Shown here: positions 1 through 64,000 of the stretch, piece by piece | Layout of the letters: the number at the start of each line of letters is the position of its first letter | Position numbering within the stretch: position 1 is the first letter of the stretch | Assembly: GCA_048384935.1 (NCBI GenBank) | Contig: DBEWII010000100.1 | Location: 858-64,857, forward strand | Source of the DNA: Collinsella aerofaciens | GTDB taxonomy: Bacteria > Actinomycetota > Coriobacteriia > Coriobacteriales > Coriobacteriaceae | DNA length: 64,000 bases | Direction of reading: 5' to 3' | Made by a program: the position numbers and the translations under genes | The notes under the pieces: model-generated | What the model was told of the DNA's origin: nothing | Databases searched by the model: none | The model's input: only the letters and a program-made list of their open reading frames with translations

Positions 1-53
1 GCGTACTTGCCGGCCTCGGCCTTCTTGAGCATGTCTGCTGCGTTGACGAGCAT
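1..53 (-). CDS. 5' end of a class II fructose-bisphosphate aldolase-like gene (partial, runs off the window)
   Basis: Reverse-strand ATG at 51-53, preceded by GGAGGT (rc of 61-66). Reads MLVNAADMLKKAEAGKYA, typical of class II FBA-family N-termini. Only 17 codons are visible. Confidence 0.45.
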   Translation of the reverse strand, partial: MLVNAADMLKKAEAGKY

Positions 54-247
54 AAAAGAAACCTCCTGTAAGGTTGCTCCGATAACGCCTGAGATTTTAC
101 CACGACATACCCGAGCATAAACGTTCGTTTGTTCACGAATACCATCCGATTGGACAAATTTTGACCGTTTGCCCCACAGAATCGACCCACTGGGGAAAAT
201 AGCTTGACGATTGAGCGGTCTTCGTGGTTCGAAAGACGGCTTCGAAC

Positions 248-937
248 CTACATCTGCATAAACGGATTCTGCATAAGTTCGCGCGCCATCGTGGTCGAAT
301 CGCCATGGCCCGTCAAGCAAACGGTATCGGGCGGAAGCGTCTTGGCAAGTTTGGAGAGCGAGCGCATAATCGCCGCCTCGTCACCGCCGGAAAGATCGGT
401 ACGACCGTGGCTGCCAGGGAAAAGCGTGTCGCCCACAAAGGCGATGTTCCCCTGCTCGGTCGCGGCGAACAGGACGATGCCGCCCGGCGTATGCCCCGGC
501 GTCTCGATCACCTGCAGGCAGATATCGCCCAATTCAATCGTATCGCCCTCGGCAAGCAGCCGCGTCGGCTCGCCCGGATCGGGCGTCTCAATACCCCACA
601 TGGCGCGCTGCTCCTCGATATTTGCGCGAGGTACCGTCACGTCCTTATCGCACAACTCATATAGTGCGCCGTCGCCAACAACAGCTCGAACCCCGGCGAC
701 CCCGCCAACATGGTCGGCATGACCGTGCGTGCAGACAGAGCCGAGTACGCGCACCTCGGGATGCGCGGTGCGGATATGCTCCACAAGACGCTCGCCCTCC
801 CACGCCGGATCGACGATTAAGCACTCGTCATTCGAAATCACGGCGTAACTGTTGGTCTGAATCGGGCCGTTGACGAGTGCCTCAATCGAAGCCGTGCCTC
901 GGGGTGTCAGGTCCAAAGTCATATCGCCCATGCGCAT
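248..937 (-). CDS. MBL-fold metallo-hydrolase (glyoxalase II-like)
   Basis: 229-aa ORF with the HxHxDH zinc motif (THGHADHVGG) and a downstream TPGHTPG. Lies downstream of relA on the same strand. Confidence 0.8.
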   Translation of the reverse strand: MRMGDMTLDLTPRGTASIEALVNGPIQTNSYAVISNDECLIVDPAWEGERLVEHIRTAHPEVRVLGSVCTHGHADHVGGVAGVRAVVGDGALYELCDKDVTVPRANIEEQRAMWGIETPDPGEPTRLLAEGDTIELGDICLQVIETPGHTPGGIVLFAATEQGNIAFVGDTLFPGSHGRTDLSGGDEAAIMRSLSKLAKTLPPDTVCLTGHGDSTTMARELMQNPFMQM

Positions 938-1019
938 ACCCTCCTTCTAAAATACGTTCGAGGCACCAAACGATGCCTCGAACGTAACCAATATCTATGA
1001 TGCCGAGAGGCTCTCGCAC

Positions 1020-3380
1020 CTACACACGGCGCTTGAGCTGAGCTCCGCCTTCGCCGGGCATAAGACGGCGAGCGTCGTAGACCGAATCGACACTGCTGAT
1101 GGAAGCAAGCAGCGGATCCAGACCACTCGCGTCCGAGATCTCGACCATAAAGCGCAGGGTTGCAATACCCTCGCGGTTGGTCGACGTGGCGGCAGAAAGG
1201 ATATTGCCGCCCGCATCGCCAATGGCAATGGTGACATCCTTGAGCAGGCCCATGCGGTCCAGGCACTCGACCACGATCTCGACCTGGAAGAGGGTGTCGG
1301 CAGCGCCGTCCCACTCCACATCGATCATGCGCTCGGGATGTTCCATAAGACCCTTGACGTTAGGGCAGTTGGCGCGATGCACCGAAACGCCACGACCGCG
1401 CGTGATGAAGCCGACGATGTCGTCGCCCGTCACGGGGTTGCAGCAATGAGCCAGACGGACCAGCAGGCCGCTGTTGCTCTCGCCCTTAACGATAATGCCG
1501 TTACTGGCGCTCTTGCCGCGTTTTTGCGGCTTGCGGTTGGAGCCGCGGGCAGGCTGCTTCACGACCTCGGCGATAGCCTCGGCCTTGGTGAGCTGTTCCT
1601 CAGGCTTGGGGTCCAAGATTTGCTCAACCTTATTGCCCACAGCGCGCGGGGCAACCTTGCCGGCGCCGACGGCGGCAAACAGGTCCTCGAGCTGCTTGAA
1701 GTTAAACTGCTCCGCCACGGCATTGAGCGCACGCGTCGAACGCGGCGTAGAAATGCCATAGCCACGCTTACGCAGGTCCTTGGCCAGCATATCGCGACCG
1801 GCGGCAGCGTCGTCGTCCTTGGTCGCAGCGGCAAAATAGCGGCGGATCTTTGACTTGGCGGAAGGTGTCTTAACGATCTTGAGCCAATCGCGCGACGGCT
1901 TGGAACTCTTGTTAGTCAGGATTTCAACGCGGTCGCCCGTCTTGATCTCGTGCGTGAGCGGAGCCACCGCACCGTTGATTTTGGCGCCGACGCAGTGGTT
2001 TCCCACCTCGGTGTGAACGGCATAGGCAAAGTCGAGCGGCGTGGAGCCGGCACGAAGCGCCATGACCTCGCCTTTGGGCGTGAAGACAAAGATCTCCTGA
2101 TCGAACAGATCGACCTTCAGCGAGTGCAGGTATTCCTTGGCGTCCGTAATCTCGTCAGACGCTGCCCAATCGAGCGAATGTTTGAGCCAGTTAATCTGGT
2201 CGTCCAAACGTTGAGCGTCATTGGTCTTGGAAGCAGACGATCCGCCCGACTTCTTATAGAGCCAGTGGGCGGCAATGCCGTACTCGGCCTGTTCATGCAT
2301 CTCATAGGTTCGAATCTGAATCTCGAGCGGGCGGGCCGTGGGGCCGATAACCGTCGTATGGAGCGACTGGTAGTTGTTGACCTTGGGCATGGCGATATAG
2401 TCTTTGAAGCGACCGGGCATGGGGTGCCACAGCGTATGCACCGCGCCGAGCGTGGAGTAGCAATCGCGCACCGAATGGGTAATAACGCGCAGCGCCACCA
2501 GGTCGTAGATCTCGGAGAACTCCTTGCCCTTGCGCTTCATCTTTTGGTAGATGGACCAATAGTGCTTGGAGCGGCCGTTGATCTGGAAGTCCTCCAGACC
2601 AATGCGGTTGAGCTCATCGGTAAGCGTCTTGATGGTCTCGGCAAGGTAGCGTTCGCGGACCTCGCGCGACTCAGCTACCATACGCGCGATGCGCTGGTAG
2701 GCATCGGGCTCCAGGTAGAAGAAGGACAGGTCCTCGAGCTCCCACTTAATAGAGCTCATGCCCAGGCGGTCGGCCAAGGGCGCGTACACGTCCATGGTCT
2801 CGCGAGCCTTAAACAGGCGACGATCCTCGCGCAGGGCTGCCAGCGTTCGCATGTTGTGCAGACGATCGGCAAGTTTAACGATGATGACGCGAATGTCCTT
2901 GGACATGGCGAGGAACATCTTGCGCAGCGTGAGCGCCTGCTTCTCGTCCATGCTGTCGACTTCGATGTTGGTGAGCTTGGTCACGCCATCGACGAGCTCG
3001 GCCACCGTATCGCCAAACAGGCCGGAAACATCGGCGAGCGAGGTCTCAGTATCCTCGACGGTATCGTGCAGCAGCGCGGCGCACACCACATCGCAGTCCA
3101 TCTTGAGATCGGCCAAAATGATAGCCACCTCGACAGGATGGTTGATGTACATCTCACCCGAGCGGCGCTTTTGGTTACAGTGCTTCTCGGCGGCAAAGCA
3201 GTAGGCTTGCTCCACCTTGGAGAAGTCGTCCTCATTCATATATTTGAGGCACAAGCGCTCCAGCTTGTCGTAGCTGTCCGCCATAATCTCGGGCGGCAGC
3301 TCATCGGCATGCTTATAGTGCTCCATCTCCGAAAAAGGCTGGAGGGTGGAATCATGGGCGGTACGGGCTGCGGCATCCAT
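1020..3380 (-). CDS. relA: bifunctional (p)ppGpp synthetase/hydrolase, RelA/SpoT family
   Basis: 786 aa. HD hydrolase motif LLHDTVEDT, synthetase block RFKDYIAMPKVNNYQSLHTTV, TGS block VFTPKGEVMALRAGSTPLDFAYAVHTEVG, and a C-terminal ACT-like region. Confidence 0.95.
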   Translation of the reverse strand: MDAAARTAHDSTLQPFSEMEHYKHADELPPEIMADSYDKLERLCLKYMNEDDFSKVEQAYCFAAEKHCNQKRRSGEMYINHPVEVAIILADLKMDCDVVCAALLHDTVEDTETSLADVSGLFGDTVAELVDGVTKLTNIEVDSMDEKQALTLRKMFLAMSKDIRVIIVKLADRLHNMRTLAALREDRRLFKARETMDVYAPLADRLGMSSIKWELEDLSFFYLEPDAYQRIARMVAESREVRERYLAETIKTLTDELNRIGLEDFQINGRSKHYWSIYQKMKRKGKEFSEIYDLVALRVITHSVRDCYSTLGAVHTLWHPMPGRFKDYIAMPKVNNYQSLHTTVIGPTARPLEIQIRTYEMHEQAEYGIAAHWLYKKSGGSSASKTNDAQRLDDQINWLKHSLDWAASDEITDAKEYLHSLKVDLFDQEIFVFTPKGEVMALRAGSTPLDFAYAVHTEVGNHCVGAKINGAVAPLTHEIKTGDRVEILTNKSSKPSRDWLKIVKTPSAKSKIRRYFAAATKDDDAAAGRDMLAKDLRKRGYGISTPRSTRALNAVAEQFNFKQLEDLFAAVGAGKVAPRAVGNKVEQILDPKPEEQLTKAEAIAEVVKQPARGSNRKPQKRGKSASNGIIVKGESNSGLLVRLAHCCNPVTGDDIVGFITRGRGVSVHRANCPNVKGLMEHPERMIDVEWDGAADTLFQVEIVVECLDRMGLLKDVTIAIGDAGGNILSAATSTNREGIATLRFMVEISDASGLDPLLASISSVDSVYDARRLMPGEGGAQLKRRV

Positions 3381-3395
3381 CGAGGTCCCCTTCCC

Positions 3396-6300
3396 CTAGG
3401 CCCGCGGTACGATCGGGCGGTTAACTTTGGCTAGCATATCAGAAGCGCACGAATCGAGCGCCCAGCTCCGGAAAGCCGAGAACTCCATGCGCGAGCGCAA
3501 GCCCTCCAAATAGCGAATTGACCTGCTCAATTGCACGCGGCCGGGGTTTTCGGCCATCGCGATGCGACGAGTGTCGTCAAACCCCGAAACTCGACAGAAA
3601 CCAAGCTCTTCGAAGATTCCCAGGCCGCTTTCCACCGAACGCTCGTCGACCGGCGTGCGAGCATCGATGGCAAGGCACATCTGCGCGATGTCGATATCGC
3701 TCGCGCTAAAGGAATCGTCCCCGGTTTTGCCGCGGTTGGAGCGCCACATGGTCTGCAGCGCGCGATAGAGCGTGACGAGCTCGTCGCGCTCGGGCGCATA
3801 GCAGTCGAGCAGGCGCTCGTTAATGCGGGCGTCGCGCGACGAATAGAGTAGATGGATCACGGCGGGCTGGCCATCGCGACCGGCGCGGCCGCTCATCTGG
3901 TTGAACTCGATGGCGCCAAACGGCATGTGGTAGAGCACGACATGGCGGATATCGGGCAGGTTGACACCCTCGCCAAAGGCGGAGGTCGAGACGATGCAGC
4001 TGAGGCTGCCGTCTCGAAACGCCTCCTCTACGCGATGGCGGTCGGTGCGCGTAAGGCCAGCGTTATAGAACGCGATACGGGTCGCACAGTCGGGAACGCG
4101 TTTGCGTAGTGTCTTGGCGAGCGCCACGGACTGGTCACGCGAATTGACGTAAATGACGGTCTTCTCCCCCGTCGCCACGATCGACACCAAACGGTTCTCG
4201 CGGCTCGCAAGGTCGCGGTCGTCCTCGAGCTGCAGGTTCTCGCGCACCGTCTCGTCGACCACCGTGCGAGTGATTGGCAACATGCGGGCAAGCTCGGCCA
4301 CGACCGGAGCCGTCGCGGTGGCCGTCGCAGCCATAACGACCGGGTCGCCCAGGGCTTTGAGGATATCGAGCATGTCAAGATAGGCGCTACGGTCGCCGCC
4401 CTTGGCAAGGCCGGCGTGGTGCGCCTCATCGATAACGACAAAGCCGATGCGGCCCGAACGCGCGAAACGGTCACGGTGGATAGACAGGAACTCGGGCGTC
4501 GTGAGCACGATACCGGTGCGGCCCGAAGCTAGGCCGGCGAACACGTCATCGCGTGCGGCCTCCACGGTCTCGCCGGTCAGCACGCCAACGCCAATGCCAA
4601 GCGCTGCCATCGTCGACGAGAGGTGATAGGCCTGGTCGGCAACGAGCGCACGCAGCGGATAGACAAAGATGCTCGCACGCCCGCGAAGGACCGCCTCGCG
4701 CGCGGCATGCACATGGAAGATGAGCGACTTGCCGCGCCCCGTTCCCATAACGGCCAGAACACTCTGGTGATCGGCCAGGGCATCGAGCGCCTCGACCTGC
4801 GCGCGGTGCGGCTGGTTCGAGCCGATAAAGCTATGGATAAGCGAGCGCGTCAGCTCGGTATAAGAAAGCTGGGCGAGCGTCTCGCGTTTACGCGACTCCA
4901 GGCGCAGGCCAGAATCCGCCGGTTGCACGCCGCGGCGAAGTTCACATGCCGGATCGTCGATATTGGACGCCGTGGTATCGCGCACCAAGACATCCTTGAT
5001 CATGAGCTTGGGCTTCACACGCCCCTGCCAATGCTCGGCAACGGCCTCGAACACCAAGTCGACAGCGCTATCGCAGTTGATGAGCTTATCGATTTGCGGC
5101 ACGCGGAACATAATGGCCGGCACGCTCGCGGCGCCATCGGTCGCCACAAAGCGCATGTGCTCGCCGGTTTTGCCCACCACGGCGCGATCGCACATCGTCA
5201 CGCCCTCGGCGGCCAGCAACGGCACCTTGTTGCCCTGGCCAAACGGCTCAAGACGGGAAATCTGCTCTATAGTCTCAATATTCAGCTCGGAAAGGTCGAC
5301 CGTGGCGGCAACCTCGTCGATGTCTTCAAAGTCCTCGGCGGGAATCTCCGATAGCACGACGGAAAGGCGACGACGGAATTCATCGAGCTTGGATGCCTCG
5401 ATGGTCACACCCACCGCACCGGCATGTCCGCCGCGACGAATCAGCAGGTCGGAACAGCGCTCGACGGCGTCAAACAGGTTAACTTTGCCCACCGAGCGAC
5501 CAGAGCCGCGCGCGATACCGTCCTCGATCGAGAACAGCAGCGCCGGCACGTGATAGCGGTTGGTCAGACGGCTTGCCACGATGCCCTTGACACCCTCGTG
5601 CCAGCCCTCGCCACCCACGACAATCGCGCGTCCGCCGTCATAGGTCTCCTCGACCTTTGCCATGGCATCGCGCGTGAGCTCCGCCTCGATCTCACGGCGC
5701 TGGTGGTTGATTTCCTCGAGCTCAGCCGCCAGCGCGCTTGCTTCGATGGGATTGCGGGCAAGCAGCAGGTCGAGCGCCAGCTTGGGATCGGCCATGCGAC
5801 CGGCAGCGTTTAAGCGGGGAATGAGCGAGAATGACAGGCCATCCGCCGTAATGCTCGAAAGGTCCGCCTTGGCGAGCGCGGCAAGTGCGATGTAGCCGGG
5901 ACGGGCCGTCACGCGCATCTGCTGGATGCCCTCGGCGACCAGTGCGCGGTTCTCGGGCGTGAGCGGCATCATGTCGGACACGGTGCCCAGCGCCGCGACC
6001 TCGATTAGCGAACGCCAATACGACGGCTTGCCCAGGCGCTCACCCAGGACTTGCACCAGCTTGAGCGCCACACCAACACCGGCAAGCTCGCGCGAGGGGC
6101 CCTCGTCCTCGAGCTTGGGGTCGGTCAGGGGCACACCCTGCGGCACCTGGTCGGAGGGCTCGTGATGGTCCGTGACCACCAAATCGATCCCCAGGCTCTC
6201 CAGATAGGAAACCTCTTCCTTGGCGGCAATGCCGTTATCGACGGTCACGATCAGCTGGGGGCGAGCGAGCTCGTTAACGCGGTCGAGCGCCGCGCGCGAA

Positions 6301-6683
6301 AGACCGTAGCCCTCGTCAAAGCGATGCGGAATAAACGGCGTGACATCGGCGCCAAACGTGCGCAGCGCCTCGGTCAACAGGCAAGTCGACGTAATACCGT
6401 CAACGTCAAAATCGCCAAAGACTGCAATGTGCTCGTGGTTGCGAATAGCACGCTCGACGCGGTCGGCAACGACTGACATGCCCGGGATAATGAGTGGGTC
6501 GGCCCAGTCGCGATCGAGCGAAGGCGTCAAAAACAATTGGCCCTCTTTGATGGAGCCAATGCCGTGCGCGACCATAATGCGCGCCACCAGCCCGGGAATG
6601 CCCAGACCAGCCGAAAGCTCCTTTTCGAGCTCGGGGTTTTGCTGAGCGACCGCCCAGCGATGCGTCGTCTTAAGCGATGACAT
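3396..6683 (-). CDS. recJ: RecJ-type ssDNA exonuclease fused in one frame to a RecQ-family helicase
   Basis: N-terminal half carries DHH/DHHA1 motifs (FGDFDVDGITST, VVTDHHEP, GGHAGAVG). C-terminal half carries SF2/RecQ motifs (MGTGRGKS, VVIDEAHH, FGEGVNLPDIRHVV, SGRAGRDG). I prefer the start at MSSLKT (ATG at 6681-6683 rc) over the ORF-track start at 6728. Confidence 0.85.
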   Translation of the reverse strand: MSSLKTTHRWAVAQQNPELEKELSAGLGIPGLVARIMVAHGIGSIKEGQLFLTPSLDRDWADPLIIPGMSVVADRVERAIRNHEHIAVFGDFDVDGITSTCLLTEALRTFGADVTPFIPHRFDEGYGLSRAALDRVNELARPQLIVTVDNGIAAKEEVSYLESLGIDLVVTDHHEPSDQVPQGVPLTDPKLEDEGPSRELAGVGVALKLVQVLGERLGKPSYWRSLIEVAALGTVSDMMPLTPENRALVAEGIQQMRVTARPGYIALAALAKADLSSITADGLSFSLIPRLNAAGRMADPKLALDLLLARNPIEASALAAELEEINHQRREIEAELTRDAMAKVEETYDGGRAIVVGGEGWHEGVKGIVASRLTNRYHVPALLFSIEDGIARGSGRSVGKVNLFDAVERCSDLLIRRGGHAGAVGVTIEASKLDEFRRRLSVVLSEIPAEDFEDIDEVAATVDLSELNIETIEQISRLEPFGQGNKVPLLAAEGVTMCDRAVVGKTGEHMRFVATDGAASVPAIMFRVPQIDKLINCDSAVDLVFEAVAEHWQGRVKPKLMIKDVLVRDTTASNIDDPACELRRGVQPADSGLRLESRKRETLAQLSYTELTRSLIHSFIGSNQPHRAQVEALDALADHQSVLAVMGTGRGKSLIFHVHAAREAVLRGRASIFVYPLRALVADQAYHLSSTMAALGIGVGVLTGETVEAARDDVFAGLASGRTGIVLTTPEFLSIHRDRFARSGRIGFVVIDEAHHAGLAKGGDRSAYLDMLDILKALGDPVVMAATATATAPVVAELARMLPITRTVVDETVRENLQLEDDRDLASRENRLVSIVATGEKTVIYVNSRDQSVALAKTLRKRVPDCATRIAFYNAGLTRTDRHRVEEAFRDGSLSCIVSTSAFGEGVNLPDIRHVVLYHMPFGAIEFNQMSGRAGRDGQPAVIHLLYSSRDARINERLLDCYAPERDELVTLYRALQTMWRSNRGKTGDDSFSASDIDIAQMCLAIDARTPVDERSVESGLGIFEELGFCRVSGFDDTRRIAMAENPGRVQLSRSIRYLEGLRSRMEFSAFRSWALDSCASDMLAKVNRPIVPRA

Positions 6684-6957
6684 AGGCACCCACCCCTGAT
6701 AGGGGCAGGTCGCCGCGATACCTCTCACGGTTCATAGCGATGAGTCCTCTGTGTATACCCGCTTCGGCAGGCAGATCTGTTGAACGGATTTATTATACCG
6801 TGCAGCGCGGACGCAAAACGCCGCGGTGCGCCGCGGTTTCGGCAAACGATGGCGGTAATGCCCTCGAAATAATCGAGCGTTTCAGCCGCACGGACGCATA
6901 CGAGCGTCTAGCATATCCATACAAACGAGTTCGCGGATAAAGGGAGTCACGGGACAT

Positions 6958-7956
6958 ATGAAGCAATGGGCTGGACTGGGAAAGTTCCTCGCGGGGCATA
7001 TGCAGATCATCGTTCCGATTTGCGTGGCGCTCGGCGTGCTCTTTCCCCAGCAGATCGGCGTGCTCAAGCCCATTGTTCCCGCCCTCTTCGCCTTTATGAC
7101 GTTTCAGGGTGCGCTCAGCAACACCTTTCACCAGGTAGCCGAGGTGTTCCACCGTCCGCTGCACCTGATTCTGGCGTTGCTGGTCTCGGCAGTGCTTATT
7201 CCCATCGCGGCGTATGCCATGGGGTCACTCTTCTTTGGCTCCAACCCCAACCTTGTCTGCGGCATCGTGCTCGAGTACAGCGTGCCCGTGGCCGTCACCG
7301 CTTTTATGTGGATCAGCATGTTCGGCGGCAACGGCCCGCTCGCGCTCACCATCATCCTGACGTCCTCGGTTATCTCCCCTGTGACGATTCCGCTCACGCT
7401 TAAGCTCCTGCTGGGTGCCACCGTCTCGATCGATGTGCCGAGCATGATGCAAGACATGGCCTTTATGATCGCCATCCCCGCCGTGCTCGGCATCGTGATC
7501 AACGAGCTCACGCGTGGATGGGGACACGAGAAGCTCTCCCCCGCGCTCTCGCCCGCCTGCAAATTCATGATGATGGGCGTTATCGCCTCCAACTCCACCG
7601 CCATGAGCGAGTACGTGCTGCACATGAACGCGGTGCGCCTGGAAGTCGCCCTCTTTATTTTGACCTTCGCCATCAGCGGCTTTGTCGTCGGTTTTCTGGT
7701 CGCCCGTGCGCTCCATCTGCCATATAGTGAGACGACTACCGTGTGCTTTACCTGCGGCATGCGTAACATCTCTTCGGGCGCCGTCATCGCCACGCAATAC
7801 TTTCCGGGCGAAGTTGTGTTTCCCGTCATGTGTGGAACGTTGTTTCAGCAGGTGCTCGCCTCGCTTATCGGGCATCTCTTTGAGCGTCTGACCGGCGAGG
7901 AGCGCGCCGCCCAGCGCAAGCGTGTCGAGGCCGGCCGCAACGCCATGGGACGCTAG
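6958..7956 (+). CDS. bile acid:sodium symporter (BASS/SBF) family permease
   Basis: 332-aa polytopic membrane protein. Overall pattern resembles BASS-family permeases. No catalytic motif is available to confirm. Confidence 0.65.
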   Translation: MKQWAGLGKFLAGHMQIIVPICVALGVLFPQQIGVLKPIVPALFAFMTFQGALSNTFHQVAEVFHRPLHLILALLVSAVLIPIAAYAMGSLFFGSNPNLVCGIVLEYSVPVAVTAFMWISMFGGNGPLALTIILTSSVISPVTIPLTLKLLLGATVSIDVPSMMQDMAFMIAIPAVLGIVINELTRGWGHEKLSPALSPACKFMMMGVIASNSTAMSEYVLHMNAVRLEVALFILTFAISGFVVGFLVARALHLPYSETTTVCFTCGMRNISSGAVIATQYFPGEVVFPVMCGTLFQQVLASLIGHLFERLTGEERAAQRKRVEAGRNAMGR

Positions 7957-7983
7957 ACTGCCCGCAGTGTGCGGGCGCTCACT

Positions 7984-8784
7984 TTACGATGTGAGCGCCT
8001 CCAGATGTGCGCGGAGTCGCTCTGCATCGACATCGAGCGTGGTCTCAGCATTGACCTGAGCCAGCCGATACCCGACAAAGTAGGGCGAAACCACCCAACG
8101 CGGCAGCGCCTTGGCAATGGTCCGACCGCCCAGGTGATAGAAGAACAGGTTGTACGACTCTGCGCGACCACCGTGGTGCTCGTTCAGGATATAGCGCAGA
8201 GCCACCTGGATCGCATCGGCGAAGAGATCCGCCTCGGCTTGGTCTCTCGTGTCATCGCTGGCAGCGATTCCCTGCGGGGCTGAAACGTTGACCTCAAAGA
8301 ACCCCATGATGGGTTCGGTTGAGATGTTGACCGAAATCCTCCCCTGTTGCCAGACATTGATGCCCTCGAAATTGGCAGAAGTCAGCGAAGTGTAGCCGTC
8401 TTCCTGCTCCAAACCCACAATCTGCATGTGCGGATGAACGAGACTACCGCCCGAGAGCGGACCCTTGTTCTTGTACATGAGCACGCTTCGATACTGCCGT
8501 GAATCGATCATCTGCTGCCAGCAACCCAGGGCAAACCGCATCACATGGTGGAGTTCATCCGGCTCATAGGTCACCAGGTCGGCATCGTGATCGGCCGACT
8601 CGATCAGCACGGTTTGACGGGTGGCGCGCAGGGTCTTGAACTTATTCTCGAGCCAAATGCAATCGCCATCACGGCGAATGATGTCGGTGAGCCCTTCTGC
8701 ATCGCAAAAGGGGCACGCGGTGCCGGGACGACGGTTGTCGTCGGGCTTACCGTTCGCCTGCTGAACGTCAAATACCAGCGCCAC
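7984..8784 (-). CDS. GalT-like HIT-superfamily nucleotidyltransferase (DUF4931-like)
   Basis: 266 aa with a CPFC zinc knuckle near the N-terminus and the HxHxQ active-site motif (HPHMQIVG) typical of the galactose-1-phosphate uridylyltransferase branch. Its start lies 3 nt after the cutC stop. Confidence 0.6.
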   Translation of the reverse strand: MALVFDVQQANGKPDDNRRPGTACPFCDAEGLTDIIRRDGDCIWLENKFKTLRATRQTVLIESADHDADLVTYEPDELHHVMRFALGCWQQMIDSRQYRSVLMYKNKGPLSGGSLVHPHMQIVGLEQEDGYTSLTSANFEGINVWQQGRISVNISTEPIMGFFEVNVSAPQGIAASDDTRDQAEADLFADAIQVALRYILNEHHGGRAESYNLFFYHLGGRTIAKALPRWVVSPYFVGYRLAQVNAETTLDVDAERLRAHLEALTS

Positions 8785-8787
8785 GGG

Positions 8788-9465
8788 TTATACCTCCAGC
8801 GGCACGATCTTGGTGCCATGGAGCTCGGAGACGCCCAGTGCCGCCGCCACGGTATCGCGGTTGGCCGTGGAAATGCCGCCGCCGGGAAGGATGGTCAAGC
8901 GGTCGCCCGCATACTCGATCAAGCGGGCCAGGTTTTCGAAGTTGTCCTCGATCGGCGTACCGGCAGCGCCACCATGCGTCAGGATGCGTGTGATGCCGCA
9001 GTCGGCGAGTGTGTCAATCGCGTCGAGCTGAGCCTCGGGCGAGAGCTGGTCAAACGCCATGTGGAAGGTGATGTCGATGGGCTCACGCTTGCATTCCTCG
9101 GTCGCGCAGCCCGCGGCCATCACGAGGGCGCCCAACGTAAGCTCGTCGAGCGCCCATCCGCCAGCGCAGGGCTTGCAGCAGCCAAAGACCAAGCCGTCAA
9201 CGCCGGCGCTTACGGCAAGGCCCAGGTCCATCTCCATCATGCGCAGCTCGTCTTGGTTGTAATGAAAGTCACCGCCACGCGGGCGAATCATGCACATCAC
9301 TCGCGCGTCATGCTCGTGAGCATAGCTGACTGTAGCGCTGATAACGCCGGCAGAAGGCGTGGTGCCACCAACGGCAAGGTTGTCGCACAGCTCGATGCGC
9401 TTTGCACCGGCATCGATAGCTGCCGGCACCCGCTCAAAGTTCTCGGCACAAAACTCATACAGCAT
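8788..9465 (-). CDS. cutC: CutC-family copper homeostasis protein
   Basis: MLYEFCAENFERVPAAIDAGAKRIELCDNLAVGGTTPS is a typical CutC N-terminus with a TIM-barrel-like remainder. I prefer the ATG at 9463-9465 rc (GGGGG upstream) over 9522. Confidence 0.85.
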   Translation of the reverse strand: MLYEFCAENFERVPAAIDAGAKRIELCDNLAVGGTTPSAGVISATVSYAHEHDARVMCMIRPRGGDFHYNQDELRMMEMDLGLAVSAGVDGLVFGCCKPCAGGWALDELTLGALVMAAGCATEECKREPIDITFHMAFDQLSPEAQLDAIDTLADCGITRILTHGGAAGTPIEDNFENLARLIEYAGDRLTILPGGGISTANRDTVAAALGVSELHGTKIVPLEV

Positions 9466-9525
9466 AGATAGACCCCCAAAGACAGCAGATGTTTTCCGAC
9501 GGGCATTGTCACACATCCCCATGAA

Positions 9526-9590
9526 GTTGCGGTGGAATAGGGACTCTTTTGGCCTCTGGAGCCCGTATTCAGTCCCTATTTCACCGCAAC
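9526..9590. repeat. long inverted repeat (20-bp arms, 25-nt spacer) upstream of cutC
   Basis: GTTGCGGTGGAATAGGGACT (9526-9545) pairs with AGTCCCTATTTCACCGCAAC (9571-9590) with one mismatch. It sits between the liv terminator and the cutC start. Confidence 0.7.
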
Positions 9591-9596
9591 TAAAAA

Positions 9597-9630
9597 GGGG
9601 CGCTGACTGAGATAGTCAGCGCCCCTTTTG
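9597..9630. terminator. bidirectional intrinsic terminator hairpin downstream of livF
   Basis: GGGGCGCTGACT / AGTCAGCGCCCC 12-bp stem with a 5-nt loop, flanked by AAAAA on one side and TTTTG on the other. Confidence 0.65.
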
Positions 9631-9639
9631 TTAGGTTGG

Positions 9640-10353
9640 TTAGCCTCCGAGGTAGGCTTTGCGGACGTTATCGTCATGCAGGAGCTCTTGGCCGGTACCG
9701 GTCATGGTGATCTTGCCGGTCTCGAGCACGTAGCCGCGCGTAGCAATCGAAAGCGCCATCTGCGCGTTCTGCTCGACCAAGAGCACCGTGGTACCGGCCT
9801 TGTGCAGGTCCTCGACGATCTGGAAGATCTGCTCAATCAGAATCGGCGCCAGACCCATGGAAGGCTCATCGAGCATGAGCAGCTTGGGGTTGCTCATAAG
9901 GGCGCGCCCCATAACGAGCATCTGCTGTTCGCCGCCCGAAAGGGTGCCGGCGACCTGGCGACGGCGCTCCTTAAGGCGCGGGAACTGCTCGTAGACGCGC
10001 TCAAGGCCCGGAGCCACCGTGGACTTGGGCTGCGTGTAGGCGCCCATCTCCAGGTTCTCCTCGACCGTCATCTGCAAAAAGGCGCGACGGCCCTCGGGAA
10101 CCTGGGCCAGGCCCTTGCCCACCAGTTTATCGGCAGGCGTATGGGTAATGTCCTCGCCCATAAACTTGATGGAGCCGGTCTTGGAACGCAGCAGGCCCGA
10201 GATGGTTTTAAGCGTCGTGGACTTACCGGCGCCGTTCGCGCCGATCAGGGCCACGATCTCGCCCTCGTTGACGTTAAAGGAGATGTCCTTGATGGCGTGG
10301 ATAGCGCCGTACCAGACGTTGATGTTGTAGACGGAAAGCATCGGCTCTACCAT
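9640..10353 (-). CDS. livF: branched-chain amino acid ABC transporter, ATP-binding protein
   Basis: Walker A GANGAGKST, signature LSGGEQQML, Walker B LLMLDEPSMGLAP. Adjacent to livG. Confidence 0.9.
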   Translation of the reverse strand: MVEPMLSVYNINVWYGAIHAIKDISFNVNEGEIVALIGANGAGKSTTLKTISGLLRSKTGSIKFMGEDITHTPADKLVGKGLAQVPEGRRAFLQMTVEENLEMGAYTQPKSTVAPGLERVYEQFPRLKERRRQVAGTLSGGEQQMLVMGRALMSNPKLLMLDEPSMGLAPILIEQIFQIVEDLHKAGTTVLLVEQNAQMALSIATRGYVLETGKITMTGTGQELLHDDNVRKAYLGG

Positions 10354-11214
10354 TTAGTTCTCCCCCTTATCCTGCTTGCCCAGATATGCCTCGATAACGG
10401 CGTCGTTGTTCTGGATTTCCTCTGCCGTGCCCTTGGCGATGACCTTACCAAAGTTGAGCACGCAGATGCCCTCGCAGATGTTCATAACGAGCGACATGTC
10501 GTGCTCGATAAGCATGATGGCGATGCCGAAGGTGTCGCGGATCTTGACGATGTTCTCCATGAGCTCCGCGGTCTCGGACGGGTTCATGCCGGCGGCAGGC
10601 TCGTCGAGCAGCAGCAGTTTGGGGTTGGTGGCAAGCGCGCGGACGATCTCCAGACGACGCTGGGCGCCGTAAGGCAGCGAGCCGGCCTGCTCGTTTGCCA
10701 GGTGCTCCATATCAAAGATGGACAGCAGCTCCATGGCGCGCTCGTGGGCGGCCTTCTCGTGCTTCCAGTACGTCGGCAGACGCAGCACGCCCTCAAAACC
10801 AGAGTAGCGCTCCTGGTTGTGCAGGCCGACCTTAACGTTGTCCTCCACCGTCATGGTGTTGAACAGGCGAATGTTCTGGAACGTACGGGCGATACCCATA
10901 CGGTTGACCTGGTAGACGGACTTGCCCGAGGTGTCCTCGCCGTCGAGCAGGATAGTACCGTGCGTGGGCTGGTACACCTTGGTGAGCAGGTTGAAGACCG
11001 TGGTCTTACCGGCACCGTTGGGACCGATCAGACCGGCGATCTCGGTCTTACCGATGGTCAGGCTAAAGTCGTCGACTGCCTTAAGGCCGCCAAATTCAAT
11101 GCCCAAGTGGATGCACTCGAGCGCCGGGCGCTGGCCCAGGTCGCGGTCGGGAACGATGGCGCCAGAAGGATACGGGACCATCTTGCCCTTGTTGAACTCA
11201 AACTTACTGGGCAT
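10354..11214 (-). CDS. livG: branched-chain amino acid ABC transporter, ATP-binding protein
   Basis: Walker A GPNGAGKTT, LPYGAQRRLEIVRAL, Walker B LLLLDEPAAGMNP. I prefer the ATG at 11212-11214 rc, preceded by AAGGAGGTG. Confidence 0.9.
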   Translation of the reverse strand: MPSKFEFNKGKMVPYPSGAIVPDRDLGQRPALECIHLGIEFGGLKAVDDFSLTIGKTEIAGLIGPNGAGKTTVFNLLTKVYQPTHGTILLDGEDTSGKSVYQVNRMGIARTFQNIRLFNTMTVEDNVKVGLHNQERYSGFEGVLRLPTYWKHEKAAHERAMELLSIFDMEHLANEQAGSLPYGAQRRLEIVRALATNPKLLLLDEPAAGMNPSETAELMENIVKIRDTFGIAIMLIEHDMSLVMNICEGICVLNFGKVIAKGTAEEIQNNDAVIEAYLGKQDKGEN

Positions 11215-12292
11215 CGGCTGCCACCTCCTTCTTGGGAGCAAAGCGATCCTTAATGCGTGCGAAGAACGCCTTGAGCTGCGGGTTGTTGGTAAAGATCATG
11301 ACCAGGATCAGCACGATGGCGTAGATGAGCATGCGGTAGTCCGAGAACTGACGGAGCAGCTCGGGAAGCACCGTGAGCAACGCCGCCGCGATGACGGAGC
11401 CGCGCATATTGCCCAGACCACCCAGGACCACGAACACCAGGATGAGGATGGACGTGTTGAAGTCGAACTTGGTGGCGGAGAGCTGCGAGAAGTTACCGCC
11501 GAAGAGGGCTCCGGCAGCACCGGCGAGAGCGGCGGAAACCACGAAGGCGATCATGCGGTACTGGGTGACGGAGATACCCACGGACTCGGCAGCGATCTTG
11601 TTGTCGCGCACGGCCATAATGGCACGGCCGGTACGGCTGCGAACCAGGTTGAGTACAATCACGAGCGCGACCATGACCAGGATGGCGCCGGCAAGGAAAG
11701 TCGAATAGGTCGACACGCCCGATGCGCCCTGCGCGCCCTTGATGATGGCGGTGCCGTCCTCGAGCAGGTGCAGGTCGTCGATCGTGGAGTTACCCGTGAT
11801 GTTAAAGATCACATGCAGGCCGCGGGAGTCGACGCCCACGATAAGGCAGGTGACGATCTCTTTGATGATCTCGCCAAAAGCCAGGGTCACGATGGCCAGA
11901 TAGTCGCCGCTCAGGCGCAGGACCGGGATGCCGATCAAGAAGCCCAGGATGGCGGCAGCGATGGCGCCGACCACGATACTGATGATAAGGCGCACCGGAT
12001 CGGAGGGAACGGCGCTCTCGAGGGCGACCGCGGTAACGATGCCCGTATAGGCGCCGACGCTCATAAAGCCCGCGTGGCCCAGCGACAAGTCGCCCGCGAT
12101 GCCGACGACGAGGTTAAGGGAGATGGCCATGACGATATAGGCCGTGATGGGAACCAGCTGACCGGCGATCATGCGCGGAATCATATGGTTGGACTGCATA
12201 AAGAACACGATGGCGAAGGCCACGATGCACATGGCGTACGTGACAAAGTCGTGACGCGTCTGTTTGTCTTTAAGAAACTTCATAACGCTCAC
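11204..12292 (-). CDS. livM: branched-chain amino acid ABC transporter permease
   Basis: 362-aa polytopic permease sitting between livH and livG. The start could be GTG at 12292 or ATG at 12283. Confidence 0.85.
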   Translation of the reverse strand: MSVMKFLKDKQTRHDFVTYAMCIVAFAIVFFMQSNHMIPRMIAGQLVPITAYIVMAISLNLVVGIAGDLSLGHAGFMSVGAYTGIVTAVALESAVPSDPVRLIISIVVGAIAAAILGFLIGIPVLRLSGDYLAIVTLAFGEIIKEIVTCLIVGVDSRGLHVIFNITGNSTIDDLHLLEDGTAIIKGAQGASGVSTYSTFLAGAILVMVALVIVLNLVRSRTGRAIMAVRDNKIAAESVGISVTQYRMIAFVVSAALAGAAGALFGGNFSQLSATKFDFNTSILILVFVVLGGLGNMRGSVIAAALLTVLPELLRQFSDYRMLIYAIVLILVMIFTNNPQLKAFFARIKDRFAPKKEVAADAQ

Positions 12293-13174
12293 CTACACCT
12301 TCTCGGGGACGTACTTGCCCAAGAGGCCGGCAGGCTTGACGAGCAGGACGATGATCAGAACGCCAAAGACGATGGAGTTGGCAAGGCTCGTGGAAATGTA
12401 TGCCTGCGCCATCGCTTCGATGATGCCGATGAGAATGCCACCGACAAAGGCGCCGGGGATGGAGCCGATACCGCCGAAGACGGCGGCGTCGAAGGCCTTG
12501 ATGCCAGGCATGGCGCCCGTGGTGGGCTGCAGGACCGGCGAGTAGGAGCACAGGAGCACACCGGCGATGGCGGCAAGGGCAGAGCCGATGGCAAACGTCA
12601 TCGAGATGGTGCGGTTGACGTTGATGCCCATGAGCTGAGCGGCGGCTTTGTCCTCGGACACGGCGCGCATGGCTTTGCCCATCTTGGTCTTACCTGTAAA
12701 GAACATCAGGCCGGCCATGATAACCAGGCAGGCGACGATGGTGACGAGCGAAACGGCGCTTACATTGAACTTGGCCAAGAACTCCGGCACCTGGAAGGTG
12801 ACGAGCGAAGTGAAGTTCTTGGGCGTGGCGCCCCACAGAAGCTGCGCGGCGTTCTGCAGGAAGTAAGACACGCCGATGGCCGTGATCAGAACGGCCAGCG
12901 GGCCCGCCTGACGCAGCGGCTTGTATGCCAGACCCTCGATGAGAACACCGAGAACGGTACAGACCACACAAGAGAGAATTACAGATGCCCAGCCCGGGAG
13001 GCCGAGATACGACGTGGCGCAGAACGAGACATAGGCACCGACCATGATAACGTCGCCGTGAGCGAAGTTCAGCATCTTGGCGATGCCATAGACCATGGTG
13101 TAGCCCAACGCGATGATGGCGTAGACGCTGCCCATGGACAGGCCGTTGACCAGGTATTGGATAAAGACCGTCAT
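12293..13174 (-). CDS. livH: branched-chain amino acid ABC transporter permease
   Basis: N-terminus MTVFIQYLVNGLSMGSVYAIIALGYTMVYG is the canonical LivH start. GGGGG lies 9 nt upstream of the ATG at 13172-13174 rc. The longer ORF-track start at 13267 is rejected. Confidence 0.85.
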   Translation of the reverse strand: MTVFIQYLVNGLSMGSVYAIIALGYTMVYGIAKMLNFAHGDVIMVGAYVSFCATSYLGLPGWASVILSCVVCTVLGVLIEGLAYKPLRQAGPLAVLITAIGVSYFLQNAAQLLWGATPKNFTSLVTFQVPEFLAKFNVSAVSLVTIVACLVIMAGLMFFTGKTKMGKAMRAVSEDKAAAQLMGINVNRTISMTFAIGSALAAIAGVLLCSYSPVLQPTTGAMPGIKAFDAAVFGGIGSIPGAFVGGILIGIIEAMAQAYISTSLANSIVFGVLIIVLLVKPAGLLGKYVPEKV

Positions 13175-13313
13175 GTTCCACATCCCCCTTTCGAATAGGT
13201 TTCCAGTTAATGTATGAAACAGGGACGTTACACTGTCCCTAGATACCAAGCAAGCAGGGAAGGCCAAAACCTCCCCTGCTTGGGATCAAAACCGCTCTAT
13301 GTAAGGCGGCTTA

Positions 13314-14501
13314 TTAGGCCTGTACGTACTTGCCGTCGGTGATGACGTACGCCGTGGGCTCCTTCTGGACCTGGCCCTTATCGTTCCAGGTGAGCTTGCC
13401 GGTCAGACCGTCAACGGTAATCTTGAGCATAGCCTTAGGCAGCTTCTCGGCGACCTCGGTCGGGTCGGCGTCGACACCAAGACCGGCCTCCTCGAGGGCC
13501 TCGGCCACCGCGTGCACGCCGTCGTAAGCGTCGGCGGCAAACTGGTCCGGAGTCTCGCCATACTTATCCTTGTAAGCGTTGACGAAGTCGGCGTTCTTCT
13601 CGTCGTCGGCGGAGAACGGGGTCATGAGCAGCAGACCCTCGGCAAGAGAGGTGTCGAAGCCCTCAACGCCCAGGATGCCGTCCATGCCGTCGCAGCCCAT
13701 CATCTTGACGTCGTAGCCCATGTCCTTGGCGTTCTTGAGCAGGACGGACGCCGGCGTGTAGTAGATCGGCGCAAAGATCATGGTAGCGCCGGCCTGCTTG
13801 GCCTTGGTGAGCTGGTTGGTAAAGCTCGTGGCGGAGTCGTCCTTAAAGGTCTCCTCGTCAACAATCTCGAGCTTGGATTTAGCGGCCTGAACCTTAAAGG
13901 AATCTGCGATGCCCGAAGAATAAGCGTCGCCGGAGTTATAGAACAGCACGAACTTCTCGTCCGCATACTTCTGCGCCAGGAACTTGGCAGCGTTGACGCC
14001 CTGGTTGGGATCGGTAAAGCAAACCTGGAAGACGCAATCCTTGCCCTTGGTGACGTCCTCGGAGGACGCGGACGGAGTGATCATGAACGTCTCGGGGTCG
14101 TTACCGCACTCGGCGGCAACGGCAACCGACGCGCCCGTGGTGGTCGGGCCGACGAGGGCCTGCATGCCCCAGTCGAGCAGGGTGTTAAAGGCGTTGACGG
14201 CCTTCTCGCCGTCGGCCTGGTCATCCTCGGCCTTGCTGGCAAGCGGCAGCTCCTTGGTCGAGAAATCCTTGCAGCCAAGCTCGACACCCTGGGTAACGGA
14301 CTTGCCGTAGGACGCGTTGGCGCCGGTCAGCGGTCCGATGGTGCCGATCTTAAACGAAGCGTCGCCCGAAGCGGAACCGCTGTCGCCGCCGTTGGAGGAG
14401 CAGCCAGCTAGAATGGACATCGCCCCCAGACCTGCTGCGCTCGCGATAACGCTCCTGCGATTCATAACAGGGTTCAATGACTTACCGGTGAGGCTCGACA
14501 T
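13314..14501 (-). CDS. ABC transporter substrate-binding lipoprotein (LivJ/K-like), paralog 1
   Basis: Signal peptide with lipobox LAGC followed by a type I periplasmic-binding-protein fold pattern. First gene of the liv operon. Confidence 0.85.
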   Translation of the reverse strand: MSSLTGKSLNPVMNRRSVIASAAGLGAMSILAGCSSNGGDSGSASGDASFKIGTIGPLTGANASYGKSVTQGVELGCKDFSTKELPLASKAEDDQADGEKAVNAFNTLLDWGMQALVGPTTTGASVAVAAECGNDPETFMITPSASSEDVTKGKDCVFQVCFTDPNQGVNAAKFLAQKYADEKFVLFYNSGDAYSSGIADSFKVQAAKSKLEIVDEETFKDDSATSFTNQLTKAKQAGATMIFAPIYYTPASVLLKNAKDMGYDVKMMGCDGMDGILGVEGFDTSLAEGLLLMTPFSADDEKNADFVNAYKDKYGETPDQFAADAYDGVHAVAEALEEAGLGVDADPTEVAEKLPKAMLKITVDGLTGKLTWNDKGQVQKEPTAYVITDGKYVQA

Positions 14502-14772
14502 GCGGCTCTCCTCTCAAATCTCGTCGGGTTTCGGTTACCCAACAGGCCATCCTTCGCCGTGTTTGGCGTTCGCAAAATAGTAGACGCTTTAGTTGAGAAA
14601 AGTGGCGATTATTTCAACTATTCTTTTGTTTTGTCCGTATATCCATAATTATGCGTATTTCTATTGGTTTATGCAGTTTAGCCACTTTATTGTGTGAAAG
14701 TAATGTTTCCATTCTGTTACAAGCTTCCCTGTCCTGATTAAAACGGCCTCACCGGTAGCGCTTTATACGCAC
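14502..14772 (-). promoter_or_regulatory. AT-rich intergenic region, probable promoter/operator of the liv operon
   Basis: Conspicuously AT-rich stretch in a GC-rich genome. Contains the palindrome TAGTTGAGAAA-N11-TTTCAACTA near 14591-14621 and a GAGAGGAG RBS before the ATG at 14501. No convincing -35/-10 pair could be fixed by eye. Confidence 0.4.
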
Positions 14773-15939
14773 TTAGGCGGCGATGTACTTGCCGTCCTGG
14801 ATCACATAGGCTGTAGCGGGCTTCTCGACTTGGCCCTCGTCGTTCCACGTGAGCTCGCCCGTCAGGCCCTCGATCTTGATCTTGCGCATGGCCTTGGCAA
14901 GATCGCCGGCAATGTCGGCGCCGTCGGCCGTATTATCGATGTCTGCCTTATCGATAGCCTCGACAATCGCATGGACGCAGTCATAGGCATCGGCGGCAAA
15001 CTGGTTGGGCGTCTCGTCGTAGGCGTCCTTATATGCCTTGACGAAGTCGGCGTTCTTCTCATCGTCGGCAGAGAACGGGGTCATGAGCAGCACGCCCTCG
15101 GCAAGGGAGGTGTCGAAGCCCTCAACGGAGAGCAGGCCGTCCATGCCGTCGGTACCCATGAGGGTCATGTCGTATCCCATGTCCTTGGCGTTCTTGAGCA
15201 AAACGGACGCCGGCGTGTAGTAGATCGGCGCAAAGATGAGCGTGGCGCCGGCCTCCTTGGCCTTGGTGAGCTGGTTGGTAAAGCTCGTGGAGGAGTCGTC
15301 CTTAAAGGTCTCGGTATCGACGATATCAAGTTTGGACTCCTTGGCCTGCTCGGCAAAGGCATCGGCAACACCCGAGCTGTACGTATCGCCGGAGTTGTAG
15401 AACAGGGCGATCTTGGCGTCTGCATACTTCTCGGCCAAAAACTTGGCAGCACTCGCGCCCATGGTGGGGTCGGTAAAGCAAACCTGGAAAACCGTGGTCT
15501 TGTCCTTGGTGACGTCGAGGGACGAAGCAGAGGGCGTGACCATGAGCATATCGTCGGCGATCTCGCCCGAGACAGCGACGGCGGCACCAGTCGTGACGGG
15601 GCCGACGAGAGCCTGCATGCCCCAGTCGCACAGGGTATTGAAGGCGTTGATAGCCTTCTCGCCGTCGGCGACGTCATCCTCGGACTTAAGCGAGAGTTTG
15701 AGGTCCTTGGTCGAGAAATCCTTGGCGGCAAGCTTGGCACCCTTCTCGGCCGAAACGCCATAGGTTGCCGCGGCGCCGGTCAGAGGGCCGATGACACCGA
15801 TCTTGAAGGTCTTGCCGTCATCGGCGGTGCCGCCGTCCGAGCCACCCGACGAGCAACCAGCGAGTGCGGCGGTGCTGCCGAGCGCCGCAGCGCCGGCGAG
15901 AAAGTTCCTACGGCTGAGCGTGCTGTTGATGTTGAACAT
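14773..15939 (-). CDS. ABC transporter substrate-binding lipoprotein (LivJ/K-like), paralog 2
   Basis: Tat-like RRNFL motif plus lipobox LAGC. Long identical blocks with paralog 1 (e.g. FAPIYYTPASVLLKNAKDMGYD, LLMTPFSADDEKNADFV). Confidence 0.85.
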   Translation of the reverse strand: MFNINSTLSRRNFLAGAAALGSTAALAGCSSGGSDGGTADDGKTFKIGVIGPLTGAAATYGVSAEKGAKLAAKDFSTKDLKLSLKSEDDVADGEKAINAFNTLCDWGMQALVGPVTTGAAVAVSGEIADDMLMVTPSASSLDVTKDKTTVFQVCFTDPTMGASAAKFLAEKYADAKIALFYNSGDTYSSGVADAFAEQAKESKLDIVDTETFKDDSSTSFTNQLTKAKEAGATLIFAPIYYTPASVLLKNAKDMGYDMTLMGTDGMDGLLSVEGFDTSLAEGVLLMTPFSADDEKNADFVKAYKDAYDETPNQFAADAYDCVHAIVEAIDKADIDNTADGADIAGDLAKAMRKIKIEGLTGELTWNDEGQVEKPATAYVIQDGKYIAA

Positions 15940-16190
15940 GGTGTCCCCCTTTTTCGCTGGCCGCGGTGCGGCCGTCTTGCGGTACAGGGCAAACCTTATG
16001 GCGCAAACGTTGACAGTTTGTTACGGAAGTCCGTTTGTAGCGAGCGTGTTTCCAATGTTTCCGCAGCGTTTCGGGGGTGCCGTTTTGTGCGGCTCCTGTT
16101 GCCTGGCGAGCACGCGCCCCCGGTTCACGCTAGAATGCACTCAACCTTTAAGCGGTTTATCCATCCATAAGATGCACGAAGGAGTTATCT

Positions 16191-17534
16191 ATGAGCGAAC
16201 CCCTGCGCACCGTGAACGTCGGTCTGATCGGTCTGGGAACCGTCGGCGGCGGCGTGGCCCGTCTGATCAAGAGCCACCACGATGAGTACCTGGCAGCCTA
16301 CGGCATCGACCTTAAGCTGACCCGCGCCTGCGCGCTTGCTTGGGAGCAGGCCGAGGCGGCAGGCATTGAGCGCGAGGCCTTTACGAGCGACTGGCACGAT
16401 GTCGTCACCGACCCCGCCGTCGACATCGTCGTCGAGCTGATTGGTGGCGAGCATCCCGCAACCGAGATCTTCACCACTGCCTTCGAGAACGGCAAGCATG
16501 TCGTCTCCGCCAACAAGGCCCTGCTGGGCCGCCATGTCGAGACGCTTGCCGAGAAGGCGCGTGCGTGCGGCGTGCAGATTAAGTGCGAGGCCAGCTGCGG
16601 TGGCGGCATCCCCATTGTCAGCACACTCGAGCACGACCTGGTGGGTAACAAGATCCTGACCATCGCCGGCATCCTCAACGGCACCACCAACTACATCCTG
16701 TCGCGCATGGACGCCGAGGGCGCCGATTACGCTGACGTGCTCGCCGACGCACAGGCTAAGGGCTATGCCGAGGCCGACCCGTCCGCCGACGTCGACGGCT
16801 TCGATGCCGCCAGCAAGACGGCCATCCTCGCCTCCATCGGCTTTGGCACCCGCGTTACCACCGATGATGTGTACCAGCAGGGTATCCGCACCATCGGCGC
16901 CGAGGACATCGCCCAGGCCCGCGAGCTCGGCTACACCATCAAACTGCTCGGCATCGCCCGCAACACCGACGCTGGCGTCGACGTTCGCGTGCATCCCACG
17001 CTGATCCCCGCAGACCATATGCTCGCCAAGGTCAACGGCGCCATGAACGCCGTCTACGTGGTAGGCGACGCCGTGGGCGAGACCATGTTCTACGGCGCGG
17101 GCGCAGGCTCCTTCCCCACCGCGAGCGCCGTCGTGGGCGATATCCTGTCGCTCTCCGAGCAGATCAGCCGCGGCGTGGCTCCGCTGCCCGAGATTGAGCC
17201 CTATGGCCACAACCTCACCTTTAAGCCCATGGACGAGCTCCAGACCAAGTACTATGTGCGCCTGAAAGTCGCCGACCGCGTGGGCGCCCTGTCCGAGACG
17301 GTCGACATCTTTGCCAAGCACAACATCTCGATCTCGCTCATCAACCAGGTCGAGGACGGCAAATCGGGCGTCAGCGATGCCTGCTCGGTCATCTTCCTGA
17401 CGCACCGCGCGCTCGAGAAGGACGTCCAGGCTGCCGCCGCCGAGCTTGCCAGCGTCGGCTGCGTGGCCGAGGTCGCCAACGTCCTGCGCATCGAGGACGT
17501 TGAGGCTTGGACCGAAGGCGTCATGGCGAACTAG
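16191..17534 (+). CDS. hom: homoserine dehydrogenase
   Basis: N-terminal NAD fold VGLIGLGTVGGGV, a central homoserine-dehydrogenase catalytic region, and a C-terminal ACT domain (YYVRLKVADRVGALSETVDIFAKHNISI). GGAG RBS upstream. Confidence 0.9.
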   Translation: MSEPLRTVNVGLIGLGTVGGGVARLIKSHHDEYLAAYGIDLKLTRACALAWEQAEAAGIEREAFTSDWHDVVTDPAVDIVVELIGGEHPATEIFTTAFENGKHVVSANKALLGRHVETLAEKARACGVQIKCEASCGGGIPIVSTLEHDLVGNKILTIAGILNGTTNYILSRMDAEGADYADVLADAQAKGYAEADPSADVDGFDAASKTAILASIGFGTRVTTDDVYQQGIRTIGAEDIAQARELGYTIKLLGIARNTDAGVDVRVHPTLIPADHMLAKVNGAMNAVYVVGDAVGETMFYGAGAGSFPTASAVVGDILSLSEQISRGVAPLPEIEPYGHNLTFKPMDELQTKYYVRLKVADRVGALSETVDIFAKHNISISLINQVEDGKSGVSDACSVIFLTHRALEKDVQAAAAELASVGCVAEVANVLRIEDVEAWTEGVMAN

Positions 17535-17565
17535 CCCAACGCTCGCCTAGCAATACGCGCCTTGA

Positions 17566-17600
17566 GGGCTCCCGTCCGATGTGGGACGGGAGCCCTTTTG
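17566..17600 (+). terminator. intrinsic terminator after hom
   Basis: GGGCTCCCGTCC / GGACGGGAGCCC perfect 12-bp stem with a 6-nt loop, followed by TTTTG. Confidence 0.8.
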
Positions 17601-17748
17601 TCACCTGCCCTAAGCACAACGGCAAAGCATATTTGCGCGAGCCGCTCATCGGTAACGCGGGCTACCGTTCACCGATATGCAAACGCGGCCGATTCCGACT
17701 ACCGCTACGCTGTGCTGCGAATGTCCGCCCGCGATGAGAGGAAGCACC

Positions 17749-18498
17749 ATGTTGCTCGAGGGCAAGAAAGCAATCATCACCGGAGGCACACGCGGTATCG
17801 GCTATGCCATCGCCTGCCGTTTTATCGAGGAAGGCGCTGCCGTCACCGTCTTTGGCTCGCGCCAGGAGACTGCCGACACGGCCGTTGAGAAGCTGACAGC
17901 CGCCTATCCCGACGCCAAGGTCTGGGGTCGCTCCTGCGATCTCACCTCGCTCGAGGCCGTGACTGAGGCCTTTACGCAGACTGCAGCCGACATGGGCGGC
18001 TTGGACACGGTCGTCAACAATGCCGGTATCTCCCAGCGTTCACCCCTCTTGGACTACACGGCCGAGGAGTTCGCCAAAGTTATGGACCTCAACGTCGTCG
18101 CCGTCTTTAATGGCCACCAGGCTGCCGCCAAGATCATGACCGAGGCCGGCCACGGCGGCACCATCACTACCACAAGCTCGATGGTCGCCAAGTACGGCCA
18201 GCCCTCCGGCGTCGGTTACCCCACGTCCAAGTTTGCCGTCAACGGTATGGTCCAGTCGCTCTCGCGCGAGCTCGCTCCCATGGGCATCCGCGTCAACGCC
18301 GTCGCCCCCGGCGTGACTAAGACCGACATGGTCGCCAACCTACCCGAAGAGGTCATCAAGCCCATCATCGCCACCATTCCGCTGGGTCGCATGGGCGAGC
18401 CCGAGGATGTCGCCAACGCCTTTGTTTTCCTGGCGAGCGACATGTCCTCCTATGTCACGGGCGCCGTGCTCCCCGTCGACGGAGCCGCCCGCTCCTAA
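17749..18498 (+). CDS. SDR-family oxidoreductase (FabG-like)
   Basis: TGGTRGIGYA cofactor motif, NNAG, and catalytic YPTSK. I prefer the start at MLLEGKK (ATG 17749, GAGAGGAAG upstream) over 17677. Confidence 0.85.
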   Translation: MLLEGKKAIITGGTRGIGYAIACRFIEEGAAVTVFGSRQETADTAVEKLTAAYPDAKVWGRSCDLTSLEAVTEAFTQTAADMGGLDTVVNNAGISQRSPLLDYTAEEFAKVMDLNVVAVFNGHQAAAKIMTEAGHGGTITTTSSMVAKYGQPSGVGYPTSKFAVNGMVQSLSRELAPMGIRVNAVAPGVTKTDMVANLPEEVIKPIIATIPLGRMGEPEDVANAFVFLASDMSSYVTGAVLPVDGAARS

Positions 18499-18545
18499 GG
18501 AGCCACAAGCTTTGGCTTCAAGCTTCAACATAGCTCAACCAAAAA

Positions 18546-18585
18546 GGCGCGCCGTCTGAATCAACTGCAGACAGCGCGCCTTCTC
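18546..18585. terminator. bidirectional terminator hairpin between the SDR gene and the antiporter gene
   Basis: GGCGCGCCGTCTG / CAGACAGCGCGCC stem, with AAAAA upstream and TTCTCCTGTT downstream. Confidence 0.6.
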
Positions 18586-18596
18586 CTGTTATGAAA

Positions 18597-18782
18597 GGGA
18601 AACTATGTCCCAGTATTTCGGATCAGAACGGGGCACGGTTTCCCCCAGGACCTCCTTGCGGAAACTGCATCCCACTCTGAGCGCCCATTCCGGGACACAG
18701 CTTCCCAACGGCCCCCGTTTCGGAAACCACATCCCGTTCCGAGCCTTCAAAGCGGGACGCGGCTTCCCCGAGAAAGTATCGA
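18597..18782. repeat. three degenerate tandem copies of a 62-bp unit
   Basis: Units at 18597-18658, 18659-18720 and 18721-18782. Conserved blocks are GGAAAC..(A/G)T(C/G)TCCC....CGGG.CAC.G.TTCCC. My hand alignment gives roughly 60-75% identity over the first 48 nt. The array ends exactly at the antiporter stop codon. Confidence 0.65.
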
Positions 18783-20345
18783 CTACTTACCGTCGTCGTC
18801 TTCGGCTTCTTCGCGCGCATAGAGCTCCAGCATGCGGCGGCGGTATTCGCGCACAGCGAGCTTGGCGCGCTCCAGGCGGCGGCGCTCACGCGGAGTCAGC
18901 TCGGACGGGTCGACCTCGTCTCCATAGGTCTTATCGGCAAGCAGGTGCGCCGCGTCCACGATGCGGGCATCGATGTGGCCGCTCGCTGCCTCGGCGGAAA
19001 GACGCTCGGCAATCGTATCGAGCGTAGGCAGGCCCTCGAATACGCGACCATGGCCATGCGAGGTCAGCAGCTCGTGCTCGCGCGCGAGCAAGCTCGCTAG
19101 GTCGTGGTGGGCGCGCAAGATGTCGAGCGCATCGGATGGATGCTCGGCAACCTCTGCCACGGCGGCGACCGGTGCGGCATCCACCACGCGGTAGAAGAGC
19201 TGCGCGAGCAACGGCATCAAGAACACCGTGATGGCACCGGCGGCAACCATGACCGACGCAATATCTTGCGACAGCGCGCCCGCGTTGACGGCAACGCTTG
19301 TCACGGCAACGATGATCGGCAGGGCCGTGGTGCAGTACAGGGCCACGGTAATGCGACCATACGCCGACACATCGCGCGTCGCAGGACAAATGCTCATAGA
19401 GATGAGAATGGGAACGGCACGAATAATCAACAACGCCACGATAAAGCCCGCGAGCAAGCCCGGGCGCGACGCCACGGCCGTCAGATCGATCTTTGCGCCC
19501 GATACGGTAAAGAACACCGGAATCAAAAAGCCGTAGGCCAGGCCATCGAGCTTGGTCTCGAGCGTATGGTTGCCCTCGGGGATGATGTAGCGCAAGACAA
19601 AGCCGGCGGCAAAAGAACCCAACACGATGTCGAGATCAAAGACAGCCGAGAACGCCACGAGTGTGACCAGGATGAGTACCGTCAGGCGCACGAAGGTCTG
19701 CGACGTGGTATCGGCGCGTTCCTCGACAAACGCAAAGAAGCGGCTGCCGACGCGCTTGGAGCGACTTGGGACCACGGCCAGCAACACGCAAACCACCGCA
19801 AACAAGCCAAGGATTACGAGCGTTTGGATGCCAGTGCGGGCAGACAGCAGCACCGACATGGCGAGCACAGGGCCGAGCTCGCCCCAAGTGCCATACGCGA
19901 GAATCGAGTCGCCCACACGCGTGCCAGTGAGCGAGCGCTCACGCATGATGGGCACGAGCGTGCCGAGCGCCGTCGAAGTGAGGGCAAGCGTCACGGCGAT
20001 ACCGTCGAAATGACTAACCGAGAACCACGGGGTAAAGCGCACGGCAAGCCAGGCGATACCAAACGTGACGACCCACGTCGCCAAGCCGTAGCGCCCCTCG
20101 ACGCCCGTGATGCTCTTGGGGTCGATCTCAAAGCCGGCAAGCAGGAATAAGAAGGCCAGACCGAGCTCGGACACAAGCGAGACCTCGGCATCTACATGGA
20201 TGACGCCGAGCATATGGGGTCCCAGCACCGCGCCGAGCACGAGCAAAAAGACCGTCTCGGGAACGGGTTTTCCAGGAATCGCCGAGGCGATGAAGGGGCT
20301 TGCAAAGGCCACGAGTGCGATGATGGCGAGCGAAACGAATGCCAT
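18783..20345 (-). CDS. cation:proton antiporter (Na+/H+ exchanger family) with a C-terminal soluble extension
   Basis: 520 aa. About 390 aa form a polytopic membrane domain typical of CPA-type exchangers. These are followed by about 130 aa of charged soluble tail. Confidence 0.8.
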   Translation of the reverse strand: MAFVSLAIIALVAFASPFIASAIPGKPVPETVFLLVLGAVLGPHMLGVIHVDAEVSLVSELGLAFLFLLAGFEIDPKSITGVEGRYGLATWVVTFGIAWLAVRFTPWFSVSHFDGIAVTLALTSTALGTLVPIMRERSLTGTRVGDSILAYGTWGELGPVLAMSVLLSARTGIQTLVILGLFAVVCVLLAVVPSRSKRVGSRFFAFVEERADTTSQTFVRLTVLILVTLVAFSAVFDLDIVLGSFAAGFVLRYIIPEGNHTLETKLDGLAYGFLIPVFFTVSGAKIDLTAVASRPGLLAGFIVALLIIRAVPILISMSICPATRDVSAYGRITVALYCTTALPIIVAVTSVAVNAGALSQDIASVMVAAGAITVFLMPLLAQLFYRVVDAAPVAAVAEVAEHPSDALDILRAHHDLASLLAREHELLTSHGHGRVFEGLPTLDTIAERLSAEAASGHIDARIVDAAHLLADKTYGDEVDPSELTPRERRRLERAKLAVREYRRRMLELYAREEAEDDDGK

Positions 20346-20529
20346 GTGATGCCTTTCTCTTGATTGCGCATCACTGTAGCACCCTCGCCGTCCTCAACGC
20401 GCCACGAGCTGTCGTATCATAGTGAGGTTTACAAACATGTGGCTCAAGGCGACCGCGAGGCTTGCCCCGCAAACCGACCGCTGCCGCATACCGTACCGTA
20501 CGCCCAACCGATCAGGAAGGCAGGAACCA

Positions 20530-23500
20530 ATGGTCTCTCGTATCTACGTGGAGAAGAAACCCGGGTTCGACGTCGAGGCTCAGCAGCTCAAGGGCGAGCT
20601 GACCGAAATTCTCGGCATCAAGGGCATCGAGGCCCTGAGGATCATCAACCGCTACGACGTCGAGGGCATCGACGAGGAGCTTTTCCGCTCCTGCGTGCCG
20701 ACCGTCTTTAGCGAGCCCCAGGTCGATGTGACCTACGACGAACTCCCCGCAAGCGATGGCGCCGTCTTTGCCGTCGAATTCCTGCCTGGCCAGTTTGACC
20801 AGCGCGCCGACTCCGCCAGCGAGTGCGTGCAGCTCATCAGCCAGGGCGAGCGCCCCGCCGTGCGCTCCGCCAAGGTCTATATGATCTCGGGCGCTCTGGA
20901 CGAGGCCGCCATCGATGCCATCAAGCACTACGTGGTGAACCCCGTCGAGGCGCGCATCGCCTCGCTCGACCTGCCCGAGACGCTGTACATGGAGACCCCC
21001 GAGCCCCAGCCCGTCGAGATGCTCGACGGCTTCCGCGAGCTCGACGAGGCCGGCCTTGCCGCCTTTATTTCCGAGCGCGGCCTTGCCATGGACGAGGCGG
21101 ACATCGCCTTCTGCCAGCAGTACTTCCGCGATGAGGACCGCGACCCCACCATCACCGAAATCCGCGTGATCGACACCTATTGGTCCGACCACTGCCGCCA
21201 CACCACCTTCGGCACCGTCCTGGATGACGTGACGATCGACGACGCCGTGGTGCAGCAGGCCTTCGACCGCTACATGGAGATGCGCCACGAACTCGGCCGC
21301 GACGCCAAGCCCGTCTGCCTCATGGACATGGGCACCATCGGCGCTAAGTACCTTAAGAAGACCGGCGTCATGACCGATGTCGACGAGTCCGAGGAGATCA
21401 ACGCCTGCACCGTCAAGGTGAAGGTCGATGTCGACGGCGAGGACCAGGACTGGCTGTTCCTGTTTAAGAACGAGACCCACAACCACCCGACCGAGATCGA
21501 GCCCTTCGGCGGTGCCGCCACCTGCGTGGGCGGCGCCATCCGCGACCCGCTCTCGGGCCGCAGCTACGTGTACCAGGCCATGCGCGTCACCGGCGCCGGC
21601 GACCCCACCGTCCCGGTTTCCGAGACGCTCGAGGGCAAGCTGCCGCAGCGCAAGCTCGTGACCACTGCCGCCGCCGGCTACTCCAGCTACGGCAACCAGA
21701 TCGGCCTTGCCACCGGCCAGGTCAACGAACTCTATCACCCCGGCTACGTGGCCAAGCGCATGGAGGTCGGCGCCGTCGTGGGCGCTACCCCGGCAAACCA
21801 CGTGCGCCGCGAGTGCCCCGCCCCCACCGACAAGATCATCCTGCTGGGCGGCCGCACCGGCCGCGATGGCATCGGTGGCGCCACCGGCTCCTCCAAGACC
21901 CAGAACACCGAGTCCATCGAGACCTCGGGTGCCGAGGTCCAGAAGGGCAACGCCCCGGTCGAGCGCAAGCTGCAGCGCCTGTTCCGCCGCGGCGACGCCT
22001 GCCGTCTGATCAAGCGCTGCAACGACTTTGGCGCCGGCGGCGTCTCAGTCGCCGTGGGCGAGCTTGCCGACGGCCTGTACGTGGACCTGGACACCGTGAC
22101 CAAGAAGTACGACGGCCTGGACGGCACCGAGCTCGCTATCTCCGAGTCCCAGGAGCGCATGGCTTGCGCCGTCGCCGACGGTGACGTCGAGGAGTTCATG
22201 GGCTACGCCGCCGAGGAAAACCTGGAGGCGACCGTTATCGCCGAGGTTACCGCCGAGCCGCGCATGCGCATGGCATGGAACGGCGTCGCCATCGTCGATC
22301 TGTCCCGCGAGTTCCTCAACTCCAACGGTGCGCCCAAGCACCAGGTCGCCCACGTCTGTGCCCGCAGCGTGTGGCAGCCCAGCTGGGCCGGCACCACGCT
22401 CGCCGAGCGCATGACCTCGCTCGTCACCGACCTCAACGTCGCTTCCAACAAGGGCCTTTCCGAGCGCTTCGACTCCACCATCGGCGCCGCGACCGTGCTC
22501 ATGCCCTTTGGCGGCAAGATGCAGCTTACCCCAAGCTCGGCCATGGTCGCCAAGTTCCCCGTGGACGGCGAGACCACCACGGCGAGTGCCATGGCATGGG
22601 GCTTCAACCCCTATCTGATGGAGGCCGACCAGTTTGCGGGCGCCTACCTGTCCGTGGTCGAGTCCATCGCCAAGCTCGTTGCCGCCGGCTTTGAGCACAA
22701 GCGCGCCTACCTCTCCTTCCAGGAGTACTTCGAGCGCCTGCGCACCGAGGCCGAGCGTTGGGGCAAGCCCATGGCTGCCGTCCTGGGTGCCCTCATGGCC
22801 CAGGTCGACCTGGGTGCCGGCGCCATCGGCGGCAAGGACTCCATGAGCGGTTCGTTTGAGGACGAGACCGGCGAGCTCAACGTTCCGCCGACCCTGATCA
22901 GCTTCGCCGTCGCCGTGGGCAAGGCCGCCCGCGCCGTCTCACCCGAGTTCAAGGGCCTCACGCACCGAGTCGTCCGCATCGCCCCCGCCACCTATGGCGA
23001 GGACTGCCGTCCCGACGCCCAGCAGCTGCTCGCCGCGTTTGACGCCGTCGAGGCGCTCACTGCTACCGGCGACGCCCTGGCCGTCTCCACGCCCGGCTAC
23101 GGCTGCGGCGCCGAGAGCCTCTTTAAGATGTGCGTCGGCAACCAGATCGGTATCGAGCTTGCCGAGGATGTGGACGTGGAGAGCCTCTTCACCCCGCTCT
23201 ACGGCAGCTTTATCGTCGAGCTCGCCGATGACGCCGAGCTGCCCGAGGTCGCCGACGGCGTTGTCGTCGAGCCCCTGGGCACCACCGTTGAGGGTTACGT
23301 CATCGATACTGGCTCCGAGGTCATCGAGCTCTCCAAGCTTCAGGAGGCCTGGGAGAGCGGCATCGAGAGTGTCTTTGCCTACCGCAGCGCCGACGAGACC
23401 CCCGAGGTCGAGACCATCGACTTCCGCGCCAAGGACATCCACGTGTACGCCGGCGCCAAGATCGCCCGCCCGCGCGTGGTTATCCCCGTGTTCCCCGGCA

Positions 23501-24276
23501 ACAACTGCGAGTACGATAGCGCCCGTGCCTTCCGCGCCGCCGGTGCCGAGGCCGACACCTTCGTGATCAACAACCTCACGCCCGAGGCCGTCGCCGAGAG
23601 CACCCACGAGCTTGCCCGCCGCATCCGCGCAAGCCAGATCGTCATGATCCCCGGCGGCTTCTCGGGCGGCGACGAGCCCGACGGCTCCGCCAAGTTCATC
23701 ACGGCGTTCTTCCGCGCTCCCGAGGTCACCGAGGCAGTCCGCGACCTGCTCAAGGCCCGCGATGGCCTGATGCTGGGCATCTGCAACGGCTTCCAGGCCC
23801 TGATCAAGCTCGGTCTGGTGCCCTACGGCGACATCGTCGACGCCACGCCCGATGCGCCCACGTTGACGTTCAACACCATCGGTCGCCACCAGAGCCGTCT
23901 GGTGCGCACCCGCATCTCGTCCAACTTGTCCCCGTGGCTGTCGCAGTGCAGCCTGGACGACCCCTACACCGTCGCCATCAGCCACGGCGAGGGCCGCTTT
24001 GTCGCCAACGATGAAGTGCTCGCCCAGCTGATCGCCAACGGCCAGGTCGCCACGCAGTACGTGGGCGAGAACGGTAAGCCCAGCATGGATCTCTCCGTCA
24101 ACCCCAACGGCTCCGCACTCGCCATCGAGGGCATCACGAGCCCCGACGGCCGCGTCCTGGGCAAGATGGGCCATGCCGAGCGTCGCGGCGACAACCTGTA
24201 CCGCAACGTGCCCGAGCATGTCCCCGGCGATAAGTTCATGCCGATCTTTGAGAGCGGCGTAGCCTACTTCGCTTAA
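20530..24276 (+). CDS. purL: phosphoribosylformylglycinamidine synthase, single-chain large form
   Basis: About 1248 aa, with FGAM synthetase domains and a C-terminal glutamine amidotransferase (GICNGFQAL, HGEGRF). Start at MVSRIYVEKKPGF (ATG 20530, AGGAAGG upstream). Confidence 0.95.
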   Translation: MVSRIYVEKKPGFDVEAQQLKGELTEILGIKGIEALRIINRYDVEGIDEELFRSCVPTVFSEPQVDVTYDELPASDGAVFAVEFLPGQFDQRADSASECVQLISQGERPAVRSAKVYMISGALDEAAIDAIKHYVVNPVEARIASLDLPETLYMETPEPQPVEMLDGFRELDEAGLAAFISERGLAMDEADIAFCQQYFRDEDRDPTITEIRVIDTYWSDHCRHTTFGTVLDDVTIDDAVVQQAFDRYMEMRHELGRDAKPVCLMDMGTIGAKYLKKTGVMTDVDESEEINACTVKVKVDVDGEDQDWLFLFKNETHNHPTEIEPFGGAATCVGGAIRDPLSGRSYVYQAMRVTGAGDPTVPVSETLEGKLPQRKLVTTAAAGYSSYGNQIGLATGQVNELYHPGYVAKRMEVGAVVGATPANHVRRECPAPTDKIILLGGRTGRDGIGGATGSSKTQNTESIETSGAEVQKGNAPVERKLQRLFRRGDACRLIKRCNDFGAGGVSVAVGELADGLYVDLDTVTKKYDGLDGTELAISESQERMACAVADGDVEEFMGYAAEENLEATVIAEVTAEPRMRMAWNGVAIVDLSREFLNSNGAPKHQVAHVCARSVWQPSWAGTTLAERMTSLVTDLNVASNKGLSERFDSTIGAATVLMPFGGKMQLTPSSAMVAKFPVDGETTTASAMAWGFNPYLMEADQFAGAYLSVVESIAKLVAAGFEHKRAYLSFQEYFERLRTEAERWGKPMAAVLGALMAQVDLGAGAIGGKDSMSGSFEDETGELNVPPTLISFAVAVGKAARAVSPEFKGLTHRVVRIAPATYGEDCRPDAQQLLAAFDAVEALTATGDALAVSTPGYGCGAESLFKMCVGNQIGIELAEDVDVESLFTPLYGSFIVELADDAELPEVADGVVVEPLGTTVEGYVIDTGSEVIELSKLQEAWESGIESVFAYRSADETPEVETIDFRAKDIHVYAGAKIARPRVVIPVFPGNNCEYDSARAFRAAGAEADTFVINNLTPEAVAESTHELARRIRASQIVMIPGGFSGGDEPDGSAKFITAFFRAPEVTEAVRDLLKARDGLMLGICNGFQALIKLGLVPYGDIVDATPDAPTLTFNTIGRHQSRLVRTRISSNLSPWLSQCSLDDPYTVAISHGEGRFVANDEVLAQLIANGQVATQYVGENGKPSMDLSVNPNGSALAIEGITSPDGRVLGKMGHAERRGDNLYRNVPEHVPGDKFMPIFESGVAYFA

Positions 24277-24313
24277 TACGTTCCCATCGGGTACAATCCC
24301 CTCGGATAACAAC

Positions 24314-24350
24314 ACCCGCCACCGGCACGCCCGGTGGCGGGTTCTTTTTT
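24314..24350 (+). terminator. intrinsic terminator after purL
   Basis: ACCCGCCACCGG / CCGGTGGCGGGT 12-bp stem followed by TCTTTTTT. Confidence 0.85.
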
Positions 24351-24375
24351 GCTTCGCGCATGTAGGAAGGACATC

Positions 24376-25311
24376 ATGGAAAGCCGCAAGCCGTATCTCG
24401 CCACCCTGCCTGGACTCATCCTGGGCTGTCTTGTTTGCTGTGCACTCTGGGGCTCCGCCTTCCCCTGCATCAAGATCGGCTACGGCCTCTTTGGCATTCC
24501 CGCGCACGACAGCGCCTCGCAGCTGCTCTTCGCGGGCCTGCGCTTCACCCTTGCCGGCATGCTGGTCATTGTTGGCATGAGCGTGGCCCAGCGCCGTCCG
24601 CTCGTTCCGCAAGCGCGTGATATCAAGCCCATCTGCATCTTGTCGCTCTTCCAGACCATCGGCCAGTACTTCTTTTTCTACCTTGGTCTCTCCCGTGCAA
24701 GCGCTATGTCGAGCTCCATCATCGAGGCCAGCGCCAACTTCCTAGCCATCCTCTTTGCCGCCCTGGCGTTTCGCACCGAAAAGCTCAATGCGGCCAAGGT
24801 GCTCGGCTGCGTACTGGGCTTTGCCGGTGTCGCGCTCGTCAACCTTTCGGGCGCGGACGGTACCTTTGGCTTTACGCTCGACGGCGAGGGCTTTATCCTG
24901 GCCTCTACCGTCGCGGGCGCCCTTTCGACCTGCCTGATCGGTATCTTCTCGCGCGAGCACGACGGCGTTTTGCTTGCCGGGTGGCAGTTCTTGGTCGGCG
25001 GCCTGGTCCTCACCGCCATCGGCTTTTTGATGGATGGCGCGCTCTCCCCCACGGCGATTGCCCCCGCCATCGCGCTCATCATCTACATGGCGCTTATCTC
25101 CGCGGTCGCCTACTCGCTGTGGTCGCGCCTGCTTGCCGTCAACCCCGTCAGCCGCGTCTCGGTCTTTGGGTTTATGAACCCCGTCTTTGGTGTGCTGCTG
25201 AGCGCGCTGCTGCTCGGCGAGGGCGCTGGCACGAGCCCCGTTACCGTCATCGTTGCCCTGCTGTTGGTCTGCGGCGGCATCATCATCGTCAACAAACCCA
25301 AAAAAGCTTAA
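24376..25311 (+). CDS. DMT-superfamily (EamA-like) transporter
   Basis: Ten-helix pattern with two EamA-like halves. The ATG at 24376 follows AGGAAGGA. The ORF-track start at 24334 lies inside the purL terminator and is rejected. Confidence 0.85.
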   Translation: MESRKPYLATLPGLILGCLVCCALWGSAFPCIKIGYGLFGIPAHDSASQLLFAGLRFTLAGMLVIVGMSVAQRRPLVPQARDIKPICILSLFQTIGQYFFFYLGLSRASAMSSSIIEASANFLAILFAALAFRTEKLNAAKVLGCVLGFAGVALVNLSGADGTFGFTLDGEGFILASTVAGALSTCLIGIFSREHDGVLLAGWQFLVGGLVLTAIGFLMDGALSPTAIAPAIALIIYMALISAVAYSLWSRLLAVNPVSRVSVFGFMNPVFGVLLSALLLGEGAGTSPVTVIVALLLVCGGIIIVNKPKKA

Positions 25312-25387
25312 CGAACTGCCCTTATTTAGCAGAGGGGATTCATGTACCTTAGCTTAATGGAGTACATCGGTGAGCTGAGGGCCGCCA

Positions 25388-25413
25388 CGCACGCAAGCGT
25401 GCGCGCCTTTTTT
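25388..25413 (+). terminator. putative terminator after the DMT gene
   Basis: CGCACGC-AA-GCGTGCG palindrome followed by CGCC and TTTTTT. The stem is short, so this is tentative. Confidence 0.4.
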
Positions 25414-26556
25414 CTAGCGTATCTGGACGCCGGCTTTCTTTTTCTCGGCCTTGACGCGGTAGAGCTCCGCATCGGCAGCGCGAAGTAAGTCTTGCCAGGT
25501 ATCAACACTATCGCCGACCCGCGCGTAACCGATGGACATCCGCAATGCATACGGCACCTCGGCACGAGCGAGCTCGTCGTTAATCGCCGAACACAGGTCT
25601 ATGATGTCCTGTTCCGCCGCAGCCTTCTGGAGCACCACGAACTCATCGCCGCCATAACGTGCGATAAAACCACCAGACGCCGAGCAGACCTCTTTGAGCG
25701 TAGCAGATATGACCTGGAGAGCATGGTCGCGCTCCACATGTCCATACCGGTCGTTAATCTGCTTAAAGCCGTCGGCGTCCATCATAAGCAGATACACATC
25801 ATCGGCCTGATCAGCACCCGAGAACAGCGACAGCATATAGGTCTCAAAACGGTTGCGATTGTTAAGGCCAGTCAACGGGTCGGTCGAGATCAGCTGCTCC
25901 TGACAAACAATGTAGAGCTGCAACATACTTAACATGATGCCGACACTAAGGCAGGGACCCGAATAAAAGACCTGAAAGACACCGGCCACCAAGGCCGGAA
26001 TGGCGAAAAATGCCAAGGTTTGATAGATGGCCTTCTTTTGTAGGCTCTCGACCTTGCAAGATTGTATAAACGCATGCAGGGACGTATATATAACGTAGCA
26101 GTAGCTGACGATGGGCTGGATCATATAGACAAAACCGCGACGATACGCGCCCTGCGCATCGATATAAAACAGGGCATGCGTCCAGTAGCTAGTAAACGCC
26201 AGTACGACTACCAGCACCGCAGGCAGCGTTACAAACGCCATCCTATAGCGCGCGGTCAAAAGGCGAGAACCCTGCACCGTCTCGGAATAGATAAACCAAA
26301 TGAGGCACGCGGCGGCAAAGAGCGAAAACGAAACCGCGTTGGAAATCCAGTTGGCAGCAATGCCCAGCGTGCCGCCCACACCGTCCGAAAGCGTCCAGAT
26401 TATATCGAATAACATGTACGCGGCAGAGGTGTAGCCGAGCGTACTAAACAATAACTGCTGGGTACTCGAGAACAAGGAGTGGCGACTTCGCGCGGCAAGC
26501 CCGATAAGAACAATCATGCATAGCAGGAATATCTCAATCTTGAGTGCCTTAACCAC
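25414..26556 (-). CDS. membrane-bound diguanylate cyclase (multi-TM sensor + GGDEF)
   Basis: N-terminal region of about 230 aa with 6-7 hydrophobic helices, then a GGDEF domain (RYGGDEFVVL). The likely start is GTG at 26554-26556 rc, 9 nt after GGAGGG. The ORF-track TTG at 26574 is possible. Confidence 0.85.
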   Translation of the reverse strand: MVKALKIEIFLLCMIVLIGLAARSRHSLFSSTQQLLFSTLGYTSAAYMLFDIIWTLSDGVGGTLGIAANWISNAVSFSLFAAACLIWFIYSETVQGSRLLTARYRMAFVTLPAVLVVVLAFTSYWTHALFYIDAQGAYRRGFVYMIQPIVSYCYVIYTSLHAFIQSCKVESLQKKAIYQTLAFFAIPALVAGVFQVFYSGPCLSVGIMLSMLQLYIVCQEQLISTDPLTGLNNRNRFETYMLSLFSGADQADDVYLLMMDADGFKQINDRYGHVERDHALQVISATLKEVCSASGGFIARYGGDEFVVLQKAAAEQDIIDLCSAINDELARAEVPYALRMSIGYARVGDSVDTWQDLLRAADAELYRVKAEKKKAGVQIR

Positions 26557-26654
26557 TAGACGCCATCCCTCCAATATCCAAGTGGTCAGAATCGCCCGAT
26601 TCGTGTCTGGGTAATAAACACCCCTACTCCGCAGGGGTAAGGGGAATAATAGCA

Positions 26655-26698
26655 GAGCGCCCGAACGTCACTGCAAGACAGCTTTCGTTCGGGCGCTC
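26655..26698 (-). terminator. hairpin downstream of kdgT
   Basis: GAGCGCCCGAACG / CGTTCGGGCGCTC 13-bp stem with an 18-nt loop. No strong U-tract. Confidence 0.45.
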
Positions 26699-26743
26699 AA
26701 ACGGCGCGAATTGCACGCCGGCTTGATTGACTCGCGTCGACGA

Positions 26744-27766
26744 TTACTCGCCATCGATGTCGGTCGCGACGGCCTCCTCGATGGCCTCGACACCGGCAGG
26801 AGACAGATCCTCTTTGCCGTGGCAGAACTTCTTATCGACCCAGCCGGTCAGAATCGGGGCCATGATTGCCGTGATGATGACAGCGGTGGCGATCTGCGCA
26901 TACGCGGTGGGCGCAAGCTCGGCATAGCGCGGGGCGACCTCGGCGAGGGCGACCGGCGTGGTCATGGCCGTGCCGGCAATGGTGGAGCATGCCACAGCCG
27001 CCTTACCGTTGCCGCCACACAAGCGCTCGAAAGCAAAGGTAATGGGACCGACGATAAAGAGCGTGATGAAGCCCAGCAAGATACCGGAAATACCGCCGGT
27101 GATAAAGCTCGAAAGACTCATGGACGCACCGAGCTGAAAACCGATAACGGCGATCGCGGGATTGGCGCCGGGGACCAGCAGGTTCTTGATAAACGGGAAG
27201 AGGTTGCCCAGAACCATGCCGATAACAAGCGGCAGGATGGATCCGATGATGGTGCCGACGGGGATGTTGGCGAGACCCGAGACACCGAGGATGATCATGG
27301 TGACGGCGGGGCCGGCCGTAAAGAACAGGATACCGACAGCGCCCTGCTCGGACTCATCGCCAAACTCGCCCATGATGCCCGTATAGAGCGCCATGTTGCA
27401 AAACGTGATGCCGCCGATGATGGAGACCGAGCTCAGACCCAAAAAGTTATCGTTAAAGAAGTACGCGACGCCCAGGCCCAACGCGGCTGCCACCACAAGC
27501 TTGGGGATCAGTACGACGATGCCGGTCTTGATAGCGCCCGGCGTGGACTTAAAGCTGATGCCGGCACCCACAAAAAGCAGAATCGCGGCAACGATGGTGT
27601 TGGAACCGCCGCGGCAGGCAGCCGTAAAGAAGCCGCCGATCTCAAAGACCTGCGGGCAGAAAGTATTGAGCAAAAGGCCAACGATCATGGGATAGATCAT
27701 GATGTCACCCGGGATACGCGGTACCTTGAATTTCTTTTGCTCGTTGGCGGTCGCTTCCTGTGCCAT
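26744..27766 (-). CDS. kdgT: 2-keto-3-deoxygluconate permease
   Basis: The N-terminal region RIPGDIMIYPMIVGLLLNTFCPQVFEIGGFFTAA..GAGISFK closely parallels the KdgT family as I recall it from Bacillus. Start at MAQEAT (ATG 27764-27766 rc). Confidence 0.8.
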   Translation of the reverse strand: MAQEATANEQKKFKVPRIPGDIMIYPMIVGLLLNTFCPQVFEIGGFFTAACRGGSNTIVAAILLFVGAGISFKSTPGAIKTGIVVLIPKLVVAAALGLGVAYFFNDNFLGLSSVSIIGGITFCNMALYTGIMGEFGDESEQGAVGILFFTAGPAVTMIILGVSGLANIPVGTIIGSILPLVIGMVLGNLFPFIKNLLVPGANPAIAVIGFQLGASMSLSSFITGGISGILLGFITLFIVGPITFAFERLCGGNGKAAVACSTIAGTAMTTPVALAEVAPRYAELAPTAYAQIATAVIITAIMAPILTGWVDKKFCHGKEDLSPAGVEAIEEAVATDIDGE

Positions 27767-27906
27767 GAAACCCCCATTTCCGCTGACGCAGAACAAAAGC
27801 CCACGTCACGCTTTGCTACAGTAAAGTTTGACCATGGTACCAGAAGAAGCAGACCGCCTCGGTGGGAAATTGGATTCGTTGGCCGGAATGAAAACGCGTC
27901 CTGCTC

Positions 27907-28203
27907 TTATACGAGGCTCAAAACGATATAGAGCACGATGCCCGAAACACAGCACCATAGCATCGACTTTGTCTTGATTGCCACCGCCACGACGCCGGCA
28001 GCCGCAATCCAGGGAATCAAGCCCTGCCACAAGCCGGCGTCAAAAGCGCCAGGGCTTATCAAATCGTTAGCAACCAGTGCCGCGAAGGCGGCGGGCGGGA
28101 TATAACCCAAGGCCTCGGTAACGCGGGGCGACAGCGTTCTCCCGCGCAAAGCAAACGCCGGGGCAATGCGGAAAATGCGATAGCCGCCCATGACGACAGC
28201 CAC
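27907..28203 (-). CDS. azlD: AzlD-family branched-chain amino acid transport protein
   Basis: 98-aa, three-helix hydrophobic protein immediately downstream of azlC. Confidence 0.7.
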   Translation of the reverse strand: MAVVMGGYRIFRIAPAFALRGRTLSPRVTEALGYIPPAAFAALVANDLISPGAFDAGLWQGLIPWIAAAGVVAVAIKTKSMLWCCVSGIVLYIVLSLV

Positions 28204-28218
28204 AGGACCAAAAACTCA

Positions 28219-28911
28219 TTAACGGGCATCGCAAGCGCCCCTTCCTTCGGCGAGAGCATCGCACGCAAGCGCCGCGACAACGCCGACGAGCACGCTTACC
28301 GGCACGGCGATATTCGTCCACCCCAAGAGCTTGCATATGGCGACGGACACCGCAGCCAAAACGGCAGCTACGATATTGCCGCGCGACAGTCGCTGCGAAA
28401 AGAGCAGGCAGATAAAGAGCGATGTGCAGACAAAACCCGCAATAGCGGTGGGAACATCGACAACGGCACCGACGATGGCGCCCGTCGTACACGAAACGCC
28501 CCATGTTGCGATGAGGATCACGTTGAGCACAAAGGACTCGAGCGGACCCCAATCCTCCCCTTCAACCAATTTGCCAAGCGAGATGCCATATGCCTCCTCG
28601 GTAAGTGTCGCGGCAACAGCCAGCGTCTGACGCTTCGAGGCACCCCTCAGATGCGGTGCGATCGATGCCGAGTAAAGTGCAAAGCGCGAGGAGATTGCGG
28701 CGACGCTCGCGACGATCGATGCCGCAGGCACACCTGCCAGCCACAGATTGCAGATCATAAACTGCCCGCTGCCCGTCACGAACGTGCCGCTCAGAGCAAA
28801 AACCATTCAGGGTTCCATTCCCGTCTGCGCCATGATCATTCCGCACGGCGCGGCTATCGCAACATAGGTAAGCATCACCGGCCAGATGGTTTTAACGATT
28901 TTGAGCACCAT
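28219..28911 (-). pseudogene. azlC: AzlC-family transporter interrupted by an in-frame TGA
   Basis: The ATG at 28909-28911 rc opens MVLKIVKTIWPVMLTYVAIAAPCGMIMAQTGMEP. An in-frame TGA follows at 28807-28809 rc. The same frame then continues as MVFALSGTFVTGSGQF... for 195 aa. The combined length of about 230 aa equals a normal AzlC. Confidence 0.7.
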
Positions 28912-29048
28912 AGCGTTCCTCGTCCCGACAAGCTTTCCGAGCCGCATTCAACGACGCGGCAGAATCATCACCCGGTGGCAATAAAGTTCGCCTACAATTG
29001 CCACCGGATCGAAAGACACAGAAAGACACAGCTTTTTAGGAAGTCATT

Positions 29049-29861
29049 ATGACAGCTATCGATCGAACGACGGCAGTCGCGGCCTTCAAGACCTATACCG
29101 ATGCTTACGATGCCGCCAATCCGCGTATCGCGCTCAAAATCGAGCATACGTACCACGTTGCCGAGGTATGCGATGCCGTGGCGCGCGAACAGGACTGGTC
29201 ACCGCAGGACATTGACCTAGCGTGGCTTTGCGGCCTGCTACACGATATGGGTCGCTTTGAACAGTTGCGACGCTGGGACACGTTTAAGGATGCCGAGAGT
29301 ATGAGCCATGCGGAGTTGGGCGTCGAGGTTCTCTTTGGCAAAAACCCTGCAGACGCGCCCGCGACAACAAGTATCCGCGACTTTATCGACGATCCGGCAG
29401 AAGACGAGCTCATCCGTGCAAGCATCGCCCACCACAGCGATTTTCGCCTACCCACGGAACTCGACACCCGCACGCGGAACTTCTGCGATATCGTGCGCGA
29501 TGGCGACAAGATCGACATTATGCGCACCATCGCCGACAGCACCGTCGATACCATCCTCAAGGTTGATGAGGACACATTTCTCGCCAGCCGGTTCTCGACA
29601 CCGGCGCTCGCCGCCTTTGACGAGCACCGCTGCGTCGCACGTGATGAGCGCGACGAGCCCGCGGACTACCTGGTGGGGCTCATCTGCTTTATGTTTGAGC
29701 TCGTCTATCCGGCGAGCCGCGCGCTGGCGCGCGAGCAGGGCGATATCTACCGCCTGCTCGACGCGCCCTTTGGCATTACGCGCTCCTTTACCGATCCCGC
29801 CACGCAAGCGACCTGGGAGCGTCTAAAGGACGAGATGCGCGACTGGCTGGCGCGCGCCTAG
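29049..29861 (+). CDS. HD-domain phosphohydrolase
   Basis: H...HD metal motif (HTYHV, then LLHDMGRFEQ) and later HHSD. No GYP motif. The 3' end overlaps the etfA stop by 4 nt, convergently. Confidence 0.75.
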   Translation: MTAIDRTTAVAAFKTYTDAYDAANPRIALKIEHTYHVAEVCDAVAREQDWSPQDIDLAWLCGLLHDMGRFEQLRRWDTFKDAESMSHAELGVEVLFGKNPADAPATTSIRDFIDDPAEDELIRASIAHHSDFRLPTELDTRTRNFCDIVRDGDKIDIMRTIADSTVDTILKVDEDTFLASRFSTPALAAFDEHRCVARDERDEPADYLVGLICFMFELVYPASRALAREQGDIYRLLDAPFGITRSFTDPATQATWERLKDEMRDWLARA

Positions 29862-31063
29862 CGCTCAAGCTGGGCCAGCAGCTCCTCGACGACCTCGACG
29901 GCATCGCCGACAACCTTGTACTGGGCAGCACCAAAGATGGGGGCATCCGGGTCCTCGTTGATGGCGATAATGCACTCCGCCCCACCGATGCCGGCAAGAT
30001 GCTGAATGGCGCCTGAAACACCGATACTCACGAGAAGCTTGGGCGAAACCGATACGCCCGTCTGGCCAATCTGATGGCGATACTCCAACCAGCCGGCCTC
30101 CACGACAGGTCGCGTGCAGCCAAGCTCGGCTCCCAGAGCCCCGGCGAGTTTTCGCATCAGCGGCAGGTTTTTCTTGGAACCAATGCCGCGACCCACCACG
30201 ACCAGGCGCTCGGCATCGGCGATCGAAGCCTGCTGCCCCCACTCCTCGGCGGGAATCGAGATCTCGACACAAGCCTTGGTGTCTTCCGCAAGGAATACCT
30301 GGGTAATCGTGCCAGAGCGGCTGTAGTCAAACTCGGGCTCCCTAAAGATGCCGGGGCGCACCGTTGCCATCTGAGGACGGTGGTTGGGGCAAATGATGGT
30401 GGCCATCAAGTTGCCGCCAAACGCCGGGCGCGTCTGCTGCAGTAGGCCCGTCTCCGTATCCATCGAAAGTACGGTGCAGTCAGCCGTAAGGCCCGTCTGC
30501 AAACGCACGGCAACGCCGGGTGCCAGTTCGCGGCCAAAGGCGGTCGCACCGTACAGAATGGCCTCGGGCTTGTGCTCTGCCACCAAATCACAGATCAGCC
30601 GGGCGTAGACCCCCGCGTCGTTCTGACGCAGGCGCTCGTCGCGACAGGCCAGGACCTCGTCTGCACCGGCGCAAACCAGATGCTCCAGGTCACCGAGAGA
30701 ACCCTCGGGGCCCATACCGACCAGTGCCACCAGACGGCAACCACGGGCATCGGCAAGTTCGCGTCCCTTGCCCATGAGCTCGTAGGCCACCGGGGCCACG
30801 ACATCGTGTTCGTCGGTCTGAACGAATACCCAGATATCTCGATACGCATCGAGGTCAACCGCGCCGGCGGCCTCGTCGCGCTCGATCGAAATGGCATTGA
30901 CGGGACAAGCGTCGACGCACCCGCCGCATAGGATGCAGCCGTCGGTTACGCGGGCGCAACGGTTGGGCCGCTCGCCTTCCACTACGATGCCGCCAGAGGC
31001 ACAGGCGCGAACGCAGCGACCGCAGCCGATACAGGCTTCGCTATCGATAATCAGTCCGCTCAT
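29858..31063 (-). CDS. etfA: electron transfer flavoprotein alpha subunit with N-terminal 2x[4Fe-4S] ferredoxin domain
   Basis: CIGCGRCVRAC and CILCGGCVDACP clusters at the N-terminus. Etf-alpha FAD signature SIGVSGAIQHLAGI near the C-terminus. Confidence 0.9.
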   Translation of the reverse strand: MSGLIIDSEACIGCGRCVRACASGGIVVEGERPNRCARVTDGCILCGGCVDACPVNAISIERDEAAGAVDLDAYRDIWVFVQTDEHDVVAPVAYELMGKGRELADARGCRLVALVGMGPEGSLGDLEHLVCAGADEVLACRDERLRQNDAGVYARLICDLVAEHKPEAILYGATAFGRELAPGVAVRLQTGLTADCTVLSMDTETGLLQQTRPAFGGNLMATIICPNHRPQMATVRPGIFREPEFDYSRSGTITQVFLAEDTKACVEISIPAEEWGQQASIADAERLVVVGRGIGSKKNLPLMRKLAGALGAELGCTRPVVEAGWLEYRHQIGQTGVSVSPKLLVSIGVSGAIQHLAGIGGAECIIAINEDPDAPIFGAAQYKVVGDAVEVVEELLAQLER

Positions 31064-31885
31064 CTATGCCATCCCCTCGATAATCTTGGCAAGTTTTGCC
31101 GCCTGCTCGGACGCCGTTCCGTCAACGGCCTCGCACGTTTGGTCGCGTTCGGGCACAAACGATCGCACGACCTGTGTCGGCGAGCCGGCAAGGCCGCAGC
31201 GCGCGGGGTCGGCGTTCACGTCGGCAGCGTTGACCACGCGCACGTCCGCCTCCTCGGCTGCACGAATACCGGCAATGCTCGGCATACGCAGTTGGCCAAT
31301 CTCCTTGGCGGTCGTCATCGCGCACGGCATCTCAAGATAGACCGTCTCCTCGCCGGCGTCACAGCCGTGGACAAGCGCCAGTGAACCACAGGTCGTAAAG
31401 CCCGCGCTCTGCACGCAGCTCACGTCGGTCACGCAGGGAATCTCAAAGGCACCGGCAAGCTCGGGACCAATCTGGGCCGTATCGCCGTCCACCGCCATTT
31501 TGCCGCAGATGAGCAGGTCGAAGTCCTCGTCGAGCGCCTCGATGCCGCACTTGAGGGCATAGGTGGTTGCCAGGGTATCGGCACCTGCAAAGGCGCGATC
31601 GGTTAGCAGCAGTGCGTCATCGGCGCCTCGGGCGATGCAGTCGCGCAATAGCGATTCAGTCGCGGGGATGCCCATCGACACCACCGTTACGCGCACGTCC
31701 ATGCCAAAGCCGATAAAGTCGTCCTTCAGCGCCAGCGCGCATTCCAAAGCGCTCGCGTCAAAGGGATTAATGACCGCCTGCTTGCCGTCACGCACAATCG
31801 TATTGGTCTTGGGGTCCATCTTGACCTCGGTGCTTCCCGGCACCGCCTTGACGCATACCACCATATGGAAATCGCTCATCTTCAC
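31064..31885 (-). CDS. etfB: electron transfer flavoprotein beta subunit
   Basis: MVVCVKAVPGSTEVKMD start typical of EtfB/FixA. Abuts etfA and overlaps the upstream oxidase gene by 4 nt. Confidence 0.9.
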   Translation of the reverse strand: MKMSDFHMVVCVKAVPGSTEVKMDPKTNTIVRDGKQAVINPFDASALECALALKDDFIGFGMDVRVTVVSMGIPATESLLRDCIARGADDALLLTDRAFAGADTLATTYALKCGIEALDEDFDLLICGKMAVDGDTAQIGPELAGAFEIPCVTDVSCVQSAGFTTCGSLALVHGCDAGEETVYLEMPCAMTTAKEIGQLRMPSIAGIRAAEEADVRVVNAADVNADPARCGLAGSPTQVVRSFVPERDQTCEAVDGTASEQAAKLAKIIEGMA

Positions 31886-33483
31886 GCGCCCCCTTTCTGG
31901 ACGAGCTCATCCAAGAGCTTCTCCGAAAACAGGTTACCGCGACCCAGCCGCGCGGCAGGATCGAGCTGCAGCTTGAGCCGCGCCGACTCGACCATGGCCT
32001 CGTGACCGTACATCGTCTCCAAGAAGCCCGCCTTGATCTTGCCGACGCCGTGTTCGGCGGAGACCGCGCCGCCCATGGCCGTGACCTCGGAAGCCCACTG
32101 GGCAAAGAGTTCTCCGCCGCGGCGGTAATCCTGCGCATCGCGCGGCAGAATGTTCACATGCAGATGGTTGTTACCGATGTGCCCCCAGGCGGCAGATTCA
32201 AGCCCACTTTCGGCCAACGTGCGGCGATAAAGGGCGATGACATCGGCCAAGCGTGCGTTGGGCACCGACATGTCCGAGCCCAGTTTGGTGATGGTGGGAT
32301 CCGTGCGGCGACGCTCGTCGATGAGCATGTTGACGCTCTCGGGCACCGCATGGCGGAAGAATCGCTGACACTCGCGGTCGACCTCGGTGCGCGCGACCCA
32401 TGTCGCATCGTCGCTGCCGCCCGCAAGCTCTAGTACCCACCCCAAGTGATACAGCTCCTGAGTCGCCTGGGCCTCGTCGTCGCAGTCGAGCTCCACGTAG
32501 ACACAGACCTTGGCGTCTTTGTCGAGCGCCGGCAGCGAGGCGAACGCGGTCGACTGCTCACGCTGACGACGCAGGATATCCAGGGCGCCCGCATCGAAAT
32601 ACTCGATGGCAGCCGCGTGGGACAGGACGGGACGCACAGAATCGGTGAAGGACACGGCCTTGTCTTCGCTGTCAAAGAAGCAGCTCACGCCCCAAACGAC
32701 CGCAGGTGCCGCCTGCAGGGCAATCTCGAGCTCGGTGATGACGCCGAGTGTGCCACACGCGCCGATAAACAGATCGATGGCATCCATGTCGTCAGCAACG
32801 AAATAGCCCGAAGCATTTTTGGTCTTGGGCATGGTGTAATCGGGAAGGTCGAGCTCGAGCGTACGGCCCTGCACCGTGACGAGCGAAAGGCAACGACCCC
32901 GTGCAAAAACCTCGCCACGGTGAAGCTCGAGCAGGTCGCCATCGGTCAGCGCGACATGAAGGCCCGTGACGTGAGGGCGCATGGGGCCGTAAGCGTAGCT
33001 ACGGGCGCCGGAGGCGTTGCATGCCGCCATACCGCCCAGGCAGGCAGATGCCTCGGTGGGATCGGTGGGAAAGAATTGCTCGGGAGCTTCCTGGAACTCC
33101 TCGTAGGCCTCAAGCGATGCCTGGTCCCAGCCGGCAGTCGGCAGCACTTTCTTGCCCAGTTGCTTGCGCAGCTCCGAGAGCACAACGCCCGGCTCCACGC
33201 GCAGCAAAAATTGGCCTTGTTCATCGCGGCGAAGGCCCAAGTAGCGATTCATACGGGAAGTATTGAGGATATGCCCGCCGTGGGGCACGGCACCGGCGGC
33301 AAGGCCGGTTCGGGCGCCCTGAACCGTTACCGGGACACGCTCGGCATGGAGCTTTTCCAAAATGGCACGGACCTCGTCTTCCGTTGTCGGAAACGAGATG
33401 CTCGAGGCCTCGCCCGATGCGCGAGACTCGTCGCGACCATACTCTTCGAACTCGTCGGTGAAGGGTTTGATGGTTGCAGACAC
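31882..33483 (-). CDS. FAD-linked oxidase (GlcD / D-lactate dehydrogenase-like, LctD-like)
   Basis: PCMH-type FAD-binding region (VTVQGARTGLAAGAVP) and a C-terminal FAD-oxidase domain (AEHGVGKIK). First gene of an operon with etfB and etfA. Confidence 0.85.
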   Translation of the reverse strand: MSATIKPFTDEFEEYGRDESRASGEASSISFPTTEDEVRAILEKLHAERVPVTVQGARTGLAAGAVPHGGHILNTSRMNRYLGLRRDEQGQFLLRVEPGVVLSELRKQLGKKVLPTAGWDQASLEAYEEFQEAPEQFFPTDPTEASACLGGMAACNASGARSYAYGPMRPHVTGLHVALTDGDLLELHRGEVFARGRCLSLVTVQGRTLELDLPDYTMPKTKNASGYFVADDMDAIDLFIGACGTLGVITELEIALQAAPAVVWGVSCFFDSEDKAVSFTDSVRPVLSHAAAIEYFDAGALDILRRQREQSTAFASLPALDKDAKVCVYVELDCDDEAQATQELYHLGWVLELAGGSDDATWVARTEVDRECQRFFRHAVPESVNMLIDERRRTDPTITKLGSDMSVPNARLADVIALYRRTLAESGLESAAWGHIGNNHLHVNILPRDAQDYRRGGELFAQWASEVTAMGGAVSAEHGVGKIKAGFLETMYGHEAMVESARLKLQLDPAARLGRGNLFSEKLLDELVQKGGA

Positions 33484-33828
33484 GCGAACTCCCCCTTTAG
33501 CTAACTACAGTATTTGCAGGGAGATGTTACCGCATCGTTTCGTCGACGTGTTCGAGACCGTCTCCATAATTGGCGATTATTACGTTCGTGCAATTCGGCG
33601 AGCGGCTTGATTTCCTCGGCAGACGATGCTTTTGACACATATGGCCCCGCCGTCGCCGACCGCGCGATTGTCGCTTGAAAAAAGTTGGAGTATTTTTTTC
33701 CCCTTTTACCTGCGGAGACACCAATCCGTCAAGCATTTGGTCAGCAATTGGTCAAGTAGTGGCTGATACCGTCGGCATCGACAGCCAAAACCGACAGAAG
33801 TTTTGGCCCCAGAAGCAGGGAGGTTCCC

Positions 33829-34125
33829 ATGGCATATTACTGGCCCCAGTACGGCATCGCCATCGAAGTCGACGACGATCCCCATCTCCTGCCTTTCGAC
33901 GAAGAGGCATTCCCCGATACGACGGTCTACCACGTTACCACCGATGTGATCTGCGACCCCGAGTCGTTCTCGGCGCTCGCCCACCGCATCGCGCATATCC
34001 ACGACATCGAGCTCCCTCCCGACTTCGACGAGCTTGTCTACTCACGCCGCCTGATGCTTCACATGCTCTTTGGAGCGAACCCGTCCACCTTTGCGCGCAT
34101 CTATACCGCCAAGGATGCCGCATGA
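33829..34125 (+). CDS. hypothetical 98-aa protein, possible fragment of a DUF559/Vsr-like endonuclease fold
   Basis: GGGAGG RBS before the ATG at 33829. The stop overlaps the next ATG (ATGA at 34122-34125). The pattern GIAIEVDDD...VYHVTTDVICDPESFSALAHRI parallels the C-terminal part of the 60401-61534 protein. Confidence 0.45.
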   Translation: MAYYWPQYGIAIEVDDDPHLLPFDEEAFPDTTVYHVTTDVICDPESFSALAHRIAHIHDIELPPDFDELVYSRRLMLHMLFGANPSTFARIYTAKDAA

Positions 34126-34631
34126 GCGCGAAGAAGCCACCCCACTTTGCAGGCCTGGGTCGTCGCAAGAAGCTCATCCTTGCCTGTTTGGCCATCGTCT
34201 GTGCCCTTGTCGCCGTAGGACTATACGCTTGGCAGTCGCAGCCCGTACCCGAGGCGGGCGCTTCGGTTACGACGGCCGAGGGCAAAACGCGTCAGGAAAT
34301 CCAAGATGAGCTCGACGCCATCGTCCGCGACAACATGATGACGATTTCGGTCGCACCGGTCGCTCAGCTGCAGGAGGACGGCAAGCTGCGCGTCAACGTG
34401 CAAAACGTCCAAGACAATAAATTTCCCCAGCGATTCCGCGTCATCCAAAACGACGAGACCATGTACGAATCCGGTGTGGTCGAGACCGGCAAGACAATCG
34501 AAACGTGCCCCGCCGGCGACATCAAAGAAGGCGAGGCGTACATCGAGATCCAGACACTCGATGCCAAGACCCTCGACAGCCACGGCAATCCGACACGTGT
34601 CAAGGTGCGGGTTGAGCAAGCCGAGAACTAG
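34122..34631 (+). CDS. N-terminally membrane-anchored extracytoplasmic protein, unknown function
   Basis: MSAKKPPHFAGLGRRKK, then a single TM helix (LILACLAIVCALVAVGLYAW), then about 125 aa of beta-rich ectodomain. Translationally coupled to the upstream ORF. Confidence 0.6.
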   Translation: MSAKKPPHFAGLGRRKKLILACLAIVCALVAVGLYAWQSQPVPEAGASVTTAEGKTRQEIQDELDAIVRDNMMTISVAPVAQLQEDGKLRVNVQNVQDNKFPQRFRVIQNDETMYESGVVETGKTIETCPAGDIKEGEAYIEIQTLDAKTLDSHGNPTRVKVRVEQAEN

Positions 34632-34721
34632 CTTTTCCGGCCGACGCGGCACCGCACGCAATTCACCAGCATTCGTCCAATCATCGCGGGGACGGCCCGC
34701 GGCGAATAGAAAGGAACGACC

Positions 34722-35321
34722 ATGGACATCACCAGGGACATGAACGGAGCCAGAGCGCTCGTCGTGGGCGCAGGGCTCGCGCTCGCGCTCGCAATGGGCG
34801 CCGCCCCGACGCCAGCTATGGCAGCCGGGCGCGTTGGAACCACGAAAGTAATGGTCAGGACCGAGATCGACAACGTTGAGTTCAAAGTTCCGACGGTTAT
34901 TCCCTTCGTCGCCAAGGCCGACGGCACGCTTCAGGGCCCCTCAGAAGACGCGACCACCATCGACAATCATTCGGCCTACGGCATCCATGTCACCAACATG
35001 AAGATCGACGCCATGAACACCTGGACCATTGCTGCCGACGCCAAAGCCGGAACCGCACAGAACTCCATCGACTTTAAGGTCGGCCCCGACGGCGCACTCC
35101 AGAACGCCAGCGCCGCAACGCAGGGGACGGGCCTCGATCTTTCCAAGAATGCAGCCTTCGACATGGGCTACCAGGGCATTGCCGGCGGCAAGGACAAAAT
35201 TAAGCTCAAGACAAGCGGAAACGTCGCCCGCGTCACGCGCGACATCTTCCGCGTAACCGGCGAAGGCGATCAGGTTGCAACGATCACCTGGACGGTCGAG
35301 CCCGGTGCGCACACGGCATAA
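34722..35321 (+). CDS. secreted beta-rich surface protein with two WT(I/V) motifs (WxL-like)
   Basis: Signal peptide ending PAMA|AG. The motifs NTWTIAAD and ITWTVEPG are about 90 aa apart, the second near the C-terminus, which is reminiscent of WxL domains. Confidence 0.55.
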   Translation: MDITRDMNGARALVVGAGLALALAMGAAPTPAMAAGRVGTTKVMVRTEIDNVEFKVPTVIPFVAKADGTLQGPSEDATTIDNHSAYGIHVTNMKIDAMNTWTIAADAKAGTAQNSIDFKVGPDGALQNASAATQGTGLDLSKNAAFDMGYQGIAGGKDKIKLKTSGNVARVTRDIFRVTGEGDQVATITWTVEPGAHTA

Positions 35322-35586
35322 GGCTGTCGCCCTGGCCGCCGCCGTCAGCATCCTAGCGTTTGGGCCAGCCATGGCCTTTGCCCAGCAAGAACAGGCGCAG
35401 GCCGCCACGCAAGTGACGGTCGACCTCTCGGAGCTCGACCGCGGCGACCGCGAGGAACCGTTGGCGCAGACAGGCGACAGACGATGGCTCTTGGCAGCAG
35501 GCGCCGCAGCAGCAGGCGCGGGGACCGCCGGCCTCGGTCTGCACATCAAACGCAGCCAGAAACAAAACACGGACAGGCCGCACTAA
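35275..35586 (+). CDS. very small sortase-substrate protein (LAQTG sorting signal)
   Basis: Signal peptide (..AVALAAAVSILAFGPAMAFA|QQ), about 30 aa of mature sequence, LAQTG, a hydrophobic stretch (WLLAAGAAAAGAGTAGLGL), and a basic tail (HIKRSQKQ). The start is uncertain (TTG at 35275 or GTG at 35305) and overlaps the preceding gene. Confidence 0.6.
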   Translation: MQRSPGRSSPVRTRHKAVALAAAVSILAFGPAMAFAQQEQAQAATQVTVDLSELDRGDREEPLAQTGDRRWLLAAGAAAAGAGTAGLGLHIKRSQKQNTDRPH

Positions 35587-35604
35587 ATTAGCTAAGGAGA
35601 CCCC

Positions 35605-37035
35605 ATGGCATCAAAGAACCTTTTGCCCGTCGTCGCACTCTGCGGCGCGCTCGCAACCGGAACGCCCGTCGCCGCTTGGGCGACTCCCGTCATGGCAGAC
35701 TCCTTACCAGCAGCCCTAAGCTCCGCACCAAATCCGTCGAGTGCCATTGCGTGTAAGCGTTTTTCGATCGCACAAGCCGCAATCTCAACCTCGGGATGCC
35801 TTCGTCGTAATACGGACGGCTCGATAGTCGTGGATATCAATCGTTCGAACAAGGCAAACGGCTCCCAGGCGGGGTGCGCCGTCTGCATGTGGCGCTCGGT
35901 TGTGCTCGATGCGGATGGCGATCCATGCAATTTAGAGCTGCGCATCGACATCGCTTCGGTCGATGACTCGGCGAACGGAGCGAAGGTCGCCTTCGACGGT
36001 ACGTTTTTCGAGAAAGGAGGCGGTATATGTCTGGGCTGCGCCGCCGCGAATGCAGACGATGCGCAGCCCACCCTCTCATTCACGGCATCGTTGCGACTGA
36101 CCAAAGCCGGCACCGATGCCATCGCGGCGGGAGAAGCGTCCCTGCTGTTCTACGCCGTCAGCGCCAAAGACACAAACGCTCATTTCGAGAAGCCAGCCGG
36201 ATCACTCAGTCTTACACGAGGGATAGAGGCAGGCCCTATTGAAATCGATGCCCACGCGCAAAGCAGGCAACGCATTCTTGCCGACCCGGCGCTTCTCGAA
36301 ATGGAGTGGAACGGATCCGGAGCCATCGGAATTCTCCCCTCCGCGCTTGACGCCAAGACGCTCCCCTCAAACGACGAACCCATCAACGCAACCATACAAG
36401 AAGAGAGCGCGGATAAAGAAGCAGGTGCGGGCGACACGCCGTCGCCGACAAACAGCGCCCCAGCTTCTTTCGAAGCACCGAATGAGCCCGCTGCCGATCC
36501 AAACGATCCCGAGCTCGCGGACAGTCTGGGGCTTGCTGATCCTCAAGAGATCGATGAAGGTAACTGTTGCGTGCTTGCCGCACTCGACCACACAGAGGTC
36601 ATCGACGCTGCGAACATCGAAGTTGCCGCCGCCAATCAGCCCGTCCGCAAGTCGGCTATCATCGCATTTCCCGAATCCATCGAAGTCGTCTTTTTGCCAT
36701 CGGGCGAGGTCGTGGCCCCAACACTGCTCACCTTGTTGGGCGCCAAGAATACTCGAAACGAAATTAAAAAGGTCACGGTTGTCGACCCTGCAACCACCGC
36801 CAAGCTGCGTCTATACGCCGTTGCTCCAGACGGAGGCAAGACCTTGGAATTCGATGGTGACACACTCCTAGCCTGGCGACGTCTGGACATTATGCAAGAC
36901 GTCTCGTATCAGATCGAACTCGAAGGGTTTGATCGTGCCCGCGATGCCAATATCATCGCCGCGGCTATTGAATCCCCGCAGCGGCTTATGACACTGCGCT
37001 TTGAATACTATCCCTATGTCCCGACAACCACCTGA
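35605..37035 (+). CDS. large secreted protein, unknown function
   Basis: 476 aa with an N-terminal signal peptide (LLPVVALCGALATGTPVAAWA) and an acidic, Pro/Ala-rich linker in the middle. No recognisable catalytic motif. Confidence 0.6.
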   Translation: MASKNLLPVVALCGALATGTPVAAWATPVMADSLPAALSSAPNPSSAIACKRFSIAQAAISTSGCLRRNTDGSIVVDINRSNKANGSQAGCAVCMWRSVVLDADGDPCNLELRIDIASVDDSANGAKVAFDGTFFEKGGGICLGCAAANADDAQPTLSFTASLRLTKAGTDAIAAGEASLLFYAVSAKDTNAHFEKPAGSLSLTRGIEAGPIEIDAHAQSRQRILADPALLEMEWNGSGAIGILPSALDAKTLPSNDEPINATIQEESADKEAGAGDTPSPTNSAPASFEAPNEPAADPNDPELADSLGLADPQEIDEGNCCVLAALDHTEVIDAANIEVAAANQPVRKSAIIAFPESIEVVFLPSGEVVAPTLLTLLGAKNTRNEIKKVTVVDPATTAKLRLYAVAPDGGKTLEFDGDTLLAWRRLDIMQDVSYQIELEGFDRARDANIIAAAIESPQRLMTLRFEYYPYVPTTT

Positions 37036-37153
37036 GGCTTAAATGCTGCACATCATTCCTAACACCACTTATATAACGTATTAGATGAGTCGCGATGTGC
37101 CTCGCATTTCGTTCTGCTACGATTGCCACGTTGGCATCAATACAGGAGGGCTC

Positions 37154-37870
37154 ATGCCGGGCTTGGGAACAATCATCAACGTTGTGCTTTTAGTTGCGGG
37201 CGGTCTTTTGGGATTAGCGGGCGGCCGCTTCATCACACCGCGCATCCAAGACACACTCATGAAAGCATCGGGGCTGTGCGTCCTGTTTATCGGCCTTGGC
37301 GGCACCATGCAAAAGATGCTCCTTATCGATGGGAAGGCGCTAGCGACCACCGGCACCACCATGCTCATCGTCTCATTTGCGCTCGGTTCGCTCATCGGCG
37401 AGGCCGTCAACTTGGAAGCCGCCATCGAGAACCTTGGCGAATGGCTCAAGCGCAAGACCGGCAGTGAGGGCGATAACGAGTTCACCAACGCTTTTGTCTC
37501 GACTTCACTCACCGTGTGTATCGGCGCCATGGCAATTGTGGGATCGATCCAGGACGGCCTGCTCGGCGACTGGTCAACGCTTGCCCTCAAGGGCGCACTG
37601 GACTGCATCATCGTCTGCACCATGACGGCGTCGCTCGGACGCGGCTGCATCTTCTCGGCCCTGCCCGTAGCCGTGTTCCAGGGGACGATCACGTTGTTTG
37701 CCGGCGCGCTCTCCCCCATCATGACCACAGCAGCCCTCAACAGCCTTTCGCTCGTAGGCTCCATGCTCATCTTCTGCGTCGGCGTCAACCTCATCCGTCC
37801 TCAGACCTTCCGCACGGCCAATATGCTCCCCTCCGTCGTCATCGCCGTCATCTACGCCCTCCTGTTCTAA
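37154..37870 (+). CDS. DUF554-family membrane protein (YdfK-like)
   Basis: MPGLGTIINVVLLVAGGLLG start is typical of DUF554. Polytopic. ACAGGAGGG RBS before the ATG at 37154. Confidence 0.8.
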   Translation: MPGLGTIINVVLLVAGGLLGLAGGRFITPRIQDTLMKASGLCVLFIGLGGTMQKMLLIDGKALATTGTTMLIVSFALGSLIGEAVNLEAAIENLGEWLKRKTGSEGDNEFTNAFVSTSLTVCIGAMAIVGSIQDGLLGDWSTLALKGALDCIIVCTMTASLGRGCIFSALPVAVFQGTITLFAGALSPIMTTAALNSLSLVGSMLIFCVGVNLIRPQTFRTANMLPSVVIAVIYALLF

Positions 37871-37891
37871 ATCTATCAACGCAGCGGTATC

Positions 37892-37921
37892 TCGAACACC
37901 TGTTTGATGCTGTGCTATGAT
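37892..37921 (+). promoter_or_regulatory. candidate sigma-70-type promoter for the TerB/ATPase/helicase cassette
   Basis: TCGAAC (37892-37897), an 18-nt spacer, then TATGAT (37916-37921), 37 nt upstream of the GTG start. Weak -35 and good -10. Confidence 0.3.
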
Positions 37922-37957
37922 ATGAGGTCACCGTAGCTGCGTTCGAGAGGAGGAGCG

Positions 37958-39718
37958 GTGGCCGACCAGGACATCAAGATGCTCATCGAGCGCATTATGG
38001 CCGAGGCCCGGACCCATCAGTCTGCCCGCTTCTCACATGAAGTCTACGCAGACGAGCCGATTCTCAAAACCGGCCGACAGATGCAGAATTTCCTCCCCGA
38101 CCAGTACCGTAAAATGCGCGAGATATCGCGCTGGCAGGATGACCCCAAGGGCGGTGCGGGCCGCTGGCTTTCGGAAGCCGAGCTTTTTTACCGCCAGGGC
38201 CTGCTGATGGCCGACTTTGAGGACGACTGTCCCTACAACGGCACCTTTAAGTCGTACTTTCCCACCTACAACGCCATGAGCGACCGGCAGCTGCGCGGCT
38301 ACTTTACCTGGCGTGCCCAAGTGCGCCGCGGAACCGTCGAGGAAACGTCTACGTCCTTTGCCTTTCTGTATCTCTATGAGCTGATTTGCGGCATTGGCGT
38401 AGATGACCCGCTCGACGGTTTTAACAAGATCAAGGCCTTTTGGGATGTCTATCGCGCCTTCGAGCCCGGCATTGATCGGTTTGCACGCGTGTGGTTGCAG
38501 GATTACGCCGTATTCCATGGGCTCGACCCCAAGCTGCTCCGCGACTCTAAAACCGTCATGTTCGATAACGCCCTTATCGAGCTGCGGCGCGCGGCACGAG
38601 ACCTTGTACCGGCACCGGCACCGTCCGACCAGACCCCCAAACGTCGCAAAACCTCCGAGCCCACGCTCCCCCTTCCGCCCGATGAGGTGCGCGAGGAGCG
38701 ACTCATGGCCGCCATCAACGCCCTCTCCACGTACAACCTAAGTAACTCGCGGCTCGACCGCAGCCACCACCGCGATCTGCGCCACGTGGCATGCGCCGTG
38801 TATGTCCGCATGGCGCGCTACTATGACACGCACCGAAAGACCGGCATCGTAGCGAGCTTGTTTGGGGAGGAGACGGCCATGCCCTACACCATGTTTGCCT
38901 CGGCCGTATTCTTTGCGCCCGAGCGCCACGAGGACTGCGAATACCGCCTGGATCCCATCCACATCTACCGTTGCCAAAACGGCTTTTGGGAATGTATGCG
39001 TATCCATGGTAGTAGGCAAAAGAGCAGCAAGCTCGGTGAAATGATGCGCGCCTGCGACCAACGCCTGCGCCTGGCGCTGGACCCCGCCCATCCCCTTAAG
39101 GAAGAAAAGGTCCCCAAATATCTGGCCAAGATTACCGATGACGAGATCATGGCATGGCTTTCGTGGGACGCCGCACACCAGCCCGTCAAGATCGATATCG
39201 ATCTGAGTCAGCTGGGGCACATTCGGAGCGCCGCTGCGCAAACGCGCGAAGCACTTTTAATCGACGAAGAGCGCGAGGACGGCGCACCTGTGGAAGCCGA
39301 GGCAGCGGACTCAGGGCAACCGGAAGCCGAGCCCGTAGCCGACGCGATTGTCGAGGCGGTCGCGGCACCCATTCGGCAGGACGAGACCGACGAGCCAACC
39401 ATATCCACCGAACAGTTTGGTGTCGTGGCACCGCTTCTCGCGCCGACGCCCGCGTTCGCAGCTGTTGCGCCCGCTGACGCCACGAACGAACTCACGCCTG
39501 CCGCAGACGCCTATCTCCGCGCGCTGCTCGAGCACAACGCAGTACAGGCGGAATCGGCGGTAGTGCAATCGGGGCAGAGCGAGGACATGCTCGTCGACAG
39601 CATCAACGAGGCGCTCTTTGACCTGGTGGGCGACACCGTAATTGAATTTAGCGCGGCAGGGCCGCAGATTATCGAGGACTACGAAGCAGACGTGAGAGGA
39701 TACCTAGACCATGAGTGA
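37958..39718 (+). CDS. sngA: TerB-N / TerB-C domain protein (Shango SngA-like)
   Basis: 586 aa. TerB_N-like block (YFPTYNAMSDRQLRGYFTWRAQVRRG...FAFLYLYELICG) and TerB_C-like C-terminus (MLVDSINEALFDLVGDTVIEF...IIEDYEADVRGYL). GTG start after GAGAGGAGGAG. The stop overlaps the next start by 8 nt. Confidence 0.8.
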   Translation: MADQDIKMLIERIMAEARTHQSARFSHEVYADEPILKTGRQMQNFLPDQYRKMREISRWQDDPKGGAGRWLSEAELFYRQGLLMADFEDDCPYNGTFKSYFPTYNAMSDRQLRGYFTWRAQVRRGTVEETSTSFAFLYLYELICGIGVDDPLDGFNKIKAFWDVYRAFEPGIDRFARVWLQDYAVFHGLDPKLLRDSKTVMFDNALIELRRAARDLVPAPAPSDQTPKRRKTSEPTLPLPPDEVREERLMAAINALSTYNLSNSRLDRSHHRDLRHVACAVYVRMARYYDTHRKTGIVASLFGEETAMPYTMFASAVFFAPERHEDCEYRLDPIHIYRCQNGFWECMRIHGSRQKSSKLGEMMRACDQRLRLALDPAHPLKEEKVPKYLAKITDDEIMAWLSWDAAHQPVKIDIDLSQLGHIRSAAAQTREALLIDEEREDGAPVEAEAADSGQPEAEPVADAIVEAVAAPIRQDETDEPTISTEQFGVVAPLLAPTPAFAAVAPADATNELTPAADAYLRALLEHNAVQAESAVVQSGQSEDMLVDSINEALFDLVGDTVIEFSAAGPQIIEDYEADVRGYLDHE

Positions 39719-41015
39719 TACCGCATCCGCAGCGCCCCGTGTACCCAAACGCGTCGCCGCCGTTATCCTTAACTCGCTCAAGGGCGGCGTGGTCCCGCGC
39801 ATCGGCCTTCCCTATATCACCGTGGGTCGCGAGGTCGAGATTCGCGCCCTGCTCACCGATTTGAGTCTCATCGCCGATGGCGGCGCGAGCTTCCGCTTCT
39901 TAGTCGGTCGTTACGGCGCCGGCAAGAGCTTTTTGCTCCAGACCATCCGCACGCACGCCATGGGCGAGGGATTCGTCGTCGCTGATGCCGACCTGTCGCC
40001 CGAGCGCCGCCTGCAGGGCGGTCAGGGACAGGGCCTTGCCACCTACCGCGAGCTCATCCGCAATATATCGACCAAGACGCGCCCCGAGGGTGGTGCGCTC
40101 AACCTTATTTTGGATCGCTGGGTCGCCTCGTGTGCCGACGTCGACGAGTCGGTCGTCAATGCCCAACTGGCCCCGCTCGAGGAGATGGTCCACGGCTTCG
40201 ACTTCACCCGCATGCTCCGCCGCTATCGCATGGCCGTATCCGAGGGCGATGAAGAGGCTATGAGCCGCGTGACCAAATGGATTCGCGGCGAGTACCGCAC
40301 CAAGAGCGAGGCACGCGCTGAGCTGGGCTCCTCGACCATCATCAGCGATGACGACTGGTACGACTACGTTAAGCTCATTGCACGCTTTTTGGTCTGCAGC
40401 GGATACAAGGGCATGCTGGTGCTCATCGACGAACTCGTGAATCTGTACAAGATTCCCAACGCGATCACGCGCCAATACAACTACGAGAAGATCCTGACTA
40501 TGTACAACGACACGCTCCAGGGCAAGGCGCAGTACCTGGGCATGATCATGGGCGGCACGCCAACCTCCATCGAAGACCGCCGCCGCGGCGTGTTCTCCTA
40601 CGAAGCTCTGCGCAGCCGACTCTCTCAGGGTCGCTTTGCGCGAGATGATCTCAAAGACATGCTCGCGCCCATCATCCGCCTGCAGCCGCTCACCTACGAG
40701 GAGCTGCTGGTGCTCATCGAAAAGCTCATGCAGATCCATGCCGGCTACTTTGGCTGGACGCCCACGCTTACCGAGAACGACTTGGTGAACTTTCTCAAGA
40801 TTGAGTTTGGCCGCGTGGGAGCCGATACGCACCTGACGCCCCGTGAGGTCATTCGTGACTTTATCGAGCTGCTCGATATCCTGTGTCAGAACCCCGATGC
40901 AAATGTGGCCGAGTTGCTGCAAAGCGTCGGCGGCGACGCGCTGGCGCCGGCAGCCGCAACAGGCGACGCCGGCACCGCAGGCGGCGACCGCAACTTCGCC
41001 GAATTCACCATCTAA
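39711..41015 (+). CDS. sngB: DUF2791 / BrxD-type P-loop ATPase (Shango SngB-like)
   Basis: 434 aa. Walker A GRYGAGKS and Walker B MLVLIDEL. The N-terminal LKGGVVPRIGLPYITVGRE pattern is typical of the BrxD-type family. Confidence 0.8.
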   Translation: MSDTASAAPRVPKRVAAVILNSLKGGVVPRIGLPYITVGREVEIRALLTDLSLIADGGASFRFLVGRYGAGKSFLLQTIRTHAMGEGFVVADADLSPERRLQGGQGQGLATYRELIRNISTKTRPEGGALNLILDRWVASCADVDESVVNAQLAPLEEMVHGFDFTRMLRRYRMAVSEGDEEAMSRVTKWIRGEYRTKSEARAELGSSTIISDDDWYDYVKLIARFLVCSGYKGMLVLIDELVNLYKIPNAITRQYNYEKILTMYNDTLQGKAQYLGMIMGGTPTSIEDRRRGVFSYEALRSRLSQGRFARDDLKDMLAPIIRLQPLTYEELLVLIEKLMQIHAGYFGWTPTLTENDLVNFLKIEFGRVGADTHLTPREVIRDFIELLDILCQNPDANVAELLQSVGGDALAPAAATGDAGTAGGDRNFAEFTI

Positions 41016-41052
41016 CCTGCCAAAAAGGGACAGGTTTATTTTGGCAGGTTTT
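41016..41052 (+). terminator. terminator-like hairpin between the ATPase and helicase genes
   Basis: CCTGCCAAAA / TTTTGGCAGG 10-bp stem with a 13-nt loop, followed by TTTTAT. Begins right after the sngB-like stop codon. Confidence 0.45.
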
Positions 41053-41131
41053 ATCTGGGCAAACGTCGAGGCAGTAATGCAGCAAGCCACTGCCCACCGC
41101 ATTGAGAGATTCGTTTTTGAAAGGAGGCCCC

Positions 41132-43576
41132 GTGAACGCCTTTGACCGCTACGCCCCGTTTATCCAAGACTTCATCTACTCCCACGATTGGGAGAGTCTA
41201 CGCTCCATCCAGGTTGCAGCAGCTGATGCCATCTTTAACACTCAGGACAATGTGCTCCTGACGGCATCCACGGCTTCCGGCAAAACCGAGGCAGCCTTCT
41301 TTCCCATCCTGACCGAGTTTTGGGAGAACCCGCCCGCGAGCGTTGGCGCCCTCTACATCGGCCCCCTCAAGGCACTCATCAATGATCAGTTCGTCCGCCT
41401 CAACGACCTGTGCGAAGAGGCCGATATCCCCGTCTGGCACTGGCATGGCGATGTTTCGCAGTCGCACAAGGCTAAGCTCATCAAAAAACCGAGCGGTATC
41501 TTGCAGATTACGCCTGAGTCGCTCGAGGCGCTCCTGATCCATAAGCACATGGCAATCCCTCGTATGTTCTGCGACCTGCGCTATGTGGTTATCGACGAGG
41601 TTCATTCGCTCATGCGCGGCGACCGCGGCGGTCAGACGCTCTGCCTTATCGAGCGCCTCTCGCGCATGGCGGGCGTGCAGCCCCGCCGCATCGGCCTTTC
41701 TGCCACCATCGGCGACCCCGAGCGCACGGGCGCCTTTCTCTCACAGGGAACAGGACGCGATTGCATCATCCCCCGCTTTGAGGAACCGCGCCGCGTGTGG
41801 CGCATCTCCATGGAGCACTTCTACAACTCGGGTCCCCAGGCACAGCAGTGGGGATTCGAGAGCACGGGTCCACAAGAAGCCGAGATGCTTGCTTGCGAGC
41901 GTATTGAGCCGGCGGCACCCGCGGCACTGCCCGCCGGCGCCCAAGACATGCGTCACAGCGGACAGCTCACACAAGAGGAGCGCCGTCAACGTCGTGAGCG
42001 GGCACGGGACAAGGCTACCTCCAGGGATCGCCGCACTTCGTCGGCCCCCGAGGGCGAAGTCGACATCCCCCGAGCACCCGAACAGGCATTACTCAACCCC
42101 ACCGACACGGCGCCAGACAACGCCGACCCCGGCATGGGCTATATCTTTGAGCACACACGCGGCCGCAAGTGCCTGGTCTTTGCCAACTCGCGCGAGGAGG
42201 CAGAGGCCGTGTGCTCCATGCTGCGCAGCTACTGCGAGAGCCGGCACGAGCCCGACCGCTTTCTCATCCACCACGGCAATCTTTCAGCATCGCTGCGCGA
42301 GACGGCAGAAGAGCTCATGCGCGATGAGGAGCAGGCACAGACAACCGTCACCACATCTACACTGGAGCTCGGTATCGATATCGGCCGTCTGGAGCGTGCG
42401 TTTCAGATCGATGCACCGTTTACCGTCAGCTCCTTTTTGCAGCGAATGGGCCGCACGGGGCGCCGCGATCTTCCGCCCGAGATGTGGTTTGTCATGCGCG
42501 AGGAAGAACCCGAGCCGCGCACGATGATGCCCGAGACCATTCCGTGGAAGCTCCTGCAGGGCATCGCGCTCGTACAACTCTATCGCGAGGAAAAGTGGGT
42601 CGAGCCACCCGAACTCGATCGACTCCCCTACAGCCTGCTCTACCACCAGACTATGTCGACGCTTGCCAGCACCGGCGAACTCACGCCGGCAGAGCTTGCC
42701 CAGCGCGTGCTCACACTCAGCTATTTTCATCGCATCTCGGCCGATGACTATCGCGTGTTGCTGCGTCACCTCATTAAGATCGACCATATCCAAGTCACCG
42801 AGGGCGGCGGGCTCATCGTGGGCCTCGCGGGCGAGCGCATCATTAACAACTTTAAGTTCTACGCTGTGTTCCAGGAAAACGAGGAGTTCACCGTTCGCAG
42901 TGAGTCGGCCGAGTTGGGCACGATCGTCAATCCGCCACCGCCCGGTGAGCGCATCGCCATCGCCGGACACTGCTGGATTGTCGAGGAAGTGGACTGGAAG
43001 CGCCACACCGTCTTTGCCACGCAGGTCAAGGGCCGGGTGCCGGCCTACTTTGGCGACTGCCCCGGTGATATCAATACACACGTACTCGAGCGCATGCGCA
43101 AGGCGCTCAACGAGCACGCAGCATATCCGTACCTTATGGGTAACGCACGGGCCCGCCTTGCGCAGGCTCGTCATACCGCCGAGATTTCGGGCGCGGGAAC
43201 CAAGCCGCTCATTAACCTGGGCGGCGACACCTGGGTGCTCTTCCCCTGGTTGGGAAGCTACGCCTTTTTGGCGCTCGAGCGCATGCTCAAGATTAAATGT
43301 GCCGCGGAGCTGGGCCTTCGCGGACTCGACCCGTCACGCCCGTACTTTATGCAGTTTAAGATGAAGGCCGACGAGGAGACGTTCTTTGAAGTGCTCGCCG
43401 CCGAAGCCGAGAAAGACTTCGACCCCATCGACCTCGTCTATCCCGGCGAGGTGCCTTACTTTGACCGCTACGACGAGTTTGTTCCCGAAGAGCTCGTGCG
43501 CAAGGGCTTTGCCGAAGGCGTGCTCGACATCGAAGGCATGAAGCAGCGCGTTCTCGGCTGGCGCGACCACGCCTAA
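41132..43576 (+). CDS. sngC: Lhr / BrxHI-type DEAD/DEAH-box helicase (Shango SngC-like)
   Basis: SF2 motifs ASTASGKTEAAFFP, VVIDEVHS, TSTLELGIDIG and QRMGRTGRR, plus a C-terminal extension of about 350 aa as in Lhr-type helicases. I prefer the GTG at 41132, 4 nt after AAAGGAGG, over the TTG at 41102. Confidence 0.85.
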   Translation: MNAFDRYAPFIQDFIYSHDWESLRSIQVAAADAIFNTQDNVLLTASTASGKTEAAFFPILTEFWENPPASVGALYIGPLKALINDQFVRLNDLCEEADIPVWHWHGDVSQSHKAKLIKKPSGILQITPESLEALLIHKHMAIPRMFCDLRYVVIDEVHSLMRGDRGGQTLCLIERLSRMAGVQPRRIGLSATIGDPERTGAFLSQGTGRDCIIPRFEEPRRVWRISMEHFYNSGPQAQQWGFESTGPQEAEMLACERIEPAAPAALPAGAQDMRHSGQLTQEERRQRRERARDKATSRDRRTSSAPEGEVDIPRAPEQALLNPTDTAPDNADPGMGYIFEHTRGRKCLVFANSREEAEAVCSMLRSYCESRHEPDRFLIHHGNLSASLRETAEELMRDEEQAQTTVTTSTLELGIDIGRLERAFQIDAPFTVSSFLQRMGRTGRRDLPPEMWFVMREEEPEPRTMMPETIPWKLLQGIALVQLYREEKWVEPPELDRLPYSLLYHQTMSTLASTGELTPAELAQRVLTLSYFHRISADDYRVLLRHLIKIDHIQVTEGGGLIVGLAGERIINNFKFYAVFQENEEFTVRSESAELGTIVNPPPPGERIAIAGHCWIVEEVDWKRHTVFATQVKGRVPAYFGDCPGDINTHVLERMRKALNEHAAYPYLMGNARARLAQARHTAEISGAGTKPLINLGGDTWVLFPWLGSYAFLALERMLKIKCAAELGLRGLDPSRPYFMQFKMKADEETFFEVLAAEAEKDFDPIDLVYPGEVPYFDRYDEFVPEELVRKGFAEGVLDIEGMKQRVLGWRDHA

Positions 43577-43602
43577 GACCAGTCTTTTTGGGACGAGGAG
43601 AC

Positions 43603-44481
43603 TTATTTGTCGTGAAGGACGGTGCCGAGGAAGTCGGTGTCGAAGGGCACGGCTTCGGCAAAGGCGTAGTTGCCGTCGCTGGCGATGAGCAGGTAGTTTT
43701 CCTCGCCGCCGAACTCCGCATCGCCACATGGGACCACCCAGGCGTGGGCGAATACCTCGAGTGCCGTGGCAGCGCAATCGCGCAGGAACGTCACATCGCT
43801 CCCCTCGCTTGCGCTCACGATATTGGCCACGTAGATGCCGCCGGCATTCAGGCTGCCCCGCACTAGACGCAACGCCTCAACGGTCGCCAGCTCGCGTACG
43901 GGCTCGGCACCGCCAAAGCAATCGCTCACGACCACGTCGTAGCGACGATGACCCACACTCGTCACACCCAGATAAGAGCGAGCCTCAGCGGTTATCACCC
44001 GCAGGCGATCGCCCGCCGCGCGCTCCAGCTCGTCTAGGTAGAACCAGCGGCGCGCCAGGCGCGTAATCTCTCCGTCATACTCGATAACGTCCATGCGCAA
44101 GCCCTCGTGCGACATCAGCGCAAACTTGGGATAGGCAAACCCGCCGCCACCCAGCATGAGCATACGGTCGATGCCGTGACCATAAGCGTCGTGCATTGCA
44201 CCCTCGGCCTCAAACACGTCGTCAAACGCACGATAGTACGCAAAGACGGGCTCAGCCCAACGCTCGCCAACGTAACTCGCGCTTTGGTAGACGCCGCCTT
44301 GCACCAATACGCGGACTTCGTCGCCGCCCTCGTCGTGCACGCGCTTCACACGCGCCAACCCATTGCAGGTTCGCGCAACCTGCAGACAGGCAACACGAAC
44401 AGCGACAGCGGCCGCACCAAGCGCCGCGGCTCCCAGAGCAACGCCGGCAACGACGCCGGCAGAAACACTCGGCTTGTTCAT
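43603..44481 (-). CDS. spermidine-synthase-like class I SAM-fold protein with N-terminal TM helix
   Basis: A hydrophobic N-terminus, then MLMLGGGGFAYP (glycine-rich SAM/dcSAM loop) and VVVSD. Its ATG directly abuts the Elp3 stop (TAGATG). Confidence 0.65.
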   Translation of the reverse strand: MNKPSVSAGVVAGVALGAAALGAAAVAVRVACLQVARTCNGLARVKRVHDEGGDEVRVLVQGGVYQSASYVGERWAEPVFAYYRAFDDVFEAEGAMHDAYGHGIDRMLMLGGGGFAYPKFALMSHEGLRMDVIEYDGEITRLARRWFYLDELERAAGDRLRVITAEARSYLGVTSVGHRRYDVVVSDCFGGAEPVRELATVEALRLVRGSLNAGGIYVANIVSASEGSDVTFLRDCAATALEVFAHAWVVPCGDAEFGGEENYLLIASDGNYAFAEAVPFDTDFLGTVLHDK

Positions 44482-46398
44482 CTAGAGCTCCTTTTGCAGA
44501 TAAAGGCCATGGTCATAAAATCCAAGATGGCGATAGTACTCGCGCGTACCAATCGCGCTGATCACGTTGATGCGCGCATAGCCGGCATCCCGGGCAATCT
44601 CGCACGCACGCTCTACGAGCAAACGCCCCAACCCGTGATGCTGCGCCGCCTGGCCCTGGTCACCCACGCGTGCCGCCATGCCATACACGTGCACCTCGCG
44701 AATCATCGCCTCGTCCGGCGTCGTCGGCAACTCGTCCGCATGCGCGGCAACAAACGAATGGTCGGGCAGCGACAACCGCAAAAAGCCCGCGATCTTGCCC
44801 TGCGGCGTCACCCACTGCAAAAAGCGCTCGTAAGTCACTGGCGTCTCGTACGCCACTTCCTCATCAAGAGATAGCTCATCCAAGTCGGCACCCGCCGTAC
44901 TGATCTCGCGATAGCGAATCTCGCGCACCGTCGCACCATCACCCCGAGCAGCCAGACGGTTCTCAACGAGCTGACGCAGGTTGGGTTTCTTGTTGCCCAC
45001 CATAATGTCGTCGGAACTAAAGTCGCGGATCATGCGACTGATACGGCAGAACGCCGGCGTCACCACGATGTCGTCGGCCAGCACATCGAGCAGCTCTTCC
45101 TCGGTATAGGGACGCCACTCGCCGCGCTCATAGCAGCCCACCAGACGCGAGCCCTCGATGAGCGCACACGGGTAGACCTTGACCTCGTCGGGCATAAAGG
45201 CCCCTTCGGTCATAAAGCGTTCGTAGTCGCGCTTATCCCCCTCCGGCGTGGCGCCCAGCAGGTTAAGCATAAAATGCGCATGGATCTTAAAGCCAAACAG
45301 GCGCGCAAGCGAAAACGCCCGTTCAATCTGCGCCACCGAAATGCGACGCTCGTTGATATCGAGCAGGTGCTGGTCGAGGCTCTGGATACCCATCTGGATC
45401 TTGGTGCAGCCCAGGCGGCGGATGAGCGTAAGCGCCTGCGGCGTTACGGCATCGGGGCGCGTCTCGATAACGAGTCCCACCACGCGATGCTTCGCCGTCT
45501 CGTTGATGCGCTGCTGACGCTCGAGCTCCTCCATCGTTGCCGTCTGCCACTCAGTGACCTTGTCCCACGGCGTACCGGGACCGTACAGACGACGCACCGC
45601 ACGGTTATAGCCGCCCACGGCAGCATCCACACGCCCCTGCTCGTCGGCAACGCCGGCAGCAAGCTCGACCTCGTCTGTCGCAATGCCGGCGGCCCGATAG
45701 CGCTCACGGCGCTCTGCTACCACAGGCGGCAGGGCATCGGCGGGAGCGTCATCGAGCAGACGCCCCGCCTCGGCACGACTGATGCCCGGACGCGCCAACA
45801 TGGGGTTAGCCGCCACACCAGCCACGGCATCGTCATTGAGCGCGCGGAAGAGCTCCGACATAAACCACGTCTGATACCCTTGCGGATAGTCGCTCCAGGT
45901 ACCGCCGAGCACAATGAGCTCAATCTTATCGGTCGCATGCCCCATCTGCGAAAGCGCGGTCAGACGAGCGCTTACCTGCAGATACGGGTCAAAGCAATTT
46001 TGCTCCGCACGGGCGCACGCCGGCTCGGCGTGCAGATAGCTTTTGGGCATGCGCAGATCGTTGGGGCAAAATAGGCAATCGCCCGAGCATGGCCAGGGCT
46101 TGGTGATGACGGTAATGGTCGCCACGCCCGAAGCCGTGCGACGAGGCTTCATACGCAGGACCTGCAGCAGTTGACGCTCCAGATCGGAATCGACATTCCA
46201 CGCAGCCCACCGAACCGGCTCCTCACGTTTAACCCGCTGGTAGAACGGCAGCAGACGGCGCTTGGCCAAATCGCGTTTGTCGGCACCCTCACGGCGCGCC
46301 TCGGCATGTATCAGTTTGACGAGCGCTTTGTCGTCCACGGTCTCGCCGCGACGCAGAGCCTCGAGTATGTTCAAGATAATCTGTTCCATGCCCCCCAT
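44482..46398 (-). CDS. elp3: Elp3-like radical SAM + GNAT acetyltransferase (bacterial Elongator protein 3 homolog)
   Basis: Radical SAM cluster motif CSGDCLFCP, a large radical-SAM barrel, and a C-terminal GNAT domain (HHGLGRLLVERACEIARDAGY). Start at MGGMEQ (46398) or MEQ (46389). The GTG at 46491 is rejected because a terminator-like hairpin lies between them. Confidence 0.85.
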   Translation of the reverse strand: MGGMEQIILNILEALRRGETVDDKALVKLIHAEARREGADKRDLAKRRLLPFYQRVKREEPVRWAAWNVDSDLERQLLQVLRMKPRRTASGVATITVITKPWPCSGDCLFCPNDLRMPKSYLHAEPACARAEQNCFDPYLQVSARLTALSQMGHATDKIELIVLGGTWSDYPQGYQTWFMSELFRALNDDAVAGVAANPMLARPGISRAEAGRLLDDAPADALPPVVAERRERYRAAGIATDEVELAAGVADEQGRVDAAVGGYNRAVRRLYGPGTPWDKVTEWQTATMEELERQQRINETAKHRVVGLVIETRPDAVTPQALTLIRRLGCTKIQMGIQSLDQHLLDINERRISVAQIERAFSLARLFGFKIHAHFMLNLLGATPEGDKRDYERFMTEGAFMPDEVKVYPCALIEGSRLVGCYERGEWRPYTEEELLDVLADDIVVTPAFCRISRMIRDFSSDDIMVGNKKPNLRQLVENRLAARGDGATVREIRYREISTAGADLDELSLDEEVAYETPVTYERFLQWVTPQGKIAGFLRLSLPDHSFVAAHADELPTTPDEAMIREVHVYGMAARVGDQGQAAQHHGLGRLLVERACEIARDAGYARINVISAIGTREYYRHLGFYDHGLYLQKEL

Positions 46399-46410
46399 TG
46401 TAAAGGCAAA

Positions 46411-46440
46411 GGCGCCGAAGCCCGTCACGGCTCCGGCGCC
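46411..46440 (-). terminator. hairpin (attenuator or terminator) between the DUF4097 gene and elp3
   Basis: On the minus strand, GGCGCCGGAGCC-GTGACG-GGCTTCGGCGCC is followed by TTTGCCTTT. The 12-bp stem has one mismatch. Confidence 0.4.
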
Positions 46441-46487
46441 TCCATCAAAGAGCATGCCTATATGTACCGATCTCCGAAAACCGCATG

Positions 46488-47387
46488 TCACTCCGGATCA
46501 AACGACATGTCGCCCGAACCGACCTCAAAACGATACGTAGCAGACTTATCGCCGTTATCGAATTCAAGATTCAAAATGGTCTCGCCGTCGTAGCCAAGCG
46601 GAAGGAAATCGCTCTCGAAGTCGCCGCTGCCCAAGGTGAGGCTCGCCTTAAAGCCCGTCGAGTTCGGAACCGTCATCTCCACATCGCCCGAGCCCACACT
46701 CACGTCCATCGACTTCGCGGGGGCCTGGTAGAGCTCGAACGTCACATCGCCCGAACCGACCTCGGCATTCAGGGTATCGGTCACGGTGCCCGTAAACTCA
46801 ACGTCTCCAGAGTCCAAAGTCAGGTTGAGGTCATGACACGCAATGCCCGCGACCGTCAGGTCACCCGATCCTACATTCGCTGTAATGCCCACCATGTTAT
46901 CGGCAACTTCGCGCGGCAGTTCGACGGTAACCGTGCGGTCAATGGCGCGCTCGTCATCGCAATCGAACTGGCGAATCTTGAGCGTAGAGCCCTTGATTTC
47001 GGCCAGGTTCTGGGTTGCCGCATCGAAGGCAACGGTCCCCGTTGCCACGCGACCGCTTTCAATTACGCGCACTGGCCCGCTGGAGACGTGTTTGACCTCG
47101 ACCGTGCCCGACGTCACGTCCAAGTCAAGCGATGTGAACGCGTCGGCATCAAAGGTTTCGCTCGAAAGCTGCTGAGGCTGAGCGGAATAGTTACCGCCAT
47201 CCAAAAGATCGTCCTCGTCAACCGCATCGTCCATACCAGAGAAGCCGGATACAACATCCTCGAGATCCCACGGGCCATCAAAATGAATCAAAGTCCGCGA
47301 AATGCCAAAGACAAGCCCGATGATGAGCACAAACGCTCCGATGCCAACGCCCAAGCGTACCTTGGATTCATGCGAAAGCTTCATCAT
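46488..47387 (-). CDS. DUF4097-family beta-repeat protein with N-terminal TM anchor
   Basis: One TM helix, then a repeated beta-strand motif (VGSGDLTV, LDSGDVEF, VGSGDVTF, VGSGDVEM, LGSGDFES, VGSGDMSF). 4-nt overlap with the upstream regulator gene. Confidence 0.75.
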   Translation of the reverse strand: MMKLSHESKVRLGVGIGAFVLIIGLVFGISRTLIHFDGPWDLEDVVSGFSGMDDAVDEDDLLDGGNYSAQPQQLSSETFDADAFTSLDLDVTSGTVEVKHVSSGPVRVIESGRVATGTVAFDAATQNLAEIKGSTLKIRQFDCDDERAIDRTVTVELPREVADNMVGITANVGSGDLTVAGIACHDLNLTLDSGDVEFTGTVTDTLNAEVGSGDVTFELYQAPAKSMDVSVGSGDVEMTVPNSTGFKASLTLGSGDFESDFLPLGYDGETILNLEFDNGDKSATYRFEVGSGDMSFDPE

Positions 47388-48106
47388 TCATCACTCTCTT
47401 TGGCAATCGGCTCAGCGGTAGTCGCGGTAGCCACGTCAGCATCAGATTCCGCAGAGGTATCCTTCCCCTGGGCCTTGACCGCCACCGGCGCCGGACCAAC
47501 CTGGATATCCCCGCGCGCCCAATCGCCATCGAGCGCACGCGCCACCCAGTGATAGATGGGAATCGTAAAGAAGACCAGCGCAGCAAAGGGGCCGGCACCA
47601 AACAGGAACATCAGTAAAAAGAACAGCAGCCAGCACACGGCCCAATACGGGAATGACTGGAACGGACCCTTCACCGGAGTCGGACCAGCCGCACCGGTAC
47701 CCGTCACCTGAGCCGTCGCCGCATTGGCAGCCTGCGCACTCCAGCTTGCCGCCTGCGCCGCCTTGGCTGCCGCGTCACTTGCCTGCGTTGCCGCCTCGGT
47801 GGCGCGCGCCGCCGCCTCATGGGTGCGGGCGCGCTCTGCCGCCTCGGCCTCGCGCTGACGAGCGCGGTCCTCGTTCTCAAACTCGATATCGTCCTCAATC
47901 TCATCGCTCGGATTGAGCAGCTCGTCCAGACTCACACCATAGAGCTTGGCGAGCGAGATCAGGTTCTCGGTATCGGGCGAGCTCTCCGCACGCTCCCATT
48001 TACTAACCGCCTGGCGCGACAGCCCCAGCTTTCGCGCCAGCCCTTCTTGGCTAAAGCCCTTGCTGCGGCGAAGGTCGGCGAGCCGCTGCGCAGTTTCTAC
48101 ATTCAT
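47384..48106 (-). CDS. membrane-tethered XRE-family HTH transcriptional regulator
   Basis: The HTH region LRRSKGFSQEGLARKLGLSRQAVSKWERAESSPDTENLISLAKLYGVSLDELL, then an Ala/Glu-rich linker, then two C-terminal TM helices. Start at MNVETAQ (ATG 48104-48106 rc, GGAGGAAC upstream). Confidence 0.8.
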   Translation of the reverse strand: MNVETAQRLADLRRSKGFSQEGLARKLGLSRQAVSKWERAESSPDTENLISLAKLYGVSLDELLNPSDEIEDDIEFENEDRARQREAEAAERARTHEAAARATEAATQASDAAAKAAQAASWSAQAANAATAQVTGTGAAGPTPVKGPFQSFPYWAVCWLLFFLLMFLFGAGPFAALVFFTIPIYHWVARALDGDWARGDIQVGPAPVAVKAQGKDTSAESDADVATATTAEPIAKESDE

Positions 48107-48373
48107 GGTTCCTCCTATGTGATGCCAGCCGTGCCGCCGGACCGTTTTTGTTCTTAAGGCGCCTTGCACAGTTAAAAATCTATCCGCCACCGCCAAAAGC
48201 ATGCCACCTATTCTAGTGAGATTTTTGACAACTGGCGGTTGCGGGCACATATGAGCTGCGGAAATGTGTCCAAACAAAGCAATGAGCCGCAGCTCGGTTG
48301 TCCCCGTTGCGGCGTTAACGGTAGTATGGTCATACTGTTTATTCCGCACCGCCAACGGAGGGAGTTCCGCGCC

Positions 48374-49246
48374 GTGAACCGCGATTTCGCCTCATCGCTC
48401 ATCCAGCTCAACAACACGTTCTATCGCGAGCACTCCGCCTCCTTTTCCGATACGCGCCAGGCCCCGTGGCCCGGCTGGGTGCGCACCATGGACATCGCGC
48501 TCGAACAGCTCGACGTCGCCACGATCGAGCATCCCGTCCGCGTCTTCGATCTCGCCTGCGGCAATATGCGATTCGAAAACTTTGCCGCCGGCGGCGCACT
48601 TGCCGCCAAGGGCGTCGACGGCGCAAACCCCTCGGCAGATGCCAGCTGCCCGTTTGAGTTCTATGGCGTCGACTCGTGTCAAGACCTGGCCATCGATGCA
48701 CATGGCCACGCGCTGCGCATTCCCAACCTGCACTTCCAGGAACTCGACGTGCTCGACGCCCTCATGAAGCTCAACCCCGCCGAAACACCCGACGTGCTTT
48801 TCGACGCCCCGCTCGCCGATATCTCGGTCTGCTTTGGCTTTATGCACCACGTGCCGTCGTGCGAGTACCGCGTACGCGTGCTCGACGCCCTGGTGCGGCA
48901 AACGCGCCCGGGCGGCATCATCGCCATCAGCTTTTGGGAGTTTATGAACGACGAGCGCATGGCGCGCAAGGCCGTTCGAGCCGAAGCCCGCGCCGAGCTC
49001 ACCCCGCCGTTTGAGGGTTACGATTCCGCACAGTTTGAAGCCGGCGACCACCTCATCGGCTGGCAAAACGACCGCCACGCCTACCGCTATTGCCATCACT
49101 TTGACGATCAGCAGATCACCGACCTGGTGCGCGGCGTCCGTACGTTCTACAAGAGCGGCGAGGTCCCCGTGCGCGAGCTTGAGCGCTTCCATGCCGACGG
49201 TCGTAGCGGCGAGCTCAACCGCTATGTGATTCTCAAGCGCCTGTAG
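48374..49246 (+). CDS. class I SAM-dependent methyltransferase
   Basis: Motif I VFDLACGNMRF. GTG at 48374 lies 10 nt after GGAGGG. Substrate unknown. Confidence 0.65.
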   Translation: MNRDFASSLIQLNNTFYREHSASFSDTRQAPWPGWVRTMDIALEQLDVATIEHPVRVFDLACGNMRFENFAAGGALAAKGVDGANPSADASCPFEFYGVDSCQDLAIDAHGHALRIPNLHFQELDVLDALMKLNPAETPDVLFDAPLADISVCFGFMHHVPSCEYRVRVLDALVRQTRPGGIIAISFWEFMNDERMARKAVRAEARAELTPPFEGYDSAQFEAGDHLIGWQNDRHAYRYCHHFDDQQITDLVRGVRTFYKSGEVPVRELERFHADGRSGELNRYVILKRL

Positions 49247-49363
49247 GCACCGACGACTCGCCGCCGAGCCGCACCACATCTTTCGGGCAATCTATGCCCG
49301 CCCTTTTCAACCCATTGACGGAACGCGCGGCCATGCGTTTCGCATTTATGACCAAGGAGCCTC

Positions 49364-50203
49364 ATGGGAGCCGTCCACGTTCGCACGCCTAAGAACTTTG
49401 TGCTCGAGGAGCGCCTGGAGCGCTACGCCGATGCGATCGAGACGAACCCCGAGGCTTATGCCGGAGATTGGCGCGAGGCTTGCGCGCCAGCTGGCAGCAA
49501 GCCCTTCGAACACCTTCACCTGGATCTTGGCTGTGGCAAGGGAACCTATCTGGTCGAGCGCGCCCACCGCGAGCCCGACACCCTCTTTATCGGCATGGAC
49601 CAGGAGCCCATCTGCATCGCCTATGCCGCGCAGAAAATCTGCGAACAGGGGCTATCCAACGCACTCGTCCTGCCCCGAGGCGCCGCATCGCTGCCACAGC
49701 TGTTTGCCGCAGGCGAGCTCGATGCCATCACCATTAACTTTCCCACGCCGCAGCCCAAGGCCAAGTACGCTAAAAAACGACTCGTCCATGTCGACCATCT
49801 GATGCTCTACCGCCCGCTCTTTTCAGCCGGCGCTACCGTCACACTGCGCACCGATAGCAAGCCGTTGCGCGATTACGCCCTGGGACAGTTTGCCGCGGCC
49901 GGCTACGATACGCTCTGGGTAAGCGACGACGTCCGCCGCGACCATCCCGAGCACCCCGAGACCGAATATGAATGCCGCACGCGCGAGATGGGTGCCGCCG
50001 TCTATGGCATTTGCGCCACACCTGGAGCGCAGCCCAGCGATGAACAGCTCGCGGCGGGCCGCGCGCAGGAGCAAAGCCTAGCCTGCTACCTGCCCGAAAA
50101 CCTCGATGCGCTCACCTATGTACCTCTGGGCATGGAAGAGGCCGTCGAGAACTTTAGAAACCGCGCCCGCAAAGGCAAGAAGCGCCTGCCGCAGGAGTCC
50201 TAG
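49364..50203 (+). CDS. trmB: tRNA (guanine-N7)-methyltransferase-like protein
   Basis: HLDLGCGKGTYL SAM motif and the ITINFPTPQPKAKYAKKRL block, which parallels the TrmB NFPDPWPKxRHxKRR signature. Confidence 0.75.
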   Translation: MGAVHVRTPKNFVLEERLERYADAIETNPEAYAGDWREACAPAGSKPFEHLHLDLGCGKGTYLVERAHREPDTLFIGMDQEPICIAYAAQKICEQGLSNALVLPRGAASLPQLFAAGELDAITINFPTPQPKAKYAKKRLVHVDHLMLYRPLFSAGATVTLRTDSKPLRDYALGQFAAAGYDTLWVSDDVRRDHPEHPETEYECRTREMGAAVYGICATPGAQPSDEQLAAGRAQEQSLACYLPENLDALTYVPLGMEEAVENFRNRARKGKKRLPQES

Positions 50204-50268
50204 GGGCTTCTGATGGTCGCGGCGTCGGCAAACAAGTGAAAATAGGCGTCAGCGAACGACCCTCAAAC

Positions 50269-50391
50269 CTAAGTGAGTAGACTTTTTTGCAATAGCCAAG
50301 CACAACCCGCATAACGAAAACTAAAACCGCAGGTAGAGCTCTTGCGCAAAAGCCATGTGCTCGCGATATTGCAAAAAGTCTACTCACTTAG
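50269..50391. repeat. 123-bp palindromic MITE-like element, copy 1
   Basis: Termini are CTAAGTGAGTAGACTTTTTTGCAAT ... ATTGCAAAAAGTCTACTCACTTAG. The arms pair over about 40 nt. Internal conserved box AAAACCGCAGGTAGA. Intergenic between trmB and the helicase gene. Confidence 0.75.
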
Positions 50392-50512
50392 CTGGCAACT
50401 GCACCAAACGGCTGGGCAGAACGCCCATTTCCTGCATTTTCTCGCGCGCTGGCACCCCGCACCGCCGCTACGCCATAATAGTTGGCGGACAATCGCGAGA
50501 GAAAGCAACCAC

Positions 50513-53194
50513 ATGGCACAGACCACGACAGATACCGCCGCCAGCACCGTCTCCGGCGCCGGGGCCGCCAGCTCATTCTCGGGCGGCACGGGAACCGAGG
50601 CAGAGTTCGGCTCGCTCGGCGCGCTCTCCCCCACCTGGTGGGAGCCCGAGGACGGCAGCGAGCCCGAGCCATGGCTCACGCCCGATCAAGCCTTCGAACG
50701 CTTCTTTGAATGGACGAGCGATCGCGGCATTGAGCTGTGGGACCACCAAGAAGAGGCCCTCATGGACCTGGCCGCCGGCGATCACGTCATTTTGGGCACG
50801 CCGACCGGATCGGGCAAGTCGCTCGTCGCGCTGGGTATGCTCTTTATGGGCATGGCGCAGGGCAAACGCTGCTACTACACGGCCCCTATCAAGGCCCTGG
50901 TCAGCGAAAAGTTCTTCGATCTGGTACAGGTGCTCGGCCGCGATAACGTCGGCATGATCACCGGCGACACGCATATCAACACCAAGGCGCCCGTCATCTG
51001 CTGCACGGCAGAGATCCTTGCCAACGACGCGCTGCGCGAGGGCGAAGATGCCGATGTGGGCTGCGTAGCCATGGATGAGTTCCACTACTTTGCCGACCCC
51101 GACCGCGGCTGGGCATGGCAGGTGCCGCTGCTCACCCTGCCCCACACGCAGTTTATGCTCATGAGTGCCACGCTCGGCGATGTCACCGCCATCGCCGCCT
51201 CGCTCGAGGAGCACACCGGCGCTGCTTGCGACCTGGTTGTCGACGCCCCACGCCCTGTTCCGCTGAGCTACGACTATGTGACGACCTCCCTCGAGGGCAC
51301 CGTCGAGCTCGCCATGCGCCGCGGAGAGGCCCCACTCTACATCGTGCACTTTAGTCAGGACGCCGCGCTTGCCACGGCACAGTCGCTTGCCAACTTTGGC
51401 ATCGCTAGCAAGGAGCAGCGCGAGGCCATTAAGGAAGCTGCCAAAGGCACGAGTTTCTCCACCGCCTTCGGCAAGATTCTCAAGCGCCTGCTCGGCTGCG
51501 GCGTCGGCGTGCACCACGCCGGTATGCTGCCGCGCTATCGCCTACTGGTTGAGCGCCTGGCGCAGCAGGGCCTGCTGCCCGTCATCTGCGGCACCGACAC
51601 GCTCGGCGTCGGCATCAACGTGCCCATCCACACCGTGGTGCTCACCGCGCTCACCAAGTTCGACGGTTACAAGATGCGTCGTCTGCGCGCCCGCGAGTTC
51701 CACCAGATTGCCGGTCGCGCCGGCCGCTCGGGCTTTGACACCGAGGGTATGGTAATTGCCGAGGCGCCGGAGCACGAGATCGAAAACGCCAAGCTCATGG
51801 CCAAGGCGGGCGACGACCCCAAAAAACTCCGTAAGATTAAAAAGAAAAAGGCCCCCGAGGGCTTTGTCACCTGGAACAAGCAGACCTTTGAGCGCCTGAT
51901 CGAGACGCAGCCCGAAACGCTCAAGCCACGCCTTCGCATCACACACTCCATGGTGATTAGCGTGGTCGAGCAGGGCGGCGACGCTCGCGCCCGCGTGCAC
52001 GACCTCATCGAGACGAGCTTGCAGGCCCCCGAGGAAAAGGCCAAGCTCGAGGTTCGCGCCGACGAGATCTTCGCAACGCTCATCGACTCCGGCGTCGTCG
52101 TGCGCACCGAGGTGCCGCCCGCACCCGACGCTCCGGCTGACGCCGCGCCGGACATCGACTACGCGCTGACGGTCGACCTGCCCGAGGACTTTGCCCTCGA
52201 TCAGCCGCTCTCGCCGTTCTTGCTTGCCGCGTTGGAGCTGCTCGAACCCGAGAGTGAGACCTATACCATGGATCTGATCTCGATGGTCGAGGCTACGCTC
52301 GAGGATCCCAAGCAGGTGCTGCGCGCACAGGAGCGCGCCGCGCGCGACCGCGCGATGGCCGAAATGAAGGCCGACGGCATAGAGTACGAGGAACGTCTGG
52401 AGCGCATTCAGGACGTCACCTACGAAAAGCCGCTCGAGGACTTGCTCGATGCCGCCTTCGACAAGTACTGCCAAGAAGTACCTTGGGCCAACGACTACCA
52501 GCTCTCGCCCAAGAGCGTCCTGCGCGACATGCTGGAGAGCGCGAGCGACTTTAAGGGCTATATCCAAAAGCTCGGCATCGCCCGCTCCGAGGGCATTTTG
52601 CTGCGCTACCTAGCAGAGGCCTACCGTTCACTCGACCGCACCGTGCCCATCGAGAAGCGCGACGAGCGCCTGCGCGACATTATCTCGTGGCTGGGCTTTG
52701 TGGTGCGCTCGGTGGACTCGAGCCTGGTGGATGAGTGGGAGAACGCCGGCAACCCGGCAGCCCTCGATGCTGCGCCGCCGCAGGGCATCGACGAGGTCGT
52801 GGCGGACCGTCGCGGCTGCACGCTATTGGTGCGCAACGCGCTCTTCCGCCGCGTGACCCTTGCCGCCCGCGAGCACGTTCGCGACCTGGGCGAGCTCGAC
52901 GACGACTGGGGCATGAGCGAGATCCGCTGGCAAAAAACACTCGACGCTTACCACGAGCAGCACGAGGAAATCCTCACCGACGGAGATGCCCGCAGCGCCG
53001 CGATGTTTTCCATCGACGAGTCCGACGAGAAGACCGCGCACGTATGGCACGTGCACCAGATCTTTGCCGACGAGGATGGCGACCACGACTTTGGCATCAT
53101 GGGCGATGTCGATCTGGACGCCACGCAAGACGGCGGCGAGGTCATCTTCAAAAACTACCGCGTTGGCTTTATCGAGGACCTGCTCGAGGACTAG
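50513..53194 (+). CDS. Ski2/HelY-like DEAD/DEAH-box helicase with DUF3516-like C-terminal region
   Basis: GTPTGSGKS, VAMDEFHYF and QIAGRAGRSG, plus a long C-terminal domain. Start at MAQTTTD (ATG 50513). Confidence 0.85.
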   Translation: MAQTTTDTAASTVSGAGAASSFSGGTGTEAEFGSLGALSPTWWEPEDGSEPEPWLTPDQAFERFFEWTSDRGIELWDHQEEALMDLAAGDHVILGTPTGSGKSLVALGMLFMGMAQGKRCYYTAPIKALVSEKFFDLVQVLGRDNVGMITGDTHINTKAPVICCTAEILANDALREGEDADVGCVAMDEFHYFADPDRGWAWQVPLLTLPHTQFMLMSATLGDVTAIAASLEEHTGAACDLVVDAPRPVPLSYDYVTTSLEGTVELAMRRGEAPLYIVHFSQDAALATAQSLANFGIASKEQREAIKEAAKGTSFSTAFGKILKRLLGCGVGVHHAGMLPRYRLLVERLAQQGLLPVICGTDTLGVGINVPIHTVVLTALTKFDGYKMRRLRAREFHQIAGRAGRSGFDTEGMVIAEAPEHEIENAKLMAKAGDDPKKLRKIKKKKAPEGFVTWNKQTFERLIETQPETLKPRLRITHSMVISVVEQGGDARARVHDLIETSLQAPEEKAKLEVRADEIFATLIDSGVVVRTEVPPAPDAPADAAPDIDYALTVDLPEDFALDQPLSPFLLAALELLEPESETYTMDLISMVEATLEDPKQVLRAQERAARDRAMAEMKADGIEYEERLERIQDVTYEKPLEDLLDAAFDKYCQEVPWANDYQLSPKSVLRDMLESASDFKGYIQKLGIARSEGILLRYLAEAYRSLDRTVPIEKRDERLRDIISWLGFVVRSVDSSLVDEWENAGNPAALDAAPPQGIDEVVADRRGCTLLVRNALFRRVTLAAREHVRDLGELDDDWGMSEIRWQKTLDAYHEQHEEILTDGDARSAAMFSIDESDEKTAHVWHVHQIFADEDGDHDFGIMGDVDLDATQDGGEVIFKNYRVGFIEDLLED

Positions 53195-53217
53195 CCGAAC
53201 ATACTGGAGCGAAACAA

Positions 53218-53255
53218 GCGGGGCCGTTGGCAATATCGCCAGCGGCCCCGCTTTT
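53218..53255. terminator. bidirectional terminator between convergent helicase and DUF2130 genes
   Basis: GCGGGGCCGTTGGC / GCCAGCGGCCCCGC 14-bp stem (one mismatch) followed by TTTTG. Confidence 0.7.
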
Positions 53256-53272
53256 GCACTATCTGCTATGCC

Positions 53273-55030
53273 TTACTCGGCATCCTCGACCTCATACGAA
53301 TCCGCCTCGGCTGGCTCATCGTTTGTCTCTGGCGCAGCCCCGCGTGCCTCGTCAAAGGCGGCCTTCATGGTCTTGTTGCCCCATGTGAGCTTGCGAATGG
53401 TAAGATCGTCGGCCTTCTTGTTGGCAAGGCGCAGATTGTTCTCGGAGGACAGCAACGCCTCCTTGGTTTTCTGCAGATGGCTAATCGTCTTGTCGATCTC
53501 ATCGATTGCCGTTTGGAACTTGCGGCTCGCGATCTCGTAGTTGCGGCCGAAGTCGTTCTTGAACTTTTCCATCTTGGCTTCGAAGTTCGTGACGTCGATA
53601 TTCTGCTGTTTGTACTCCGCCAGCTCCTGTTTATAGCGCAGCGAACCCATGGCGGCGTTGCGAAGAAGTGTAATCATGGGAATGAAAAACTGTGGGCGAA
53701 TCACGTACATCTTCTCGTAGCGATAGCTCACGTCCACGATTCCCGCGTTATAGAGCTCGCTCTCAGGCTCGAGTAGCGTGCAGAGCACCGCGTACTCACA
53801 GCCTTTCTGGCGACGATCGTGATCGAGCTTCTTAAAGAAGTCCTCGTTTTTGTGCTTGGTCGCGGTCTCGTCGTTCTCATTTTTCATCTCGAACATAATC
53901 GAAATGACCTCGTTGCCGCTCGCATCGCACTCGCGGAAGATAAAGTCGCCCTTGGTACCCTCGGACGCATCGTTGTCTTTCTCGAAGTACGCGTTGGGAA
54001 ACGCCGTCATGCGTAGGCGGTTAAACTCGGTCTCGCAGTGCTGCTCGAGCGACTCGCCCACCATCTTGGTGGACAGGCGCACCTTCATGTCCTTAAGGCG
54101 CTCAATCTCTTCATCCTTGTAGCGAATCAGGTCATCACTCGCGCGCTTGGCCTGCGCAAGCTCGAGCTCGTGTGCCGCCTTGGCCTGTTCCTCGCGAGAA
54201 TCGCGCACCGCCAGCTCGCTCGTCAGCTTGGCACGTGCCTCATCGCGCTCTCGCTCCGCCGCGGCGACCGCCTCCGACAGGTTCATTTTTGCCATCAGTT
54301 CCTGCTCGCGCAACTGGGCACGCAGACCCTCGGCCTCTTGCTCAGATTGTGCCTTTGCGGCGGAAAACTTCTCCTGTACCGTCGCGCGATAGTCAGTAAG
54401 CGCGCGCTCGGCCTCGCTGCGAGCGGCATCGAGCTCGCGCTGCGACTCAGCCGCAGCGGCGGCAAGCGCCATCTCCTGGGCCTTGTCCGCCGCGGCAAGC
54501 CTGGCCTGCAGCTCGGCAATCTGAGCATCACGTGCAGCTAAATCGTTTTGAGCAGCGTTGCGCGCCGCCGACTCGACGAGCTTAGCTTCGTCATCTTTGC
54601 GCTCCAGCTGCGCACGCAAATTGTCGATTTCTCGCTGAAGCTCGGCGTTTTCCTTTTGAGCGTCGGCACGGGCCTCAACCGCCGCGCGCTGGCTTGCACT
54701 CTCGCGCTCTGCGGCAGCGCCCTCGAGCTTGGCGCGCAGCTCGGCAAGCTCAGCATCGCGCTTGGCAACCTCTTGTGCCAGCTGTTGAGCTGCAGCGTTC
54801 TTCTGCTCGATAAGCTGAGCGTTGCGCTGAGACTCTGCCTTTTGCAAGGCAGCCGTCAAACGCGAGCGCTCAAGCTCCAGCGCCTGCTCGCCCTCGCGCT
54901 GGACTGCCTTCACACGCTCATCCAGGTCGCGCGAAAACTCGGAATCGCGCACTTGCTTGACAATATCCGCATAGCCAGACGCATCGACCTTAAAGACTTC
55001 GCCACAATGCGGGCACTTGATCTCATTCAT
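53273..55030 (-). CDS. DUF2130-family protein (zinc ribbon + long coiled coil + C-terminal nuclease-like domain)
   Basis: [32 protein letters not shown] is the characteristic DUF2130 N-terminus. About 250 aa of Ala/Glu/Gln/Arg coiled coil follow, then a conserved C-terminal globular domain. Confidence 0.8.
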
Positions 55031-55087
55031 AGCAGCTCCTCGATGAACGCAAATTTCAACCGCCTACACTCTACCGCGCTGCACGGA

Positions 55088-55123
55088 CAAAAAAGGCGCC
55101 GCCGCCATAATGGCAACGGCGCC
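55088..55123 (-). terminator. intrinsic terminator after the metallophosphoesterase gene
   Basis: On the minus strand, GGCGCCGTTGCC-ATTAT-GGCGGCGGCGCC is followed by TTTTTT. A second hairpin, GGAACCACCGCAA/TTGTGGTGGTTC, lies at 55124-55163. Confidence 0.7.
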
Positions 55124-55170
55124 GGAACCACCGCAAAGGTGCCTATCCCTATTGTGGTGGTTCTGGCGCC

Positions 55171-55716
55171 CTATAGCCCAAAGAAGCTAAGAATCTGGTC
55201 GCGGCTTACGGGCTTGTACTCGTTGGCGTCGAGGCCGACATCGTAGCGAAAGATAGGACGTTCGCGGTCGCGATTGCGCACGTTGGTGCGGTCTCCTCTG
55301 CTGTGGATATGCCCGTGTAGCATGATGGCACCACGCGCCTTACCATTCCAGCTGAGCATGGGGTAATGGCTCATCACCAGACGATGGCCCTTGGCATAGC
55401 CGGGAGCAACCTCCAGGTAATCGCGCACGTCTTCCCAAATTTGCGGGGCGTCGGGATCTTCCCAGTCGCCGTCATGGTTACCGCAGATGAGCGTCACATT
55501 CTTGCATTCGATACGCTCGCGCAGGTGCACGGCGTCCGCTAGGGGCAAACGATAGGTAAAGTCTCCCAAGATATAGAGACGGTCGTCCGCCGCCACGCAC
55601 TCATTAATGGCATCGGTGACCCTGCGGTTCATCTCCTCGACCGAATCAAACGGTCGATCCATATCGTGCAAGATATTCGTATCGCCCAGGTGTAGGTCGG
55701 CGGTAAACCACATCAT
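55171..55716 (-). CDS. calcineurin-like metallophosphoesterase
   Basis: DLHLGD, GDFTYR, GNHDG and HGHIHS motifs in canonical order. 181 aa. Confidence 0.8.
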   Translation of the reverse strand: MMWFTADLHLGDTNILHDMDRPFDSVEEMNRRVTDAINECVAADDRLYILGDFTYRLPLADAVHLRERIECKNVTLICGNHDGDWEDPDAPQIWEDVRDYLEVAPGYAKGHRLVMSHYPMLSWNGKARGAIMLHGHIHSRGDRTNVRNRDRERPIFRYDVGLDANEYKPVSRDQILSFFGL

Positions 55717-55782
55717 CGTCTATGCCCTCATTTCGCAACGCGTCAAACTGGTGCTAAGTATACAGACACAGCGATGCGGCGG

Positions 55783-55962
55783 TTAGCCAAAGAGCCCGCC
55801 GAACAGTCCGCGGCGGCGCTTGTCTTGCTTTTTCGAAGCGTCACCCTGAGTTTTCTTGTCCTGCCGTTTCCTACGGCCCTGCTCCAACTCATCGTCATCG
55901 AGTAGCATATCCCATTCAAACGGATCATCCGTCAAATCGAACAGGTCATCGTCGTCAAACAT
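55783..55962 (-). CDS. 59-aa mini-protein with an acidic N-half and basic C-half (not in the ORF track)
   Basis: My hand translation is MFDDDDLFDLTDDPFEWDMLLDDDELEQGRRKRQDKKTQGDASKKQDKRRRGLFGGLFG. AAGGGAAG lies 5 nt upstream of the ATG. Sits 18 nt after the HIRAN gene stop. Confidence 0.35.
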   Translation of the reverse strand: MFDDDDLFDLTDDPFEWDMLLDDDELEQGRRKRQDKKTQGDASKKQDKRRRGLFGGLFG

Positions 55963-55980
55963 GGCAGCTTCCCTTACCGA

Positions 55981-56307
55981 TTAGCGAGCATCCACCACAT
56001 AGAGGCCAACGCGCACCTGATGCCACGGGCTGCGCTCGGGAGCAACCTGTTGCACGCGGGCCTCAAATACGTCCTCGTGGCCGTAATACATCATCAAGGA
56101 CAGCGGGCCGACCTCGTTTCCCGGAACATAGCCAAGCTTGGTGTTGCCGTAATAGATCGCAACCGCCTCAGGGTCATGGGGATTATCGCGCTCGGCACAC
56201 AGCGTCAGCTTATCGCCCGCTTTAAGATCGCCCAGGACCAAGGCGCCATCGGCATACTGAAATCCTGCAATGTGAAATGACAGAAGAACACGTGAAGGCT
56301 CGTACAT
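55981..56307 (-). CDS. stand-alone HIRAN-domain protein
   Basis: 108 aa. The blocks FHIAGFQY..L..GDKLTL..ERDNPHDPEAVAIYY....LGYVP match the HIRAN signature. Confidence 0.8.
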   Translation of the reverse strand: MYEPSRVLLSFHIAGFQYADGALVLGDLKAGDKLTLCAERDNPHDPEAVAIYYGNTKLGYVPGNEVGPLSLMMYYGHEDVFEARVQQVAPERSPWHQVRVGLYVVDAR

Positions 56308-56543
56308 AGCAGCTCCTCTAACAGCCGGATAAACCGGTGTGTAACCTTATTGAGAAGTCTACGGTCCCGTGCGGACACAAATACATCCTGTCTGCGTCCT
56401 TCAATCGTTTGCCTCAACGCTTGCGCGACAGAACGCTTGCAGATAAGATAGGAACACGGATGGCACCCGTTGCCGCGGGTCTTGCCAACTCCGATACACG
56501 TTTTCATCGTGAGAAGTGGCCGTCTTCGCTTACGCGGGGGCGG

Positions 56544-56627
56544 CTATTTCATTCGGCCGATAAACAGACCGAGTTCGATAGCCGCAATCAACAACGCCAA
56601 TAACGAAATAACATCGCTTACGTTCAT
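56544..56627 (-). CDS. 27-aa hydrophobic peptide, holin-like / type I toxin-like candidate (not in the ORF track)
   Basis: My hand translation is MNVSDVISLLALLIAAIELGLFIGRMK. RBS GAAGGGA lies 6 nt upstream, and that RBS can pair with an adjacent TCCCTT (hairpin at 56634-56648). Confidence 0.4.
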   Translation of the reverse strand: MNVSDVISLLALLIAAIELGLFIGRMK

Positions 56628-56689
56628 ACCAAATCCCTTCTAAAGGGAGTTGGCCCATCCGTGCTCCATAACAGTAGTCTAACGCAAAA

Positions 56690-56723
56690 TGCAGGTAATA
56701 GGAACACTTGTTCGTATTACCTG
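56690..56723 (-). terminator. terminator hairpin after the aldehyde dehydrogenase gene
   Basis: GCAGGTAATA / TATTACCTGC 10-bp stem with a 14-nt loop, followed on the minus strand by ATTTTG. Confidence 0.55.
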
Positions 56724-56732
56724 CGCCCTTTT

Positions 56733-58112
56733 CTAATGCACAAACATGCGCACGAATTTGTGCTTCCAGCTTGCGTAGGGCGCATACCGAAACGGCACGT
56801 CCAGCCAGGTTGCCTTGTTCACGATGCTCTTCTTGTGGCTAAACGTATCGAAGCTCTCGCGGCCATGGTACTGCCCCATACCGCTCGCGCCCATGCCGCC
56901 AAAGCCCATATGGCTCGTAGCCAAGTGCATGATGGTGTCGTTGACGCAGCCGCCGCCAAAGGGCACGTAGCGCACAAAGCGTTGCTGAACCGCACGATCC
57001 TGGCTAAAGATATACAGGGCCAGCGGCGTCGGACGATCCGTAATAAACGCTTCGGCCTCGTCTAGGCTCTCAAACGTCAGCACCGGCAAGATGGGACCGA
57101 AGATCTCCTCCTGCATCACGGCGTCAGCGGGGGCCACGCCGTCCAAAATTGTCGGCTCAATCTTGAACGAAGCCTCGCGCGCGGCACCTCCAAGCACGAC
57201 CTTATCGGGATCGATCAGCCCGCGCGCACGCGCAAAATGCTTGGCGTTGACGATATGTCCGTAATCCTCATTGTCGAGTGGATGTTCGCCAAACATGCGA
57301 CGGACCTCCTCCTTGATGAGGCCCAGCAGCTCGTCGTGCACGCGCGTATCGACCAGCAGGTAGTCGGGCGCCACGCAGGTCTGCCCCACGTTGAGCCATT
57401 TACCAAAGGCGATGCGCCGTGCCGCGACCTTCAAGTTTGCCGTCGCATCCACGATGCAGGGACTCTTTCCGCCCAGCTCAAGCGTCACGGGCGTAAGGTT
57501 TTTACTTGCGCGCTCCATGACGAGCTTGCCAACCGGAACGCTACCGGTAAAGAAGATCTTGTCCCAGTGCTCATCGAGCAGCGCTTCGTTCTCGGCGCGC
57601 CCGCCCTCGACAACCGTCACCAGGCGCGGATCAAATGCCTCTTCACAGATTTGCCTGAGCACCGCGCTCGATGCCGGAGCATAGGCGCTCGGCTTGATGA
57701 CCACGGTATTGCCCGCGGCAAGGGCGCCAGCGAGCGGCTCGAGCGTCAGCAAAAACGGATAGTTCCAGGGCGCCATGATGAGCGTGACGCCATAGGGCAC
57801 GGTTTGCGTTTTGCACACGCTCACGGCGTTAGCGAGGTCGCACGGACGCAGGCGCGGACGACTCCATCGGGCCACATGCGCAATCTGATGTCGAATCTCG
57901 GAAAGCGATGTGCCAATCTCGCACATATAGGCCTCGTCATGCGACTTTCCCAAATCGGTCTTGAGCGCATGAGCGATATCGGCCTCGTGGGCCCGCACCG
58001 CATCGCGTAAACTCACGAGCGCGCGACGTCGAGCATCGACATCAAACGTGGCGTGCGTCTTAAAGTAGGCGCGCTGATCGCCGACGATGCGCGCAATTTC
58101 CTCGGTGTTCAT
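56733..58112 (-). CDS. NAD(P)-dependent aldehyde dehydrogenase (class 3-like)
   Basis: 459 aa with the catalytic Glu block LELGGKSP, the catalytic Cys block GQTCVAPDY, and FTGS cofactor motifs. Confidence 0.9.
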   Translation of the reverse strand: MNTEEIARIVGDQRAYFKTHATFDVDARRRALVSLRDAVRAHEADIAHALKTDLGKSHDEAYMCEIGTSLSEIRHQIAHVARWSRPRLRPCDLANAVSVCKTQTVPYGVTLIMAPWNYPFLLTLEPLAGALAAGNTVVIKPSAYAPASSAVLRQICEEAFDPRLVTVVEGGRAENEALLDEHWDKIFFTGSVPVGKLVMERASKNLTPVTLELGGKSPCIVDATANLKVAARRIAFGKWLNVGQTCVAPDYLLVDTRVHDELLGLIKEEVRRMFGEHPLDNEDYGHIVNAKHFARARGLIDPDKVVLGGAAREASFKIEPTILDGVAPADAVMQEEIFGPILPVLTFESLDEAEAFITDRPTPLALYIFSQDRAVQQRFVRYVPFGGGCVNDTIMHLATSHMGFGGMGASGMGQYHGRESFDTFSHKKSIVNKATWLDVPFRYAPYASWKHKFVRMFVH

Positions 58113-58121
58113 GGCACCCTC

Positions 58122-59342
58122 CTAGTTCTCGTCCTCAAACATACCACCCGCGACGACCTCGTACATATGCTCGAGCTCCGAGCGGTCCATCAAAAGTGGA
58201 ACGGGGTACAGGGGATTGGCCTCGGCATCGGCATGGGCCGCCATTTGCGGAATATCGGAGCGGCGAATACCCGAGACATATTTGGGGATTCCCAGGGCCT
58301 CGTTCATGCGGTCGACCCAATCGATAAAGGCCTCGGCCGCAAGACTGTCCTGCGCGGTAGCCGGCGCAATGCCCGCCATGCGAGCAAGATCGGCAAGCTT
58401 GGGGGCGGCGGCGTCACCATAAGCGCGAAGCATGTGCGGCAGGATGATCGCGTTGGCCAAACCGTGCGGAATTCCGTATCGGCCGCCTAGACTGTGCGCG
58501 ATGGCATGAACGTATCCAACATAGGAGCGCGTAAAGGCAACTCCCGCCTTATACGCCGCCGAAAGCATATTGCGACGCGCACGCATGTCGTCGCCATGCT
58601 CATAGGCCTCGAGCAAATTGTCGTGGATGAGCTGCACCGCCTGTCGCGCCATCTTGCGCGTATAGGGCGTGGTGCTTCGCCCGATAAAGGCCTCGACGGC
58701 ATGCGTCAGGGCATCCATACCCGTCTGCCCCGTAATGGAGGCGGGCAGACCGCGCGTAAACTCGGGGTCGTGCACCGCAAAGCGCGGAATAAGCACAAAG
58801 TCGTTAATGGGGTACTTGTAGTGCGTCTCGTCATCGGTAATTACCGCCGCAAGTGTGACCTCGCTTCCCGTGCCTGCCGTGGTGGGGACGGCGATGAGCA
58901 GCGGCAGGCGACGATGAATCCGCAGCAGGCCGCGCATCTTGTTGATGGGCTTGTTTGGCTGCGCAATGCGTGCGCCTACGCCCTTGGCGCAGTCCATGGC
59001 TGATCCTCCGCCAAAGCCGATAATGGCCTGGCAGGCGCTCTCTCGATACAGGGACGCCGCCTCCTCCACATTCGAGACCGTGGGATTCGCACGCGTTTCG
59101 GCATAGACCGTAACGCCAATCCCCTGAGCCGTAAGCGCACGCTCGAGTGATGCCGTGAGTCCCAAACGTGCAATGCCGGGATCCGTCACGATAAGGACCT
59201 TCTGGATCGAGCGCTTTTGAAGCACCGCGGGCACATCCTCGGCATGCTCTAAAATGTGCGGCTCGGTATAGGGCAGGATCGGCAATGCAATGCGAAAAAC
59301 CGTCTGATATGTTCGGCACCAGGCACGACGGGCTAGATGCAT
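58122..59342 (-). CDS. iron-containing (group III) alcohol dehydrogenase
   Basis: GGGSAMDCAKG and the metal-binding histidines HAIAHSLGGRYGIPHG. Sits 9 nt upstream of the ALDH gene. Confidence 0.9.
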   Translation of the reverse strand: MHLARRAWCRTYQTVFRIALPILPYTEPHILEHAEDVPAVLQKRSIQKVLIVTDPGIARLGLTASLERALTAQGIGVTVYAETRANPTVSNVEEAASLYRESACQAIIGFGGGSAMDCAKGVGARIAQPNKPINKMRGLLRIHRRLPLLIAVPTTAGTGSEVTLAAVITDDETHYKYPINDFVLIPRFAVHDPEFTRGLPASITGQTGMDALTHAVEAFIGRSTTPYTRKMARQAVQLIHDNLLEAYEHGDDMRARRNMLSAAYKAGVAFTRSYVGYVHAIAHSLGGRYGIPHGLANAIILPHMLRAYGDAAAPKLADLARMAGIAPATAQDSLAAEAFIDWVDRMNEALGIPKYVSGIRRSDIPQMAAHADAEANPLYPVPLLMDRSELEHMYEVVAGGMFEDEN

Positions 59343-59598
59343 AAAGGAAACTCCCTCATTTGTTGATTGGTCAACATTTGCTCGACCGATTGTACTCAGC
59401 GACGGTCAAAGACGGCCTGCCAATCGTTAATCAATCAACATCTTCATATCTCAAAAGTGTTTTATTAAAAATCATTCCTAATAGGCTTCACATTTGGTTG
59501 CATTTATGGATAATAGAACTCGTCAAGACGCACGTCCGGAGAGGGCCCTTACGGGACCGGACGAGCGCACAATCGCCATCGATCGAAAGGATCGAATC

Positions 59599-60159
59599 AT
59601 GAAGTTTGTTTGCCCCGTTTGCGGTTATGTGGAAGAGTTCGACGGCGACCAGCTGCCCGAGGACTTCAAGTGCCCCCAGTGCGGCGTTCCCGGTTCTCGC
59701 TTCCTGAAGCAGGAGGAGGGTCAGCTCGAGTGGGCTGCCGAGCACGTCGTGGGCGTCGCCAAGATGGAGGGCGTCTCCGAGGACATCGTTGCCGACCTGC
59801 GCGCCAACTTTGAGGGCGAGTGCTCCGAGGTCGGTATGTACCTGGCCATGGCGCGCGTCGCTCATCGCGAGGGCTATCCCGAGATCGGCCTGTACTGGGA
59901 GAAGGCTGCCCACGAGGAGGCCGAGCACGCTGCCAAGTTCGCTGAGCTCCTGGGCGAGGTCGTGACCGACTCCACCAAGAAGAACCTCGAGATGCGCGTT
60001 GAGGCCGAGAACGGCGCCACCGCCGGCAAGACCGATCTTGCCAAGCGTGCCAAGGCCGCTGGTCTCGATGCCATCCACGACACCGTGCACGAAATGGCTC
60101 GCGACGAGGCCCGCCACGGCAAGGCTTTCGCCGGCCTGCTCAAGCGCTACTTTGGCTAA
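59599..60159 (+). CDS. reverse rubrerythrin (N-terminal rubredoxin-like domain + ferritin-like diiron domain)
   Basis: CPVCGY...CPQCG at the N-terminus, then diiron E..E..H ligand pairs ([33 protein letters not shown]). Start at MKFVCPVCG (ATG 59599). Confidence 0.85.
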
Positions 60160-60192
60160 GCCAACCGCCTGAGAGACATTCTCTAGCTCGAT

Positions 60193-60224
60193 AAGGCCCG
60201 AACCGCATGGTTCGGGCCTTTTTC
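60193..60224 (+). terminator. intrinsic terminator after the rubrerythrin gene
   Basis: AAGGCCCGAACC / GGTTCGGGCCTT 12-bp stem with a 4-nt loop, then TTTCG. Confidence 0.8.
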
Positions 60225-60289
60225 GTGCCTCACGAACTTGTTAACTACCTGAAATAGGGCCGCCTTCGGCATCGGCTTCTCGTCAAAAA

Positions 60290-60412
60290 CTAAGTGAGTA
60301 GACTTTTTGGAACTTGCCGAGCACGCCATCCATATTGCTTTATAAAGCCGCAGGTAAATGACTTGTTGCAAAACGGCTTGGTCGCCAAAGTGCCAAAAGT
60401 CTACTCACTTAG
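60290..60412. repeat. 123-bp palindromic MITE-like element, copy 2
   Basis: Same termini as copy 1 (CTAAGTGAGTAGACTTTTT ... AAAAGTCTACTCACTTAG) and the internal box AGCCGCAGGTAAA. Its right end supplies the last codons and the TAG stop of the 60401-61534 ORF. Confidence 0.75.
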
Positions 60413-61534
60413 AACCGCAGACGTCCACGATCGAGCCATTTTGTGTCTAGCGGGCATCTTTCCGTCGATTACTCCCAATTTTGTCCAGTCAATGAATAGT
60501 TCAGACCGGAGTAATGCCTCAGCCCTTTGCTCATCCGAGCTTTTATCACGATATTCAGCATCGAGCATCCTGCATACGGCCTTAACGATCGCGCGGAATC
60601 TATCCTCATCCGATATCTGTCTGTGTGTAAGGAGAAGCACATCGTAGCCCATGGCCTGAAGGGCCGTCATGCGGTCAGCGTCACGCAAGCCATCCCCTGC
60701 GCGTCCGTGCGAGGCCTTTCCCTGACATTCAATGGCCACCTGTCGCCTACCGTCCGGCGAAGAAAGAAGTAGGTCGATATATACACGGGACTTTCCCACA
60801 ATCGCTCGAGCACTTGTGCTTAACGTCACTTCGACATTGAGCTCTATGCCGCAAAACCCTTCGCCTCCCAGGGCTCGCGGCAGTCCAAGCAACAAATACG
60901 CCTCGACCTCAAAAGGCGACGCGGCACCCAATGGAACGAGTTGCGATACCGCCATAAATCTATTGCCGTAACGCATCCCGCAAACATCTGAACAAAAACG
61001 GTCAAGGTCTCCGCCCAAAACCAAAGCGTCTCGACGCCATAAATTTGAGGCGGTGCCGTCCTCGGACGGGCAGCGCACCCAACCGAACGTTGTCGAAATC
61101 GCGCCCGAATCAATTGCACACGAAAGCTCCGCCTCAAGTGCCGCTGGCAGAGCGCACACCGCAAACAAGCCACACATCTCCGCCAATACCAAAAGAAGCT
61201 GGAGATCCGTCAGGTGCCGCGACATGATGAATGCCGTCAGTAGAGGAGACGTAATCAAAAACCCATGCTCCGTTTCCAGCACGGATTCCCTGGGAAGCTC
61301 ACCAAGAAACAGCCGCTGCCTAATGCTGGCTGGACAAGTCCGTTTGTTTCTCGTCCGAACCAATGTATACAACGGAAAACCGAGCGCGACCGCAGCCGTC
61401 GGGTTGCGGGCGAGATCATATCGCTGCCGGTCTTCTTCCGGTCGTGGAAGCGGCGGACACAAAGCGCGGACTTGAGGAGGCAAACGCCAGTACCTAAAAG
61501 CCGATATGTCACAAAGTAGATCCTTCATAGGCAC
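60401..61534 (-). CDS. hypothetical protein with C-terminal DUF559/Vsr-like (PD-(D/E)xK-type) region
   Basis: 377 aa. The C-terminal pattern VYIDLLL...QVAIECQGKASHG....DADRMTALQAMGYDVLLLTHRQI resembles DUF559-type endonuclease folds. GC is visibly lower than the flanks. Bracketed by repeat copies 2 and 3. Confidence 0.55.
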   Translation of the reverse strand: MPMKDLLCDISAFRYWRLPPQVRALCPPLPRPEEDRQRYDLARNPTAAVALGFPLYTLVRTRNKRTCPASIRQRLFLGELPRESVLETEHGFLITSPLLTAFIMSRHLTDLQLLLVLAEMCGLFAVCALPAALEAELSCAIDSGAISTTFGWVRCPSEDGTASNLWRRDALVLGGDLDRFCSDVCGMRYGNRFMAVSQLVPLGAASPFEVEAYLLLGLPRALGGEGFCGIELNVEVTLSTSARAIVGKSRVYIDLLLSSPDGRRQVAIECQGKASHGRAGDGLRDADRMTALQAMGYDVLLLTHRQISDEDRFRAIVKAVCRMLDAEYRDKSSDEQRAEALLRSELFIDWTKLGVIDGKMPARHKMARSWTSAVLSE

Positions 61535-61710
61535 AGGAAAACACGAATTTCAACCCAGTCAGTCACGCATTGGCGCGAACGCACCAAAAATGGCGCCGAA
61601 CGGACTGCCAAGTTTTCAACAGCCCTCCCCAACTGGCCAAAAGTTTGCCAAGAGCTGGACGAAACCCTGTTGAAAACCTCATTTTTTCTCATGTAGAAGC
61701 TTTGCGCGGC

Positions 61711-61832
61711 AAGTGAGTAGACTTTTTTTGAACATCCCGAGCAGGCCGGTCATCCTGCTTTTCAAAACCGCAGGTAGATAGCTTGTTACAAAACTGCCTA
61801 GTCGCCAAAGTGCTAAAAGTCTACTCACTTAG
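61711..61832. repeat. 122-bp palindromic MITE-like element, copy 3
   Basis: AAGTGAGTAGACTTTTTTTGAAC ... GTGCTAAAAGTCTACTCACTTAG with the internal box AAAACCGCAGGTAGA. Same orientation as copy 2. Its right end supplies the last codon and the TGA stop of pdxR. Confidence 0.75.
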
Positions 61833-63261
61833 GCTGCAGGGTGCCCCCCATTAGCTGCAATTCCAAGGTTGTTAGTACTTTTGGACTCAGATCGTCATAC
61901 TGAACAAGAATTTGAGTTGAGTTTTCAGGGACAGATGCGCCATCGGCACACCAAAAACAGTCACCGATATCGATAAAAGGGATGATCGAGCGCGTGAGGG
62001 CCCGTGCAAAAGTGCTTCTGCCCGTTCCACGCTCCGCAACCACGATACAGTAAAGGCCCGCGTCTGCATGCTCGATCGAGACCTCTCCTGCCGGAAATAC
62101 CTTCCGCACAAGCGCCATCAGGCCATCACGCGCCTCGCGAGCACGAACGCGCACGCGGTTCACATGTCGCTCGTAATCACCCGATTCCAGCAAACGCGCC
62201 AAAGCGACCTGATCAACAGAGCTCACCGACGAGGCGTAGAAACCAAGGTTGCGCCTAAACCGCTCCATTAACTCATCGGGCAACACCATGTACGCCAAAC
62301 GCAACGCCGATGAAAGGCTCTTCGAAAACGTGTTGGTGTAGATAACCGACTGGGCGGCATCGATCGACGCGAGCGCGGGAATCGGCTTCCCGGCAAGGCG
62401 AAACTCACAATCAAAGTCATCTTCGATGAGATACCGACCTGGTCGCTCGGCGGCCCAGCTCAGAAGCGCATAGCGCCGCGCAATGCTCGTCACAAGACCG
62501 GTCGGATACTGATGGGACGGCATCAGATGAAGTACATCGGTCCCGGTTTTCTGCAGAGCGCTCAAGTCCACGCCCTCATCATCCAACGGGATATGTCGAA
62601 CTTTGCAGCCCATAGCCTGATAGATGCGCGTCAGACGCAAATAGCCCGGGTCCTCAACGGCATACACCTTGTCGGCTCCAAGCAACTGAACCAACATGGT
62701 ATCGAGCAGCTGGGCGCCTGCACCGATAACAATGTTGTTGGGGTCGACATTCATGCCCCTTGTCCCACGCAGATGGTGAGCAATTGCGCATCGTAGCCGA
62801 ACGGTGCCCTGTGCCGGTGCGGGCGAAAAGATCTCGCGCTCGTCTTCGGATGTCAGCGTCGCCCGCAGTGCGCTTTGCCAAAGCCGCGCCGCCTCCAAAG
62901 CGGAAGGAGAAAGTGCATCGAACAGCTCAACCTGTCCGTTGACATCATGCGCGCTGGGACCAGCAGAGGCGGCATCTCGGTCGATGCCCTCCGCAGCCGA
63001 AGCCAAAACCGGTGCATCCGGAAGCTCGCAAGCGTAGTAGCCACGACGCGGCATTGAGCAAATATAGCCCTCGGCAAGTAACTGGCTATATGCATTCTCG
63101 ATGGTAATGACACTGATTCCCAGATGACTGGCAAAGGCGCGCTTAGACGGAAGATGCTCCCCCGCCGCAATACGTCCAGCAACAATATCATCTCGAATTT
63201 GCTGGTAAACATACTCATAAAGCGATGCCTCGCCACGTTTTTCCAAATTGTAGTCAAGCAT
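61825..63261 (-). CDS. pdxR: MocR-subfamily GntR regulator with aminotransferase-like domain (PdxR-type)
   Basis: N-terminal wHTH (LPSKRAFASHLGISVITIENAYSQLLAEGYI) and a fold-type I PLP domain with the lysine block YTNTFSKSLSSALRLAY. Divergent from pdxS. Start at MLDYNLEK (ATG 63259-63261 rc, AGGTGG upstream). Confidence 0.85.
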   Translation of the reverse strand: MLDYNLEKRGEASLYEYVYQQIRDDIVAGRIAAGEHLPSKRAFASHLGISVITIENAYSQLLAEGYICSMPRRGYYACELPDAPVLASAAEGIDRDAASAGPSAHDVNGQVELFDALSPSALEAARLWQSALRATLTSEDEREIFSPAPAQGTVRLRCAIAHHLRGTRGMNVDPNNIVIGAGAQLLDTMLVQLLGADKVYAVEDPGYLRLTRIYQAMGCKVRHIPLDDEGVDLSALQKTGTDVLHLMPSHQYPTGLVTSIARRYALLSWAAERPGRYLIEDDFDCEFRLAGKPIPALASIDAAQSVIYTNTFSKSLSSALRLAYMVLPDELMERFRRNLGFYASSVSSVDQVALARLLESGDYERHVNRVRVRAREARDGLMALVRKVFPAGEVSIEHADAGLYCIVVAERGTGRSTFARALTRSIIPFIDIGDCFWCADGASVPENSTQILVQYDDLSPKVLTTLELQLMGGTLQPK

Positions 63262-63272
63262 GAGTTTGCCAC

Positions 63273-63316
63273 CTGACCTTATCGAGCTGTTCAATCTGGT
63301 ATTAAGCTGACCTTAT
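63273..63316. promoter_or_regulatory. direct repeat CTGACCTTAT x2, candidate PdxR operator
   Basis: CTGACCTTAT occurs at 63273-63282 and 63307-63316, 34 bp start to start, in the pdxR/pdxS divergent intergenic region. The first copy overlaps the pdxR RBS. Confidence 0.4.
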
Positions 63317-63406
63317 TATTATCTCGAAAACTGAGTATTTTGCCATACCCAGCTCCCCGATAGGATGTTCCGGCAAGCAATGCACATGCCAACCAAGGGA
63401 GCAACC

Positions 63407-64000
63407 ATGGCAGAACAGACCAGCAAGGCCGATCGCGTCAAACTCAATCGCGAGCTCGCGCAGATGCTCAAGGGTGGCGTCATCATGGACGTCACCACGC
63501 CCGAGCAGGCACGCATCGCCGAGGAGGCGGGCGCCTGCGCCGTCATGGCACTCGAGCGCATCCCGGCCGACATCCGCGCCGCAGGCGGCGTCTCGCGCAT
63601 GAGCGACCCCAAGATGATCAAGGGCATCCAAGAGGCCGTCTCCATCCCCGTCATGGCCAAGTGCCGCATCGGTCACATTGTCGAGGCGCAGGTCCTGCAG
63701 GCCATCGAGATCGATTACATCGACGAGTCCGAGGTTCTCTCCCCCGCCGATGACGTCTATCACATCGACAAGACCCAGTTTGACGTGCCGTTTGTCTGCG
63801 GCGCCCGCGATTTGGGCGAGGCGTTGCGCCGTGTTGCCGAGGGCGCCACTATGATTCGCACCAAGGGTGAGCCGGGTACGGGCGACGTCGTTCAGGCCGT
63901 GCGTCACATGCGCAAGATCCAAAAGCAGATCCGCGACGTTGTTGCCCTGCGCGACGACGAGCTCTTTGAGGCAGCCAAGCAACTGCAGGTTCCGGTCGAG
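63407..64000 (+). CDS. pdxS: pyridoxal 5'-phosphate synthase lyase subunit (partial, runs off the window)
   Basis: Reads [68 protein letters not shown]...[16 protein letters not shown], which is a near-canonical PdxS sequence. AAGGGAG RBS. No stop before the window end. Confidence 0.92.

What the first reader, a model, noticed from the sequence alone, without database searches (positions are those of the whole stretch)
37958..43576. Stand-alone TerB-N/TerB-C + BrxD-type ATPase + Lhr/BrxHI-type helicase cassette (Shango-like defence module)
Seen in the sequence:
- Three co-oriented genes.
- Gene 1 (586 aa) has a TerB_N-like block (YFTWRAQVRRG...FAFLYLYELICG) and a TerB_C-like tail (DSINEALFDLVGDTVIEF).
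- Its stop overlaps the start of gene 2 by 8 nt (ATGAGTGA), which implies translational coupling.
- Gene 2 (434 aa) is a P-loop ATPase (GRYGAGKS, LVLIDEL) of the DUF2791/BrxD type.
- Gene 3 (about 815 aa) is an SF2 helicase (GKT, DEVH, QRMGRTGRR) with a long Lhr-like C-terminal extension.

Established knowledge:
- BrxD-type ATPases and Lhr-like BrxHI helicases travel together in BREX types 2 and 6.
- A TerB-like protein plus an ATPase plus a helicase is the architecture named Shango (Millman et al. 2022; Johnson et al.). It has shown anti-phage activity in E. coli and Pseudomonas, but its mechanism is unknown.

Inference:
- No pglX or pglZ is present, so this is not BREX.
- It appears to be a Shango-type module in a high-GC Gram-positive anaerobe.
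- It sits beside a surface-protein island, which is consistent with an accessory defence locus.
- How a TerB-type module would couple to ATPase/helicase action on invading DNA is still an open question.
Basis: partly seen in the sequence, partly recalled or inferred. Interest (0 to 1): 0.85.

Follow-up and report, generated by a model that had tools for sequence, protein, structure and literature searches.

The report
Core-genome Shango defence operon in Collinsella
The three genes are a complete, intact copy of the already described Shango anti-phage system (sngA-sngB-sngC) in the gut bacterium Collinsella; it is ordinary as a system, and the one notable point is that it is a fixed, vertically inherited part of the chromosome rather than a mobile accessory island.

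Summary
Three co-oriented genes lie at 37958-39718, 39711-41015 and 41132-43576, with every quoted motif and the 8-nt ATGAGTGA overlap.

Profile searches identify a canonical Shango system. PADLOC gives SngA 5e-77, SngB 6e-169 and SngC 4e-276. Each beats the BREX BrxD and BrxHI models by a wide margin. Pfam gives TerB_N + TerB_C, BrxC_BrxD, and DEAD + Helicase_C. No PglX or PglZ was found among the ORFs scanned, so it is not BREX.

The window is Collinsella (Coriobacteriaceae). The "accessory locus" inference fails:
- The operon sits in the same place in 75 of 76 judgeable Collinsella species-representative genomes.
- It is under strong purifying selection (dN/dS 0.04-0.11).
- It has no GC anomaly, tRNA, integrase or neighbouring defence gene.
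- It keeps its flanks (spermidine-synthase-like gene, Elp3, TrmB, DUF3516 helicase, PurL) as far as Coriobacterium glomerans. It is also present in Enorma, Olsenella and Thermophilibacter.

A 2025 preprint already notes Shango in the core genomes of gut Actinobacteriota.

The mechanism is still unpublished. My best inference is that the ORC/Cdc6-type ATPase SngB loads or activates the Lhr-like helicase SngC on foreign DNA, under control of the fast-evolving SngA. This is a known system of low novelty.

The parts
37958..39718 (+). sngA, 586 aa. Domain layout: TerB_N (aa 65-197); a confidently modelled alpha/beta middle domain (aa 243-441); a disordered acidic Ala/Pro/Glu linker (aa 441-510) that is the only variable part; and an acidic TerB_C tail (aa 514-585) of three helices, a beta-hairpin and a helix.
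   Evidence: Pfam TerB_N 6e-32 and TerB_C 5e-17. PADLOC SngA 5e-77, covering 29-581 of the protein and 53-525 of the 528-position profile. AF2 mean pLDDT 81.3 with these domain limits. Variability map. No TM-like segment: maximum KD19 is 1.53.
39711..41015 (+). sngB, 434 aa. An ORC/Cdc6-type AAA+ ATPase of the BrxC/BrxD family. Walker A GRYGAGKS is at nt 39906-39929 and Walker B LVLIDE at 40416-40433. It has a conserved C-terminal FAEFTI peptide. Its start overlaps the sngA stop by 8 nt.
   Evidence: Pfam BrxC_BrxD 6e-149. PADLOC SngB 6e-169 against BrxD 9e-39. Walker residues are invariant across six genera, including plasmid copies. Overlap shown.
41132..43576 (+). sngC, 814 aa. An SF2 helicase related to Lhr, MrfA and BrxHI. 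Motif I is at nt 41264-41293, DEVH at 41594-41605 and motif VI QRMGRTGRR at 42440-42466. A lineage-specific low-complexity insert (aa ~240-330, nt 41849-42121) lies between the two RecA domains. The C-terminal region is about 350 aa.
   Evidence: Pfam DEAD 1.7e-26 and Helicase_C 5.7e-18. PADLOC SngC 4e-276 over 2-805. The best solved relatives are M. smegmatis Lhr 5v9x and B. subtilis MrfA/YprA 6znp. The insert is absent from the Clostridium and Klebsiella copies.
41014..41056 (+). Hairpin in the sngB-sngC spacer, with a 12-bp stem (ACCUGCCAAAA...UUUUGGCAGGU) followed by UUUUAU. It is a possible partial terminator or attenuator that would set the SngC level relative to SngA and SngB.
   Evidence: Sequence. 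Fold. Conserved in 70 Collinsella loci. The evidence is weak: the fold of the whole spacer is no more stable than shuffles (z = -0.63), and there is no covariation to test.
37871..37957 (+). 87-nt spacer upstream of sngA containing the ribosome-binding site GAGAGGAGGAG. No promoter was identified. The operon may be read through from the co-oriented DUF554 gene.
   Evidence: Sequence. The consensus scan found no sigma-70-like site in this spacer.
43581..43603 (.). Stem-loop in the 26-nt gap between the convergent sngC and spermidine-synthase-like genes. It is probably a shared terminator.
   Evidence: Terminator-like hit. Sequence.

Best explanation
**What it is.** This is a complete, intact Shango system (sngA-sngB-sngC) in the chromosome of a Collinsella species. 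Here it is an ancestral, vertically inherited core operon of the Coriobacteriales, not a mobile island.

**How it most likely works (inferred, not shown).**
- SngA and SngB are made in fixed proportion through translational coupling and form a complex with SngC.
- SngB is a stand-alone ORC/Cdc6-type AAA+ ATPase. It uses ATP to load or switch on SngC.
- SngC is an Lhr-like 3'-to-5' SF2 translocase. It acts on phage DNA ends or replication intermediates.
- SngC translocation then strips or unwinds these intermediates and blocks phage DNA replication.
- The system encodes no recognisable nuclease, so any degradation would be left to host nucleases.
- SngA is soluble and is the fastest-evolving subunit. 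It carries an acidic, tethered TerB_C tail. I take it to be the sensor or specificity subunit that holds the motor off until infection.

**Confidence by step.** The 0.8 below is for the first step alone; the stricter claims are rated separately. That it is a Shango-family system: about 0.95. That its role in Collinsella is defence against phages or other foreign DNA: about 0.7. The loader, helicase and sensor division of labour: about 0.35.
For: **Identity**
- PADLOC SngA, SngB and SngC score 258.6, 560.7 and 916.4 bits, each the top hit over nearly full length.
- Pfam gives TerB_N + TerB_C, BrxC_BrxD, and DEAD + Helicase_C.
- The gene order A-B-C matches the Clostridium estertheticum plasmid copy.

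**Integrity**
- Across six genera the Walker A and B residues are invariant; helicase motifs I, II and III, and motif VI apart from one Thr/Ser change, are invariant across the four sequences.
- The ORFs are intact in 61-69 Collinsella species representatives.
- Median dN/dS is 0.11 (SngA), 0.039 (SngB) and 0.036 (SngC).

**Defence role of the family**
- Millman 2022 and Johnson 2023 showed anti-phage activity in E. coli and P. aeruginosa.
- Homologues sit on about 700 plasmids, mostly conjugative.

**Division of labour**
- BrxD is classified as a stand-alone ORC/Cdc6 AAA+ ATPase that forms a tight dyad with BrxHI and is proposed to be its loader or activator (NAR 2026, gkag035).
- The SngC core is closest to Lhr and MrfA.
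- sngA and sngB overlap by 8 nt.
- SngA is 26% identical between the Collinsella and Clostridium plasmid copies, against 60% for SngB and 67% for SngC.
- Within Collinsella, SngA variation is confined to its linker.
- No nuclease family was hit in any of the three proteins.
- The confident SngA model has no significant PDB neighbour.

**Core status**.
Against: - No biochemical or structural work on Shango exists in the papers or PDB copy searched. The mechanism therefore rests on domain analogy.
- The direction of SngC translocation is taken from Lhr and was not tested.
- The SngC model was poor (pLDDT 48), so its C-terminal domains are unverified here.
- Fixed housekeeping synteny across two families is unusual for a defence system. 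It would also fit a genome-maintenance role.
- This Collinsella copy is only about 41% (SngB) and about 29-40% (SngC) identical to the one enterobacterial plasmid copy compared here (Klebsiella pCAV1392-131). I did not compare it with the E. coli or PA14 systems that were tested.
- No phage phenotype is known for any Gram-positive Shango.
Confidence: 0.8

Rival explanations
1. In the Coriobacteriales the module is a domesticated housekeeping system. An Lhr-type helicase, its AAA+ partner and a TerB-N/C regulator would serve DNA repair, replication-fork or R-loop processing, or a stress response, rather than immunity.
For: - The operon is present at the same site in 75 of 76 judgeable Collinsella species representatives.
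- The PurL ... sngABC - spermidine-synthase-like - Elp3 - TrmB - DUF3516 helicase order is retained in Coriobacterium glomerans. The system is also present in Enorma, Olsenella and Thermophilibacter.
- Against Enorma and An307, SngB and SngC (70-77% identity) are more conserved than the adjacent ETF, FAD-oxidase and Elp3 genes (56-66%).
- dN/dS is about 0.04.
- There is no GC shift, tRNA, integrase or other defence gene nearby.
- The closest solved helicases, Lhr and MrfA, are repair enzymes.
Against: - The proteins match the models built from defence-island Shango systems at very high scores.
- Close relatives (SngB 60%, SngC 67% identical) sit on a Clostridium plasmid next to a relaxase and IS elements. 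About 700 other plasmids carry the module. That pattern is typical of defence cargo.
- SngA evolves much faster than its partners, as expected for an arms-race interface.
- Core placement of a defence system has precedent and has been reported for exactly this case.
Confidence: 0.15
2. It acts by abortive infection or membrane surveillance. On this view the TerB-type SngA senses membrane or ion disturbance caused by phage entry. The ATPase and helicase then attack host DNA or drain ATP so that the infected cell dies.
For: Millman 2022 suggested that TerB-containing systems might survey the membrane. Other TerB systems (Bunzi, Dionysus) have membrane-associated components.
Against: - SngA has no hydrophobic segment (maximum KD19 1.53) and no hit to the canonical TerB domain PF05099. 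The model is a soluble multi-domain protein.
- Johnson 2023 saw culture protection across a broad range of phage doses, which is not the usual abortive-infection pattern.
- No toxin, pore or nuclease domain is present.
Confidence: 0.1
3. It is a remnant of a type 2 or type 6 BREX system that has lost PglX, PglZ and BrxC and kept only the BrxD-BrxHI pair.
For: SngB hits BrxD (9e-39) and SngC hits BrxHI (1.5e-122) as second-best models. BrxD and BrxHI are a tightly linked dyad in BREX type 2.
Against: - The dedicated Sng models score about 4.3 times higher for SngB and about 2.2 times higher for SngC.
- The BrxD equivalog cut-off is failed (132.8 against 350).
- A TerB_N/TerB_C gene is translationally coupled to sngB.
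- The same three-gene unit, without BREX genes, recurs across the Coriobacteriales and on a Clostridium plasmid.
- No PglZ or PglX was found among the 33 larger ORFs of the window that were scanned.
Confidence: 0.02

Closest known systems
Shango (SngABC), described by Millman et al. 2022 in E. coli and Johnson et al. 2023 in P. aeruginosa PA14 cDHS1
   Same: - It has the same three proteins: a TerB-type protein, a BrxD-like ATPase and an Lhr/BrxHI-like helicase.
- The gene order A-B-C is the same as in the Clostridium plasmid copy.
- Matches to the PADLOC SngA, SngB and SngC models are full-length or nearly so.
- The catalytic motifs are intact.
   Different: - The host is an actinobacterial gut anaerobe.
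- The location is a fixed core-genome site flanked by housekeeping genes. The described systems sit in a variable hotspot, genomic island or plasmid.
- SngC has a roughly 90-aa low-complexity insert between its RecA domains. SngA has a long acidic disordered linker.
- Sequence identity to the Klebsiella plasmid copy compared here is only about 41% (SngB) and about 29-40% (SngC).
- This copy has no experimental phenotype.
BrxD-BrxHI dyad of BREX types 2 and 6
   Same: Both pair a homologous ORC/Cdc6-type AAA+ ATPase with a homologous SF2 helicase as adjacent genes. The loader-plus-helicase logic is probably the same.
   Different: - There is no PglX, PglZ, BrxC or PglW here, so there is no methylation-based self-marking.
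- A TerB_N/TerB_C protein takes their place.
- SngB fails the BrxD equivalog cut-off.
Lhr (M. smegmatis 5v9x/7lhl) and MrfA/YprA (B. subtilis 6znp) repair helicases
   Same: These are the closest solved structures to the SngC motor core, with E 1.9e-34 and 5.9e-32 by profile. The only confident fold matches of the SngC model are also to these.
   Different: - SngC is far below the Lhr-type equivalog cut-offs (194 against 850 bits).
- Its C-terminal 350 aa has no sequence match in the PDB.
- It depends on two partner genes that Lhr and MrfA lack.
TerB-containing systems: the terZABCDE tellurite-resistance cluster, Bunzi and Dionysus
   Same: They share the TerB-associated domains TerB_N and TerB_C, which Anantharaman et al. 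2012 linked to stress or phage responses (as cited).
   Different: - There is no canonical TerB domain (PF05099) hit. The Pfam scans of the ORFs covered found no other ter gene.
- There is no membrane component or pore-forming effector.

Membership tests
Shango (SngABC) | SngA: a protein with TerB-type domains (TerB_N + TerB_C) that matches the SngA profile | tested here: met
   Pfam TerB_N 6.1e-32 and TerB_C 5.2e-17. PADLOC SngA 5.4e-77, 258.6 bits, as the only hit, covering profile positions 53-525 of 528.
Shango (SngABC) | SngB: a P-loop ATPase of the BrxC/BrxD fold that matches SngB better than BrxD | tested here: met
   PADLOC SngB 560.7 bits against BrxD 131.8 bits. Pfam BrxC_BrxD 6e-149. 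Walker A and B are intact and invariant.
Shango (SngABC) | SngC: an SF2 DEAD/DEAH helicase that matches SngC better than BrxHI | tested here: met
   PADLOC SngC 916.4 bits against BrxHI 408.2 bits. Motifs I, Ia, II (DEVH), III and VI are present.
Shango (SngABC) | All three genes adjacent and co-oriented as one operon | tested here: met
   Genes lie at 37958-39718, 39711-41015 and 41132-43576, all on the + strand, with an 8-nt overlap and a 116-nt spacer. The order is the same on the Clostridium plasmid and in five other Coriobacteriales.
Shango (SngABC) | Confers resistance to phages when expressed | not testable with these tools
   This has been shown only for the E. coli and P. aeruginosa systems. 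No data exist for the Collinsella copy.
BREX type 2 / type 6 | Core genes PglZ (alkaline-phosphatase fold), PglX methyltransferase and BrxC in the same locus | tested here: not met
   Pfam scans of 33 of the window's larger ORFs found no PglZ, no PglX-type N6-methyltransferase and no BrxC-sized ATPase. PADLOC found no BREX component in ten neighbouring genes.
BREX type 2 / type 6 | ATPase reaches the BrxD equivalog score | tested here: not met
   NF033438 BREX_BrxD scored 132.8 bits against a curated cut-off of 350.
Lhr / ligase-associated DEXH helicases | Reaches the curated equivalog score, with the Lhr-core domain set (RecA1, RecA2, winged helix, domain 4) | tested here: not met
   TIGR04121 scored 194 bits against 850, and PRK13767 165 against 849. 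Only the RecA domains align to 5v9x. The C-terminal 358 aa has no PDB sequence hit. The model was too poor to judge the C-terminal fold.
Ter (tellurite-resistance) stress system | Canonical TerB domain (PF05099) and neighbouring terZ/A/C/D/E genes | tested here: not met
   SngA has no PF05099 hit at E <= 0.01. No Ter-family genes were found among the ORFs scanned in the window.
Accessory defence island / mobile element cargo | Variable presence among close relatives, atypical composition, and flanking tRNA, integrase or other defence systems | tested here: not met
   The operon is present at the same site in 75 of 76 judgeable Collinsella species representatives. GC is 0.60-0.62, like the rest of the window. 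The window has no tRNA. There are no defence hits in neighbours beyond generic HTH and helicase-domain matches. Synteny extends to Coriobacterium.

The most novel reading that the evidence does not exclude
In the Coriobacteriales, Shango is an ancient, chromosomally fixed module. It is retained with the same housekeeping neighbours across at least two families, and its motor subunits are more conserved than adjacent metabolic genes. Its primary role there would be endogenous genome maintenance or stress signalling, not phage restriction. Alternatively it is a rare, truly core innate immune system. On either view the plasmid-borne defence Shango systems of Clostridia and Enterobacteria would be offshoots that swapped in different SngA sensors. 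The persistent linkage to a spermidine-synthase-like gene, seen in two different arrangements, could then be functional.
Probability: 0.15. Interest if true: 0.55.

Novelty: already known. Interest (0 to 1): 0.25.

Why it matters
As a system it adds little. Shango is catalogued, standard tools (PADLOC, and presumably DefenseFinder) would call this locus, and its core-genome status in gut Actinobacteriota has been remarked on.

Its modest value is as a study object:
- It is an intact copy under strong constraint, present in almost every Collinsella aerofaciens-group lineage.
- Collinsella is an abundant and cultivable human gut commensal.
- This gives a natural setting for asking what Shango does when it is not mobile.
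- The pattern of conserved SngB and SngC with a fast-diverging SngA and a hypervariable tether points to which subunit to mutate first.
- It is also relevant to anyone planning phage work on Collinsella.

Tried and rejected
- **BREX remnant.** Rejected for three reasons: the Sng models score about 2.2 to 4.3 times higher than the Brx models, the BrxD equivalog cut-off is failed, and no PglX, PglZ or BrxC was found in the ORFs scanned.
- **Accessory island or mobile element.** Rejected after comparing 80 Collinsella species-representative loci and five more distant Coriobacteriales. The window also has no tRNA, no Rfam family and no GC shift.
- **Phage-borne origin.** No SngB homologue was found in 50,697 phage records.
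- **Solved structures.** Neither single-sequence nor profile searches of the PDB found anything for SngA or SngB. The SngC C-terminus found nothing either.
- **SngA structure.** The model is confident (pLDDT 81), but Foldseek gave no hit at E <= 1e-3. There were only weak matches of about 73 columns to LysR/ModE winged-helix domains. I attribute these to the TerB_C tail from its secondary-structure pattern. The tool does not report query coordinates, so this is unproven.
- **SngC structure.** The available alignment was shallow, with all relatives 66-70% identical to the query. The model failed (pLDDT 48), so only the RecA1 matches are meaningful.
- **First protein search with SngA.** It was swamped by Collinsella orthologues at 96% identity or more. 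Diversity came only from the 50%-cluster library and a profile built from distant members.
- **Spacer hairpin as a regulatory RNA.** The stem is conserved. However, the fold of the region is no better than shuffles, and the loci are too similar for covariation.
- **Hidden nuclease.** I looked in all three proteins. No nuclease family was hit in Pfam, NCBIfam or PADLOC, and inspection of the family-invariant SngA residues suggests none.

Full report
**1. The observation**

- The ORF listing and translation give gene 1 at 37958-39718 (586 aa, GTG start behind GAGAGGAGGAG) and gene 2 at 39711-41015 (434 aa). Gene 3 is an ORF at 41102-43576.
- The functional start of gene 3 is almost certainly GTG 41132. 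It lies behind GAAAGGAGG, and homologues from Clostridium, Klebsiella and Thermophilibacter begin at that residue. That gives 814 aa.
- The stop of gene 1 and the start of gene 2 overlap as ATGAGTGA.
- Genes 2 and 3 are separated by 116 nt.

**2. What the proteins are**

*Family assignments*
- Gene 1: Pfam gives TerB_N (6e-32) plus TerB_C (5e-17).
- Gene 2: Pfam gives BrxC_BrxD/PF10923 (6e-149).
- Gene 3: Pfam gives DEAD plus Helicase_C.
- PADLOC-DB assigns them to SngA (5e-77, 258.6 bits), SngB (6e-169, 560.7 bits) and SngC (4e-276, 916.4 bits). All three matches are near full length.
- The BREX relatives are distant seconds: BrxD 131.8 bits and BrxHI 408.2 bits.
- NCBIfam's BrxD equivalog is failed, at 132.8 bits against a cut-off of 350.
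- The Pfam scans, which covered 33 of the window's larger ORFs, found no PglZ, PglX or BrxC.

*Catalytic motifs and solved relatives*
- Across six genera, including plasmid copies, Walker A (G66..GK72S) and Walker B (D240-E241) of SngB are invariant.
- In the four-sequence SngC alignment, helicase motifs I, II and III are invariant, and motif VI is invariant apart from one Thr/Ser change.
- The nearest solved structures to the SngC motor are M. smegmatis Lhr and B. subtilis MrfA/YprA.
- Nothing in the PDB matches SngA, SngB or the SngC C-terminal 358 residues by sequence or profile.

**3. Structure of SngA**

I built an alignment of 75 diverse homologues, reached through the 50%-cluster library and a profile search. 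With it AlphaFold2 gave a confident model (mean pLDDT 81.3). Its parts are:
- a helical TerB_N domain (aa 48-215);
- a short disordered stretch;
- an alpha/beta middle domain (aa 243-441) carrying many family-invariant residues (G303, W344, R423 and others);
- a disordered acidic Ala/Pro-rich tether of about 70 residues (aa 441-510);
- a small tail (aa 514-585) of three helices, a beta-hairpin and a helix.

Other properties:
- The tail has 17 acidic and 2 basic residues.
- Foldseek found no PDB neighbour at E <= 1e-3. It gave only weak matches of about 73 columns to LysR/ModE winged-helix domains. I tentatively attribute these to the tail.
- There is no hydrophobic segment and no nuclease signature.
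- The SngC model failed (pLDDT 48) because only a shallow alignment was available. I therefore rely on the published BrxHI analysis for its C-terminal domains.

**4. Genomic context and evolution**

*Host and conservation within Collinsella*
- A scan of one genome per GTDB species with the flanking Elp3 gene shows that the window is Collinsella, C. aerofaciens group.
- In the 80 best loci, Shango sits at the same place in 75 of the 76 that extend far enough to judge. That place is between DUF554 and the spermidine-synthase-like gene.
- 61 of those loci carry all three genes complete.
- The exception, L058, is a low-coverage MAG contig with a 9.2-kb deletion.
- Three loci carry a 2-kb transporter gene inserted beside sngC.
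- The ORFs are intact. Variation is confined to the SngA tether and a low-complexity insert in SngC.
- Median dN/dS is 0.11, 0.039 and 0.036 for SngA, SngB and SngC.

*No sign of a mobile element or defence island*
- GC content is unremarkable.
- The window has no tRNA.
- No neighbouring gene matches a defence family beyond generic domains.

*Beyond the C. aerofaciens group*
- Enorma phocaeensis and Collinsella sp. An307 keep the left flank (AzlCD, ETF, FAD-oxidase).
- An307 and Coriobacterium glomerans PW2 keep the right flank (spermidine-synthase-like gene, Elp3, TrmB, and in Coriobacterium also the DUF3516 helicase). PurL lies on the left in Coriobacterium, as in the window.
- Olsenella profusa and Thermophilibacter provencensis (Atopobiaceae) have the operon in a different neighbourhood. 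It is still near the spermidine-synthase-like gene.
- Against Enorma and An307, SngB and SngC are 70-77% identical. The flanking ETF, FAD-oxidase and Elp3 genes are 56-66% identical.
- This is the signature of vertical descent under strong constraint.
- The HRGM2 preprint already states that Shango is an exception among defence systems in lying in the core genomes of gut Actinobacteriota.

*The family is clearly mobile elsewhere*
- About 700 plasmids, mostly conjugative Klebsiella and Salmonella plasmids, carry SngB homologues.
- A Clostridium estertheticum plasmid carries sngA-sngB-sngC beside a relaxase and IS elements.
- That plasmid's SngB and SngC are 60% and 67% identical to the Collinsella proteins, but its SngA is only 26% identical.
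- SngC is 82-87% identical across several Clostridia genera.
- The motor pair is therefore conserved and exchanged, while SngA diverges or is swapped.

**5. How it most likely works**

*Shown*
- The family protects E. coli and P. aeruginosa against several phages, modestly on plates.

*Not shown anywhere I could find*
- No mechanism is reported. Reviews and primary papers to 2026 still call it unknown.

*Inferred*
- SngB belongs with BrxD. That protein is a stand-alone ORC/Cdc6-type AAA+ ATPase forming a tight dyad with the BrxHI helicase, and it has been proposed as the helicase's loader or activator.
- SngC is an Lhr/MrfA-like SF2 motor. By analogy it would be a 3'-to-5' translocase.
- SngA is translationally coupled to SngB, soluble, fast-evolving, and ends in an acidic domain on a long flexible tether.
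- I therefore propose that SngA is the sensor and regulator and that SngB loads or activates SngC on phage DNA ends or replication intermediates. Helicase action would then block replication directly, because the system has no recognisable nuclease.
- I put about 0.35 on this division of labour.

*Rivals*
- A domesticated genome-maintenance role in the Coriobacteriales (0.15).
- Abortive infection or membrane surveillance (0.1). The soluble SngA and the published liquid-culture behaviour count against it.
- A BREX remnant (0.02).

**6. Comparison, novelty and verdict**

Every testable defining feature of Shango is met. The defining features of BREX, the Lhr equivalogs, the Ter cluster and a mobile defence island were tested and not met (see the membership table).

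The locus is an instance of an already described system that standard tools would annotate. The differences from the characterised copies are:
- an actinobacterial host;
- fixed core-genome placement, which has already been noted in print;
- a SngC low-complexity insert;
- a long SngA tether.

Interest is 0.25. The identification by eye was good, but the system is known. This instance does not by itself make the open mechanistic question more tractable. What it does offer is a conserved native copy in a cultivable gut commensal, and a pointer to SngA as the specificity subunit.

Noticed in passing
window 41014-41056: A terminator-like hairpin (12-bp stem followed by UUUUAU) lies in the 116-nt sngB-sngC spacer and is conserved in 70 Collinsella loci. 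It could attenuate sngC expression. The spacer length varies widely in other genera: 6 nt in Coriobacterium and 461 nt in Collinsella sp. An307.
   Followed up: partly
window 43603-44481 (-); L085 6323-7189; L086 17567-18586; L087 15384-16277; L088 8033-8899: A spermidine-synthase-like gene (NF037959, 68 bits) stays next to Shango in Collinsella, Coriobacterium, Olsenella and Thermophilibacter, in two different arrangements. It is convergent downstream in Coriobacteriaceae. It is divergent upstream, with YaaD between, in Atopobiaceae. I could not tell whether this is residual synteny or a functional link.
   Followed up: partly
L082 5358-10533 (Clostridium estertheticum plasmid pCF002-344) against window 37958-43576: Evolution is modular. 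SngB and SngC are 60% and 67% identical between the plasmid and Collinsella, but SngA is only 26% identical. SngC is 82-87% identical across Clostridium, Blautia, Eubacterium and Ructibacterium, which suggests recent horizontal spread among Clostridia.
   Followed up: partly
window 41849-42121 (SngC aa ~240-330): A low-complexity, Arg/Glu/Pro-rich insert of about 90 aa lies between the two RecA domains of SngC. It is present in Collinsella and, in shorter form, in Thermophilibacter. It is absent from the Clostridium and Klebsiella copies. It is the only variable part of SngC within Collinsella.
   Followed up: partly
window 34722-37035 (+): Two genes (199 aa and 476 aa) have signal-peptide-like N-termini and no Pfam, NCBIfam or PADLOC hit. 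The 476-aa protein ranges from 57% to 100% identity among Collinsella species, so it is a variable surface or secreted protein. These genes are absent from Collinsella sp. An307, Enorma and Coriobacterium at this site.
   Followed up: partly
window 3396-6728 (-): A 1109-aa protein fuses a RecJ-type exonuclease (DHH, DHHA1, RecJ_OB) to a DEAD/Helicase_C SF2 helicase. It lies next to a RelA/SpoT gene.
   Followed up: no
L058 7925-7936 (uncultured Collinsella UMGS1339); L065, L067, L069: One low-coverage MAG contig has a clean 9.2-kb deletion equivalent to window 35050-44238. It removes the 476-aa gene, DUF554 and sngABC. It could be a real loss or an assembly chimera. Three other species carry a 2-kb MFS-like transporter gene inserted between the spermidine-synthase-like gene and sngC.
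   Followed up: partly
window 46488-48355 (-): The DUF4097 ('toastrack') gene and the adjacent HTH_3 gene overlap by 4 nt. The DUF4097 protein is unusually variable among Collinsella species (71-99% identity, dN/dS 0.20) compared with its neighbours.
   Followed up: no
L085 11247-12164 (-) (Thermophilibacter provencensis): A called 305-aa gene with no Pfam hit lies on the opposite strand between sngB and sngC, splitting the operon in that genus. It could be a spurious call in high-GC DNA.
   Followed up: no
window 53273-55030 (-) and 60401-61534 (-): There is a 584-aa DUF2130 protein, and a 376-aa protein with a sub-threshold REase_MTES_1575 hit (27 bits against a cut-off of 38). Neither matched a PADLOC model where tested.
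   Followed up: no
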